DNA from: Psychrobacter cryohalolentis K5
Lineage (GTDB): Bacteria > Pseudomonadota > Gammaproteobacteria > Pseudomonadales > Moraxellaceae
Length of the DNA: 32,000 nt
Assembly (NCBI RefSeq): GCF_000013905.1
Contig: NC_007969.1
Span: 870,001-902,000, forward strand
Direction: 5' to 3'
Part shown: positions 1 through 32,000 of the stretch, in pieces
Position numbering within the stretch: the first letter of the stretch is position 1
Layout of the letters: each line of letters begins with the position of its first letter
Notes under the pieces: model-generated
What the model was told of the DNA's origin: nothing
What the model saw: the letters and a program-made list of their open reading frames with translations, nothing else
Database searches by the model: none
Program-made: the position numbers and the translations under genes

Positions 1-20
1 GTAAAAGCAATTGGTAATAA

Positions 21-57
21 AAAGGGTGCGTTACATTTAAATGACGCACCCTTTTTC
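21..57 (+). terminator. Rho-independent terminator hairpin, probably closing a + strand gene that lies off the left edge
   Basis: AAAGGGTGCGT (21-31) pairs with ACGCACCCTTT (44-54). T-run at 52-56. The A-run on the 5' side makes it look bidirectional. Confidence 0.6.
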
Positions 58-359
58 TTACTTCATTTTTTAGTGTCAACTTGAAACAGTTACTATTGAT
101 GCTTACTTTTTCGTAGCAACAGCTTTATCTTTGGCAGATAACACAGATGATTTAGTAATAGGAATAGATTGTGCGCCTTCAACTAAATGATTGGTCTTGG
201 TTTGTGTGATCAAGCCTTTGGTAAAGAGAGTACTGTCGTCACGTGTTTTTAAAGTATTGGTGAAATATCATTCACACTGAAAAGCGTGTTCATTGATATC
301 AACAGGGCGTTCTGCGGTTAATGATGGATCGCGATCTGTTGTTGATAATCTATACGAAT

Positions 360-390
360 AGGCTGGGTTAAGCAATCGCCAACCCAGCCT
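360..390 (-). terminator. Stem-loop downstream of the lipoprotein gene (candidate terminator, weak U-tract)
   Basis: AGGCTGGGTT (360-369) and AACCCAGCCT (381-390) form a perfect 10-bp stem with an 11-nt loop, 37 nt past the stop of the 427..816 gene. The trailing sequence on the minus strand is only moderately T-rich. Confidence 0.45.
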
Positions 391-426
391 AATTATTTAT
401 AATGACTGATATTATTAATAAACTAT

Positions 427-816
427 TTATTTAACGATACTGGAATAACAGCTCTGCAATGATTTTGCAACGACTCTAGCCACTAATTGCACACGATATT
501 GTGGGTCTATGGCTGCATTACCCAATTCAACGATGCTGACTTGTTGCGGTGCTTGCTCACTAACGCAACCACAAACTCTGCCTTTTACCGCTTCTTCTTG
601 CGCTTCAGTCATAGCGACACTGGCAATACGCCACGCGTTTTGCTGTTCGATCTGACTGCGACATTGATTGTCGATAGCTGCTTTAAAAACGCTCATACCG
701 ATCTCGTTTGCAGTACCCATTGCTGTTCCTGCATTGGTATTGCCGCCCGTTGAGGCACAGCCTGCTAGTGCAAATGTTGCTAGTAATGCTGTTGATGCGA
801 ATAATTTTTTCATCAA
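427..816 (-). CDS. Hypothetical lipoprotein (129 aa)
   Basis: N-terminus MMKKLFASTALLATFALAG-C is a signal peptide plus canonical lipobox LAGC. The mature part has four further Cys. No family recognised. Confidence 0.75.
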   Translation of the reverse strand: MMKKLFASTALLATFALAGCASTGGNTNAGTAMGTANEIGMSVFKAAIDNQCRSQIEQQNAWRIASVAMTEAQEEAVKGRVCGCVSEQAPQQVSIVELGNAAIDPQYRVQLVARVVAKSLQSCYSSIVK

Positions 817-1457
817 ATTTCCTTTCAGGTTGATCAGTATTATGAGGGGATATTCTTAAAGTTTTATATCGTGCTGAGCAGATGTACCAAAACCTATAAA
901 CTGCTTTTTACTGTCTATACCTTGTGATATTTGCATGATCAGTACGATTAGCAGCACAAATAAAAAGTCATCTTACTAGAACTCAATATTGATGACAAAG
1001 GAAATATAAACGTGCCATCAAAATATCTATTAACAATTGTTTTTTATACCAAGTTATGTCGTAGAAAAAATGATGATAAATATTATAGGAGTAGTTCATC
1101 TTTATGGACTTAAAGGTTTACAAGGCGGTTAAAGTTTGTTTAAATAACTTACAATATGAAACTTAGTATCGCTTAGCGAAACAAGAAAGCGGTATTTAGT
1201 GAATAATAGCGCTTAACTTTCAATAAATTTCGATTTGTAGTCAGGATAAGGGTTAGTGAGAAAAACAATATAGCAATATAAAGTCTCTCATGTTTTAATT
1301 AGATAGACTGTTTTTTTATGGCGCTCTCATGACAACAGAGTGAGTAAAAAGCCATTCAAAGTAGCACGTTGCTAGTGTGACAGATATGGATAGTACCATC
1401 ATATCTGAGTCATACTTTTTTAAGTCCATTTGCTTTATTTTATCAAGGAAGAAAATA

Positions 1458-2504
1458 ATGAAGTCCATTTATAAACTGCCTTTACTTGCGGCAATGATTG
1501 CAGCCAGTATGACAATGGTTGCCTGTTCAGACAAAGCGCCTGCTGATAGCGCAGCTACTGACGGCGCTACTGCTGACAGTGCTACTGCTGATACCACCAC
1601 AGATACTGCTGCCACAGCAAATGACAAGCTTGAAACCAAATTTGTCACCATTGCTACAGGAGGCGCCTCCGGTCCTTACAATATTATTGGAACGTCTTTA
1701 GCAGAGATTTATGCCAAGACTTTTGGCGTTAATGCTAAGACCCAAACGACAGGGGCGTCAGTAGAAAACGTCAATCTATTGACCCAAGGTAAAGTAGATA
1801 TGGTGCTGGCACTTAGTGATGTCGTCACTGATGCAGTCGAAGGTAAAAATGACTTTAAGGCACCTATCGCCAATATTCAGCAAATTGCTGTTCTGTATCC
1901 CAACGTCATTCAGCTGGTTGCTTCAGAGAAATCTGGTATCAAAAACATTGAAGATTTAAAAGGCAAACGTATTGCGGTTGGCGATCAAGGCTCTGGTACT
2001 GAAGTGAATGCTCGAACCTTGTTAGAAGGTTTTGGTATTACCTATGATGATGTCAAGGTAGATTATTTAGGCTTTGCAGATGCTGCAGATGCGATGAAAG
2101 CTGGCAAAATTGAAGCGGCATTTTTTAGCAGTGGCTTACCAAACTCTTCATTATTAGAGCTAGAGCAAGGTATCAAGTTGCAGTTGGTGACCATCAATCA
2201 AGATAAGCTGAAAAAAATTATTGAGACCAAGCCTTACTTTAAGACTTTTGAGATTCCTGCCGGTACCTATGGTAATGCTGCTGCTATTCCAACCACAGCC
2301 GTCATGAATGCCTTGTTAGTACGCTCTGATATCTCGGAAGATGATGGCTATAAGCTGACAAAAGCGTTGTTTGAAAACTTGGATGGGCTAAAGAATGCTC
2401 ACCAAGCGGCGAGCGATATCAGTTTAGAGACGGCTCAAGTCGGTATGGTTGCTCCTATTCATCCTGGTGCCAAAAAATACTATGATGAGAAAGCAGCTAA
2501 ATAA
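1458..2504 (+). CDS. TAXI-family TRAP transporter solute-binding protein, probable lipoprotein
   Basis: ATG at 1458 is preceded by AAGGAAG (1445-1451); the track ORF start at 1377 looks like an artefactual extension. Signal peptide ends in MVAC, followed by an Ala/Thr/Asp-rich linker. IATGGASGPYNIIG-type motif is typical of TAXI receptors. DUF1850-like and fused permease genes follow. Confidence 0.85.
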   Translation: MKSIYKLPLLAAMIAASMTMVACSDKAPADSAATDGATADSATADTTTDTAATANDKLETKFVTIATGGASGPYNIIGTSLAEIYAKTFGVNAKTQTTGASVENVNLLTQGKVDMVLALSDVVTDAVEGKNDFKAPIANIQQIAVLYPNVIQLVASEKSGIKNIEDLKGKRIAVGDQGSGTEVNARTLLEGFGITYDDVKVDYLGFADAADAMKAGKIEAAFFSSGLPNSSLLELEQGIKLQLVTINQDKLKKIIETKPYFKTFEIPAGTYGNAAAIPTTAVMNALLVRSDISEDDGYKLTKALFENLDGLKNAHQAASDISLETAQVGMVAPIHPGAKKYYDEKAAK

Positions 2505-3039
2505 GCAAGTATGGTGGTTTGCTGGCGTAGCATCTATTGCTGCGCTGGTTTTATTTATACTATGGGCGATTTTTAGCCGCCAAACAGTCATTGAAATACG
2601 AGTAGCGGGCGTTGCTGGTAACAATAACAATAGTGCCAGCCTAGTCTGCTATTTTGTTGAGCCCAATTTTCAATTGCGCTGGATTCACTCGGTAGAAAAG
2701 CAGTGGTGGGAGGAGCATTATCTTCGTGAAGAAGAGGGCTTACTATTAACCAATACTTACTTTCAAGCGTTTGGTGCTGGTACGCCGTCTACTGAAAATG
2801 TCGCTCCTATACAAAAAGAGGGCTATGTCGGGTATCAAATCAACCAAAGGTTTCCCCATCTCAACTGGGTTGTATCAAGACTGACAAAAGGTGAGATTGA
2901 CTATGCCAGTCAGCGCATTCTTATTCATCAACTGGTACCAGATTATTCAGAAGTAACTATCATGCCCAAGGCATATAGTCCAATCGATAGATTCAATAAG
3001 GATTTTTGTCATGAACTCCCAAGTGATGGATCACAGTAG
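2482..3039 (+). CDS. DUF1850-like small membrane-anchored protein of TAXI-TRAP operons
   Basis: Sits between the TAXI receptor and the fused permease, overlapping both. One N-terminal TM helix (WWFAGVASIAALVLFILWAIF). The WIHSVEKQWWEE segment resembles what I recall of DUF1850. Start at ATG 2482/2485 is uncertain. Confidence 0.6.
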   Translation: MMRKQLNKQVWWFAGVASIAALVLFILWAIFSRQTVIEIRVAGVAGNNNNSASLVCYFVEPNFQLRWIHSVEKQWWEEHYLREEEGLLLTNTYFQAFGAGTPSTENVAPIQKEGYVGYQINQRFPHLNWVVSRLTKGEIDYASQRILIHQLVPDYSEVTIMPKAYSPIDRFNKDFCHELPSDGSQ

Positions 3040-5089
3040 CGATAAGCCTCATGTCAGTGATGATGCTAAGTTGGCAAATCAGCCAAATGCGCCTGAAGAT
3101 ACTGAGAATTACGATGACGTTGATCCTAGTGTCACACAGGCAATATTAGAAAAATACGATCGAGAATCTATTACGCGTCATATCACCCAAGGTCCAGTGA
3201 AGTATATTATCGCTGCGATCTGTATTTTCTACTCCATTTTTCATTTATACATTACCTTTAATCCAATGCCATCGTTACTACAGCGCTCTGTGCATGTAGG
3301 CGTTGGCTTCGCTTTGATTTTTTTGATATTCCCTGCCAATAAAAAAAGCAGCCGTAAGAAAGTGGCATGGTATGACTGGATTTGGTTTATCTTTTCCTTA
3401 TCTGGGATGACGTATCTCATTTATGAGTATCAAGATATTGTCACCAGTCGCGGCGGTATGGCAAATTCGGTCGATGTGATCTTTTCTATTATTACGGTCA
3501 TCTGCGTCCTTGAAGGCAGTCGGCGTATTACTGGCTGGATCTTGCCTATATTAGCCTCTATATTTTTGCTATATCCCTTTATCAGTCATTTGGACTTTAT
3601 GCCGGATAGGCTGCTCACACGCCCTTATGATTTGGGCGATATTTTTGGTCAATTATTCTTAAAGACCGAAGGCTTATATTCAGTTGCAATTGGTGCCTCA
3701 GTTACTTTTATCTTCCTATTCATTCTATTTGGGGCATTTTTAGCGCGTTCTGGAATGGGTCAGCTGTTTAATGATTTGGCATTGGCGCTGGCAGGCGATA
3801 AAAAAGGTGGACCTGCTAAAGTTGCTGTTATATCAAGCGGCTTTATGGGTAGTATAAATGGTTCAGCCTTATCGAATGTGGTCAGTACGGGCGCGTTTAC
3901 CATCCCATTGATGAAAAAGGTTGGTTATCATAAAGACTTTGCAGGAGCTGTAGAGGCGAGTGCGTCGGTCGGTGGTCAAATATTGCCACCTATTATGGGT
4001 GCCAGTGCTTTTATTATGGCGGAGACGACAGGTCTACCGTATAGCACTATTGCTTTGGCTGCGTTATTACCTGCTATTCTCTATTATCTAGGCGTTATCG
4101 CACAGGTGCATTTTCGTGCCGGTCGCCGTGACTTAAAAGGCATGGCAAAAGAGAGTCTGCCGCAGGTAAAAGAGGTATTAAAAGCACGCGGTCATATGCT
4201 ATTGCCGATTGTATTCTTGATTTATTTATTAATACAAAATGTTCCTGTAGGGTACGCTGCGGCTTATACCATTGGCTTTACTGTTGTCATCAGTATGCTA
4301 CGCAAAGAAACCCGTATGGGCTTCAAGGATATTTTAGGTGCTCTAGAAGATGGCGCACGCCAATCATTAGCAGTGATGGCAGCTTGTGCAGTTGTAGGTA
4401 TCATCATTGGGGTCGTTAGTTTGACCAGCTTTGGTACAGTAATGACCTCTTCAATTGTTACTTTGGGTGCAGGGTCTTTATTGCTTACTTTGATTTTGAC
4501 TATGCTAGCGTCTATGGTCTTGGGTATGGGATTGCCTTCTATCCCTGCTTATATCATTACCGCAACCATGGCAGCGCCTGCTCTAGCAGGGTTTGATATT
4601 CCTATTTTGTCAGCGCATATGTTTGTTTTCTATTTTGGTGTGTTTGCAAATATTACCCCGCCTGTCTGTCTGGCAGCTTTTGCTGGTGCTGGTATCTCTG
4701 GCGGTGATCCGATGAAAACAGGGTATTTGTCATTAAAGTTAGCGTTAGCAGGTTTTATCGTCCCGTTTATGTTTATTTATAATCCTGCGATGTTGATGAT
4801 TGACCCAACAGATCTTGCTGTCACGGCGAAAGAATTTCCATTGCCGCCGGTCATCGATATTATTATTGCTGTTGTGACATCGGTCATTGGTGTGATTGGA
4901 CTTAGCGCCGCGTTAGAGGGTTATTTTAAAAGTGATATGAATCTCGTTACGCGCTTAATATTAGCATTAGGCGCATTGCTGCTGATTTATCCTGGGCTGA
5001 TCACAGGTGCAATAGGCGGCGTAATAGTACTAGGTATTGCGGCGTTCAATATAAAAGGTAGTAAGGCGCCAACCGCTTTAAGTGTTTAA
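3011..5089 (+). CDS. TRAP transporter fused DctQ/DctM-type permease (TAXI class)
   Basis: 692-aa polytopic membrane protein with many hydrophobic helices and a hydrophilic N-terminal tail. Genomic context with a TAXI receptor. Confidence 0.85.
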   Translation: MNSQVMDHSSDKPHVSDDAKLANQPNAPEDTENYDDVDPSVTQAILEKYDRESITRHITQGPVKYIIAAICIFYSIFHLYITFNPMPSLLQRSVHVGVGFALIFLIFPANKKSSRKKVAWYDWIWFIFSLSGMTYLIYEYQDIVTSRGGMANSVDVIFSIITVICVLEGSRRITGWILPILASIFLLYPFISHLDFMPDRLLTRPYDLGDIFGQLFLKTEGLYSVAIGASVTFIFLFILFGAFLARSGMGQLFNDLALALAGDKKGGPAKVAVISSGFMGSINGSALSNVVSTGAFTIPLMKKVGYHKDFAGAVEASASVGGQILPPIMGASAFIMAETTGLPYSTIALAALLPAILYYLGVIAQVHFRAGRRDLKGMAKESLPQVKEVLKARGHMLLPIVFLIYLLIQNVPVGYAAAYTIGFTVVISMLRKETRMGFKDILGALEDGARQSLAVMAACAVVGIIIGVVSLTSFGTVMTSSIVTLGAGSLLLTLILTMLASMVLGMGLPSIPAYIITATMAAPALAGFDIPILSAHMFVFYFGVFANITPPVCLAAFAGAGISGGDPMKTGYLSLKLALAGFIVPFMFIYNPAMLMIDPTDLAVTAKEFPLPPVIDIIIAVVTSVIGVIGLSAALEGYFKSDMNLVTRLILALGALLLIYPGLITGAIGGVIVLGIAAFNIKGSKAPTALSV

Positions 5090-5160
5090 CATTGAAGCGC
5101 TGCTACTTCAAGTGAGACAGAAAAGTTAGAAGCATATAGCGAATTCAGTATTAAAGCGAT

Positions 5161-5241
5161 ACAGTAGGACTGGGATGAATTTTACGCAGCCTCTGTCGGC
5201 GTAGGCACAGCACGCCAGAAAAATTTATACCAGTACTACGT
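5161..5241. repeat. Intergenic palindromic repeat, copy 1 (REP/MITE-like, about 80 bp)
   Basis: Imperfect terminal inverted repeats: ACAGTAGGACTGGGATGAATTTT ... AAAAATTTATACCAGTACTACGT. The core CGCAGCCTCTGTC..AGGCACAG..AGAAAAATT reappears in reverse orientation at 13266-13341. Confidence 0.7.
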
Positions 5242-5285
5242 TGGAACATAACGTATCTGTTTTATTTAGAATTTACTATAGAAAA

Positions 5286-5320
5286 GGTCGAATAGTAGAT
5301 ATCTGCTATTCGACCTTTTT
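5286..5320. terminator. Bidirectional rho-independent terminator between the convergent TRAP permease and lipA
   Basis: GGTCGAATAG-T-AGAT / ATCT-G-CTATTCGACC stem (5286-5315), flanked by GAAAA on the left and TTTTT (5316-5320) on the right. Confidence 0.75.
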
Positions 5321-5367
5321 ATATTTTAAAACTCGTCATTTTACGTTGATATAGTGACGACTCTCAC

Positions 5368-6411
5368 TTAACAGCCAAGTTTCCCTTCTGCTGCTAATGC
5401 TTTTTTGCTACGGATAGGTGCAGGGCAATCTTCACCATAGTACTGACGATCAGCAAAATAGCTTGAGCGCACCATAGGACCTGCCCAAATATTAAAGAAG
5501 CCAATCTTTTTGCCATAGTCCATATAACGCTGGAACTCATCTGGATGCACATAGCGATCGACTGGCGCATGGTCTTTACTAGGTTGTAAATACTGACCAA
5601 CGGTAATCATATCGACGTTATGCGCCTTTAGATCATCAAGCAGCTTATAGATTTCTTCTTCAGTTTCACCAAGTCCAACCATAAAGCCGCATTTGGTCGC
5701 AATATCAGGGCGACGTTCTTTATAAATCTTTAGCAAGTCTAATGAATGCTGATAATCTGAACCTGGACGGAAAGCTTTATATAAACGAGGCACGGTTTCG
5801 ATATTGTGGTTAAAAACATCAGGCGCCGTTTCAGTCAATAAGTCCAATGCGATATCCATACGACCACGGAAATCTGGTACCAAAATCTCGATCAAGCAAT
5901 TTGGGCTCAGCGCACGCGATTCATTCAATACTTCAACGAAATGCATCGCGCCGCCATCTTTTAAATCATCACGGTCAACCGAGGTAATGACGGCATATTT
6001 AAGACCTAAACCTTGGATGGTCTCGGCAGTATGACGCGGCTCATCTTTATCAAGCTCATTTGGACGACCATGTCCGACATCACAGAACGGGCATCGACGT
6101 GTACAGATATCACCCATAATCATAAAGGTAGCAGTACCATCGGCAAAGCACTGTGGAAGGTTAGGGCAGGCAGCTTCTTCACAAACGGTATAGAGTTTCT
6201 GTTCACGTAAGGTGGACTTGATACGTGCGACTTCCGCAGGTGAAGACAGTTTTACCCGAATCCAATCTGGCTTTTTCTTAGCCTCGACAGTCGGGATAAT
6301 TTTAATTGGGATACGAGCAACTTTATCGTAGCCACGGAGTTTTTCGCCTTGGATGGCTTTTTTGGGTTTTGCGCGGGCAGCAGGCGTGTGCGTTTGTACG
6401 GCGTTTGTCAT
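5368..6411 (-). CDS. lipA: Lipoyl synthase
   Basis: Colinear with E. coli LipA. Contains [13 protein letters not shown], the radical-SAM motif [34 protein letters not shown]-like and RSSY. Start chosen at ATG 6411 (MTNAV...) rather than the track's 6444. Confidence 0.95.
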
Positions 6412-6573
6412 AATCGAATGTTCTCTTAACCCTTGATAGAACAAGGGTTTATGGAATTATTAGAATGCTTTATGAATAGAGCTATTATAGCAGATATTTG
6501 GTCAAGGTTTTTTAGGCAATCGTATGAAATTCAGTTTATCAAGGCTACTATAAATAAGCGATTTAGCATAGTT

Positions 6574-7035
6574 TCATTTATTGATATCAATGTTCATGTC
6601 ATTTAGTACGTCTATGGCAGCGCGAAACGCTTCTTGAGTGGCAGGTGCGCCGCAATAAGGCAGGCTGTGCATCAAGACTTCTCGAATCTCAGCGACAGTG
6701 GCGCCATTATTGATGGCACCTCGGATATGTCCCTTTAGCTCAGCGGGACTTTTTTGTGCAATCAAAAAACCAATCGTGATAAGCGAGCGATATTTGCGCG
6801 GTAGTACCGAGTCATCTTGCCATGTACTGCCCCAAGCGTGCTCAATAATCCAATCTTGTAATGGCTGAGTAAATGGCGTTGCTGATTCAAGTGAGCGTTT
6901 GACATGTGCTGCACCCATCACCTCGGTACGAACTTTTAGACCGTTTTCATAATTGGCGTTTTGACTGGTGCCTTGATTGGCATTGTGACTCATACTGTGA
7001 GTAGTATTGCGATCTTCATTTTCTTTATTAGCCAT
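6574..7035 (-). CDS. Carboxymuconolactone decarboxylase (CMD/AhpD-like) family protein
   Basis: The C-terminal 110 aa match the CMD pattern (EHAWGSTW, RSLITIGFLIA, ELKGHIRGAINNGATVAEIREVLMH...PYCGAP). N/Q-rich N-terminal tail. AAGGA lies just upstream of the ATG at 7035; 7041 is an alternative start. Confidence 0.8.
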   Translation of the reverse strand: MANKENEDRNTTHSMSHNANQGTSQNANYENGLKVRTEVMGAAHVKRSLESATPFTQPLQDWIIEHAWGSTWQDDSVLPRKYRSLITIGFLIAQKSPAELKGHIRGAINNGATVAEIREVLMHSLPYCGAPATQEAFRAAIDVLNDMNIDINK

Positions 7036-7535
7036 TGTCATCCTTGATTTTATGATTAAATCCTTTGCATTTAATCGGTATATTCTTATCAAACATTATA
7101 ACAGTCGAGTAGGTTTTATTTAACCGTTAATCGAGATATAGTTGATTCCATTTAACAATAACAACGTATAACAATAACGAGATACTAAGACAGTAGCGGT
7201 ATATCTTTTTAAGTGAATAGATAGTTGCAACCGCAATTTACTACCAATATATTGTGAATGTTAAAAAACACAATAGGTCCTCAGTATGAAAAATTTAGAA
7301 TTTATGATATAGGCACCATTAGTCATATTATTTATGGCACTATTTATATAATAAATGTTCAATATGCCCCCTTTATGACCGCTTTATGAGCCTTTTAAAG
7401 GCTGAGCCATTAACATTTAGGGCGTTTTAAGCTATGATTGCACGGATAATTATTCCATCTAGTATATAGACGCAGGCGGTCATGCTGACTACCCACGTAA
7501 TGTGCTAATACTCCCAACTGACGAGGACGACTATT

Positions 7536-10139
7536 GTGTTAGAAGCTTATCGTAAACATGTCGAAGAACGTGCTGAGCTAGGAACGGTTCCGCTACCACT
7601 GAACGAAAAACAAGTAGCAGAGTTGGTTGAACTACTAAAGAATCCACCAGCGGGCGAAGATGCGTTCTTGATGGACTTGCTCGAAAATCGTATTCCTGCC
7701 GGTGTTGACCAAGCTGCTTACGTTAAAGCGGCATTTTTGGCAGCGATCCTTAAGGGTGAAGCGACCTCTTCACTAGTAAGTAAGAAAAAAGCGGTTCAAA
7801 TCTTGGGTACGATGCAAGGTGGTTACAACGTTCAACCGCTAGTTGCTGCTCTTGATGATGCGGAAGTCGCGCAAGAAGCTGCCGATGCGTTGAAAAAAAC
7901 CTTGCTAGTATTTGACGCATTCAATGATGTGACCGAAAAAGCAGAAGCGGGCAATACTATTGCTAAAGAAGTCGTTCAATCTTGGGCTGACGCTGAGTGG
8001 TTCTTGAGCCGTGACGCTGTACCAGCAAAGACGACTTACACGACATTTAAAATCACTGGCGAAACCAATACCGATGATTTGTCTCCTGCACAAGATGCGT
8101 GGAGCCGTCCTGATATCCCATTACATTCATTAGCCATGCATAAAAACTCTCGCGACGGCATTACTGCTGACGAAGAGGGCGTTATCGGTCCGATGAAACA
8201 GATCGAAGCGTTAAAAGAAAAAGGTCATCCATTAGCCTATGTTGGCGACGTGGTAGGTACGGGTTCTAGCCGTAAATCTGCGACCAACTCAGTACTGTGG
8301 TTGATGGGTGATGATATCCCTAACGTGCCAAACAAACGTGGCGGCGGTCTAGTACTAGGTAATAATATTGCACCTATCTTCTTTAATACTATGGAAGATT
8401 CTGGCGCATTACCAATCGAAAAAGTAGCCGTTGATAACCTAAACATGGGCGATGTCTTTGATATCTATCCATATGATGGAAAAATCACTAAGCATGACTC
8501 TGATGAAGTACTGTCAACCTTCAAGCTAAACTCGCCAACTTTGCTTGATGAAGTTCGTGCTGGTGGTCGTATTCCGTTAATCGTTGGTCGTGGTCTGACC
8601 AATCGTGCTCGTGAATATATGGGTCTTGGTCATTCAGACGTATTTGCTAAGCCAGAAGAGCCAGTTGATACCGGCAAAGGCTTTACACTAGCGCAAAAAA
8701 TGGTTGGTAAAGCTTGTGGTCTAGCAGGCGTTCGTCCTGGTATGTACTGTGAACCAAAAATCACTACGGTTGGTAGTCAAGATACCACTGGTCCGATGAC
8801 CCGTGATGAGCTAAAAGACTTAGCCTGTCTAGGTTTCCAAGCAGATTTGGTGATGCAATCATTCTGTCATACGGCTGCTTATCCAAAGCCAGTTGACATC
8901 GAAACTCAGCATACACTACCTGACTTTATCATGAACCGTGGCGGCGTAAGCTTACGTCCAGGTGATGGTATTATTCACTCGTGGTTGAACCGTATGCTAC
9001 TTCCGGATACCGTTGGTACTGGTGGTGACTCGCATACGCGTTTCCCAATCGGTATCTCATTTCCAGCGGGTTCTGGTCTAGTAGCGTTTGCTGCTGCGAC
9101 TGGTGTTATGCCACTTGATATGCCTGAATCGGTCCGTGTCCGTTTCATCGGTGAGCGTCAAGCCGGTATCACCTTACGTGACTTAGTCCATGCAATCCCA
9201 TACCAAGCGATTAAAGAAGGTCTGTTAACCGTTGATAAGAAAGGTAAAATCAACGAGTTTAACGGTCGTATTCTTGAAATCGAAGGTTTAGAAGACTTAA
9301 CCGCTGAGCAAGCGTTTGAATTATCTGATGCTTCAGCTGAGCGTAGTGCTGCTGGTTGTACGATTACTCTATCTGAAAAGTCAGTTGCCGAGTATCTAAC
9401 GTCGAACATCACATTATTAAAGTGGATGATTTCAGAAGGTTATGGCGATGCACGTACGATTAGCCGTCGTATCGAAGGTATGCAAGAGTGGTTGGCGAAT
9501 CCAAGCCTGATGCGTGCTGATGAAGATGCAGAATATACCATCGATATGGTTATCGATATGTCTGAAATCAAAGAGCCGATTCTTTGCTGCCCGAACGATC
9601 CAGATGATGCAAAAACATTGGCTGATGTCGCTGGTGACACCATTGATGAAGTATTCATTGGTTCATGTATGACTAACATTGGTCACTTCCGCGCTGCTGG
9701 TAAGTTGCTAAAAGATGTCCCAGCAGGTTCTTTGCAAACACGTCTATGGATTGCGCCGCCAACCAAAATGGACGCGCGTCAGTTGATGGAAGAAGGTTAC
9801 TATAATATCTATGCACAAGCCGGCGCTCGTACAGAGATGCCAGGTTGTTCATTATGTATGGGTAACCAAGCACGTATTGCACCGAATTCTACAGCCGTTT
9901 CGACTTCTACCCGTAACTTCCCGAACCGTTTAGGTCAAGGTGCTAACGTATATCTAGCATCAGCTGAATTGGCGTCTGTTGCTGCGGTACTTGGTAAATT
10001 ACCAACCAACGAAGAGTATCAGCAGTACGCTGGCATGCTTGATAGCATGGGCGAAGAGGTGTATCAATACATGAACTTCGACCGTATGGAAGACTATACT
10101 GAAGAAGCTGATAAGATCAACGTTGCTCAGTTGAGCTAA
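7536..10139 (+). CDS. acnB: Aconitate hydratase B / 2-methylisocitrate dehydratase
   Basis: Colinear over the full length with E. coli AcnB, from MLE.YRKHV...[12 protein letters not shown] through [53 protein letters not shown] and [13 protein letters not shown] start with GAGGA 8 nt upstream. Confidence 0.97.
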
Positions 10140-10251
10140 TTTTGGTCAAATCTTAAATGCTTTGAAGCTTTACAATTATTGTTTAAATAGAAGCCCCGTA
10201 TCGTCATGAACTGACCCCCATAAGTTGGACACAACTTTTGGGGGTTATTTT

Positions 10252-10770
10252 ATGAAGTATGACATCGACTTTAAACTAGGGGTGATAGCCTATTATCAAC
10301 AAGGACATTCAGGCCTTGCTACCGCAAAGCATTTTAATATTAATGATAAAGATGTTTTTAAGTGGGTAAACCAGTATTTAAAAGACGGTATACTTGCAAT
10401 CAAACCTAAAACTAGCAAAGCCATCTACAGTAGCGAGTTCAAGCTTCAAGTCCTGACTACAATGGCAGGTGAAGGTTTAAGTCAATCGCAAGCCGCCTTG
10501 AGGTTTAACATTAGCTCACCTGTGCTGATTAGTGTATGGCGCACAGCCTATGCCCGTCATGGTATGCTAGGCTTAACTGCCAAAGCTAAAGGACGACCCA
10601 CTGTGAAGCACCCTTATCTCACTGACAAACCTGATCATGAAAAGAGTATAGAAGAGATCAAACGCGAGAATGAGTATCTACGCGCGGAGAACGCCTATTT
10701 AAAAAAGCTCGATGCCTTGCTCAAAGAGAGGAAAGCCAATCAGACAAAGCAAGGCTCGTCAAAGGACTAA
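10252..10770 (+). CDS. IS3-family transposase OrfA (HTH domains plus leucine zipper)
   Basis: ATG at 10252 follows a GGGGG run. Two HTH-like segments, and the C-terminal coiled coil IEEIKRENEYLRAENAYLKKLDALL is typical of IS3 OrfA. Confidence 0.9.
   Translation: MKYDIDFKLGVIAYYQQGHSGLATAKHFNINDKDVFKWVNQYLKDGILAIKPKTSKAIYSSEFKLQVLTTMAGEGLSQSQAALRFNISSPVLISVWRTAYARHGMLGLTAKAKGRPTVKHPYLTDKPDHEKSIEEIKRENEYLRAENAYLKKLDALLKERKANQTKQGSSKD
10701..10755 (+). promoter_or_regulatory. Programmed -1 ribosomal frameshift signal of the IS
   Basis: A_AAA_AAG heptamer (10701-10707) in the orfA frame, then a 6-nt spacer. An 8-bp stem follows: GCCTTGCT (10714-10721) pairs with AGCAAGGC (10748-10755). Confidence 0.8.
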
Positions 10771-11597
10771 GAGATCAGCATCCGCTAGCTTTACTATTAC
10801 TCATTGCAGATATAGCAAGAAGCAGCTTTTACTATCATGTGCATGCATTAAAAGCTGATGATAAGTATGCCGATCTTAAACAGCGTATCAGTGACATCTA
10901 TCATTACCATAAAGGTCGATATGGCTATCGTAGAATCACTCAAACGCTTAAGAACGAAGGAATAAGATACAACCACAAGCTCATCGCACGGCTTATGAAC
11001 GAGCTTAAACTTACCGCGAGAATCAGACGACAGAAGTATCGATCCTATAAAGGTCAGTGTGGCGTCATTGCCAAGAATAGAGTCAAACGCAGGTTCAGAG
11101 CGAAAGCGCCCAATCGCAGGTGGTTTACTGACATCACAGAGTTTAAAGTCGGTGATGAGAAGTTGTATCTGTCTCCTATACTAGACTGCTTCAACAATGA
11201 GATCATCAGTTATACGCTCTCAAGACGACCCGTATATGACTTGGTGAAACAGATGCTAGATAGTGCACTTAAGGGCATACCTACAAAGCGCAAGGAGACA
11301 CTGACGCTGCATTCAGATCAAGGGTGGCACTATCAGATAAAACCGTTTGCGACAACGCTTGAAACGCATAAAATTAAACAGAGTATGAGTAGAAAAGGCA
11401 ACTGCTTAGACAATGCGCTGATGGAGAGCTTCTTCGGTACGCTAAAATGTGAAACTATTTATATTGAAAAGCCATCGAGTATTGAGGCTTTAGAGAAACA
11501 GATTCATAACTTTATGCTCTACTACAATCATGAGAGAATTCAGATGAAACTAAAAGGACTAAGCCCTGTACAATACAGAACTCAGTCCTTGATTTAA
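10701..11597 (+). CDS. IS3-family transposase OrfB (DDE/rve catalytic domain), expressed as an OrfAB fusion by -1 frameshift
   Basis: The -1 frame is open from the slippery site; I translated 10701-10850 with no stops, reading ...LRDQHPLALLLLIADIARSSFYYH.... DDE signature present: WFTDITEF, LHSDQGWHYQ, SRKGNCLDNALMESFFGTLKCE. The first in-frame GTG is at 10839. Confidence 0.9.
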   Translation, partial: KKARCLAQREESQSDKARLVKGLRDQHPLALLLLIADIARSSFYYHVHALKADDKYADLKQRISDIYHYHKGRYGYRRITQTLKNEGIRYNHKLIARLMNELKLTARIRRQKYRSYKGQCGVIAKNRVKRRFRAKAPNRRWFTDITEFKVGDEKLYLSPILDCFNNEIISYTLSRRPVYDLVKQMLDSALKGIPTKRKETLTLHSDQGWHYQIKPFATTLETHKIKQSMSRKGNCLDNALMESFFGTLKCETIYIEKPSSIEALEKQIHNFMLYYNHERIQMKLKGLSPVQYRTQSLI

Positions 11598-11804
11598 TTA
11601 AACTGTCCAAGTTTAGGGGGTCAGTTCAATTGATTGCGGGGTTTTTTGCTGTGAGCAATGGCTGGTTTCTCTTATTATCTTATGTATAATATGGGAGCAG
11701 GCGGAAACCGTGGCTCTGTATGTTATTTCTCCTTTTCTATCTCGGGACGGACCGATACTTTGATAGGCACTTTTTGTTTGCAATCAAGTGCTTTGGAGTT
11801 TTGG

Positions 11805-12248
11805 TTGATTACTTTATCCCCCATCAAACGTCGCATTGTCTATGTGACTGTCTTTGAAATCATTGCTATCATTTCATCTACCTTGGTTCTTATGCTGTTG
11901 AGTAACAGCAGCGCCGCAGAATCTCTACCAGTTGCCGTGATGGTCTCATTGGCAGCGGTGATTTGGAATTTTATTTACAATACGGCATTTGAAAACTGGG
12001 AACGTCGTAAGCAGGTGCCGCAGCGCACGTTATTGGTACGTAGTGCCCATGCGATAGGTTTTGAAGGCGGGTTGGTTCTGATTTGCCTACCGCTATATAT
12101 GATTTGGTATGATGTTGGTTTTATCAAAGCCTTTATGATGGAAGCCGCGCTATTGCTGTTTTTCTTGGTTTATACTTTTTTCTTTACCTTGGGTTTTGAC
12201 AAAATATTTACCTTACCACATCACTATAAAAGTGCTTCTGCTTCTTGA
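11805..12248 (+). CDS. PACE-family (AceI-like, bacterial transmembrane pair) efflux protein
   Basis: Tandem BTP halves with motifs resembling Acinetobacter AceI: RRIVYVTVFEIIAI..., NTAFENWERR, RSAHAIGFEGGLVL, LVYTFFFTLGFDKIF. A TTG start at 11805 with GGAG 6 nt upstream gives 148 aa. The track start at 11658 would add a non-helical 49-aa extension. Confidence 0.75.
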   Translation: MITLSPIKRRIVYVTVFEIIAIISSTLVLMLLSNSSAAESLPVAVMVSLAAVIWNFIYNTAFENWERRKQVPQRTLLVRSAHAIGFEGGLVLICLPLYMIWYDVGFIKAFMMEAALLLFFLVYTFFFTLGFDKIFTLPHHYKSASAS

Positions 12249-12308
12249 TAAATAAAGAGGTCAATGGGAATAATTTTGACCATTAATTATATAATTTATC
12301 CAAAATAA

Positions 12309-12330
12309 AAGGCTACCTAATGGCAGCCTT
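12309..12330 (-). terminator. Terminator hairpin between the convergent PACE and crotonase genes
   Basis: AAGGCTACC / GGCAGCCTT stem (one mismatch) with a TAAT loop. On the minus strand it is followed by TTTTATTTTG. Confidence 0.65.
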
Positions 12331-12365
12331 TCGAATGATATTTAGTAGAACAGTGTTATCAGTTT

Positions 12366-13163
12366 TTATTTGCCTTGATAAACGGGCTTACGCTTTTCCA
12401 TAAATGCGGTAATACCTTCTTTAAAATCATCGGTTTTAGCAAGCATCGTTTGTTGTTCTACTTCCATATCCAATGCTTCATTAAGACCCATATAGGCATG
12501 AGTATTAATCATGTGCTTCATCGATGCCAATGCTTTGCCGGGTAGATTGCTCAGACGCGTTGCCAATGCCAGTACGCTCGCATCAAGCTCATCGTTACTA
12601 ACCACATCGTTGACTAAGTTTAAGCGTGCCATATCTTCCGCTTTGAGCTTATCGCCAAGCATGACCATTTCATTCGTTTTTGCGACGCCAATCAATTGAT
12701 TCAATAAGTAAATACCACCAGCATCTGGAATCAGACCAATATTGACAAAAGCTTGTACAAATTTGGCATTTTCAGCGGCAATACGAAAGTCACAAGTCAG
12801 CGCCAAGTTCATGCCAGCACCAGCAACGGCACCTTCTAATTTGGCGATAATAGGCTTATGAATATTACGCAGCTTTAAGCTAATCTCAGCGACTTCACTA
12901 ACCATAAAGTTTAGCTTATCTGATAATGCCTCGCTTTCCATACCGTTTTCTAACATCTCACCGATATGCCCGCCACTTGAGAAGTTATTGCCGGCGCCCT
13001 GTAAGACAATGACTCGTACTTGCTCATCTTCATCGGCTTTGGTCAATGCTGCCATCATGGCATCTTTGAGTACCGTGCTAAAGGCGTTCAAGGTTTTAGG
13101 ATCGTTCATTGTGATGGTAGCAATATGGTTTTCGGCTTGGTATTCGACGAGAGCTTGTGACAT
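12366..13163 (-). CDS. Enoyl-CoA hydratase/isomerase (crotonase) family protein
   Basis: 265 aa. Crotonase hallmarks: ITMNDPKTLNAF, VIVLQGAGNNFSSGG, IAKLEGAVAGAGMNLALTCDFRIA, and C-terminal EGITAFMEKRKP. Confidence 0.9.
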   Translation of the reverse strand: MSQALVEYQAENHIATITMNDPKTLNAFSTVLKDAMMAALTKADEDEQVRVIVLQGAGNNFSSGGHIGEMLENGMESEALSDKLNFMVSEVAEISLKLRNIHKPIIAKLEGAVAGAGMNLALTCDFRIAAENAKFVQAFVNIGLIPDAGGIYLLNQLIGVAKTNEMVMLGDKLKAEDMARLNLVNDVVSNDELDASVLALATRLSNLPGKALASMKHMINTHAYMGLNEALDMEVEQQTMLAKTDDFKEGITAFMEKRKPVYQGK

Positions 13164-13265
13164 TTTGGATATCCTTAAGATGATGTTCTAGATAATGGTT
13201 GCAATAAAATACTGGTATAGTCATGCCTGAATAAAAGAAATATACAGGTTATAAAGCACTACTGA

Positions 13266-13341
13266 GGTTAATTTTTCTTGCTTTCTGTGCCTGCACAGAC
13301 AGAGGCTGCGAATAATTAACCTCAGTATTGTTGTACTCTTT
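13266..13341. repeat. Intergenic palindromic repeat, copy 2 (inverted relative to copy 1)
   Basis: Perfect 14-bp terminal inverted repeat: TACTGAGGTTAATT (13270-13283) / AATTAACCTCAGTA (13324-13337). Core GACAGAGGCTGCG (13308-13320), CTGTGCCT and AATTTTTCT are reverse complements of copy 1 segments. Confidence 0.7.
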
Positions 13342-13602
13342 TAAAATTGGATCAACTATATCAGCAGTAAGTAAAACAAATAGGGCAATACTAATTACTA
13401 TAGCAGTTTGAGCTTATTATAAAAGCGAGATTTGTGCGCGCTTAAGGCACGTTTTGAATAACATTTTTGCTGCTATCACTATTGCCAAAGGTATAAAACC
13501 TATCATTCAAAAATAAGGCTACTATCTGTAAGAGGGTTGAATTATTCTAGAAGACAGATTTCAAAAGGTTTTATTTTTTATCACACCAACAAGGAAGTGG
13601 TT

Positions 13603-14415
13603 ATGCCAATGATTCATGTCAATGATATCGATATTTATTATGAAGACAGCGCGCCAAACGATAAGCAAAAGCCCATCATGGTATTCGCCCATGGTTTGCT
13701 ATGGAATACGCGTATGTTTGACAATCAAGTCGAGTATTTTAAAGCGGGTTATCGCTGTATTGCGTTTGATTTTCGGGGACAAGGTCAGTCTGAAATTACC
13801 AAATCTGGCTATGATATGGAAACCTTAACTGAAGATACGCTGGCGTTGTTAGATGCGCTAGATATTCAGCAGTGTCATTTTTTAGGACTATCAATGGGTG
13901 GATTTGTCGCCCAACGTATTGCGTTAAAGCGTCCTGAATTATTGCTATCACTGACGCTGCTTGAAACCTCTGCTGATCCTGAAGATCCTAAAAACGTGCC
14001 ACAGTACCGCAAGCTGATTAAAGCCATTCGTTGGTTGGGCATGAAGCGTGTCAGCCAAAAAGTAATGCCCATTATGTTTGGCAGCAGTTTTTTAGCAGAT
14101 AAATCGCGTAAAACTGACCGTAGAGAGTGGTTGTCTATGTTGCAAAGCAATCGTAAGGGCGGGGTCATCAAGGCAACTACTGGCGTGATTGAGCGCTCTG
14201 CAACGTATGATCAGCTCAGTGATATCAAGACGCCGACGCTTATCATCGTTGGCGATGAAGATGTGGCAACACCGTATGCAAAAGCTGAGCGCATGCACTT
14301 TGCGATAGCAGGCTCTAAGCTGGTGGTGATTAAAGGTGCGGGGCATACGGCAACGGTTGAAGAGCCGGAGCAAGTTAATAAAGCTATTAATAAGTTTTTG
14401 GTAAACTTTATATAG
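13603..14415 (+). CDS. Alpha/beta-fold hydrolase (enol-lactonase/esterase-like)
   Basis: HGLLWN oxyanion motif, GLSMGG nucleophile elbow, and C-terminal GAGHTATVEEP histidine. ATG at 13603 is preceded by AAGGAAG. Confidence 0.85.
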   Translation: MPMIHVNDIDIYYEDSAPNDKQKPIMVFAHGLLWNTRMFDNQVEYFKAGYRCIAFDFRGQGQSEITKSGYDMETLTEDTLALLDALDIQQCHFLGLSMGGFVAQRIALKRPELLLSLTLLETSADPEDPKNVPQYRKLIKAIRWLGMKRVSQKVMPIMFGSSFLADKSRKTDRREWLSMLQSNRKGGVIKATTGVIERSATYDQLSDIKTPTLIIVGDEDVATPYAKAERMHFAIAGSKLVVIKGAGHTATVEEPEQVNKAINKFLVNFI

Positions 14416-14473
14416 TGTTCATTTCGGATCTATATACCTGATATAACAGCGTTTATTATCGCAAAAAATGTAG

Positions 14474-14512
14474 AAAAAAAGCCGTTATCATGGATTTGAT
14501 AACGGCTTTTTT
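14474..14512. terminator. Bidirectional rho-independent terminator between the hydrolase gene and the C-C lyase-like gene
   Basis: GCCGTTATC (14481-14489) / GATAACGGC (14498-14506) form a perfect stem, flanked by A7 on the left and T6 on the right. Confidence 0.8.
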
Positions 14513-14538
14513 AACGCTTTAAAAAGAGTGTTTACAAT

Positions 14539-15627
14539 CTATAAGCGCGCTGTATAGTCGTTATTGCCATCATTAATGGTGCCAAAAACGTTAGCTCTAT
14601 TGACGATTTCGGTTGCCCAAGCACGATGGGTAGCAGGCTCTAGCATAGTATTGTTATATTTAAAGACCGCTTTTGCCTCGCTATGTAATATCGCCTGTGC
14701 CTCATCTAAAGTGCTAAGCGGTACGCAGTATGCTTGCTGTACCAAGGCAATCTGACTTGGATGAATAACGGTTTTTCCGACCAAGCCCAAGCTGACATCA
14801 CGCGTCAACTCTTGCATAAATAACGTAGGCTCATCCAAATACTCAAACACCGGCGCCGACAGATAAAAGCCATGGGGCACAAAACAGCCAAGCAGCTGGT
14901 AGGCTAGTGTACCAACAGGTGTATCATAGACAAGGCTATTCTTAGGACGGCGCAAACGCAGTGCTGCAAATAAATCATTACCACCAATACGCAAAGCAAA
15001 TACCGGCTGGCTAAAAGCTTCTTTGAAACCAATCGCCAGCTCTTGATTATGATGAGGATTAAACAACGCTGCCGTCTCAAGCGTTGGCATTAATAGCATG
15101 TCAGTACTAAGATTCTGGCATGCCATGCGCCAATTAGATAGACTGTACATATCGACTTTTGGCATCACAAAACCGTCAATCAAATCAATATGGGTAAAGC
15201 CCGATAACTGCTCTAACATGGCAGGATGGCGCGGACGTACAAATACCAACGGACGCGTTGGCTGCTCAGTCTGTATCTTGGTTTGTTGTGTTTCAGCTTG
15301 CTGTATCGGCTCATTGATACTATCGACGTGCGTTGCCCACGTATACAGCAGCGTCTGCAAGCGCTCAAGTGCCAACTCAACATCATTGTGGCTGACCGCA
15401 TCTTCTAGACAGATGATAATACTATTAATCGTCGGTAATTTATCACGCTTGATCACTTGCCAGATATCTTGGCGCGTCGCTGGCATATATAAGCTCGCTC
15501 CCAACTGATACGGATGATGCATGTTAGGTTTGAGCATAGCATGACGCTCAGTAATCAGATGCGCGTAAGACTGGGTGTTTTGATAAAGGTGGGACTCGTT
15601 TTTTGGCATATCTGACATAATGGGCAT
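14539..15627 (-). CDS. HpcH/CitE-like TIM-barrel C-C lyase (Ter-associated type)
   Basis: CitE/HpcH-like motifs: SLYMPATR, IIICLEDAV, RIGGNDLFAAL, GKTVIHPSQI. Last gene of the HAD, PRTase-like, lyase operon. Has a Q/T-rich internal insertion. Confidence 0.8.
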   Translation of the reverse strand: MPIMSDMPKNESHLYQNTQSYAHLITERHAMLKPNMHHPYQLGASLYMPATRQDIWQVIKRDKLPTINSIIICLEDAVSHNDVELALERLQTLLYTWATHVDSINEPIQQAETQQTKIQTEQPTRPLVFVRPRHPAMLEQLSGFTHIDLIDGFVMPKVDMYSLSNWRMACQNLSTDMLLMPTLETAALFNPHHNQELAIGFKEAFSQPVFALRIGGNDLFAALRLRRPKNSLVYDTPVGTLAYQLLGCFVPHGFYLSAPVFEYLDEPTLFMQELTRDVSLGLVGKTVIHPSQIALVQQAYCVPLSTLDEAQAILHSEAKAVFKYNNTMLEPATHRAWATEIVNRANVFGTINDGNNDYTARL

Positions 15628-15695
15628 CGTAAATAGTGGTAAATGAATGGGGCTAAAAGTATGGTTTCAAGATTAGGTAGAAAGATAAGGAGTTA

Positions 15696-16877
15696 TTAAT
15701 CGTCTGTAGCGCGCTGCTTAATAAGGGTAATCGCTTGATAAGGCAGTATTTTATCACCTAGTACGCTAATAGCGATATGTCGCTGTGTACATAAATGCCT
15801 TAATAATATAGTGTCGGGGTGCTCAGCGCTCGCTAACAAAATACGTTCAGGGTCGCGGCGTAGTATCGCGCGTGTCGCCTCAGCAATGGTCGGTTTAATA
15901 CGATTACGATTGCTGATATTGTATTCTGCTGCCAGCTTATCGACTAAGTCGGCCGTTTGATAGCGAGGTTGCTTATGTGTTGGCAAGCATTTCAAAGGTG
16001 TGTTTAATATACGCCTTGTCGCATCGATACAATCAATAAAGGCCAGACTATGATCTGCACTGATCAAATTATCATAAAAGACACTGCGATGCAGCCCCAA
16101 TTCCGGCTCAGTATATAAACTGCGTGATATAAGCCCTGATACAGTACTATTTAATAAACCTGACGGAATCAACCAGTCATCGATACTAGCAGCCAGCCAA
16201 GCAACACCAGCCGGATCAGCAAGGGTCAGTAGCGGTATAACATCCTGACCTTGATGGAAAATATTGGCAAAGTTAGGGTGGTTAGGATCGGAAAATGCTT
16301 TTAGACTATGCGCCAGTTCTTGATAAATCGCCCCTTTACCTGTCCAACCATCCACAAATACAATCGGGCTATGAGGATGATTATTTAATATCATCTTTAA
16401 AGCAACCGGATCAAGACCACGATCTCGTATAATACTGACGCCATAATGCACACTTGGTAGAGAGTAGCTGCTATTGGCAGTTGCTAATGCGCGTTGTAAC
16501 AGTACGCCTATTGGTAAACCGGCACGCACAAGACTGACTAAAATTAACGGGCGCTCATTATTGAAGTTTGACTGAAAAACTTGCTGTAGCGTATGGGCCA
16601 AATTGGTAATATCAGTTGCTGCTCTTACTTTTCCCTGCTCTAACGCCTCAATATATAGCTGCTCATGCATGGCACTTGGCGCGTCTTCCAAAGTCAGCAT
16701 ATCAGAATAATGACGCTGCCCACTTTGAATCAGTGCTTCTTTTTGACTGACAGGCACATCAGCAACGGCATCTTTATCAACGATATTGAGCAGCACAGTG
16801 ACATCGCTAGCAAGATAGCTGCCTGAGCCATATTGTGATAAATCGGCTGTTTTAATATTAGAATGGATTGAAGTCAT
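15696..16877 (-). CDS. PRTase-like protein of the Ter-associated family often annotated 'StiP'
   Basis: 393 aa. The PRPP-loop-like IVFVDGWTGKGAI is preceded by LILVSLVRAGLPIG. The separate C-terminal ~100-aa domain is reported in the literature as PELOTA-like RNA-binding. Context is with the HAD and CitE-like genes. Confidence 0.7.
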   Translation of the reverse strand: MTSIHSNIKTADLSQYGSGSYLASDVTVLLNIVDKDAVADVPVSQKEALIQSGQRHYSDMLTLEDAPSAMHEQLYIEALEQGKVRAATDITNLAHTLQQVFQSNFNNERPLILVSLVRAGLPIGVLLQRALATANSSYSLPSVHYGVSIIRDRGLDPVALKMILNNHPHSPIVFVDGWTGKGAIYQELAHSLKAFSDPNHPNFANIFHQGQDVIPLLTLADPAGVAWLAASIDDWLIPSGLLNSTVSGLISRSLYTEPELGLHRSVFYDNLISADHSLAFIDCIDATRRILNTPLKCLPTHKQPRYQTADLVDKLAAEYNISNRNRIKPTIAEATRAILRRDPERILLASAEHPDTILLRHLCTQRHIAISVLGDKILPYQAITLIKQRATDD

Positions 16878-16958
16878 AGTAGAAATAGTTGTACTCGTTT
16901 GATGACGGTTTAATAATAGATTAATAGCAGAATATCATTTAATAAAAGGTAGCGCTCA

Positions 16959-17765
16959 TCATTTAGCTGCAAATTTCTCATGTAGCTGTCCATGATTGGG
17001 CATGCCGTACCAGTCAAGTAATTGCAGAAATGGCAGATCTGCCAGACTGTCACCAAAACCGAAGCTTGGGCGCTGATGATCCAAATGCTGCTCCAACAAA
17101 AATTGTACCGCATGACGTTTATGAATAGCATGCGGCAATATTGCTAAATTATTAGCATTCACATGCACATAAAAAATCTCATCAAAATCTGGTATGAGCG
17201 TTGGTAATTGTATGGCTAACTCTGCCAATGCTTGATGGTCTTTTTGTGTGTGTTTGATCGCTATATAAATGGTCATCTCGCTATCGATAAAAGTATCTTT
17301 ATGCGGGGTGAGCTTTAAGTCGTTATGTACGTTATTGCAGCCATTCACCCACTCAGTCAGCTGACTGAGCTTATCTTGTACTGGAGCAAGCGCGTTATAC
17401 ATATGCTGCTGCCACGTGCTTAGTAGCTCACCATCAGACGCTAAAATGACCGCGCCATGGGTCAATACTTGCCAGCTATTAAAAGGCAGTTTGACGCGTT
17501 TAATTTCTTGACGATCACGTGCTGTGACAGCTATCAATTCAGTACTGGCAAATAGCCAATTAAAAAAGACCGCTTGGCGCTGACTCATAAAGCTTAACGG
17601 CTCACCTTGTTTATTGATGGTGGCGCAAACCAAATTTTCAGGTTCAGTAGTGGGTAATTCCCATGCATCAATTTTACGCTGAGTTTGAAAGAGCGTATCG
17701 TCCAAATCCATTAGCGCATAAGGTTTTACAATATTTAAGTTCGGTTGGAAAAATGGGGAGGTCAT
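16959..17765 (-). CDS. HAD-superfamily phosphatase (Ter-associated)
   Basis: Motif I LMDLDDTLF (DxDxT), motif II VTARD, motif IV GFGDSLADL. The ATG at 17765 (MTSPFF) is preferred over the track's TTG at 17777. Confidence 0.8.
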   Translation of the reverse strand: MTSPFFQPNLNIVKPYALMDLDDTLFQTQRKIDAWELPTTEPENLVCATINKQGEPLSFMSQRQAVFFNWLFASTELIAVTARDRQEIKRVKLPFNSWQVLTHGAVILASDGELLSTWQQHMYNALAPVQDKLSQLTEWVNGCNNVHNDLKLTPHKDTFIDSEMTIYIAIKHTQKDHQALAELAIQLPTLIPDFDEIFYVHVNANNLAILPHAIHKRHAVQFLLEQHLDHQRPSFGFGDSLADLPFLQLLDWYGMPNHGQLHEKFAAK

Positions 17766-18169
17766 GACGTTTTCCAAAGATAAAAATGATGATAAGACTG
17801 TTTATAGATGGCTTGGATACGAATATGTAAGGGAGGTGCAGCGCTGTTTTTTAAAACTGAGCATTACCTATTTATCAGACTTTAGCCAAATGCAGACAGT
17901 ATAACGATAATCATAAAAAAGGTCAGAATAAATCGGTAATAAAAGTGCAGAATTATCGCAAGAGGATTGGACGTAACTCATTTGGAGTTAGCATATAAAT
18001 ATAATAAACTCAGAAAATTGAGTAACCAAACTTTCCAAGTTTATTAAAGGGTGATTATGCAGACGGCAGGATAATACTAGGTTTCTTGTGATAGCGACTA
18101 TAGACTCAGCAACAATCACTGTCATATGTTTATACTATCATTTAAATAACAAAGAAATATTTGAATATC

Positions 18170-19141
18170 CTATCCATATATTTCTTCTAACCTTAGGCAA
18201 GAAACCAAGCGTCCTTCCCATTCACGTAGCTCAGGCTCAATTTCGCTACATATTGGTTTGGCATAGGGGCAGCGTTTATGAAGTGCGCAGCCACTTGGCG
18301 GATTAAGCGGACTAGGTAATTCGCCTTGTAGAGTCAGCTCTTTTTTATGACCCGTCACTGAAGGCGCTGCTGAGAGTAAAGCGATGGTATAAGGGTGTTT
18401 AGGATCATTATAAATAGCATCTTTAGCACCGTGCTCAACGGCCTTGCCTAAATACATGACCATCACGTCATCTGCTACGTGGCGTACGACAGAAAGGTTA
18501 TGCGAGATAAAGACATAGGCAGTATGATATTCATCTTGTAAATCCATAAATAGATTCAGTACTTGCGCCTGAATAGAGACGTCAAGTGCTGACGTTGGCT
18601 CATCAGCGACGACAATTTTAGGGTTGAGCATCATGGCACGGGCAAGAGCAATACGTTGGCGCTGACCGCCAGAAAACATATGCGGATAGCGACCGGTATG
18701 CTCAGGACGCAAACCAACGTGCTTCATCATTGCATGGACTTTGGTGCGTTTTTCTTCTTTGCTCAGCGTGGTATGAATGTCTAACGGTTCTGTGAGCTGA
18801 AAACCGATAGTATGACGTGGATTAAGACTGCCATAAGGGTTTTGGAATACCATCTGAATCTCAGTACGCAAGTTTTTAAGCGCACTTCTACTATAACTCG
18901 TAGTTGCCTCATCGTTAATAAATAACTCGCCACTGGTAGGTTCTTCTATCAAGGTAAGCTGGCGCGCCAAAGTAGATTTGCCACATCCTGACTCACCAAC
19001 GACTGCGAGAGTTTTCCCTGCTTCTAGCTCAAATGAGATGCCATTTAATGCCTTAACAAACGCTTTGCCTTTTCCTAAGCCTAGAGACACTTGATAGTGC
19101 TTATGTAAGTTATCTGCCTTTAAGACGATTTTATTACTCAT
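18170..19141 (-). CDS. dppF: Dipeptide ABC transporter ATP-binding protein DppF
   Basis: Walker [10 protein letters not shown], signature FSGGQRQR, Walker [13 protein letters not shown], and an oligopeptide-type C-terminal Cys-rich tail. Overlaps dppD by 4 nt. Confidence 0.9.
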
Positions 19142-20199
19142 ATTTCAGACTCCATCGTAGCGGTTTGAGTAGTCCGAGTAGGATGTTCGGGAAGGGTGGC
19201 GTGAATACAGCGGACTTCGCCATTTGGGGTTGTTAAGATAGGTGGTGGCACCTCACAAGCCGGCTCTTTATAGGGACAGCGAGGAGAGAGCAGACAGCCT
19301 GTAGGCCTGTCATATTGGCTTGGCACCACACCTGGTAAGCTATTTAATCTATCTTGTCCAACAGCCAGTTCAGGAATCGCTTGCAGTAGGGCTTCGGTAT
19401 AAGGGTGCGCAGGTTTTTGGAATATCTCTGGCACTGTACTGGTCTCGACCACTTGACCGGCATACATGACAGCGACATCACGAGCGTTTTGTGCGACTAA
19501 GCCCAAGTCATGAGTGATGAGCACCATTGCCATTTGCTTTTCACGTTGCAGGCGACTGAGTAAATCCATGATTTGAGCCTGAACGGTAACGTCGAGAGCG
19601 GTCGTCGGCTCATCAGCGATAAGCAGTTTTGGCTCGCAAGCCAGTGCCATCGCAATCATGACCCGTTGACTCATACCACCTGAAAGTTGGTGCGGATAGA
19701 CACGTAGGCGATTCTTAGCATCTGGCATCTCAACCAGCTCTAATAACTCTAACAGACGCTGCCGTACTGCTGCGCCGCGCAAGCCAAGATGGGTAGTTAA
19801 TACTTCTCCCATTTGCATCTCGACCGTAAAGCTTGGATTCAGGCATGACATGGCGTTTTGAAATATCATCGAGATATCTTTGCCGATAATCTTGCGCTTT
19901 TGTTTTGCTGGCATGGTGAGGAGATTCTTGTCATCAAAGTTAAGACGATCAGCAACGACAGTGGCAGAAGAGGGTAATAAACCCATCAGTGCCATCATAG
20001 TGACCGATTTACCAGAGCCTGATTCACCGACAACCGCGACGACTTCTCCTTGTTTTATTTTTAAAGAGACATCATCGACCGCACGGAATGCTCGTGCTCC
20101 TTCTCCAAAAGTCACCGATAGATGCTCAATATCGAGGAGTAATGGGTTGTCTGTGGCAAGGTTATTTGCTATTGGGCTATTTACTTGAGAGTCGTTCAT
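19138..20199 (-). CDS. dppD: Dipeptide ABC transporter ATP-binding protein DppD
   Basis: Walker A GESGSGKS, signature LSGGMSQR, Walker [13 protein letters not shown]. Position in the operon. Confidence 0.9.
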
Positions 20200-21113
20200 T
20201 AAGATACCTGCTTCAATTTTGGATCTAAGGCATCACGCAGACCGTCACCCGTTAGATTGATGGACAATGCGGCTAAGAAAATCGCCACACCGGGCCAAAT
20301 CGCTAACCACACATTGCTCTGGATATATTGGCGAGCAGTACCTAGCATCGCACCCCACTCAGCATCAGGGGGTTGAACACCGAAACCTAAGAAACCAATC
20401 GCGCCGGCTTCCAAAATAGCAGTAGAGAAAATCATGGTCGCTTGGACGATTAATGGCGCCATACAATTGGGTAATATCGTGATAAATAATAATCTTAAGA
20501 CGCCTGCACCCATGACCTGTGAAGCAATAAAATACTCACGTTGCAGCTCAACCATTGCTGTTGCGCGGGTCAACCTAATAAAAGGCGGCGTACATACCAA
20601 GGCAATAGTAATGATGGTGTTGGTCATCGAAGGCCCTAAGATAGCGGCAATGATAATGGCGAGCAGCAAGCTTGGATAAGACATCAAGATATCATTCACT
20701 AGCATGACCGCTTTGCCCCAAACCTTGGGCCAAAAGGCAGCGCTTAGTCCTAACGATACGCCCACAATCATCGCTATCGAAGTGGCGCTGATACCGATGA
20801 ATAATGAATAACGTGCGCCGTGCATGACGCGCGAGAGCGTATCACGACCGGCATCATCGGTGCCCAAAAAGAACATCGAATCACCGCCATTAAAGAAGGA
20901 GGGCGGCAATTGCTCTTTACCGGTGAATAATTCATAAGGGTCATAAGGGGCAATGGTAGGGGCCAAGATTGCGACGATGACCATCAGCATCAAGACTATA
21001 AAACCCAGTACCGCGCCTTTATTTCGGCAAAAGGTGTATAAAAACAGCTGCCAAGAAGTCGGCGGCTTAGGCGCAACCGGAGCAATGTCAGAAGGAACTA
21101 CAGAAGGCTTCAT
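20199..21113 (-). CDS. dppC: Dipeptide ABC transporter permease DppC
   Basis: Colinear with E. coli DppC ([53 protein letters not shown]). AAGGA RBS at 21121-21125. Confidence 0.9.
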
Positions 21114-21348
21114 TGGATATTCCTTTAGTGAATCAGACCTTGTTTTACTCCACTGGCTTGCTTACTTTATTAGGATAAGTCGCTTATGGTTTCAGCTAAC
21201 TTAGCATGCGCTTATCTTCTGTAAGCTGAGTAATGCAAACTTAGGGATACAAGATCTTTATGAGCACTATGGGTAATTATTAAAAACTATAAATAGCAAT
21301 TGTCGATACATTAATAATGCATCAAATGGGCTTCACCCTAACAATAGA

Positions 21349-22365
21349 CTATGAAGAATGGCGAATTCTAGGATTAATAAATCCATATAAAATATCGATC
21401 ATTAAGCTCACCAGAATCAGAGCAGTAGCGACCAATAAAATACCATTTTGTACAATGGGATAATCACGTGTAAAGAAACCATCTAATAACCAGTTGCCGA
21501 CACCGGGCCAACTAAAAATAGTCTCAGTGATAATGGCACCAGCCAGCAATGTTGCCATCTGTAATCCCACTACAGTAACCACGGTAATGAGCGCATTACG
21601 CATCACGTGAATTAAAATCACACGTTTTGGTGATAGACCTTTGGCTCTTGCAGTACGCACATAATCTTCATCTAACACTTCAAGCATCGCCGAACGTGTC
21701 ATACGAGCAATCATAGCTAGAGGAATAGTAGATAGGGCAACCGAGGGCAAGATGAAATGTTTTACAACGTTCCAAAAGGCGCCGGGCTCACCAGAGCTTA
21801 AAGAACCTAGTAGCCAAGACCCGTATAAAGGTTTGACGTCTAGGAACTGCGCGACAGAGATAACGCCAGAGACCGGTAGTAGACCTAGATAGTGGGCGAA
21901 AATACCCGTTAGGATAGGACCAAGTAAATAGATCGGCATAGAGTAGCCGGCAAGTGCGCCAGACATTAATGTATAGTCCAGCCAAGTACCACGGCGTAAG
22001 GCAGCTAGGATACCCAGACTAATACCAACGATACTCGCTATCGTAATCGCGCAAAGTGCAAGCTCTAATGTCGGCACAAAATGCGCAAAAAAGTCCTGCA
22101 ATATCGGTGTGCGGGTACGAAAGGATTCACCAAAGTTACCTTGCAGTATCCCAGTGAGATAATCCCAGTATTGTACGGGTAACGGTTTATCTAGACCAAG
22201 GCGGGCTAAAGCCTGCGCATGTAGCTCAGGATCAACCATGCGCTCTCCCATCATAATCTCAACCGCATCGCCAGGTACGAGGCGAATAAGAATAAAAGTC
22301 GATAGGGTTAAGCCGATATAGACAGGAACTAAGATTAAAATCCGGCGTAGAATATAAAGTAGCAT
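21349..22365 (-). CDS. dppB: Dipeptide ABC transporter permease DppB
   Basis: From MLLYILRRILILVP it is colinear with E. coli DppB and gives the same 339-aa length (EDYVRTARAKGL, ETIFSWPGVGNWL, NPRIRH). The track start at 22422 is an extension. Confidence 0.9.
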   Translation of the reverse strand: MLLYILRRILILVPVYIGLTLSTFILIRLVPGDAVEIMMGERMVDPELHAQALARLGLDKPLPVQYWDYLTGILQGNFGESFRTRTPILQDFFAHFVPTLELALCAITIASIVGISLGILAALRRGTWLDYTLMSGALAGYSMPIYLLGPILTGIFAHYLGLLPVSGVISVAQFLDVKPLYGSWLLGSLSSGEPGAFWNVVKHFILPSVALSTIPLAMIARMTRSAMLEVLDEDYVRTARAKGLSPKRVILIHVMRNALITVVTVVGLQMATLLAGAIITETIFSWPGVGNWLLDGFFTRDYPIVQNGILLVATALILVSLMIDILYGFINPRIRHSS

Positions 22366-22508
22366 AGCTCGGCTCGATTTTATAAAAGTGGCTTTTACCA
22401 GATATAGCTCAGGCTCAGACAAAGAGGGCTGGAACAGAATCTCTGAACCAGCCGCAAACGTATATAAAGCAATGACTATAAAGTAAAAGGCGTCACTAGG
22501 GTTTGTTA

Positions 22509-22538
22509 GGTACTGGTATTGAATCTAATACCAGTACC
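22509..22538 (-). promoter_or_regulatory. Perfect 12-bp stem-loop in the dppA-dppB spacer (candidate mRNA-stabilising or attenuating hairpin, REP-like)
   Basis: GGTACTGGTATT-GAATCT-AATACCAGTACC, about 40 nt downstream of the dppA stop. No U-tract follows on the coding strand. A third partial arm CACTGGTATT lies at 22548-22557. Confidence 0.6.
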
Positions 22539-22577
22539 GAATGTAGCACTGGTATTAGCTAATGCTATTTAATAGCT

Positions 22578-24221
22578 TTATTCAATATCAACGCCATCAA
22601 AGCGAATGGAGCCGAGTGGGCTAATTTTGTAGTCTTTCACATTAGGGGTGGTCAATACCGTCACAACTGAGTTGGCAACTGTGGTCCAAGGCAATTGGTC
22701 TTTAAAGATAACCTGAGCCTGCTTGTAATTAGCAATACGCTCATCTTGGTTGGTATTTGCACGCGCATCCATGACCAGCTTATCAAACTCTGCATTACAC
22801 CAGCGCGAGTAGTTGTTACCATTGACGGCATCACAAGATAGTAAAACACCTAACCAGTTATCAGGATCGCCATTATCGCCTGTCCAACCGGCTAGGATCG
22901 CTTCAGGTTCACCTTTGCCAGCACGCTTTAGATACTCGCCCCACTCATAAGTCACGAGCTTGGCTTTGACCCCAATTTTAGCCCAATCAGATTGAATCAT
23001 TTCTGCCATGAGCTTAGCATTGGGATTATAAGGACGCTGAACGGGCATATACCATAAGTCGATTTCTAAATCTTTAGCACCCGCTTCAGCCAGTAGGGCT
23101 TTGGCTTTTTCGATATCGTAAGGCGCATCTTTGATCTCATCGTTATAGCCCCACTGCGTTGGTGGCATTGGGTTGCTTGCTTTGATACCAGAACCTTGAT
23201 ATACCGCATTGATGATGGCGTCTTTATTGATTGCCATATCGAGAGCGCGGCGAACATTGACATCTTTTAGATCGGGTTTTTCAGTATTATAGCCTAAATA
23301 ACCGACGTTAAAGCCTGCATCATCTAGTACGTTTGCTTTGCCAGATTTTTTGGCAGAGTCCACTTCAGATGGATTAGCGTAAGCCGAGACATTACATTCG
23401 CCTGCTTGTACTTTTTGGGCACGAACCGCTGAGTCTTTGGTGATGACAAAGACGAGGTTATCGATATGAATGTTGTCTTTGTTCCAGTAGTCAGGATTTT
23501 TGGTATAACGAATCTGCGCATCTTTTTGATACGAAGTAAAGACGAAAGGTCCGGTACCGACTGGTTTGGTATTTAGATCAGCTGCATTGCCAGCGTCTTG
23601 TAACTGCTTGGCATACTCTGCAGAATGCACATAGGCGAACGGCATTGCTAGGTTTTGTAAGAATGGCGCGTTGGTCTCAGTCAGAGTGATTTTGACCGTA
23701 TAATCATCGACTTTTTCTACTTTGTCGATAATATCAGGTAAGCCCATGCCTACTGAATATGGGAATTCAGCTGGATAGTCTTTATTAAAAGCAAAGCCTG
23801 TATCGGTAAGACGTTCGATGGTAAAGATAATGTCATCAGCATTGAAGTCACGAGTTGGGGTGAAATAATCGGTCTTGCCGAATTTGACGCCTTTACGTAG
23901 ATTGAGCGTATAAGTCTTACCGTCTTCGCTGATTTCCCAGCTTTCGGCTAAGCCTGGCTCGATTTCGGTTTCGCCACGTTTAAACTGTACGATACCATTA
24001 AAAATAGGATAAGCACTGGCATCAAAGTCAGTACCTGCCGTATATTGCGCAGGGTCAAAGCCGGCAGGGCTACCTTCTGAACAGTAAATTAAGGTCTTAG
24101 CGGCTTTGGCATCACTACCGGCATCTGCCGTTTTATCCGCAGTTTTATTGTCGCCGCTACAGGCGCTGACGCCTAGCGTTAAGGCTGCTAATAAGGTGAG
24201 CTTGAAAAATGGAGTTTGCAC
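22578..24221 (-). CDS. dppA: Dipeptide-binding periplasmic protein DppA, lipoprotein form
   Basis: Colinear with E. coli DppA (KTLIYCSEGSP.GF, GLAE.WE.SEDGKTYT, MPVQRPYNPNA..MAEMIQ.DWAKIGV.AK.VTYEWGEYLKRA, GWTGDNGDPDN). GTG start with AGGA upstream. The signal peptide ends in lipobox VSAC. Confidence 0.92.
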   Translation of the reverse strand: MQTPFFKLTLLAALTLGVSACSGDNKTADKTADAGSDAKAAKTLIYCSEGSPAGFDPAQYTAGTDFDASAYPIFNGIVQFKRGETEIEPGLAESWEISEDGKTYTLNLRKGVKFGKTDYFTPTRDFNADDIIFTIERLTDTGFAFNKDYPAEFPYSVGMGLPDIIDKVEKVDDYTVKITLTETNAPFLQNLAMPFAYVHSAEYAKQLQDAGNAADLNTKPVGTGPFVFTSYQKDAQIRYTKNPDYWNKDNIHIDNLVFVITKDSAVRAQKVQAGECNVSAYANPSEVDSAKKSGKANVLDDAGFNVGYLGYNTEKPDLKDVNVRRALDMAINKDAIINAVYQGSGIKASNPMPPTQWGYNDEIKDAPYDIEKAKALLAEAGAKDLEIDLWYMPVQRPYNPNAKLMAEMIQSDWAKIGVKAKLVTYEWGEYLKRAGKGEPEAILAGWTGDNGDPDNWLGVLLSCDAVNGNNYSRWCNAEFDKLVMDARANTNQDERIANYKQAQVIFKDQLPWTTVANSVVTVLTTPNVKDYKISPLGSIRFDGVDIE

Positions 24222-24380
24222 TGTGATTACATCCTGTATAAATCGTTAGATAATTATCGATTGATAGCACGACAACGACGTTAGACGCCGTTGATATCGA
24301 ACTCTAATCGATAAACCTTTAATTCCTTTTAAAGTATTTATCAATTCAAATTATTTCAGGCAATGACAAATTATCAGAAT

Positions 24381-24409
24381 TTGAGACACCTCAGAATGGT
24401 GTGTCTCAA
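24381..24409 (-). terminator. Candidate stem-loop separating the upstream PRTase operon from dppA
   Basis: TTGAGACAC (24381-24389) / GTGTCTCAA (24401-24409) form a perfect 9-bp stem with an 11-nt loop. Minus-strand trailing sequence is ATTCTGATAATTTG. Function is uncertain. Confidence 0.3.
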
Positions 24410-24697
24410 GTGTTTGGTCTTCTAATAGTTGATATGTTGACACTGAATAAGCAAATGAATAGACCGAATATATAGGTAAATATGAGGTTGTGCAAGGTAT
24501 CTACAGCGCAAATATGAATTTTTTTATGCTATGGACATCTTTTTTGTTATTAATGAGGTATTTAACCTCCGTAAAATCACAGGCATATATAAGTAAACTT
24601 TGTTTTAGAAAGATATAATAAATATTCTAAAGATGTTCATATTACGGCTATGACAATCCATTATCAGTAGCTCGTAATATGCATGTTAAATGCACGT

Positions 24698-25975
24698 CTA
24701 TTTAGGACTCACCATCAACACATTATCCAAACCTTTCCACATGGTATCCACACTATCAGCCGACGTTTCCACACACAATACAATCAAATCCCACTCATTT
24801 GGCTCAACGTTATAAGCAAAGTTGGTCATACCAAGGCCATAATTATCATGAAAGCTTAACATCGTGCCAATACCTCTACCAAGTGCAATCGGTGAGCGTG
24901 TCAATGCGCTAAAATTCACCGTATTATTGCTGTTATCTAAATTCGTATACTGCTCAAGCCATTCCGCCAATAAGAAGGGCAACCAGACAAATTCATTACT
25001 GCCCAGTACCAATATTTTTTGTGGCAATTGAGCGTTATTAAATGCGTTTTGGCCATCAAAACTTGCAAATGCAGTTTGGAAACTTGCTAGATAATCAGCA
25101 AAGCCATTCGTGCTATCTAGCGTTGGAAAGCGCCCCCAATTACCGGTATTGCCCAAAGGTTGACTACCAGCTTCGGTCGTATCAACCGATGGCATAATGA
25201 TAGGCTCAGGGTTGGGCGCATCAGTCCATTTCCAAGCGCCAGATAGTAAATGATGGCGGTGAAAATCAATGTTTGGGAGACGGGTGGCAATCGTATCATT
25301 GGCGTTAGCATCAGACTCACTTTGATTCTGATTTAGAGACCAATCAACCAAGGTTGTGAGATGCACTTGCTCTAGTTGGGTCAACCCAGCTTCACGTAAT
25401 GCTGTGACGACATTAACGCAAGTATTACCCGTTGATGCTTCATCATCGACCATAATTAGCGTTTTACTGGCAAGTAGTTGCGCTTGCGTCATTTTATCGG
25501 CACTTTGATAAATCAGATGCTGACTGGCATGACTGTGGTCTTCGCTAAAAGTGGTCAATAAAGAATCGCTACTGTTGTCATCATGCTGGGCATGACGAGT
25601 AGAATTCAGCAGTAACGCTTGTGGATAGCGCGTTTGTAGCGCTTGGTGCACACCGGCAGATAAGCCAACCGCCGTCTCTGCCATACCTATGACCAAAATC
25701 GGCTCAGGCAAATCATCAGGTACTAAGTTTGCCAAATCAGTAAAGGCGTCACGCATGATGCTTGGTGCCACCGGAATATGACGACCTAACACTTTTGAGA
25801 CAAACAAAAACGCCCGTTTTGGGTTGATACGTTGAGCAAAATCAAGCAAATCTTCTAGCTGATAATGGCTACTTTCTTTAAGGTCGTTATTACCACTAGC
25901 AGCGTTGGTCTGATAGGTCAGATCAAGCGTACCGCGAGGTAAGGTGATGGTCGTGTTGTGTTGCTTATTTGGCAT
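24698..25975 (-). CDS. Type-I phosphoribosyltransferase-domain protein with a long C-terminal extension (Ter-associated PRTase_2/TRSP-like)
   Basis: Classic PRPP-binding loop TLIMVDDEASTGNT. Upstream ILVIGMAETAVGLSAG. About 200-aa C-terminal domain of unknown function. Strong GGAAGGAA RBS. Confidence 0.8.
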   Translation of the reverse strand: MPNKQHNTTITLPRGTLDLTYQTNAASGNNDLKESSHYQLEDLLDFAQRINPKRAFLFVSKVLGRHIPVAPSIMRDAFTDLANLVPDDLPEPILVIGMAETAVGLSAGVHQALQTRYPQALLLNSTRHAQHDDNSSDSLLTTFSEDHSHASQHLIYQSADKMTQAQLLASKTLIMVDDEASTGNTCVNVVTALREAGLTQLEQVHLTTLVDWSLNQNQSESDANANDTIATRLPNIDFHRHHLLSGAWKWTDAPNPEPIIMPSVDTTEAGSQPLGNTGNWGRFPTLDSTNGFADYLASFQTAFASFDGQNAFNNAQLPQKILVLGSNEFVWLPFLLAEWLEQYTNLDNSNNTVNFSALTRSPIALGRGIGTMLSFHDNYGLGMTNFAYNVEPNEWDLIVLCVETSADSVDTMWKGLDNVLMVSPK

Positions 25976-26149
25976 TCATATTCCTTCCGGATTTTTATAG
26001 ATTTAAAATTATTTCCTAACTCTTATAATTCATTAGAATAAACTTAATACGGCAGTTGTAAGTGTTATGCTGCTGTTGTATTTTTTGAGTCAGGTAGTTG
26101 ATATGAGTGATTAATATATAATAATGCTAAAGACTGAAATAATCTTATA

Positions 26150-26575
26150 TTAACCATTGTATTGCATAGGTATAGAAAACAAGCTTAGAATAATATTTAA
26201 GCCAAAATTAAACGCTGGTGCAAGTACAAGACTTAGATAGGTATGACCAAAATAGTAAGTAAGAGCCAACAAGATAGGTATTGCAATAATATCTATCGCA
26301 ATCTCATATTTAGGAAAAACACTTTGCTGAATGTTCTCTGACATGATTACTATCGCGGCAAACACTAGCAATAAAGGCAAGATTATTATTGCTATACCTA
26401 TAAACAATGCTAAACCACCAAACATCATGAAAAAACCAAATATGATTGATAGTCCATTCATAATGGATGAACTTGTTTCAATACTATGGGAAAGATTTCT
26501 CGCGATGTCAAAATAAGCATTAGGGAGAGCTTTTAACTCATATACTAAAAAATCATAAATAGAATTAATAATCAT
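26150..26575 (-). CDS. Small hypothetical integral membrane protein (141 aa, about 3-4 TM helices)
   Basis: The ORF fills the gap between the ATP-grasp and PRTase genes on the same strand. Long hydrophobic stretches (LSIIFGFFMMFGGLALFIGIAIIILPLLLVFAAIVIM; IDIIAIPILLALTYYF). Markedly AT-rich. No family recognised. Confidence 0.55.
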   Translation of the reverse strand: MIINSIYDFLVYELKALPNAYFDIARNLSHSIETSSSIMNGLSIIFGFFMMFGGLALFIGIAIIILPLLLVFAAIVIMSENIQQSVFPKYEIAIDIIAIPILLALTYYFGHTYLSLVLAPAFNFGLNIILSLFSIPMQYNG

Positions 26576-26614
26576 ATTTAAAAATCTTATAAAATATTTC
26601 GATAGATGAAAAGC

Positions 26615-27781
26615 TTAAACTTCTGAAGCATCTTCTTCAATCTTTACACTCACCATAATAGAACGTACTTGGCACGGTGTAATTTGCTGTGCGATATCTG
26701 CCAGTTTCGGCTTCTTACTTAAACCGAGCCAATAAGCAAAACCAACTTGAGTTAGATCTACGCCGCTATGAGTGGTGTAATCAATACCACCAGAGGGGCG
26801 ACTATTAATCTCAAGCACACGATGCTGACCATTATCATCCGCTTTAGTCTGGACACTAACAATACCATCACAGCCGAACGTTTTTATCAGTGGAATGACC
26901 ACATCCATGACCGATTGCTCATAACCAATATGTTGAATTTTCCCCGTTTTATAACGGGTAATAGCAGCCAACACTTCGCCGTATTCACAGACGACATCGA
27001 TAGAGTATTCTTGTCCTGATAAATAAGGCATTAATAGCATCGGAATAGGGCGCTCATGCACCATAAGACTGTTGGTATAAGCATTGATAAATTGCGCGGT
27101 ATTGATTTTCTTCTCTTCGGTAAAGTATAGATGCTCAAAACTGTCGTATGGCTCACCTTCTTCTTTACCTGTCTCTTTAACTTTACCTAAGCGCCAAAAT
27201 CCTTGGGCAAAAATCCCCGTCACTGGTTTGACACATAAAGGCTGATGACCATGGGTGGCAAGTAACGCCTCAAGCTCTGCGACAGTATCAAAGCGCCATG
27301 CATCTGCGACAGGGATATCATGCTCATGGCACTGCTGCATAAAGGCAAACTTATCATCGATGGATTCCAGTGCTGAAACGCTGGTCGCACCTGTCAATAA
27401 ACGGATACCTGCTGCTGCAAATTTTTCGCGATGAGCTTCGTAATCAATGCCATTGCGTCCAGTAAGCAACACTTTCACGTTGTTTTTCTGAGCTTGTTCT
27501 AACACAAATTGCCAACGTGGCATCAATGGCTCAACAGATTCGAGCACTGCTTGTTCATCGCTATCTGCGGTGCTAATAGAAGGCTCGCGGTAAATGATGT
27601 CGGCAAATTCAAAAATCTCAGGTCTATTATGACGATGTGAGGCAACGATATGAAAGGGCATGCTAGAGTGAGCTTTTAGGGTTTGCAGGCTAGCTAACAT
27701 ATCACGCTGGCTTGACTGACCTTCAGCCAACCAAGCAGCGCTTAACTTTGTATGATGACTATTGTTAACAGGGTTATCCAT
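26615..27781 (-). CDS. ATP-grasp ligase (Ter-associated ATP-grasp type)
   Basis: ATP-grasp core: CVKPVTGIFAQGFW, YLSGQEYSIDVV, and the Mg/ATP loop HRVLEINSRPSGG. Divergent from the TerD-fold gene. Confidence 0.8.
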   Translation of the reverse strand: MDNPVNNSHHTKLSAAWLAEGQSSQRDMLASLQTLKAHSSMPFHIVASHRHNRPEIFEFADIIYREPSISTADSDEQAVLESVEPLMPRWQFVLEQAQKNNVKVLLTGRNGIDYEAHREKFAAAGIRLLTGATSVSALESIDDKFAFMQQCHEHDIPVADAWRFDTVAELEALLATHGHQPLCVKPVTGIFAQGFWRLGKVKETGKEEGEPYDSFEHLYFTEEKKINTAQFINAYTNSLMVHERPIPMLLMPYLSGQEYSIDVVCEYGEVLAAITRYKTGKIQHIGYEQSVMDVVIPLIKTFGCDGIVSVQTKADDNGQHRVLEINSRPSGGIDYTTHSGVDLTQVGFAYWLGLSKKPKLADIAQQITPCQVRSIMVSVKIEEDASEV

Positions 27782-28087
27782 AATTCTCTTTGCACTCTCT
27801 TAAATAATAGGGTTGTGGATCACTCGATATCGTCATCATAAAGTGATTAGCAATTTAATATATGATCGAATAATTTCAGACATGGCATTTATACATAACG
27901 GGCTCTATTATATACAAATGCTAGATGTTATAAATGTTTCCAATTAAATAGCATCAAGGATTTTTACTTTTTTTATGATGTTTTATAAGATGCTGGTTCT
28001 GATTAAGGTTGTAATGCCATCCATGCTACTATATGGCGATAGTTAACCTCACTCATATAAGTAAATAATAAATAACGTAAAGGATAA
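27782..28087. promoter_or_regulatory. 306-bp AT-rich divergent intergenic region, presumed promoters for the ATP-grasp operon and the TerD-fold gene
   Basis: Inferred from geometry only, as it separates divergently transcribed genes. I could not identify a convincing operator; the best is a 6-bp inverted repeat ATCACT-N17-AGTGAT. Confidence 0.4.
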
Positions 28088-29374
28088 ATGATGAGTCAAC
28101 CTCAAGCTTTAATTGCAGGTGCTAACGCACCGCTGCCAACGGATAATATTAGCATTCGTATTTTAAGCCAAAATGCCATCGACTGTGCGGCTTATCGCCT
28201 GACGACTGAAGGTAAAGTACGCGGCGATGGCGATATGATATTTTATGGGCAGACGCGTAGCGATGATGGTAGCGTGAGCTTTCGCGGTCATGACAGTGAT
28301 GGATTTTTTGATATCAATCTACCTGCACAGCCAGCAACTATTGAAAAGATTGCGTTAGCATTTTCTAGTGCGCAGACGTTGGCTCAAGTCGGTGATGTGG
28401 ATATTCAAGTACTACAAGGCAGTCAAGTGTTGATAACTTGCCAATTAAGTGCTGTTGGACGTAATGAAAAAGCTATCATCTTAGCTGAATGTTATCGTCG
28501 GCAGGGCAATTGGAAGTTCCGATTTATCGCTCAAGGTTTTGAAGGTGGCTTAAAACCTTTATCTGAGCATTTCGGTGTAGAGATTGCCGATGAAGCACCA
28601 GCTCAAAGCCCTATACAAAATCAGTCACAAGGGCAAGCTCAGCCTATTAATACGCAGCGACCAATCAATACGCAAAAAGCTAGTAGTGCGCCTCAGACAA
28701 CTACGCCACCGCCGATTCCTGCTGGCTCTACCAATCCTTCAATCAACCTAAGTAAAATTACTTTAACCAAAAATCAATCTAGTATCAATCTCAAGAAACG
28801 TGATGATTTTGGCAAAATATCGGTCAACCTAGACTGGAACCAACGTCCAGATGTCAGCAAGCAAGCACCCAAAAAAGGGCTGCTTGGCGATTTATTTAAG
28901 CAGCATAAAGCTGGTGGAATTGATCTCGATGTTGGTGCGATGATTCATCTGAAAAATGGTGAAAAAACGCTTATTCAAGCGTTGGGAAGTCGTTTTGGTA
29001 GCCTACAGTCAGCGCCATACGTTCTATTGCGTGCCGATGATAGAACAGGACAGGTAAGCGGCGGTGAATGGCTAGATATCAATGGGCAACAGTGGTCACA
29101 GATTGAAGAAGTATTTATCTTTGCTTTCATTTACGAAGGCGCACCAAATTGGGCGCAAACTGATGGGGTAGTGACTATTCATGTACCCGACCAGCCACCG
29201 ATTGAAACGCGTTTGACAGAAGGTACAGGTAACTTACCGATGTGCGCTATTGCGCGTCTGGTCAATCAGCAAGGCAGTATCAACGTTGAACGTATCAACC
29301 AATACTTTAAAGGACATCAAGAGATGGACAAAGCCTTTAATTGGGGCTTTAGCTGGAAACGTGGCAGTAAGTAG
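28088..29374 (+). CDS. Two-domain TerD-fold protein (TerA-like tellurite/stress-resistance family)
   Basis: N-domain: GKVRGDGDMIFYGQ..DGSVSF and ECYRRQGNWKFRFIAQGFEGGL match the TerD core. A Q/P-rich linker follows. C-domain: INLKK...ISVNLDWN, GGIDLDVGAM, ADDRTGQVSGGE are TerD Ca-site-like motifs. Confidence 0.85.
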   Translation: MMSQPQALIAGANAPLPTDNISIRILSQNAIDCAAYRLTTEGKVRGDGDMIFYGQTRSDDGSVSFRGHDSDGFFDINLPAQPATIEKIALAFSSAQTLAQVGDVDIQVLQGSQVLITCQLSAVGRNEKAIILAECYRRQGNWKFRFIAQGFEGGLKPLSEHFGVEIADEAPAQSPIQNQSQGQAQPINTQRPINTQKASSAPQTTTPPPIPAGSTNPSINLSKITLTKNQSSINLKKRDDFGKISVNLDWNQRPDVSKQAPKKGLLGDLFKQHKAGGIDLDVGAMIHLKNGEKTLIQALGSRFGSLQSAPYVLLRADDRTGQVSGGEWLDINGQQWSQIEEVFIFAFIYEGAPNWAQTDGVVTIHVPDQPPIETRLTEGTGNLPMCAIARLVNQQGSINVERINQYFKGHQEMDKAFNWGFSWKRGSK

Positions 29375-29410
29375 TCGTATGAGCTGACCTTGTCTTATTG
29401 CTGAAGTCTT

Positions 29411-29445
29411 AAACTAGTGATGGTTTGAAAAACCGTTACTAGTTT
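29411..29445 (+). terminator. Candidate terminator or structured element after the TerD-fold gene
   Basis: AAACTAGT..GGTTT-GAA-AAACC..ACTAGTTT hairpin, nested inside an outer 7-bp pairing TTGTCTT (29390-29396) / AAGACAA (29459-29465). The T-tract is weak. Confidence 0.35.
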
Positions 29446-29498
29446 AGTTATTGGCGCCAAGACAAAGCTGATATTCACCATCAAAATGAGATATTTCA

Positions 29499-31247
29499 AT
29501 GTGGGAAATATTATCGCAGATGCTATCAAGAATGAGTATCATCATTACGATTGCTTATTTAATCACTAGACTGCCTATATTTAGAAAAATGATTTCCCAG
29601 CGAGTCGGAATAGGTGGTTTATTTGTTTTGATAATAATATTTGGTATGTTTGGAGTCATTGGTAATTATACGGCGCTTGTTGTAGAGCCGGGTAACCAAA
29701 AAGTCATATCCAATATATGGAATCCTACACTTCAATCAAACAATGCAGTAGCGGATACAAGAAATATCGGTATCATCATCGGTGGCTTTTTTGGTGGTCC
29801 AATAGTTGGCATAGGTGCTTCAGTTATTGCCGGTGCCCATCGTTTGCTGATGGGTGGTTTTATCAGTGGAGCCACTTTCTGGGTATCTATCTTAGGTGGC
29901 TGCTTTGCAGGATGGTTTGGATATAAATGGCGCGGAATGGGTCTAATTAAGCCAAGATATATGTTTCTTACCAGCATTATCATTTTAACGATTCAAATTT
30001 TAGCTATTCCAGTCTTAACTACCGATCATACTACGGCACTCAAATTAATTGCTTTTACAGGCCCACCCATTATCATCATCAACAGTGTTGGTATATGGAT
30101 TTGTGCGATGATTTTTTATAATGTAGTAGTAGAAGAGGATAGAACAAGAGCAAGTCAAACGGTCAAAACATTTTCAATTGCTGATCAAACCTTCTCGTTA
30201 TTCCGATCGGGTCTCAATGAAAACTCAGCTAAAAAAAGTACAAAAATTATTAAAAAATTAACTGCTGTAGAGCATGTAGCGATTACTAGAGGTATTCGTG
30301 AATTAGCTTATACTGGAACATTGAATAATCAAAAGAGAAATGAAGAAGAAGACCTTGCATCACGTAAGCTGGCTTTATCAACGGGAAAATCAGTATTAAA
30401 TGAGCCAAAGTCAAAATGGCTGTTTTCAAAGAAATCAAATAGTAGAGCTTCTGTAGTAGTGCCATTTTGTGTTCAGAATAAAACGATTGGAACCATTACT
30501 TTTTATTATGCAAGCTCATTACATATTACTGTCGTTGAAAAAGAACTGATTGAAGGTTTAGGCAAGCTTTTCTCAAATCAATTAGAGCTTGGTGAGATTG
30601 AACGTCATAATCAACTATTACAAAACGCAAAAATTGAGGCGTTACAATCGCAAATTCAACCCCATTTTTTATTTAATGCATTAAATACCATTGTAGCTTT
30701 ATGTAGAATCGATCCAATGCTAGCGCGAGATTTATTGCTACACTTATCTACTTATTTGCGAAATAACTTGTCAGGCATTGCTGATTTTTTGGTACCGGTA
30801 TACAAGGAAATGGAGAATGTACAAGCTTATTTGGCCATTGAACAAGCTCGTTTTCCAGATAAGTTTGTAGTCAATATAGAAGTAGCTCCTGATTTGATTG
30901 AGTGTCTTATTCCTCCATTTATCATTCAGCCTTTGGTCGAGAACGCAATAAAGCACGGTGGATTTAAAAAGATAGAAGCTAAAGGTGCAGTTCATATCGA
31001 GATTAAAAAAATATCAGAACTCTTAATTTTGATTAAAGTTTCTGATAATGGGATTGGCGTTGAGCTAAATCGAATAGTAGATCTAGGGGAACGTGTTGTA
31101 AAATCCTCTAAAGATGGAAGTGGCACCGCGTTATTCAATATAAAAGAGCGACTTACGGCACTGTACAGCCAAGATGTACGCTTTAATATAGACAGTGATG
31201 TTGGCAAAGGGACTTGTGTGTCGATTATATTGCCGGTTAAAACTTAG
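29499..31247 (+). CDS. LytS/BtsS-type sensor histidine kinase (5TM-LYT, GAF-like, His_kinase, HATPase)
   Basis: N-terminal polytopic region with GGFFGGP and GG-rich helices. LQSQIQPHFLFNALN is the His-box of the LytS family. ENAIKHG is the N-box. DNGIG and GSGTAL form the ATP lid. Confidence 0.88.
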   Translation: MWEILSQMLSRMSIIITIAYLITRLPIFRKMISQRVGIGGLFVLIIIFGMFGVIGNYTALVVEPGNQKVISNIWNPTLQSNNAVADTRNIGIIIGGFFGGPIVGIGASVIAGAHRLLMGGFISGATFWVSILGGCFAGWFGYKWRGMGLIKPRYMFLTSIIILTIQILAIPVLTTDHTTALKLIAFTGPPIIIINSVGIWICAMIFYNVVVEEDRTRASQTVKTFSIADQTFSLFRSGLNENSAKKSTKIIKKLTAVEHVAITRGIRELAYTGTLNNQKRNEEEDLASRKLALSTGKSVLNEPKSKWLFSKKSNSRASVVVPFCVQNKTIGTITFYYASSLHITVVEKELIEGLGKLFSNQLELGEIERHNQLLQNAKIEALQSQIQPHFLFNALNTIVALCRIDPMLARDLLLHLSTYLRNNLSGIADFLVPVYKEMENVQAYLAIEQARFPDKFVVNIEVAPDLIECLIPPFIIQPLVENAIKHGGFKKIEAKGAVHIEIKKISELLILIKVSDNGIGVELNRIVDLGERVVKSSKDGSGTALFNIKERLTALYSQDVRFNIDSDVGKGTCVSIILPVKT

Positions 31248-31259
31248 GGAAGGGTTTGG

Positions 31260-32000
31260 ATGAATGTTTATGTTGTTGAAGACGAAGTGTTAGCTAGACA
31301 AGAGTTGATTTATCTTTTGAAAGACACAGGAAAAATTAACGTAGTTGGTGAAGCAGATGACATACATCAAGCTTTATGGGATATTAATGAAAAGCAGCCA
31401 GACGCAGTGTTCTTAGATATAGAGCTTGAAGGTGGCAATGGTCTTGAGCTGGCCAAGCAGTTTAGTAATATGAAGAAACCGCCTATGGTTGTGTTCGTCA
31501 CTGCTTATGATGAATATGCGTTGAACGCTTTTAAATTAGATGCGATAGATTACATAGTCAAACCAATTGATAGAGGCAGGCTGATAAAAGCAGTAGAGAA
31601 ATTAATAAAATTGGGTAGCGTGCCGAATTCAGAAAATCTCGTTAAACCTCTGCCTTTACCTTCAACCCATAATGACAAAAAGCATAGTATTACTGTAAAG
31701 CAAGCAGATCGAATCATAATTATTAATACTAAAGATATTTTATATATCGGTACTGAGAATCGGCAAGCTTATATTCAAACATTAGAGAAAAAATACCCAA
31801 CAGATACTTTGCTTTATAAGATGATGGATAAGCTCGGAGATAATTTTATTCAAGTACATAGAGGTTATATTGTAAATACCAAACAGATAGCGGCCTTAGA
31901 ACCTTGGTTCAATCGAACCTATTTGATTATATTAAAAGATGGTTCTAAAATTGCAGTAAGTCGCTCTTATGTCAAAGCAGTCAAACAAGTGCTTGGATTG
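31260..32000 (+). CDS. LytTR-family response regulator; no stop codon before the window edge at codon 247
   Basis: My own translation, as it is not in the track. MNVYVVEDEVLARQEL...DAVFLDIELEGGNG...DYIVKP is the receiver domain. QVHRGYIVN...AVSRSYVKAVKQVLGL is the LytTR DNA-binding domain. Starts 13 nt after the kinase stop. Confidence 0.85.
   Translation, partial: MNVYVVEDEVLARQELIYLLKDTGKINVVGEADDIHQALWDINEKQPDAVFLDIELEGGNGLELAKQFSNMKKPPMVVFVTAYDEYALNAFKLDAIDYIVKPIDRGRLIKAVEKLIKLGSVPNSENLVKPLPLPSTHNDKKHSITVKQADRIIIINTKDILYIGTENRQAYIQTLEKKYPTDTLLYKMMDKLGDNFIQVHRGYIVNTKQIAALEPWFNRTYLIILKDGSKIAVSRSYVKAVKQVLGL

Follow-up and report, generated by a model that had tools for sequence, protein, structure and literature searches.

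The HAD phosphatase, StiP and C-C lyase genes that lie side by side on the minus strand of the window (the whole stretch of 32,000 nucleotides analysed here) probably represent genes 3-5 of a five-gene Ter operon that has been split by dpp in this lineage, and that would specify a nucleoside-type pathway. Because the trio matches a published module and dpp has been relocated in this Psychrobacter lineage, the locus is a known kind of Ter-associated system with a lineage-specific rearrangement. The module in question, as paraphrased in PMC11994780 and PMC7824862, is the Ter-associated biosynthetic operon that Anantharaman, Iyer & Aravind 2012 (Mol Biosyst 8:3142) set out from in-silico analysis, comprising ATP-grasp, PRTase_2-TRSP, HAD, StiP and lyase genes.

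The HAD-StiP-lyase trio and its family assignments

The ORF for the HAD-IIB-type phosphatase (16959-17777, minus strand; maximal ORF of 272 aa, Pfam Hydrolase_3) lies 81 nt upstream of the StiP ORF (15696-16877, minus strand; 393 aa, PF11202 and PF15608), which is followed by that of the C-C lyase, a CitE/HpcH-like TIM-barrel protein (14539-15627, minus strand; maximal ORF of 362 aa, PF15617 C-C_Bond_Lyase). In the GenBank record that matches the window exactly (CP022043.2), which we also used for context beyond the window, the HAD protein is 268 aa and the lyase 359 aa long, so that the likely starts are ATG 17765 and ATG 15618, respectively; the maximal ORF starts, 17777 (TTG) for the HAD and 15627 for the lyase, are less likely. 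The sequence-only reading that preceded this work had given the extent of the trio as 14539-17777, and the ORFs were indeed found there, although the HAD gene likely begins at 17765 rather than 17777. It had also described three co-directional genes ending at a strong bidirectional terminator, and this we confirmed, placing the stem at 14475-14512. This intrinsic terminator, which closes both the trio and a convergent alpha/beta-hydrolase gene, has a 16-pair stem with five G-C pairs and a 6-nt loop, and should be able to work both ways because an A-run and a T-run flank the stem. The motifs quoted in that reading – DLDDT, VTARD and GDSLAD for the HAD, IVFVDGWTGKG for the middle protein, and CLEDAV, GGNDL and GKTVIHPSQI for the lyase – could all be read in the translations, and the three profiles that it had singled out for HMM searches, PRTase_1 (now named StiP), PELOTA_1 and C-C_Bond_Lyase, were all recovered.

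StiP matched PF11202 (formerly PRTase_1) with an E-value of 8.9e-82 and PELOTA_1 (PF15608) with one of 2.9e-23, and the lyase matched C-C_Bond_Lyase (PF15617) at 1e-97; the Pfam scores of the trio lie far beyond chance. StiP gave no match in NCBIfam. The HAD protein scored 24 bits (E 3.8e-5) against Pfam Hydrolase_3, above the cut-off of 20.9 for that family, but reached only 22.9 bits against the NCBIfam HAD-SF-IIB model (cut-off 41.8) and 28 bits against the NCBIfam Cof equivalog (cut-off 137). It has all of motifs I-IV (DxDxT, VTAR S/T, motif III Lys and GDSxxD), each of them kept by 95% or more of 84 homologues.

The lyase is distantly related to structurally characterized enzymes, its C-terminal half aligning to citrate lyase beta (3qll, E 3.8e-6) and malyl-CoA lyase (4l9y, E 8e-4) in a PDB sequence search. 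It keeps the L-E-D, E-T and G-x-D metal/substrate motifs of the CitE/HpcH-HpaI superfamily together with IHPxQ, and the motifs CLED, PTLET, GGNDL and GK..IHP.Q are conserved across 77 homologues. However, it differs from CitE and RipC in falling far under their NCBIfam equivalog cut-offs (22 bits against 443 for citE, and 42 against 375 for RipC) and in having a Pfam family of its own; the C-C_Bond_Lyase family is further set apart from the superfamily by a near-invariant Cys in C-L-E-D, and the window protein by a low-complexity insert of about 40 residues.

These scores bear on the prosaic reading that the three genes encode ordinary housekeeping enzymes (a salvage PRTase, a citrate lyase beta subunit and a sugar phosphatase) which are adjacent by chance. 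In favour of such a reading, the lyase distantly resembles CitE and malyl-CoA lyase, and the HAD protein Cof-type phosphatases, but every equivalog score is far under its cut-off, placing the trio outside these families as the sequence-only reading had supposed. The PF11202, PF15608 and PF15617 matches (E 1e-23 to 1e-97) are specific, the genes keep their order beside Ter genes in different phyla, and neither a citrate lyase alpha nor a gamma subunit gene was seen among the annotated ORFs of the window. The housekeeping reading, to which we attach a negligible probability, is refuted by the specific family matches, the sub-cut-off equivalog scores and the cross-phylum linkage to Ter genes.

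A Ter-associated module divided by a dipeptide transporter operon

We examined the neighbourhoods of 80 species-level loci, counting Ter and ATPgrasp_Ter genes within 10 kb. A HAD gene was present in 75 of the 80 loci, in the position directly upstream of StiP, a lyase gene, directly downstream of it, likewise in 75, a PRTase_2 gene in 73 and an ATP-grasp gene in 50, with median distances of 23-47 nt between the aligned domains of module neighbours. A TerD, TerC or TerB gene was found within 10 kb in 64 of these loci, and 70 had either a Ter or an ATPgrasp_Ter gene within that distance; the linkage on which the sequence-only reading had staked itself is therefore one that recurs in other genomes. 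The genes are contiguous and in canonical order beside ter genes on Klebsiella and Pseudomonas plasmids, in Acinetobacter soli, in Vibrio and in a Thiotrichaceae genome, and among the best 150 representatives we found 28 PRTase_2-StiP fusions, eight HAD-StiP fusions and one StiP-HAD fusion.

The trio had been taken to be the complementary half of a Ter module, and the rest of the module, with a TerD-domain gene, does lie within the window. Module gene 2 encodes a phosphoribosyltransferase with PRTase_2 and TRSP domains (24698-25975, minus strand; PF15609, E 1.4e-53, and PF12500, E 3.9e-16). A canonical PRPP loop has a pair of neighbouring acidic residues and then a T/S-G-x-T/S turn, and that of PRTase_2, LIMVDDEASTGNT, is of this kind (DDE...STGNT type); the canonical loop thus belongs to the enzyme in this half of the module, the StiP loop having a single acidic residue. 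Module gene 1 encodes a Ter-type ATP-grasp ligase (26615-27781, minus strand; PF15632, E 5.2e-33), and at the variable junction between the two lies a small hydrophobic ORF of 141 aa (26150-26575, minus strand), which matched no family and, by a local HMM, was found solely in the window's own lineage. Divergent from the module is a gene for a TerA-like TerD-domain protein (28088-29374, plus strand; PF02342, E 2e-27), whose product is 427 aa in GenBank, starting at 28091, and was found exactly in CP022043.2. Next comes the gene for a LytS-type histidine kinase (29499-31247, plus strand), recognized by family search and from the context in CP022043.2 as the first of a lytS-lytT-dcuC block. This block, which neither L095 nor P. 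arcticus has, stands between the TerA-like gene and a TerD-AIM24-TerD-TerC-TerD cluster, which in CP022043.2 sits 4.4 kb beyond that gene, outside the window. PADLOC defence models matched neither the trio nor the ATP-grasp enzyme, the TerD-domain protein or the 141-aa ORF product, and PRTase_2 drew only weak retron-type PRTase matches.

In its five families and in their order, the window therefore matches the five-gene Ter module known next to terZABCDE on IncHI plasmids, in the ter loci of E. coli O157 and Klebsiella and on Acinetobacter chromosomes, and its lineage shares the association with TerD and TerC. It differs in having a 6.9-kb dppABCDF operon between genes 2 and 3, a difference of layout rather than of gene content, in the 141-aa membrane ORF between genes 1 and 2, and in the displacement of TerC and the short TerD paralogues by lytS-lytT-dcuC; in addition, there was no sign of TerB, TerY-triad, PP2C or kinase genes near the module.

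The intervening genes form a dppABCDF-like dipeptide ABC transporter operon (18170-24221, minus strand; assigned by Pfam, the best NCBIfam matches being DppA, B, C, D and F), and its insertion has made an AT-rich spacer of 392 nt in front of the trio (17778-18169, minus strand). By blastn, the dpp segment is missing at this site in seven of eight other Psychrobacter loci, as well as in P. arcticus and P. immobilis, and the insertion is absent at the module in every other phylum sampled. In P. arcticus 273-4, the StiP of which is 89% identical, the cluster is intact in the same chromosomal context, and in an uninterrupted Psychrobacter genome (CANMUI010000001.1) an orthologous dpp operon (DppA 80% identical) is found about 60 kb from the module, amid eutBC and SSF genes. 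We show here, then, that a resident dppABCDF operon was relocated into the PRTase_2/HAD junction, splitting an ancestral contiguous operon in this Psychrobacter lineage; the split arrangement occurs in at least three lineages of the genus, namely the window's own, DAB_AL43B and ANT_WB68. The relocated operon between the module halves had gone unremarked in the sequence-only reading.

The transporter might instead have been recruited into the module, importing a peptidyl-nucleoside or a precursor in the form of a peptide or amino acid, so that the 13-kb co-directional block would act as one functional unit. All eleven genes from ATP-grasp to lyase are indeed co-directional, no terminator was detected in the spacer at either dpp junction, the arrangement has been retained in those Psychrobacter lineages, and amino acids are often ligated by ATP-grasp enzymes. 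We nevertheless consider recruitment very unlikely, given the near absence of the insertion elsewhere, the orthologous operon at a distance in an uninterrupted genome and best family matches to ordinary DppA-F. Moreover, the same Ter cluster has received another, unrelated block, lytS-lytT-dcuC, which suggests tolerated rearrangement rather than recruitment of dpp. As for the expression of the trio after the split, the spacer contains consensus-level promoter matches only, and the promoter scan did no better than on shuffled sequence.

The fold of StiP and the 'cysteine protease' label

StiP consists of a type I PRTase-fold domain (residues ~19-284) and a C-terminal PELOTA_1 domain (~308-388). 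No similarity to any solved structure was found by PDB sequence search, but the AlphaFold (AF2) model is a confident one (pLDDT 90.2), and the top 50 Foldseek matches listed from the PDB are all HGPRT, PRTFDC1 or PyrR. The predicted core fold matches type I PRTases (HGPRT, PyrR, OPRT) with a Foldseek probability of ~1.0 and a target-normalised TM of 0.5-0.58, although StiP is only about 12-16% identical to them, and we show here, on the strength of this model, that StiP has a type I PRTase fold. Like those enzymes, it has a hydrophobic strand that leads to an acidic residue and then to a phosphate-binding turn, T-G-K, as well as an R-A-G motif resembling the PPi loop. Where canonical enzymes have two acidic residues, however, StiP has one, its loop reading V-D176-G177-W-T-G-K-G, with the single Asp and then an invariant Gly in all 141 of 141 sequences, followed by W178. 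It further differs in a long N-terminal helical extension, in the fused PELOTA_1 and in the extra conserved motifs S251-R252, H263 and D275. The invariant residues, which include R118, G120, D176-G-W-T-G-K-G182, S251-R252, K328, E333, R336 and R340-R341, correspond to the PPi and PRPP loops of PRTases, and K328, R336, R340 and R341 form an invariant basic cluster in PELOTA_1.

The names given to StiP by NCBI and Pfam follow the paper of Reichert et al. 2013 (Can J Microbiol 59:726), which, as cited in PMC11994780, reported protease activity of the purified A. baylyi protein, and tellurite hypersensitivity and altered morphology upon its deletion. The sequence-only reading, which found nothing to support the label, was unaware that it rests on this experimental claim. 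The A. baylyi protein (ACIAD1960) has the same PF11202 and PF15608 architecture as the StiP of the window, and Acinetobacter orthologues are 45-46% identical to it and occupy the same HAD-StiP-lyase position. If StiP were a true cysteine protease serving morphology and stress survival, its PRTase-like features would be incidental. Yet 141 diverse StiP representatives share no conserved Cys column, and three of them contain no Cys at all; the best column has 51% Cys and 32% Ala, and is Ser in the window protein, the own Cys residues of which are conserved in just 1%, 4% and 11% of sequences. Nor do Acinetobacter StiP and the window protein have any cysteine in common, those of the Acinetobacter protein lying at alignment positions 142, 225, 255 and 265 and those of the window protein at 283, 297 and 363. 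There is no protease fold among the 50 structural matches listed, the fold and invariant residues of the window protein point to a PRTase, and the deletion phenotypes in A. baylyi are equally expected from the loss of a pathway enzyme. A genuine protease thus seems a decidedly remote prospect, and the label fits neither the sequence nor the predicted fold of the window StiP, bearing out the doubt expressed earlier.

We also entertain, as a speculative and rather improbable idea, that StiP may act on or sense RNA or oligonucleotide-linked ribose through its single-Asp loop and the basic face of its PELOTA (L7Ae/eRF1-like) domain, rather than serving as a second free-base PRTase. The Ter 'metabolite' would then be a signal linked to RNA or derived from it, and the 'cysteine protease' annotation, widely propagated as it is, would be wrong for the entire family.

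A putative nucleoside-type pathway

The steps of the pathway that we favour follow Anantharaman, Iyer & Aravind 2012 and Iyer et al. 2021, and represent a published in-silico hypothesis rather than an independent inference; the chemical steps are all inferred. The base activation on PRPP, 5'-dephosphorylation and carbon-skeleton tailoring suggested in the sequence-only reading correspond to this hypothesis. The ATP-grasp enzyme would build or amidate a carboxylated base precursor, which PRTase_2, with its canonical PRPP loop, would join to PRPP to give a nucleoside 5'-monophosphate, and the HAD protein would strip off the 5'-phosphate. StiP might catalyse a second step that depends on PRPP or a nucleotide, or hold an intermediate, by means of the single-Asp loop and the PELOTA basic patch, and the lyase, presumed to be Mg-dependent, would act on an oxo-acid or acyl side chain, making or breaking a C-C bond. 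The nucleoside-like product would then be sensed by TerD/TerB proteins in a membrane stress or phage response. In the present lineage, the split trio would depend for its transcription on read-through from dpp or on a new promoter within the 392-nt spacer.

With one acidic residue and an invariant Gly in its PRPP loop, catalysis by StiP is not assured, and the protein might be a non-catalytic PRTase-fold sensor in the manner of PyrR or PurR, binding PRPP, a pathway nucleotide or (through PELOTA) RNA, and regulating or scaffolding the other enzymes. The contrast with the canonical loop of PRTase_2 in the adjacent part of the module, the presence of PyrR among the structural matches and the invariant basic cluster of PELOTA_1 would all suit such a role, as would the frequent fusion to PRTase_2-TRSP, which could reflect a partner or regulatory subunit. 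A search of the window revealed no RNA element, however, and the predicted active site is surrounded by more invariant polar residues (E64, R118, H144, S148, R151, D156, D176, K181, D221, D234, S251, R252 and H263) than one would expect of a mere binder. We therefore judge a purely sensory StiP to be unlikely, the more so as nearly all modules, even the minimal PRTase_2-HAD-StiP versions, have kept the StiP gene.

The HAD, StiP and lyase genes

Three co-directional ORFs on the minus strand of the window encode a HAD-IIB-type phosphatase (16959-17777, 272 aa), the protein annotated as StiP (15696-16877, 393 aa) and a lyase (14539-15627, 362 aa), and they are followed by a 16-pair hairpin (14475-14512) with an A-run on one flank and a T-run on the other, in agreement with the bidirectional terminator that the sequence-only reading had put at 14474-14512. 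The same reading had delimited the unit as 14539-17777; its three co-directional genes stand, but its 5' limit probably does not, as a GenBank record of identical sequence gives 268 aa for the HAD protein and 359 aa for the lyase, and the likely starts are therefore the ATG codons at 17765 and 15618, respectively. Pfam assigned the HAD protein to Hydrolase_3 (score 24 bits, cut-off 20.9) and recovered the families that had been proposed for the other two: StiP (PF11202, formerly PRTase_1; E 8.9e-82) and PELOTA_1 (E 2.9e-23) in the middle protein, and C-C_Bond_Lyase (PF15617; E 1e-97) in the lyase. All of the motifs previously picked out by eye can be read in the translations, namely DLDDT, VTARD and GDSLAD in the HAD protein, IVFVDGWTGKG in StiP, and CLEDAV, GGNDL and GKTVIHPSQI in the lyase.

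Conservation of the DxDxT, VTAR and GDSxxD motifs and of the motif III Lys across 84 homologues is consistent with the HAD protein being an active phosphatase. The lyase can be aligned to citrate lyase beta (3qll) and malyl-CoA lyase (4l9y), and its motifs G-A-S-x-Y-x-P, C-x-E-D, PTLET, GGNDL and GKxxIHPxQ, conserved in 77 homologues, are consistent with a Mg-dependent C-C lyase or aldolase of the CitE/HpcH type. The possibility, raised in the sequence-only reading, that the three proteins are an ordinary salvage PRTase, citrate lyase and sugar phosphatase was rejected, as the citE, RipC and Cof equivalog scores fell far under their cut-offs and StiP gave no match in an NCBIfam search.

Where classical CitE enzymes have D-L-E-D, the module lyase reads C-L-E-D (CLEDAV, in the region of window 15508-15520); this Cys is kept in at least 95% of the 77 homologues and may be a family-specific active-site residue. 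The window lyase also carries a Gln/Thr/Glu-rich low-complexity insert (SINEPIQQAETQQTKIQTEQPT; window 14800-14960, residues ~70-110), which lies in alignment columns without conservation across homologues and accounts in part for its length of 362 aa; the enzymes of Acinetobacter, Klebsiella and Pseudomonas have only ~293-320.

StiP and the cysteine protease annotation

The name 'cysteine protease StiP', used by NCBI and Pfam, is traced in a passage of PMC11994780 to Reichert et al. (2013), who worked on A. baylyi. The sequence-only reading found nothing to justify it, and the family as a whole bears out that objection. An initial protein search returned only Psychrobacter sequences of at least 79% identity, too shallow a set for structure prediction or conservation, and a profile of diverse representatives was therefore used for both. 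Among 141 such representatives, each with an alignment covering 80% or more of the protein, there was no conserved Cys column; Cys283, Cys297 and Cys363 of the window protein are conserved in 1%, 4% and 11% of them, respectively, the Cys residues of Acinetobacter StiP at alignment positions 142, 225, 255 and 265 are all missing from the window protein, and three of the 141 have no Cys at all. The column richest in Cys (window position 265) contains Cys in 72 sequences, Ala in 45, Val in eight, Thr in six, Gly in five and Ser in four, the window residue being Ser; a Cys/Ser nucleophile at this column (51% Cys) was ruled out by the Ala found in 32% of the sequences.

An AlphaFold2 model built from an 80-sequence alignment (pLDDT 90.2, pTM 0.91) was compared with the PDB using Foldseek, and all of the top 50 matches were type I PRTases (HGPRT, PRTFDC1 and PyrR), with probabilities of ~1.0 and target-normalised TM-scores of 0.4-0.58; a phmmer search of the PDB with StiP gave no match. 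Invariant residues in the family are R118-A-G120, P122, H144, S148, D156, D176-G-W-T-G-K-G182, D234 and S251-R252. We regard these results as clear evidence, from alignment and modelling, that the protease label is unsupported family-wide and that the predicted fold is that of a PRTase. The rival view, expressed in the name itself, is that StiP is a true protease; the lack of a conserved Cys, or of any Cys in common with the Acinetobacter protein, together with the predicted fold and the invariant residues, argues that the function throughout the family is PRTase-like and not proteolytic. Evidence against so widely propagated an annotation has some value.

In the PRPP loop of StiP, a lone acidic residue precedes an invariant Gly, whereas the loop of PRTase_2 is canonical (LIMVDDEASTGNT), and for this reason PRTase_2 appears the safer candidate for base activation, a step that the sequence-only reading had pictured for StiP. 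StiP may instead perform an atypical catalytic step, or act as a binder. According to a further rival explanation, it is a non-catalytic sensor or RNA binder; its single-acidic loop and its PELOTA domain, in which K328, E333, R336 and R340-R341 are invariant, have to be considered here alongside the invariant residues of the PRTase-like region.

Membership of the Ter-associated biosynthetic module

On the minus strand, the order of genes in the window is ATPgrasp_Ter (27781-26615), a hydrophobic ORF of 141 aa (26575-26150), PRTase_2+TRSP (25975-24698), five Dpp-type ABC transporter genes (24221-18170), HAD, StiP, lyase and terminator. Divergent from the ATP-grasp gene is that of a TerA-like TerD-domain protein (28088-29374), with an annotated start one codon downstream of the ORF start. 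StiP is encoded exactly in CP022043.2, a 3.07-Mb Psychrobacter chromosome, in which lytS, lytT and dcuC, and then TerD-AIM24-TerD-TerC-TerD, lie beyond the window. On Klebsiella IncHI1B plasmids and P. aeruginosa megaplasmids, the five enzyme genes are contiguous next to terZABCDE, in the order ATP-grasp, PRTase_2, HAD, StiP and HpcH/CitE-like lyase; Acinetobacter soli has the same arrangement within a full Ter cluster containing the TerY-PP2C-kinase triad, and PRTase_2-HAD-StiP adjoins TerD/TerC/TerB in a Vibrio genome, with the lyase, and in a Thiotrichaceae genome, without it.

A search of 1.84 billion proteins gave 773 cluster representatives of StiP (E <= 1e-3), which makes this a small family; when each species was represented by one genome, at least 596 loci were found to encode a StiP relative. 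The best 80 of these were annotated using HMMs made from Pfam-verified genes, with a partner window of 10 kb. Within this distance of StiP, HAD and the lyase were each found at 75 of the best 80 loci, PRTase_2 at 73, ATP-grasp at 50, TerD at 62, and TerC and TerB at 38 each; any Ter gene was present at 64, and a Ter gene or ATP-grasp at 70, so that the concern voiced in the sequence-only reading, that such linkage might never occur in other genomes, does not apply. At these loci, the aligned domains of adjacent genes were separated by median distances of 23-47 nt, and among the top 150 of the 773 representatives we found 28 PRTase_2(-TRSP)-StiP, eight HAD-StiP and one StiP-HAD fusions. The partner linkage, conserved order and fusions therefore identify the HAD, StiP and lyase genes as genes 3-5 of the Ter-associated module. 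A system of this kind was described computationally by Anantharaman, Iyer and Aravind in 2012 (as related in sections of PMC11994780, PMC8115787 and PMC7824862); the window holds an additional member and no new system, set apart only by a reduced local Ter context and by a rearrangement specific to its lineage.

The pathway outlined in sections of PMC11994780 and PMC7824862, which we follow, would begin with the ATP-grasp enzyme building or amidating a base precursor, which PRTase_2 would join to PRPP; the HAD protein would remove the 5'-phosphate, StiP and the lyase would tailor the product, and TerD/TerB proteins would sense the resulting nucleoside-like compound. Family identities, linkage, fusions, conserved catalytic residues and the predicted StiP fold are what we observed; all of these steps are inferred, after the published hypothesis.

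Ter clusters, which confer resistance to tellurite, colicins and phages, are widely distributed among virulence and resistance plasmids and are present on many chromosomes. StiP homologues occur on 2,574 PLSDB plasmids and in just three of 50,697 phage records, those of Acinetobacter jumbo phage vB_AbaM_ME3 (KU935715.1/NC_041884.1, 209145-210197, annotated 'phosphoribosyl transferase') and a 15-kb human-faecal phage contig (MT836648.1, 7367-8275). None of the three genes matched a defence system in PADLOC, and Rfam, at the gathering threshold, gave no match in the whole 32-kb window, and therefore no riboswitch or leader.

The split operon and its variable surroundings

In all of the Psychrobacter species compared by blastn, the genes for the TerA-like protein, ATP-grasp, PRTase_2, HAD-StiP-lyase, an enoyl-CoA hydratase and AcnB keep the same context. 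The 6.9-kb dpp segment is missing from seven of the eight other species loci, in which PRTase_2 nearly abuts HAD; the junction is uninterrupted in P. immobilis, and P. arcticus 273-4 (StiP 89% identical to that of the window) has an intact, contiguous TerD-TerC-TerD-AIM24-TerD/TerA-like/ATP-grasp-PRTase_2-HAD-StiP-lyase cluster. The insertion is common to the window lineage, DAB_AL43B and ANT_WB68, and its genes score highest against DppA/B/C/D/F, the window DppA being 99% identical to P. cryohalolentis proteins. In CANMUI010000001.1, where the module is uninterrupted, the orthologous operon (DppA 80% identical) is found at a distance of ~60 kb, with eutBC/GMC oxidoreductase genes on one side and an SSF transporter gene on the other.

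The simplest reading of these comparisons is relocation, in which a housekeeping operon already resident in the genome moved into the intergenic PRTase_2|HAD junction; its flanks show neither direct or inverted repeats nor the scars of a transposon. A second, unrelated block in the same cluster strengthens this reading: lytS, a LytTR response regulator gene and dcuC (window 29499-32000 and beyond; 11409-21284 in locus L094) lie between the TerA-like gene and TerD-AIM24-TerD-TerC-TerD, and are missing from a metagenomic contig (L095) and from P. arcticus. As a result of the two insertions, the Ter cluster is in three pieces in the window lineage. The rival explanation is that dpp has been functionally recruited into the module. 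No terminator was detected in the spacer at either dpp junction, that between dppF and HAD being 392 nt long, so that the HAD, StiP and lyase genes could possibly be transcribed by read-through from dpp; promoter-like matches, which shuffled sequence gave at least as often, were not counted as evidence. Relocation remains our preferred reading, and the split is probably incidental.

The PRTase_2|HAD junction is also broken in three Chromatiaceae genomes (Thiobaca and Thiocystis; loci L078, L081 and L090), by ~2.4 kb of TerD-TerD-TerB, which makes it a recurrent breakpoint between 'ATP-grasp + PRTase_2' and 'HAD-StiP-lyase' halves. In Moraxella boevrei DSM 14165, HAD-StiP-lyase stands alone, as no PRTase_2, ATP-grasp or Ter gene lies less than 10 kb from it in either direction. 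The 'half module' of the sequence-only reading is thus a real, separable unit. Together with the fusions, the breakpoint defines which enzymes work together, and the intact (P. arcticus) and split (P. cryohalolentis-like) operons offer a natural comparison, of some value, among close species. To a specialist, neither this pair nor the evidence on the protease label will be very surprising, because the Aravind group has reportedly always handled StiP as a PRTase.

Compared with Psychrobacter sp. ANT_WB68 by blastn, the window is 87% identical over PRTase_2 and dpp and only 77-78% over the adjacent HAD-StiP-lyase genes; the presence of dpp does not track StiP identity (PG1, at 81%, lacks it; ANT_WB68, at 78%, has it). 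These values hint that a PRTase_2-dpp block may have been exchanged by recombination.

The ATP-grasp|PRTase_2 junction (window 26150-26575) is a variable slot (compared loci L011, L013, L017, L018, L093, L097 and L005), occupied in the window by the 141-aa ORF, a membrane protein. Other Psychrobacter have there either a second TerA-like protein (~410-440 aa) or an NYN-like protein with the motifs IAVLIDADNA and YGDWGN; the slot is filled by a TerD-Trypsin_2 fusion and a DnaJ-like protein in P. immobilis, and by a trypsin-like peptidase on P. aeruginosa plasmids; it is empty in P. arcticus and one other locus (L014). At window 10225-11597, an IS3-family transposase (orfA HTH and orfB rve) adjoins a BTP/AceI-like efflux gene, the product of which is annotated as 156 or 196 aa, depending on the assembly; blastn gave no counterpart of this ~1.4-kb segment at the eight other Psychrobacter species loci, and it is therefore a lineage-specific IS insertion. 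At the position of the efflux gene and IS element, P. arcticus has a SEFIR/TIR_2-domain gene between the enoyl-CoA hydratase gene and AcnB (13515-14441 of its locus, L096), and the flank of the Ter module is thus variable, with a defence-type domain included. Upstream of TAXI-TRAP transporter genes, the minus strand carries a 129-aa ORF (window 427-816) with no Pfam match.

Follow-up and report, generated by a model that had tools for sequence, protein, structure and literature searches.

The Ter-associated biosynthetic module was described by Anantharaman, Iyer and Aravind (2012) and is summarised in PMC7824862. There, ter clusters are connected with resistance to tellurite, phages and colicins (PMC7824862), and the biosynthetic module that accompanies them is predicted, in the literature only, to make a nucleoside-like metabolite (PMC7824862, section 3.4.10). 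In Psychrobacter, terA has been reported to lie in the opposite orientation and terB to be absent (PMC5822837). On IncHI2, P. aeruginosa and Duffyella plasmids, the module genes follow one another contiguously in a canonical order (ATP-grasp, PRTase-TRSP, HAD, StiP-PELOTA and C-C lyase), overlapping or abutting.

The locus described here lies within 32,000 nucleotides of the Psychrobacter cryohalolentis K5 chromosome (NC_007969.1, positions 870,001 to 902,000), referred to below as the window, with positions counted from its first letter. Its module has the canonical order but contains a 6.9-kb insert between the PRTase and HAD genes (spacer 17778-24697, 6,920 bp), which houses a co-directional dppABCDF operon. 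The findings point to an accessory, lineage-restricted dipeptide-importer cassette that was inserted into the Ter operon and exchanged across species, rather than to a housekeeping transporter, and this is considered the likely explanation.

Gene content and order of the interrupted module

The module is encoded on the minus strand. Its first gene specifies a Ter-type ATP-grasp amidoligase (ATPgrasp_Ter, 26615-27781; PF15632, E = 5.2e-33) and is followed by a PRTase_2 and TRSP phosphoribosyltransferase (24698-25975; PF15609, 1.4e-53; PF12500, 3.9e-16), which is 40-44% identical to the ter-cluster PRTases of 2,562 plasmid records. Beyond dpp lie a HAD-family phosphatase with weak PF08282 (Hydrolase_3) and HAD-IIB matches (16959-17765, open reading frame to 17777), a StiP cysteine protease-like protein with a PELOTA_1 domain (15696-16877; PF11202, 8.9e-82; PF15608, 2.9e-23) and, as the last gene, a C-C_Bond_Lyase of the HpcH/CitE-like TIM barrel type (14539-15627; PF15617, E = 1e-97), colinear with the plasmid modules. 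The HAD gene probably starts at the ATG at 17765 (268 aa) and not at 17777, as the former is kept across species and is the annotated start of the 268-aa gene in CP022043.2. A terA-like gene of the TerD family diverges from the module on the plus strand (28088-29374; PF02342, 2e-27), and its product is 43-47% identical to plasmid proteins in the same position. The sequence-only reading had described two blocks of module genes around dpp, in the minus-strand order half, dpp, half; the reading frames and strands are as described, and Pfam agrees. The Ter pathway genes themselves are intact.

Apart from dpp, the only departure from colinearity with the plasmid Ter modules is orf141 (26150-26575, minus strand; GC 0.31), which encodes a predicted membrane protein of 141 aa at the ATP-grasp|PRTase junction. 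It was found only in the window's genome and one metagenome contig (singleton cluster C16) and has no Pfam or PADLOC match. A PADLOC v2 search of the module proteins likewise gave no significant match, the PRTase_III-A hit being marginal (E = 1.6e-4). The ter cluster runs past the right end of the window with genes for a LytTR regulator, DcuC, TerD, AIM24 and TerD (CP022043.2). The TerD/TerC linkage of the module is thus present, in the form of the terA-like gene and the TerD/AIM24/TerD genes, with terC in the clusters of P. arcticus and L098.

Distribution and ancestry of the dpp insert

In a genome scan, PRTase was followed directly by HAD in 63 of the 69 Psychrobacter species representatives (about 91%); the gap was 0-120 bp in most of these non-carriers, with inserts of up to 1.8 kb in a few. 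The two genes are also contiguous in P. arcticus 273-4, in eight Moraxella/Enhydrobacter loci (gaps of 71-146 bp) and in the three plasmids. Only six scanned species (L006, L007, L008, L016, L057 and L058), together with the window's own (L001), carry dpp at PRTase|HAD. The earlier proposal that an insertion broke an ancestral contiguous cluster is supported by this distribution, contiguity being the rule in plasmids, Moraxella outgroups and most Psychrobacter species. The synteny comparison that it called for leaves a rearrangement standing, as the interleaved order is not constant and there is no strict co-conservation. P. arcticus 273-4, the closest named relative of the window (flanks 87-94% identical), and L010 are nested among carriers and keep the module without dpp. 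In P. arcticus, the spacer is scar-like: 24 nt of the left junction are fused to parts of the right spacer, including a promoter-like block described below. The form of this spacer suggests that dpp can be lost.

The spacer 17778-24697 contains no transposase or integrase genes, and its repeats are short and at chance level. A classical mobile element, whether an IS, a composite transposon or an integrative island, was therefore rejected. No terminal inverted or direct repeats and no shared recombination site were found to mark the cassette or its junctions, and the junctions of different dpp contexts have no homology to one another except in dpp's own upstream block.

The dpp operon had been called housekeeping, a description that does not hold in this genus, where it is patchy, occupies several unrelated loci and has a younger ancestry than its flanks. 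A DppA search returned only about 17 clusters at 95% identity or more, with Neisseriaceae (71-72%) appearing by about rank 40, while a PRTase search returned more than 120 Psychrobacter clusters at 80% or more. At least five contexts were seen for dpp: the Ter junction and at least four other chromosomal ones, next to ald-adh-DUF779 (L086-89, L096, L097), norB (L091), purL/PDH (L095) and mscL/ldh (L100). In one genome, dpp lies about 65 kb from a dpp-free Ter module on the same contig (L055 and L087).

The dpp segment and its flanks differ markedly in divergence. For the dpp genes, dS against all carriers lies between 0.39 and 0.80; in the Ter flanks it runs from 0.8 to above 2. DNA identity among carriers is 86-95% (about 89%) over the dpp segment, internal non-coding spacers included, and 64-87% in the flanks. 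Concatenated DppABCDF proteins are 96-97% identical in every carrier pairing, and the PRTase, HAD and StiP proteins 76-83%. Because identity is higher within the segment and the step is located at the insert edges, the ancestry of dpp is younger than that of its flanks.

An alternative is that dpp entered the operon once, early in the core Psychrobacter radiation, descended vertically and was then deleted or moved to the ald site in most lineages, with strong constraint accounting for the similarity of the dpp genes. The PRTase-only tree, which places the carriers in one subclade, agrees with this history, and the P. arcticus scar makes deletion plausible; furthermore, L093 and L098 differ from the window to about the same degree in their embedded dpp as in their flanks. 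However, such a history requires dozens of independent, mostly scar-free deletions, and no dpp remnants were found in the non-carriers searched other than P. arcticus. Trees of concatenated flanks interleave carriers with non-carriers, and embedded dpp is missing from basal Psychrobacter and from Moraxella. Constraint also fails to explain a dS that is two- to three-fold lower in dpp and uniform despite widely differing flanks, because conservation within dpp is as high in the non-coding spacers as in the coding DNA (92-95% and 85-89%) and the operon has no strong codon bias (Nc 50). An ancient insertion followed by many losses is therefore unlikely. In the flanks, dS is near saturation and the neighbour-joining trees have short internal branches, which limits any count of transfers or losses.

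Exchange of the cassette between species would most likely have come about through homologous recombination in the Ter genes on either side. The cassette, as proposed, would be about 6.3 kb long, consisting of dppABCDF preceded by about 310 nt of regulatory DNA that belongs to dpp, and would have been inserted co-directionally at the PRTase|HAD intergenic junction of a known Ter-associated operon. It resides in a minority of species, at differing loci, and could be lost, as the P. arcticus scar indicates.

Among dpp operons, the Ter-embedded ones belong to two well-supported clades. Each of these clades has a sister lineage whose dpp lies at another locus, and three junction architectures are seen (the window clade, L093/94 and L098/99). 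Because the clades are separate and the architectures differ, the PRTase|HAD junction has received dpp on more than one occasion. Insertion at random would not be expected to return to a single intergenic position, which counts against the cassette explanation; some site preference, mechanistic or selective, therefore exists. Other cargo is found at the junctions of the operon. Across the genus, between 33 bp and 5.2 kb separate ATP-grasp from PRTase, and this gap accommodates TerD-trypsin, NYN-TerD, MHYT+V4R, MFS, RidA, Mrr, a DnaJ-like gene or orf141, of which MHYT+V4R and MFS are on the opposite strand; in other species, PRTase|HAD is occupied by orf222 or a NADAR-DarT1 antitoxin, and a LytS/LytTR/DcuC block separates terA from terD-AIM24-terD in some genomes only. 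This variety is what would be expected if the junctions were neutral hotspots, landing pads of the kind known from defence islands, either prone to recombination or tolerant, with dpp one of many unrelated cargos arriving there repeatedly and with no selective link. Such a hotspot would explain why the junction was used repeatedly, and it refines the cassette explanation and does not truly compete with it; the absence of a shared repeat or recombination site at the junctions counts against it, and as a separate explanation it is scarcely probable at all.

Transporter specificity and transcriptional signals

The transporter comprises a family-5 substrate-binding protein, two permeases and two oligo_HPY ATPases in the order A-B-C-D-F (Pfam; 18170-24221, minus strand): DppA (22578-24221), DppB (21349-22422), DppC (20199-21113), DppD (19138-20199) and DppF (18170-19141). 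For all five proteins, the best NCBIfam match is a full-length Dpp model. DppA and its E. coli counterpart (PDB 8z1y_F, 1dpp) align over their whole length, and the ligand-contacting residues Asp408 (WTGDNGDPDN) and Arg355 (PVQRPYNP; E. coli numbering) are conserved; the alignment to the E. coli structures gave no sign of departure from dipeptide specificity. Colinearity with the E. coli proteins, on which the sequence-only reading had based its assignment of true orthology, is borne out. None of the proteins reached its NCBIfam equivalog cut-off (DppA 660 vs 1005, DppB 408 vs 590, DppC 337 vs 483, DppD 442 vs 541, DppF 442 vs 660). For DppF, the one cut-off exceeded was that of the 'dipeptide' subfamily model NF008453 (543 vs 408).

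Peptide ABC importers can also take up peptidyl-nucleosides, as do YejABEF for microcin C and Npp in Pseudomonas. This capacity gives rise to a second alternative, in which dpp supplies a substrate of the Ter module or imports a related product, such as an amino acid or dipeptide attached by the ATP-grasp ligase to a PRTase-derived nucleotide, or a peptidyl-nucleoside, and selection places dpp within the operon. Such coupling is compatible with the persistence of the arrangement in at least seven species-level lineages, with the use of one junction, always co-directionally, by two dpp clades with three architectures, and with a dppF-to-HAD gap in L098 of only 67 nt, which would permit co-transcription. 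Against it, the module lacks embedded dpp in most Psychrobacter species and in all Moraxella outgroups and plasmids examined, dpp occupies unrelated loci in other genomes, and P. arcticus and L010 retain the module alone. Moreover, purifying selection against polar insertions would leave co-directional ones even without coupling. The canonical dipeptide-binding residues of DppA argue in the same direction, as do the Yej models, which the proteins match far below cut-off (YejF 237-291 vs 834, YejB 116 vs 445, YejE-type 63 vs 439) and below their Dpp scores; a YejABEF-type importer of microcin C or peptidyl-nucleosides was rejected on these grounds. The earlier suggestion of coupling through peptidyl-nucleoside uptake fares poorly, since module and dpp are independent in most genomes and the proteins match Dpp and not Yej, and functional coupling is considered distinctly unlikely.

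The spacers around dpp bear on the same question. The left spacer, from the PRTase stop to the dppA start (24222-24697, minus strand), was dissected by alignments and BLAST across contexts. The stretch between 24222 and about 24530 belongs to dpp as its upstream region, including a block (24447-24527) common to dpp operons in every context, while about 24533-24697 is specific to the window's dpp clade and contains a hairpin at about 24638-24681 (z = -2.6; 3 of 200 shuffles as stable). The right spacer, from the dppF stop to the HAD start (17766-18169, minus strand), contains an AU-rich terminator-like hairpin (18002-18046, inverted repeat I4; z = -4.2, 0 of 200 shuffles) followed by a promoter-like CTGACC-17-TATACT (17898-17926). 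Three carriers have the promoter-like block without any change and two others nearly so, and P. arcticus has it at 98% identity, in keeping with the separate promoter that had been postulated within 17778-18169. Finally, a strong candidate intrinsic terminator after the lyase gene (14475-14512, minus strand), with a 16-bp stem and a T-run, marks the end of the Ter biosynthetic unit (-21.4 kcal/mol, z = -5.6, 0 of 200 shuffles as stable). The promoters and terminators named here are predicted from sequence alone. If they are active as predicted, the locus would now consist of three insulated units: ATP-grasp, orf141 and PRTase, closed by a hairpin; dppABCDF with its own promoter region, closed by another; and the promoter-like block, HAD, StiP and lyase, closed by the terminator. 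The bracketing of the window's dpp by hairpins, with its own conserved upstream region, argues against coupling, and the transporter and the pathway would presumably be without biochemical connection.

A stronger form of coupling holds that dpp was captured independently at least twice at PRTase|HAD because dipeptide import and the Ter nucleoside-like metabolite are linked in metabolism; an imported amino acid or dipeptide might, for instance, be joined to the PRTase product by the Ter ATP-grasp enzyme, giving a peptidyl-nucleotide signal or toxin. This proposal is highly improbable, although, if true, Psychrobacter would provide the first genetic handle on the substrate of a widespread Ter pathway.

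Implications and comparison with known systems

The Ter-associated module is widespread on clinically important plasmids, and a genuine connection with a peptide importer would have hinted at its substrate. Most likely, dpp and the Ter genes stand together here by accident, as a product of genome plasticity, and gene-neighbourhood methods should therefore not count this dpp as a pathway component. The locus would be a clear example of an accessory operon that moves between species at a fixed intra-operon site without mobility genes. Furthermore, carrier genomes, the P. arcticus scar allele and empty alleles offer natural isogenic-like contrasts for relating operon interruption to Ter function.

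The Ter modules of IncHI2-type plasmids, which lie upstream of terZABCDE, share with the window the same five families in the same order and orientation, as well as the divergent TerD-family gene. The window's module differs in being chromosomal and in being split by dppABCDF and orf141. LytS/LytTR/DcuC lie between its terA and the other terD genes, and terB was not seen in the ter-cluster stretches examined. E. coli DppABCDF has the same gene order, full-length colinearity and the Asp408 and Arg355 motifs; in contrast, Psychrobacter dpp scores below the equivalog cut-offs and is accessory and mobile in the genus instead of a fixed core locus. Peptidyl-nucleoside importers belong to the same superfamily, with family-5 substrate-binding proteins, OppBC-type permeases and oligo_HPY ATPases, and YejABEF is set apart from the window's proteins by their better match to Dpp models. 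The closest parallel in behaviour is provided by flexible genomic islets or indels exchanged via homologous recombination in flanking core genes, with which the locus shares presence/absence polymorphism at a fixed site, a sharp divergence step, a lack of mobility genes and a scar in a close relative; it differs from them in that the dpp site lies inside an operon and in that the same junction is used by two dpp clades.

The embedded transporter and its spacers

From 27781 to 14539, the minus strand of the window carries, in order, ATP-grasp, a 141-aa ORF, PRTase_2-TRSP (PRTase), dppA-B-C-D-F, HAD phosphatase, StiP-PELOTA and C-C bond lyase, and a terA-like TerD-family gene (28088-29374) is divergent from this module. 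The layout confirms the sequence-only reading of two Ter blocks with dpp between them, the gap being 6,920 bp. CP022043.2 encodes an identical PRTase, and P. cryohalolentis proteins match DppA at 99% identity, which places the window on a Psychrobacter chromosome.

The full-length best NCBIfam matches of all five transporter proteins are Dpp models; all five fall below the equivalog cut-offs, DppF alone exceeds the cut-off of a 'dipeptide' subfamily model, and models of Yej, the microcin C importer, score far lower than the Dpp models. Because DppA can be aligned over its entire length with E. coli DppA (8z1y_F, 1dpp) and conserves the Asp408 and Arg355 motifs, which grip both ends of the dipeptide, the dppABCDF product is predicted from its sequence to be a bona fide dipeptide importer. 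A hairpin with a 15-bp perfect stem (22506-22541) is located in the dppA-dppB spacer, which is 92-95% conserved among genomes carrying dpp at this position (carriers). Such elements are known to control ratios of the DppA:DppBCDF type in other binding-protein operons, and by analogy this one may set that ratio by stabilising or attenuating the transcript.

The left spacer (24222-24697) consists of two parts. Its dppA-proximal ~310 nt are homologous among Ter-embedded dpp operons, and a 50-80-nt block (24447-24527) is shared with dpp operons found beside aldehyde dehydrogenase (ald) or norB genes, indicating that this part is dpp's own regulatory region. The 165 nt beside the PRTase stop, specific to this clade, form a predicted hairpin (z = -2.6). 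The right spacer (17766-18169) contains an AU-rich 18-bp hairpin (18002-18046; z = -4.2, with 0 of 200 shuffles as stable) with a U-rich run after it; downstream is a promoter-like CTGACC-17-TATACT (17898-17926), in a block that varies little or not at all among carriers. A strong terminator 3' of the lyase gene (14475-14512) ends the locus. Three insulated transcription units are predicted, in agreement with the earlier expectation of a promoter in 17778-18169. An Rfam scan of the window matched no family, hence no known sRNA or riboswitch in either spacer.

Distribution of dpp within and outside the Ter operon

A scan by PRTase alignment of one genome per GTDB species gave 80 loci, onto which all window proteins were mapped. 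In 63 Psychrobacter species without dpp, the PRTase-to-HAD distance was 0-120 bp in most and 172-1,808 bp in eleven, and it was 71-146 bp at eight Moraxella/Enhydrobacter loci. Six Psychrobacter species (L006, L007, L008, L016, L057 and L058) have dpp at the junction, with a distance of ~7 kb where the contig has both ends, as compared with 6.9 kb in the window's own genome (L001). The closest named relative, P. arcticus 273-4, has flank proteins 87-94% identical to those of the window and an entire, contiguous ter cluster without dpp. Because the genes 3' of the lyase gene in non-carriers are those of the window (alpha/beta hydrolase, enoyl-CoA hydratase and AceI-type efflux protein), the chromosomal locus is the same and the insert alone differs.

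The P. arcticus PRTase-to-HAD spacer (360 bp) combines the 24 nt that open the left junction in carriers, pieces of their right spacer that include the promoter-like block at 98% identity, and a 140-bp dispersed repeat. It is either what a deletion left behind or the allele that preceded insertion in this subclade; among the 63 non-carriers, remnants of the dpp junctions were found in P. arcticus only. The ~140-bp intergenic repeat is MITE/REP-like; seven copies (L090 11380-11520 and six more) fall within 21 kb at the ter locus of P. arcticus, one of them inside this spacer. Weaker copies are present in the window (5157-5241, 13258-13320) and at several other Psychrobacter loci.

The description of dpp as a 'housekeeping' operon in the sequence-only reading proved wrong for the genus. 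A DppA search returned only ~17 clusters at ≥95% identity and a thin series from 88% to 73%, reaching Neisseriaceae by about rank 40, whereas a PRTase search returned >120 Psychrobacter clusters at ≥80%. Elsewhere, dpp is found beside aldehyde dehydrogenase, ADH and DUF779 genes (L097, L096 and L086-89; DppA 88%, 85% and 80% identical to the window), near norB (L091; 82%), in a purL/PDH context (L095; 76%) and in an mscL/ldh context (L100; 76%). DUF779 itself is patchy across Psychrobacter. In the ald-context operon of L096 (13060-14802), DppA/B/C are 80-92% identical to the window, while DppD (60%) and DppF (49%) are shorter (312 and 263 aa), which suggests a chimeric operon with replaced ATPase genes. 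In one genome, dpp lies ~65 kb from a dpp-free Ter module on the same contig (L087 and L055), and the two therefore occur independently of each other.

Divergence of insert and flanks, and repeated use of one junction

The insert and its flanks differ markedly in divergence. Against every other carrier, the five dpp genes had dS values of 0.39-0.80 and the Ter genes values of 0.8 to >2, and sliding-window DNA identity was 86-95% in dpp and 64-87% in the Ter flanks, with a step at the insert edges. Concatenated DppABCDF proteins are 96-97% identical in each carrier pairing, as compared with 76-83% for PRTase, HAD and StiP combined, and identity of these flank proteins is no higher between carriers than between carriers and non-carriers. 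Codon bias was rejected as the cause of the low dpp dS, as it is not strong (Nc ~50) and the non-coding spacers are conserved to an equal degree (dppA-dppB, 92-95%; dppB-dppC, 85-89%). Composition was likewise considered as a sign of foreign origin; the GC3 difference is small (0.43 in dpp vs 0.38-0.41), and is uninformative or fits a donor inside the genus.

Concatenated flank trees intermingle carriers with non-carriers, and the PRTase-only tree unites the carriers in one subclade; such a mosaic would arise if dpp had been transferred together with the PRTase gene. These data are most simply explained if Psychrobacter species have exchanged a dpp-bearing allele of this locus through homologous recombination, an inference limited by poor tree resolution and by flank dS close to saturation. 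The insertion hypothesis of the sequence-only reading is supported.

In two further lineages, both from metagenomes (L093/94 and L098/99), dpp likewise separates PRTase from HAD, and DppA shares 79% identity with that of the window. A DppA tree with bootstrap values unites these lineages with ald-context L087 in one clade (100% support) and makes ald-context L097 and L096 the sisters of the window clade (80-100% support). The junctions are also built differently: the distances from the PRTase stop to the dpp unit and from the dppF stop to HAD are 165 and ~400 nt in the window clade and ~88 and 67 nt in L098, while in L093 dpp begins 0 nt from the PRTase stop and is followed after 40 nt by orf222, a membrane ORF, and then HAD. 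Two DppA clades and three junction architectures point either to two or more entries of dpp into this junction or to its repeated movement between one pair of sites, and random insertion would predict neither. No terminal repeats or shared junction sequence explaining the site preference were found, and the insert contains no transposase, integrase or terminal repeats.

Functional coupling of the peptide importer to the Ter module, a speculative alternative in the sequence-only reading, was not supported; on account of the repeated use of the junction, it retains a low probability. No literature linking dpp to Psychrobacter ter clusters was found, and dpp goes unmentioned in the accessible papers that describe this cluster. 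The Ter module is known, and its organisation with embedded dpp is new, of modest interest and a product of ordinary genome plasticity.

Other inserts and comparison with known clusters

The junctions of the Ter operon are generally permissive. Across Psychrobacter, the ATP-grasp|PRTase gap is hypervariable (33 bp to 5.2 kb) and accommodates TerD-trypsin (41 loci) and NYN-OST-HTH-TerD (13) fusions, which look like accessory Ter components; MHYT and V4R (24) or MFS (8) genes on the opposite strand; and triple RidA, Mrr restriction endonuclease and DnaJ-like genes (examples within L008-L093: L028 8625-9923, L010 8280-9977, L022 5018-5860, L060 8508-9245 and L066 5801-6979). The 141-aa ORF of the window (26150-26575, minus strand; very low GC of 0.31, GC3 0.27), predicted to be a multi-pass membrane protein, has no match in Pfam or PADLOC. 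It was found in this genome and a single Logan contig (L002) only, and could be either spurious or a recently inserted foreign sequence. At PRTase|HAD, orf222 is a conserved 220-aa ORF of six lineages (L030, L039, L040, L049, L062 and L093) that lacks a Pfam match and overlaps the HAD start in L093; as a candidate source of the window's right spacer it was rejected, showing no similarity. A NADAR-DarT1-type antitoxin gene occupies this junction in P. pygoscelis only (L063 9972-10700, minus strand).

A LytS histidine kinase/LytTR regulator/DcuC-type transporter block of low GC (0.36) extends from 29499-31247 (plus strand) beyond the right end of the window (L001 2460-6477) and parts terA from terD-AIM24-terD. 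Because P. arcticus and L098 have these ter genes side by side, the cluster has been split a second time by a lineage-variable insert; LytS also adjoins terA in L028, L057, L058, L081 and L093. Between the aconitase B and AceI-type efflux genes, the window has a two-ORF IS3-family transposase (HTH, then rve integrase core; 10225-11597, plus strand); a TIR-SEFIR gene takes the corresponding place in P. arcticus (L090 16019-16945).

Solitary PRTase_2-TRSP homologues (56-62%) reside among housekeeping genes (serA-like, parC, shikimate DH and ABC-F) in Faucicola mancuniensis (L073), Moraxella boevrei (L083) and M. macacae (L085), with no ATP-grasp, HAD, StiP or lyase gene within ~10 kb; evidently, the PRTase can persist without the rest of the module. 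A trypsin-like peptidase gene lies upstream of the PRTase in L073. The Ter module of an assembly labelled Streptomyces cinereus JCM 3040 (L074, BMPS01000026.1) clusters tightly with Moraxella osloensis/Enhydrobacter in PRTase and concatenated flank trees (branch lengths ~0.01) and is probably contamination.

Cargo turnover at the ATP-grasp|PRTase junction resembles that of defence islands, and the Ter module is not represented in PADLOC models. Three plasmid ter clusters were compared (IncHI2 of E. coli, P. aeruginosa pBT2101 and a Duffyella plasmid). All three have the order ATP-grasp, PRTase, HAD, StiP and lyase, with genes abutting or overlapping, and their blocks adjoin terZABCDE-type genes, divergently oriented in two. 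The window is colinear with these plasmid modules, save for dpp at PRTase|HAD and the 141-aa ORF at ATP-grasp|PRTase.

Follow-up and report, generated by a model that had tools for sequence, protein, structure and literature searches.

ter loci occur widely, and those of Klebsiella have been associated with infection and with fitness in the gut. The stretch of Psychrobacter cryohalolentis K5 DNA analysed here (32,000 nucleotides, called the window below) carries a TerD-fold gene facing minus-strand genes for an ATP-grasp ligase, a small membrane protein and a PRTase. The question is whether these genes form a minimal chromosomal version of a ter system, as the initial annotation proposed, or belong to a larger locus. 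We propose, with a probability of about 0.6, that the stretch is the central part of a chromosomal Psychrobacter ter locus, vertically inherited and with a known gene set; this gene set is predicted to yield a nucleoside-like compound. The locus seems minimal because unrelated genes were inserted and because the window ends just short of the remaining ter genes.

Results

A five-enzyme module faces a TerA-like gene

The four open reading frames of the initial annotation are real and lie where it had placed them (Table 1). Both motifs that it had singled out are present: LEINSRPSGG at aa 323–332 of the ATP-grasp protein, which includes the E-x-N-x-R motif, and the PRPP loop TLIMVDDEASTGNT at aa 172–185 of the PRTase. 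Its family assignments were also right, with profile matches to PRTase_2, TRSP, ATPgrasp_Ter and TerD far above chance; the TRSP domain contains the conserved T-R-S-P at aa 358–361. The region had been described as one half of a Ter-associated biosynthetic module, and the other half (HAD, StiP/PELOTA and C–C lyase genes) was found at 14.5–17.8 kb. All five families are thus present, linked to TerD-family and TerC genes and arranged as on the ter plasmids of Klebsiella. The order is kept, but the genes do not form a compact operon as in most relatives, since orf141 and a 6-kb dpp operon intervene.

Table 1. Features of the ter locus in the window
Feature	Position	Strand	Characteristics
Intrinsic-terminator-like hairpin, strong	14475..14512	-	16-bp stem, then a T run; directly after the lyase stop codon
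C–C bond lyase, TIM-barrel (CitE/HpcH-like)	14539..15627	-	last module gene; Pfam C-C_Bond_Lyase (PF15617) 1e-97
StiP	15696..16877	-	divergent PRTase-like domain (loop IVFVDGWTGKG), C-terminal PELOTA_1
HAD-superfamily phosphatase	16959..17765	-	motif I DLDDT, motif IV GDSLAD
Dpp/Opp-type peptide ABC transporter operon	18170..24221	-	SBP_bac_5, two permeases, two ATPases (Pfam); between PRTase and HAD genes
Type-I PRTase fused to TRSP	24698..25975	-	425 aa; PRTase_2 (PF15609) 1.4e-53, TRSP (PF12500) 3.9e-16
orf141, small multi-pass membrane protein	26150..26575	-	141 aa, 31% GC; between ATP-grasp and PRTase genes
ATPgrasp_Ter amide ligase	26615..27781	-	388 aa; first module gene; PF15632 5.2e-33
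Conserved block	27904..27936	-	kept across Psychrobacter species; coincides with a sigma-70-like promoter toward the ATP-grasp gene
Second conserved intergenic block CCATGCTACTATAT...	28020..28043	+	precedes the TerA ribosome-binding site by about 45 bp
TerA-like protein	28088..29374	+	428 aa; N-terminal TerD domain, linker, divergent C-terminal TerD-fold domain
LytS histidine kinase	29499-31247	+	Pfam
LytTR response regulator	31260..32000	+	window end falls at its stop codon

The five module genes are full length, with intact motifs. StiP matched the Pfam families StiP (PF11202, 8.9e-82) and PELOTA_1 (PF15608, 2.9e-23), and its loop resembles a PRPP loop. Profile matches of the HAD gene were weak (Pfam Hydrolase_3, 4e-5; HAD-IIB, 7e-5); in relatives this gene is found at the same conserved place, between the genes for the PRTase and StiP. 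Its true start is probably the ATG at 17765 and not the TTG at 17777, and the protein is annotated at 268 aa in an identical genome. The lyase weakly resembled the structures of citrate lyase and malyl-CoA lyase, and no solved structure was detectable by sequence for the ATP-grasp, PRTase_2–TRSP and StiP proteins.

A 306-bp intergenic region separates the ATP-grasp gene from the divergent TerA-like gene. The putative sigma-70-like promoter before the ATP-grasp gene reads TTTATA, 16 nt, TATAAT, and the second conserved block is a candidate TerA promoter. Judged from its sequence, the hairpin after the lyase gene marks the end of the minus-strand module.

Both halves of the TerA-like protein match the TerD fold

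The N-terminal TerD domain (aa 30–166) was recognized by Pfam TerD (PF02342, 2e-27 over aa 30–162) and matched the Klebsiella TerD structure 2kxt (E 3e-17). It is followed by a low-complexity linker of about 50 residues, rich in P, Q and T. The C-terminal half had no Pfam match, either here or among the 76 related proteins of two domains that were scanned, and a sequence profile built through this domain failed to reach TerD structures. Nevertheless, profile–profile alignment (hhalign) related it to the N-terminal domain with E 7e-5, and an AlphaFold2 model of aa 215–428 (pLDDT 82) matched 2kxt, 3ibz, 2qz7 and 2qng (E 1e-7 to 9e-7, probability 1.00), superposing on TerD structures with TM 0.55–0.69. 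On this model both halves have the TerD beta-sandwich fold, the C-terminal domain spanning aa ~222–428, in agreement with the two-domain TerD fold of the initial annotation. The fold of both domains is that of known TerD/TerA proteins (2kxt, 2kxv, 3ibz); the difference is that the C-terminal domain has diverged too far to be recognized by the Pfam TerD model and that a P/Q/T linker joins the domains. Proteins of this architecture form a family that comprises, at 50% identity, at least 611 clusters, with many members named TerA by their sources.

Two acidic motifs of the C-terminal domain, D279-L-D281 and D317-D-R-T-G...G-E327, are invariant or nearly so in the 76 relatives. In the Klebsiella TerD structure, the DxD strand and the GDN/DDRTG...GE loop are the Ca2+-binding acidic motifs. 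Since the N-terminal domain has I-D-C in place of the DLD of TerD, we infer that only the C-terminal domain of the TerA-like protein retains these motifs, as putative Ca2+ ligands.

The remaining ter genes lie beyond the window

Pfam profile searches revealed no further ter gene within the 32-kb window, so that the statement that it lacks terZ, terB, terC, terE and terF was literally correct, but this reflects where the window ends. Positions 16150–32000 (15,851 bp) are 100.000% identical to chromosome CP022043.2, in which the end of the window is followed by DcuC, a TerZ-like TerD (202 aa), AIM24, TerD (191 aa) and TerC, the ter core genes beginning about 1.8 kb beyond it. The ter core is therefore outside the window, and its presence is deduced from this identical public chromosome.

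The same arrangement is usual in the genus. In 69 Psychrobacter species loci the typical layout is RlmL–TerE–TerC–TerD–AIM24–TerZ, then TerA, and divergently ATP-grasp–[slot]–PRTase–HAD–StiP–lyase. All five enzymes were found in 60 of the 69, together with TerA in 58 of these 60, a co-conservation that the initial annotation had proposed to check by synteny. A TerZ-like gene adjoins TerA in 54 of the 58, the terZ–AIM24–terD–terC cluster follows TerA wherever a related locus extends far enough to reveal the region, and the position of the locus (RlmL ... enoyl-CoA hydratase) is fixed in nearly all Psychrobacter species. No TerB was seen in related loci L001, L002 and L004. The whole locus would thus consist of the TerA-like protein with its two TerD-fold domains, divergent from a module in the order ATP-grasp ligase, PRTase_2–TRSP, HAD phosphatase, StiP (PRTase-like plus PELOTA) and C–C lyase, with putative conserved promoters on both sides; TerZ-like TerD, AIM24, TerD, TerC and TerE-like TerD would stand on the opposite side of TerA. 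Three self-contained insertions would stretch it: orf141, the dpp operon and a LytS–LytTR–DcuC cassette.

Insertions and a variable slot

These insertions are uncommon, most Psychrobacter species being without them. orf141 had no Pfam family match; it is nevertheless a real gene, because it encodes strongly hydrophobic segments and has nine homologue clusters (60–98% identity), every one exactly 141 aa long with no indels. The initial annotation had counted it as a component of the system, but it occurs in 0 of 62 species loci, and the place between the ATP-grasp and PRTase genes is empty in 14 of them. Comparison of the loci shows that orf141 is no such component but rare cargo in a variable slot. 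Relatives carry in this slot a TerD–trypsin protease fusion, RNA-targeting NYN and OST-HTH genes, an MHYT sensor accompanied by a V4R-like partner, or an MFS transporter.

The dpp operon occupies the same position in 4 of the 67 Psychrobacter species loci in which both flanks are visible; locus L015 also bears it, on a contig that stops before the HAD gene, which makes five Psychrobacter species in all. It is absent from the Klebsiella plasmid locus, and it is a lineage-specific insertion and not a conserved part of the system. LytS, LytTR and, beyond the window, DcuC form a cassette inserted between TerA and the terZ–AIM24–terD–terC cluster.

Outside Psychrobacter, the five genes also occur in loci of Moraxella and Enhydrobacter, and TerA, TerD, TerC and AIM24 were absent within 10 kb of them, even at E<0.01. 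In M. osloensis an OPT peptide transporter lies beside the module. PRTase homologues were found in 2,562 plasmid records, and a jumbo Acinetobacter phage (PMC7824862) encodes a PRTase that is 27% identical.

Discussion

Proposed pathway

The chemistry and the signalling role of the module are predictions (PMC11994780; PMC7824862; PMC8115787). As the initial annotation had stated, no paper reporting the metabolite or a mechanism was found; our literature search likewise returned no metabolite, enzyme activity or phenotype for the window locus or for any such module. Following Anantharaman, Iyer and Aravind (2012), as summarised in PMC11994780 and PMC7824862, the PRTase would join a small base or precursor, probably pyrimidine-like, to PRPP, the ATP-grasp ligase would add an amide-linked group, the lyase would supply or trim a carbon unit, and the HAD enzyme would remove the 5'-phosphate to release a diffusible nucleoside-like compound. 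The TerD-fold proteins TerA, TerZ, TerD and TerE and the membrane protein TerC may then sense or act on this compound in envelope or chalcogen stress. In the published model TerB links the module to TerC and TerD, and its not being seen here counts against this scheme.

Alternative explanations

A self-sufficient chromosomal unit of TerA and the half module, without terZ, terC, terD and terE, would fit a window that contains no other ter gene, but it is very improbable in view of the ter genes that follow in CP022043.2 and in all related loci of sufficient length; the impression of a minimal version was an artefact of the window edge. It is somewhat less improbable, though still unlikely, that the locus is a decaying relic, in which insertion of orf141 and dpp disrupted the operon, the enzymes are not made together and no product is formed. 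The PRTase–HAD distance is 6.9 kb here versus tens of bases in most species (e.g. about 55 bp in L001 and about 80 bp in L004), the stretch between the two genes includes AT-rich intergenic gaps (476 and 392 bp), and no conserved promoter was recognized in front of the HAD gene; the 6.9 kb that the dpp insertion puts between the module promoter and the HAD–StiP–lyase genes also counts against our preferred reading, as it leaves co-expression in this strain conjectural. On the other hand, the five genes are intact, an internal promoter or read-through from the dpp operon is possible, and the dpp arrangement is kept in several species, whose visible module genes have uninterrupted reading frames and 70–92% protein identity to those of the window, a signature of purifying selection.

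Two further readings concern the function of the product, and both appear doubtful to a similar degree, less so than the relic. The module may make a Ter-independent metabolite, for instance a natural product of the peptidyl-nucleoside type or an intermediate of salvage, its linkage to ter genes in Psychrobacter being historical. The Moraxella and Enhydrobacter loci fit this view, and those of Moraxella also weigh against the preferred reading, since the product may work without Ter proteins encoded alongside. Two different peptide transporters are found at the module, OPT in M. osloensis and Dpp in the five Psychrobacter species; however, Moraxella ter genes may lie elsewhere in the genome, and TerD-family linkage recurs in 58 of the 60 five-enzyme Psychrobacter loci, on the enterobacterial plasmid and in Bacillus (PMC11994780). 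Alternatively, the system may be primarily anti-phage, the module making an alarm nucleoside and the slot genes being interchangeable effectors. Phage inhibition has been traced to the ter cluster of R478 (Whelan, 1995, as cited in PMC5822837 and PMC9933665), the protease domain of the TerD–trypsin fusion resembles a retron type XI effector (E 2e-18), and the NYN/OST-HTH genes of relatives' slots and the PRTase of the jumbo phage point the same way. Against this, PADLOC-DB 2.0 gave only a marginal PRTase_III-A match among the module and TerA proteins (E 1.6e-4, 65 residues; none for the other six) and no convincing match for the TerZ-like, AIM24 and TerC proteins, and the slot of the window strain holds orf141 only; moreover, the single fixed chromosomal site in nearly all Psychrobacter species is core-genome and not defence-island behaviour. 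A related and slightly more speculative idea, resembling CBASS or Thoeris in its logic, is that the ATP-grasp/PRTase gap is a dedicated cargo slot and the module a conserved signal generator with exchangeable output or sensor genes. If so, the recurring peptide transporters (Dpp, OPT) would hint at a peptide-linked product or precursor.

Psychrobacter, a non-pathogenic, culturable genus, offers a natural series, in which compact modules free of insertions can be set against transporter-split yet intact ones and against modules with differing slot cargo; Moraxella adds modules that have no Ter protein close by. Heterologous expression and metabolomics directed at the compound could use these variants as ready-made controls, and the variants can also serve to test the TerD-fold proteins as its receptors.

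Comparison with known systems

On IncHI2/IncFIB plasmids (R478 and pK2044-type), represented by locus L010 of K. pneumoniae pK230_rmpA2, the module beside terZABCDE has the same five families in the same order, likewise divergent from a TerD-family gene, and the PRTase is 40–44% identical over 93–96% of its length. The plasmid module is a compact operon that continues into DUF4236, CopG, VWA/TerY, TerX, PP2C and kinase genes and faces terZ–terA–terB–terC–terD–terE, whereas that of the window is split by orf141 and dpp and faces TerA alone; TerB, TerY and TerF were not seen at the Psychrobacter locus. The classical terZABCDE(F) cluster is collinear, on one strand and includes TerB. In contrast, the Psychrobacter locus has TerA on the opposite strand to TerZ-like, AIM24, TerD, TerC and TerE-like genes, with no TerB seen.

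Within the Moraxellaceae, loss of StiP in Acinetobacter baylyi affected both resistance to tellurite and the morphology of the cells (Reichert, 2013, as summarised in PMC11994780). The A. baylyi protein belongs to the same Pfam family, and its host to the same bacterial family, as the StiP of the window; it was reported as a cysteine protease, while the comparative-genomics model makes it a second PRTase. Of the module genes, StiP alone has a reported phenotype, namely tellurite sensitivity and altered cell morphology.

Tellurite resistance is also known for a Psychrobacter strain (PMC5822837). P. glacincola BNF20 has a terA/terZ/terC/terD/terE cluster with a TIGR00266 (AIM24) gene, and no terB was reported in the genome analysed (PMC5822837). 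The biosynthetic genes are not mentioned there, the words 'ATP-grasp' and 'phosphoribosyl' being absent from the text. The BNF20 cluster is the same locus as that described here, with terA opposite to the other ter genes, no terB and AIM24 inside. Since this terA/Z/C/D/E cluster of Psychrobacter had already been described (PMC5822837), the locus adds no new kind of system, and the window strain differs from BNF20 in its added LytS–LytTR–DcuC, dpp and orf141 insertions.

A complete biosynthetic module beside a TerA-like gene

The four ORFs proposed by the initial annotation (a PRTase gene, a 141-codon ORF called orf141 here, an ATP-grasp gene and a divergent TerD-fold gene) were found at their positions in the window, and the loops LEINSRPSGG and TLIMVDDEASTGNT that it had quoted are both present in the proteins. 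Pfam returned PRTase_2, TRSP, ATPgrasp_Ter and TerD, the families that had been expected, and gave no family match for the orf141 product. Three further genes at 14.5-17.8 kb, on the strand of the PRTase and ATP-grasp genes, encode a HAD phosphatase, StiP and a C-C bond lyase; therefore, the five-gene Ter biosynthetic module known from the literature is represented in the window by all of its enzymes. When the PDB was searched by sequence, no solved structure was detected for ATP-grasp, PRTase_2-TRSP or StiP. A terminator with a 16-bp stem lies downstream of the lyase gene. The mechanical start of the HAD ORF is a TTG; conservation instead points to the ATG at 17765, and from there the product is 268 aa long, as called in the identical chromosome described below. 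Elsewhere in the window, IS3-type transposase domains are carried by two adjoining ORFs, beside a chlorhexidine-efflux gene.

Positions of the features discussed (window coordinates, unless a related locus is named)
Feature	Position	Strand	Evidence
IS3-type transposase ORFs (two)	10225-11597	+	HTH_28/HTH_Tnp_1, then rve/rve_2/rve_3
Chlorhexidine-efflux gene	11658-12248		BTP/AceI-type
C-C bond lyase, CitE-like	14.5-17.8 kb	-	Pfam C-C_Bond_Lyase 1e-97
StiP	14.5-17.8 kb	-	Pfam StiP 9e-82, PELOTA_1 3e-23
HAD phosphatase	16959-17777	-	Pfam/profile matches weak; motifs DLDDT and GDSLAD clear
Complete Dpp/Opp-type peptide ABC transporter operon (dpp)	18170-24221		Pfam
PRTase_2-TRSP	24698-25975	-	Pfam PRTase_2 1.4e-53, TRSP 3.9e-16
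Slot between PRTase and ATP-grasp genes	25976-26614
orf141	26150-26575	-
ATPgrasp_Ter	26615-27781	-	Pfam 5.2e-33
Promoter coinciding with conserved block one	27907-27934		Candidate promoter TTTATA-16-TATAAT
Conserved block two	28020-28043
TerA-like gene	28088-29374	+	Pfam TerD 2e-27 (aa 30-162)
LytS/LytTR pair with DcuC	29499-32000 and beyond
Slot cargo, related locus L004	7151-8395	-
Slot cargo, related locus L001	6854-8424	+
Slot cargo, related locus L011	784-1770	+

The TerA-like protein and its upstream region

Pfam did not recognize TerD in residues ~215-428 of the TerA-like protein, and a 76-sequence profile compared with the PDB reached TerD structures via the N-terminal half only. The C-terminal half belongs to a large conserved family (611 clusters at 50% identity, E<=0.001); it mostly sits at the C-terminus of 380-430-aa proteins, which are often named TerA by their sources. 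Profile-profile comparison aligned it with the N-terminal domain in register over 129 columns (E 7e-5). An AlphaFold2 model of this half, made with 40 homologues (pLDDT 82.4, pTM 0.81), matched the TerD-family structures 2qng, 2kxt, 2qz7 and 3ibz (E 1e-7 to 9e-7, probability 1.00), and the structure search gave no other fold below E 0.01. Because the comparison and the model both point to TerD, the product is predicted to be a TerA-like protein with two TerD-fold domains, as had been claimed from the sequence, and the structure prediction suggested as a check recovered the family fold. The C-terminal domain retains DLD (279-281) and DDRTG..GE (317-327), positions at which relatives vary little or not at all; in the N-terminal domain, IDC takes the place of DLD. 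Two consecutive ATG codons stand at the start (28088-28093), and the spacing of the AAGGA ribosome-binding site (28080-28084) suits the second of them, at 28091, better than the first.

In the divergent intergenic region, the species share two conserved blocks. A candidate promoter directed toward the ATP-grasp gene coincides with the first; the second lies upstream of TerA. Rfam gave no match anywhere in the window, so that a riboswitch explanation for regulation is lacking.

The ter genes continue beyond the window

The initial annotation described a minimal unit lacking terZ, C, D and E. This description did not survive comparison with chromosome CP022043.2, which carries the exact orf141 protein and is 100.000% identical to window 16150-32000 over 15,851 bp (BLAST). 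The window ends at the stop codon of the LytTR regulator; past this gene, CP022043.2 encodes, in order, DcuC, a 202-aa TerD, AIM24, a 191-aa TerD and TerC. The 202-aa TerD is TerZ-like, at a window-equivalent position of about 33.8-34.4 kb. A matching ter cluster, which finishes with a further TerD followed by RlmL, was found in Psychrobacter sp. P2G3, in P. glacincola and in four contigs whose TerA homologue shares about 94% identity with the window protein. The 'minimal' reading is thus an artefact of the window edge, since the identical chromosome and the relatives carry ter genes just beyond it. [quoted passage not shown]

A conserved locus with three uncommon insertions

A PRTase alignment was used to scan species-representative genomes. 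It retrieved 80 loci, of which Psychrobacter contributed 69, and Moraxella, Faucicola, Enhydrobacter and others together 11; 30 reference proteins were mapped onto these loci and the arrangements were counted. The backbone reads RlmL, TerE-like, TerC, TerD, AIM24, TerZ-like and TerA, then, divergent from TerA, ATP-grasp, a slot, PRTase, HAD, StiP and lyase, followed by an alpha/beta hydrolase and an enoyl-CoA hydratase. All five enzymes were visible in 60 Psychrobacter loci, with TerA in 58 of them. The TerZ-like gene directly adjoins TerA in 54 of 58 loci, and LytS lies between them in 4.

By these arrangement counts, the locus is conserved and fixed in position apart from three insertions in the window strain, all of them uncommon. 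One is the dpp operon: it splits the PRTase and HAD genes, between which most relatives have only tens of bases, and it occupies this position in 4/67 Psychrobacter species loci, plus one locus ended early by a contig end. Flanking direct or inverted repeats, a recognizable target duplication and empty-site homology were all looked for at the dpp junctions; no repeats or duplication were found. 'DppF' matches beside Moraxella modules correspond to a generic ABC ATPase of a taurine-type transporter and not to a dpp operon. Another insertion is a self-contained cassette made of the LytS/LytTR two-component pair (LytS has a low GC content, 36%) and, immediately beyond the window end, a DcuC-type transporter; a minority of species have it at this place, separating TerA from the TerZ-like gene.

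The third insertion, orf141, is AT-rich (GC 31% vs about 44% in its neighbours). Its product carries strongly hydrophobic segments, and its homologues form nine clusters (60-98% identity), all exactly 141 residues long, free of indels and invariant at many positions; these features mark orf141 as a genuine gene. It was found only in the window, in the identical chromosome and one short contig, in two contigs with a 60%-identical homologue and in the remaining homologue clusters. None of the 62 species-representative loci counted for the slot carries it, so its proposed role as a system component was not upheld; it is incidental cargo. The slot itself is a variable cargo site across Psychrobacter: it is empty in 14/62 species loci, and in the others its contents are drawn, in varying combinations, from a TerD-trypsin fusion, MHYT with a 234-aa V4R-like protein, MFS, a DnaJ-like protein, and NYN with OST-HTH, the last sometimes accompanied by an extra TerD. 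The protease of the TerD-trypsin fusion resembles a retron type XI effector (2e-18).

Outside Psychrobacter, loci L081-L089 (from Moraxella osloensis, Moraxella sp., Enhydrobacter sp. and one Streptomyces cinereus-labelled record) contain the five-enzyme module alone: within 10 kb of it, TerA, TerD, TerC and AIM24 are all absent, even at E<0.01. The record with the Streptomyces label, whose sequence shares 60% identity with the Moraxellaceae protein, looks contaminated or mislabelled. In M. osloensis locus L084, an OPT oligopeptide transporter gene is divergent from the ATP-grasp gene and an M20 peptidase gene adjoins. The jumbo phage vB_AbaM_ME3, which has a Moraxellaceae host (Acinetobacter), encodes a PRTase_2-type protein (KU935715.1 / NC_041884.1, 210987-211979; 27% identical, 92% query coverage), in agreement with the near-complete Ter system reported in this phage (PMC7824862).

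Discussion

The initial annotation was right that neither metabolite nor mechanism had been demonstrated: the searchable literature yielded no demonstration of the module chemistry. For this reason, and because no structures were detectable for three of the enzymes, we adopt as most likely the comparative-genomics model of Anantharaman et al. (2012), as relayed by PMC11994780, PMC7824862 and PMC8115787. Gene content, intact motifs, synteny and folds are read directly from the data; for the chemistry and the role in signalling we rely on inference. In this model, the PRTase would join PRPP to a base, probably pyrimidine-like (PMC11994780, PMC7824862), which the ATP-grasp ligase and the CitE-like lyase would build or decorate; phosphate removal by the HAD enzyme would release a diffusible nucleoside-like compound, to which TerD-fold proteins and TerC would then respond. 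Two observations fit the model awkwardly. TerB, to which it assigns a linking role (PMC11994780, PMC7824862), was not seen in the related loci examined (P2G3, P. glacincola and the TerA-homologue contigs), and the Moraxella five-enzyme loci have no Ter protein within 10 kb.

These orphan modules keep alive a metabolic role independent of Ter, as do the peptide transporters that neighbour the module, namely OPT in M. osloensis and Dpp in the window. Decay, by which the split module would be a relic, is unlikely: in the other dpp-bearing species, the visible ATP-grasp, PRTase, HAD, StiP, lyase and TerA frames are uninterrupted and their products 70-92% identical to those of the window, which indicates long-term purifying selection after the dpp insertion. 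A dedicated anti-phage role would fit the old R478 phenotype and the retron effector-like and NYN/OST-HTH slot cargo of relatives, but PADLOC found no convincing match of any window protein to a catalogued defence system, and the locus behaves as core genome.

In conclusion, the locus is the ter locus of the Psychrobacter chromosome together with its biosynthetic module, unusually interrupted, and its main value is that Psychrobacter offers natural variants for identifying the metabolite. It represents an already known kind of system. At about 40-44% identity, PRTase homologues are present in 2,562 plasmid records, and a Klebsiella pneumoniae ter plasmid carries the five families in the same order as the window; there, however, the module forms one compact operon divergent from terZABCDE, whereas that of the window is split by orf141 and dpp.
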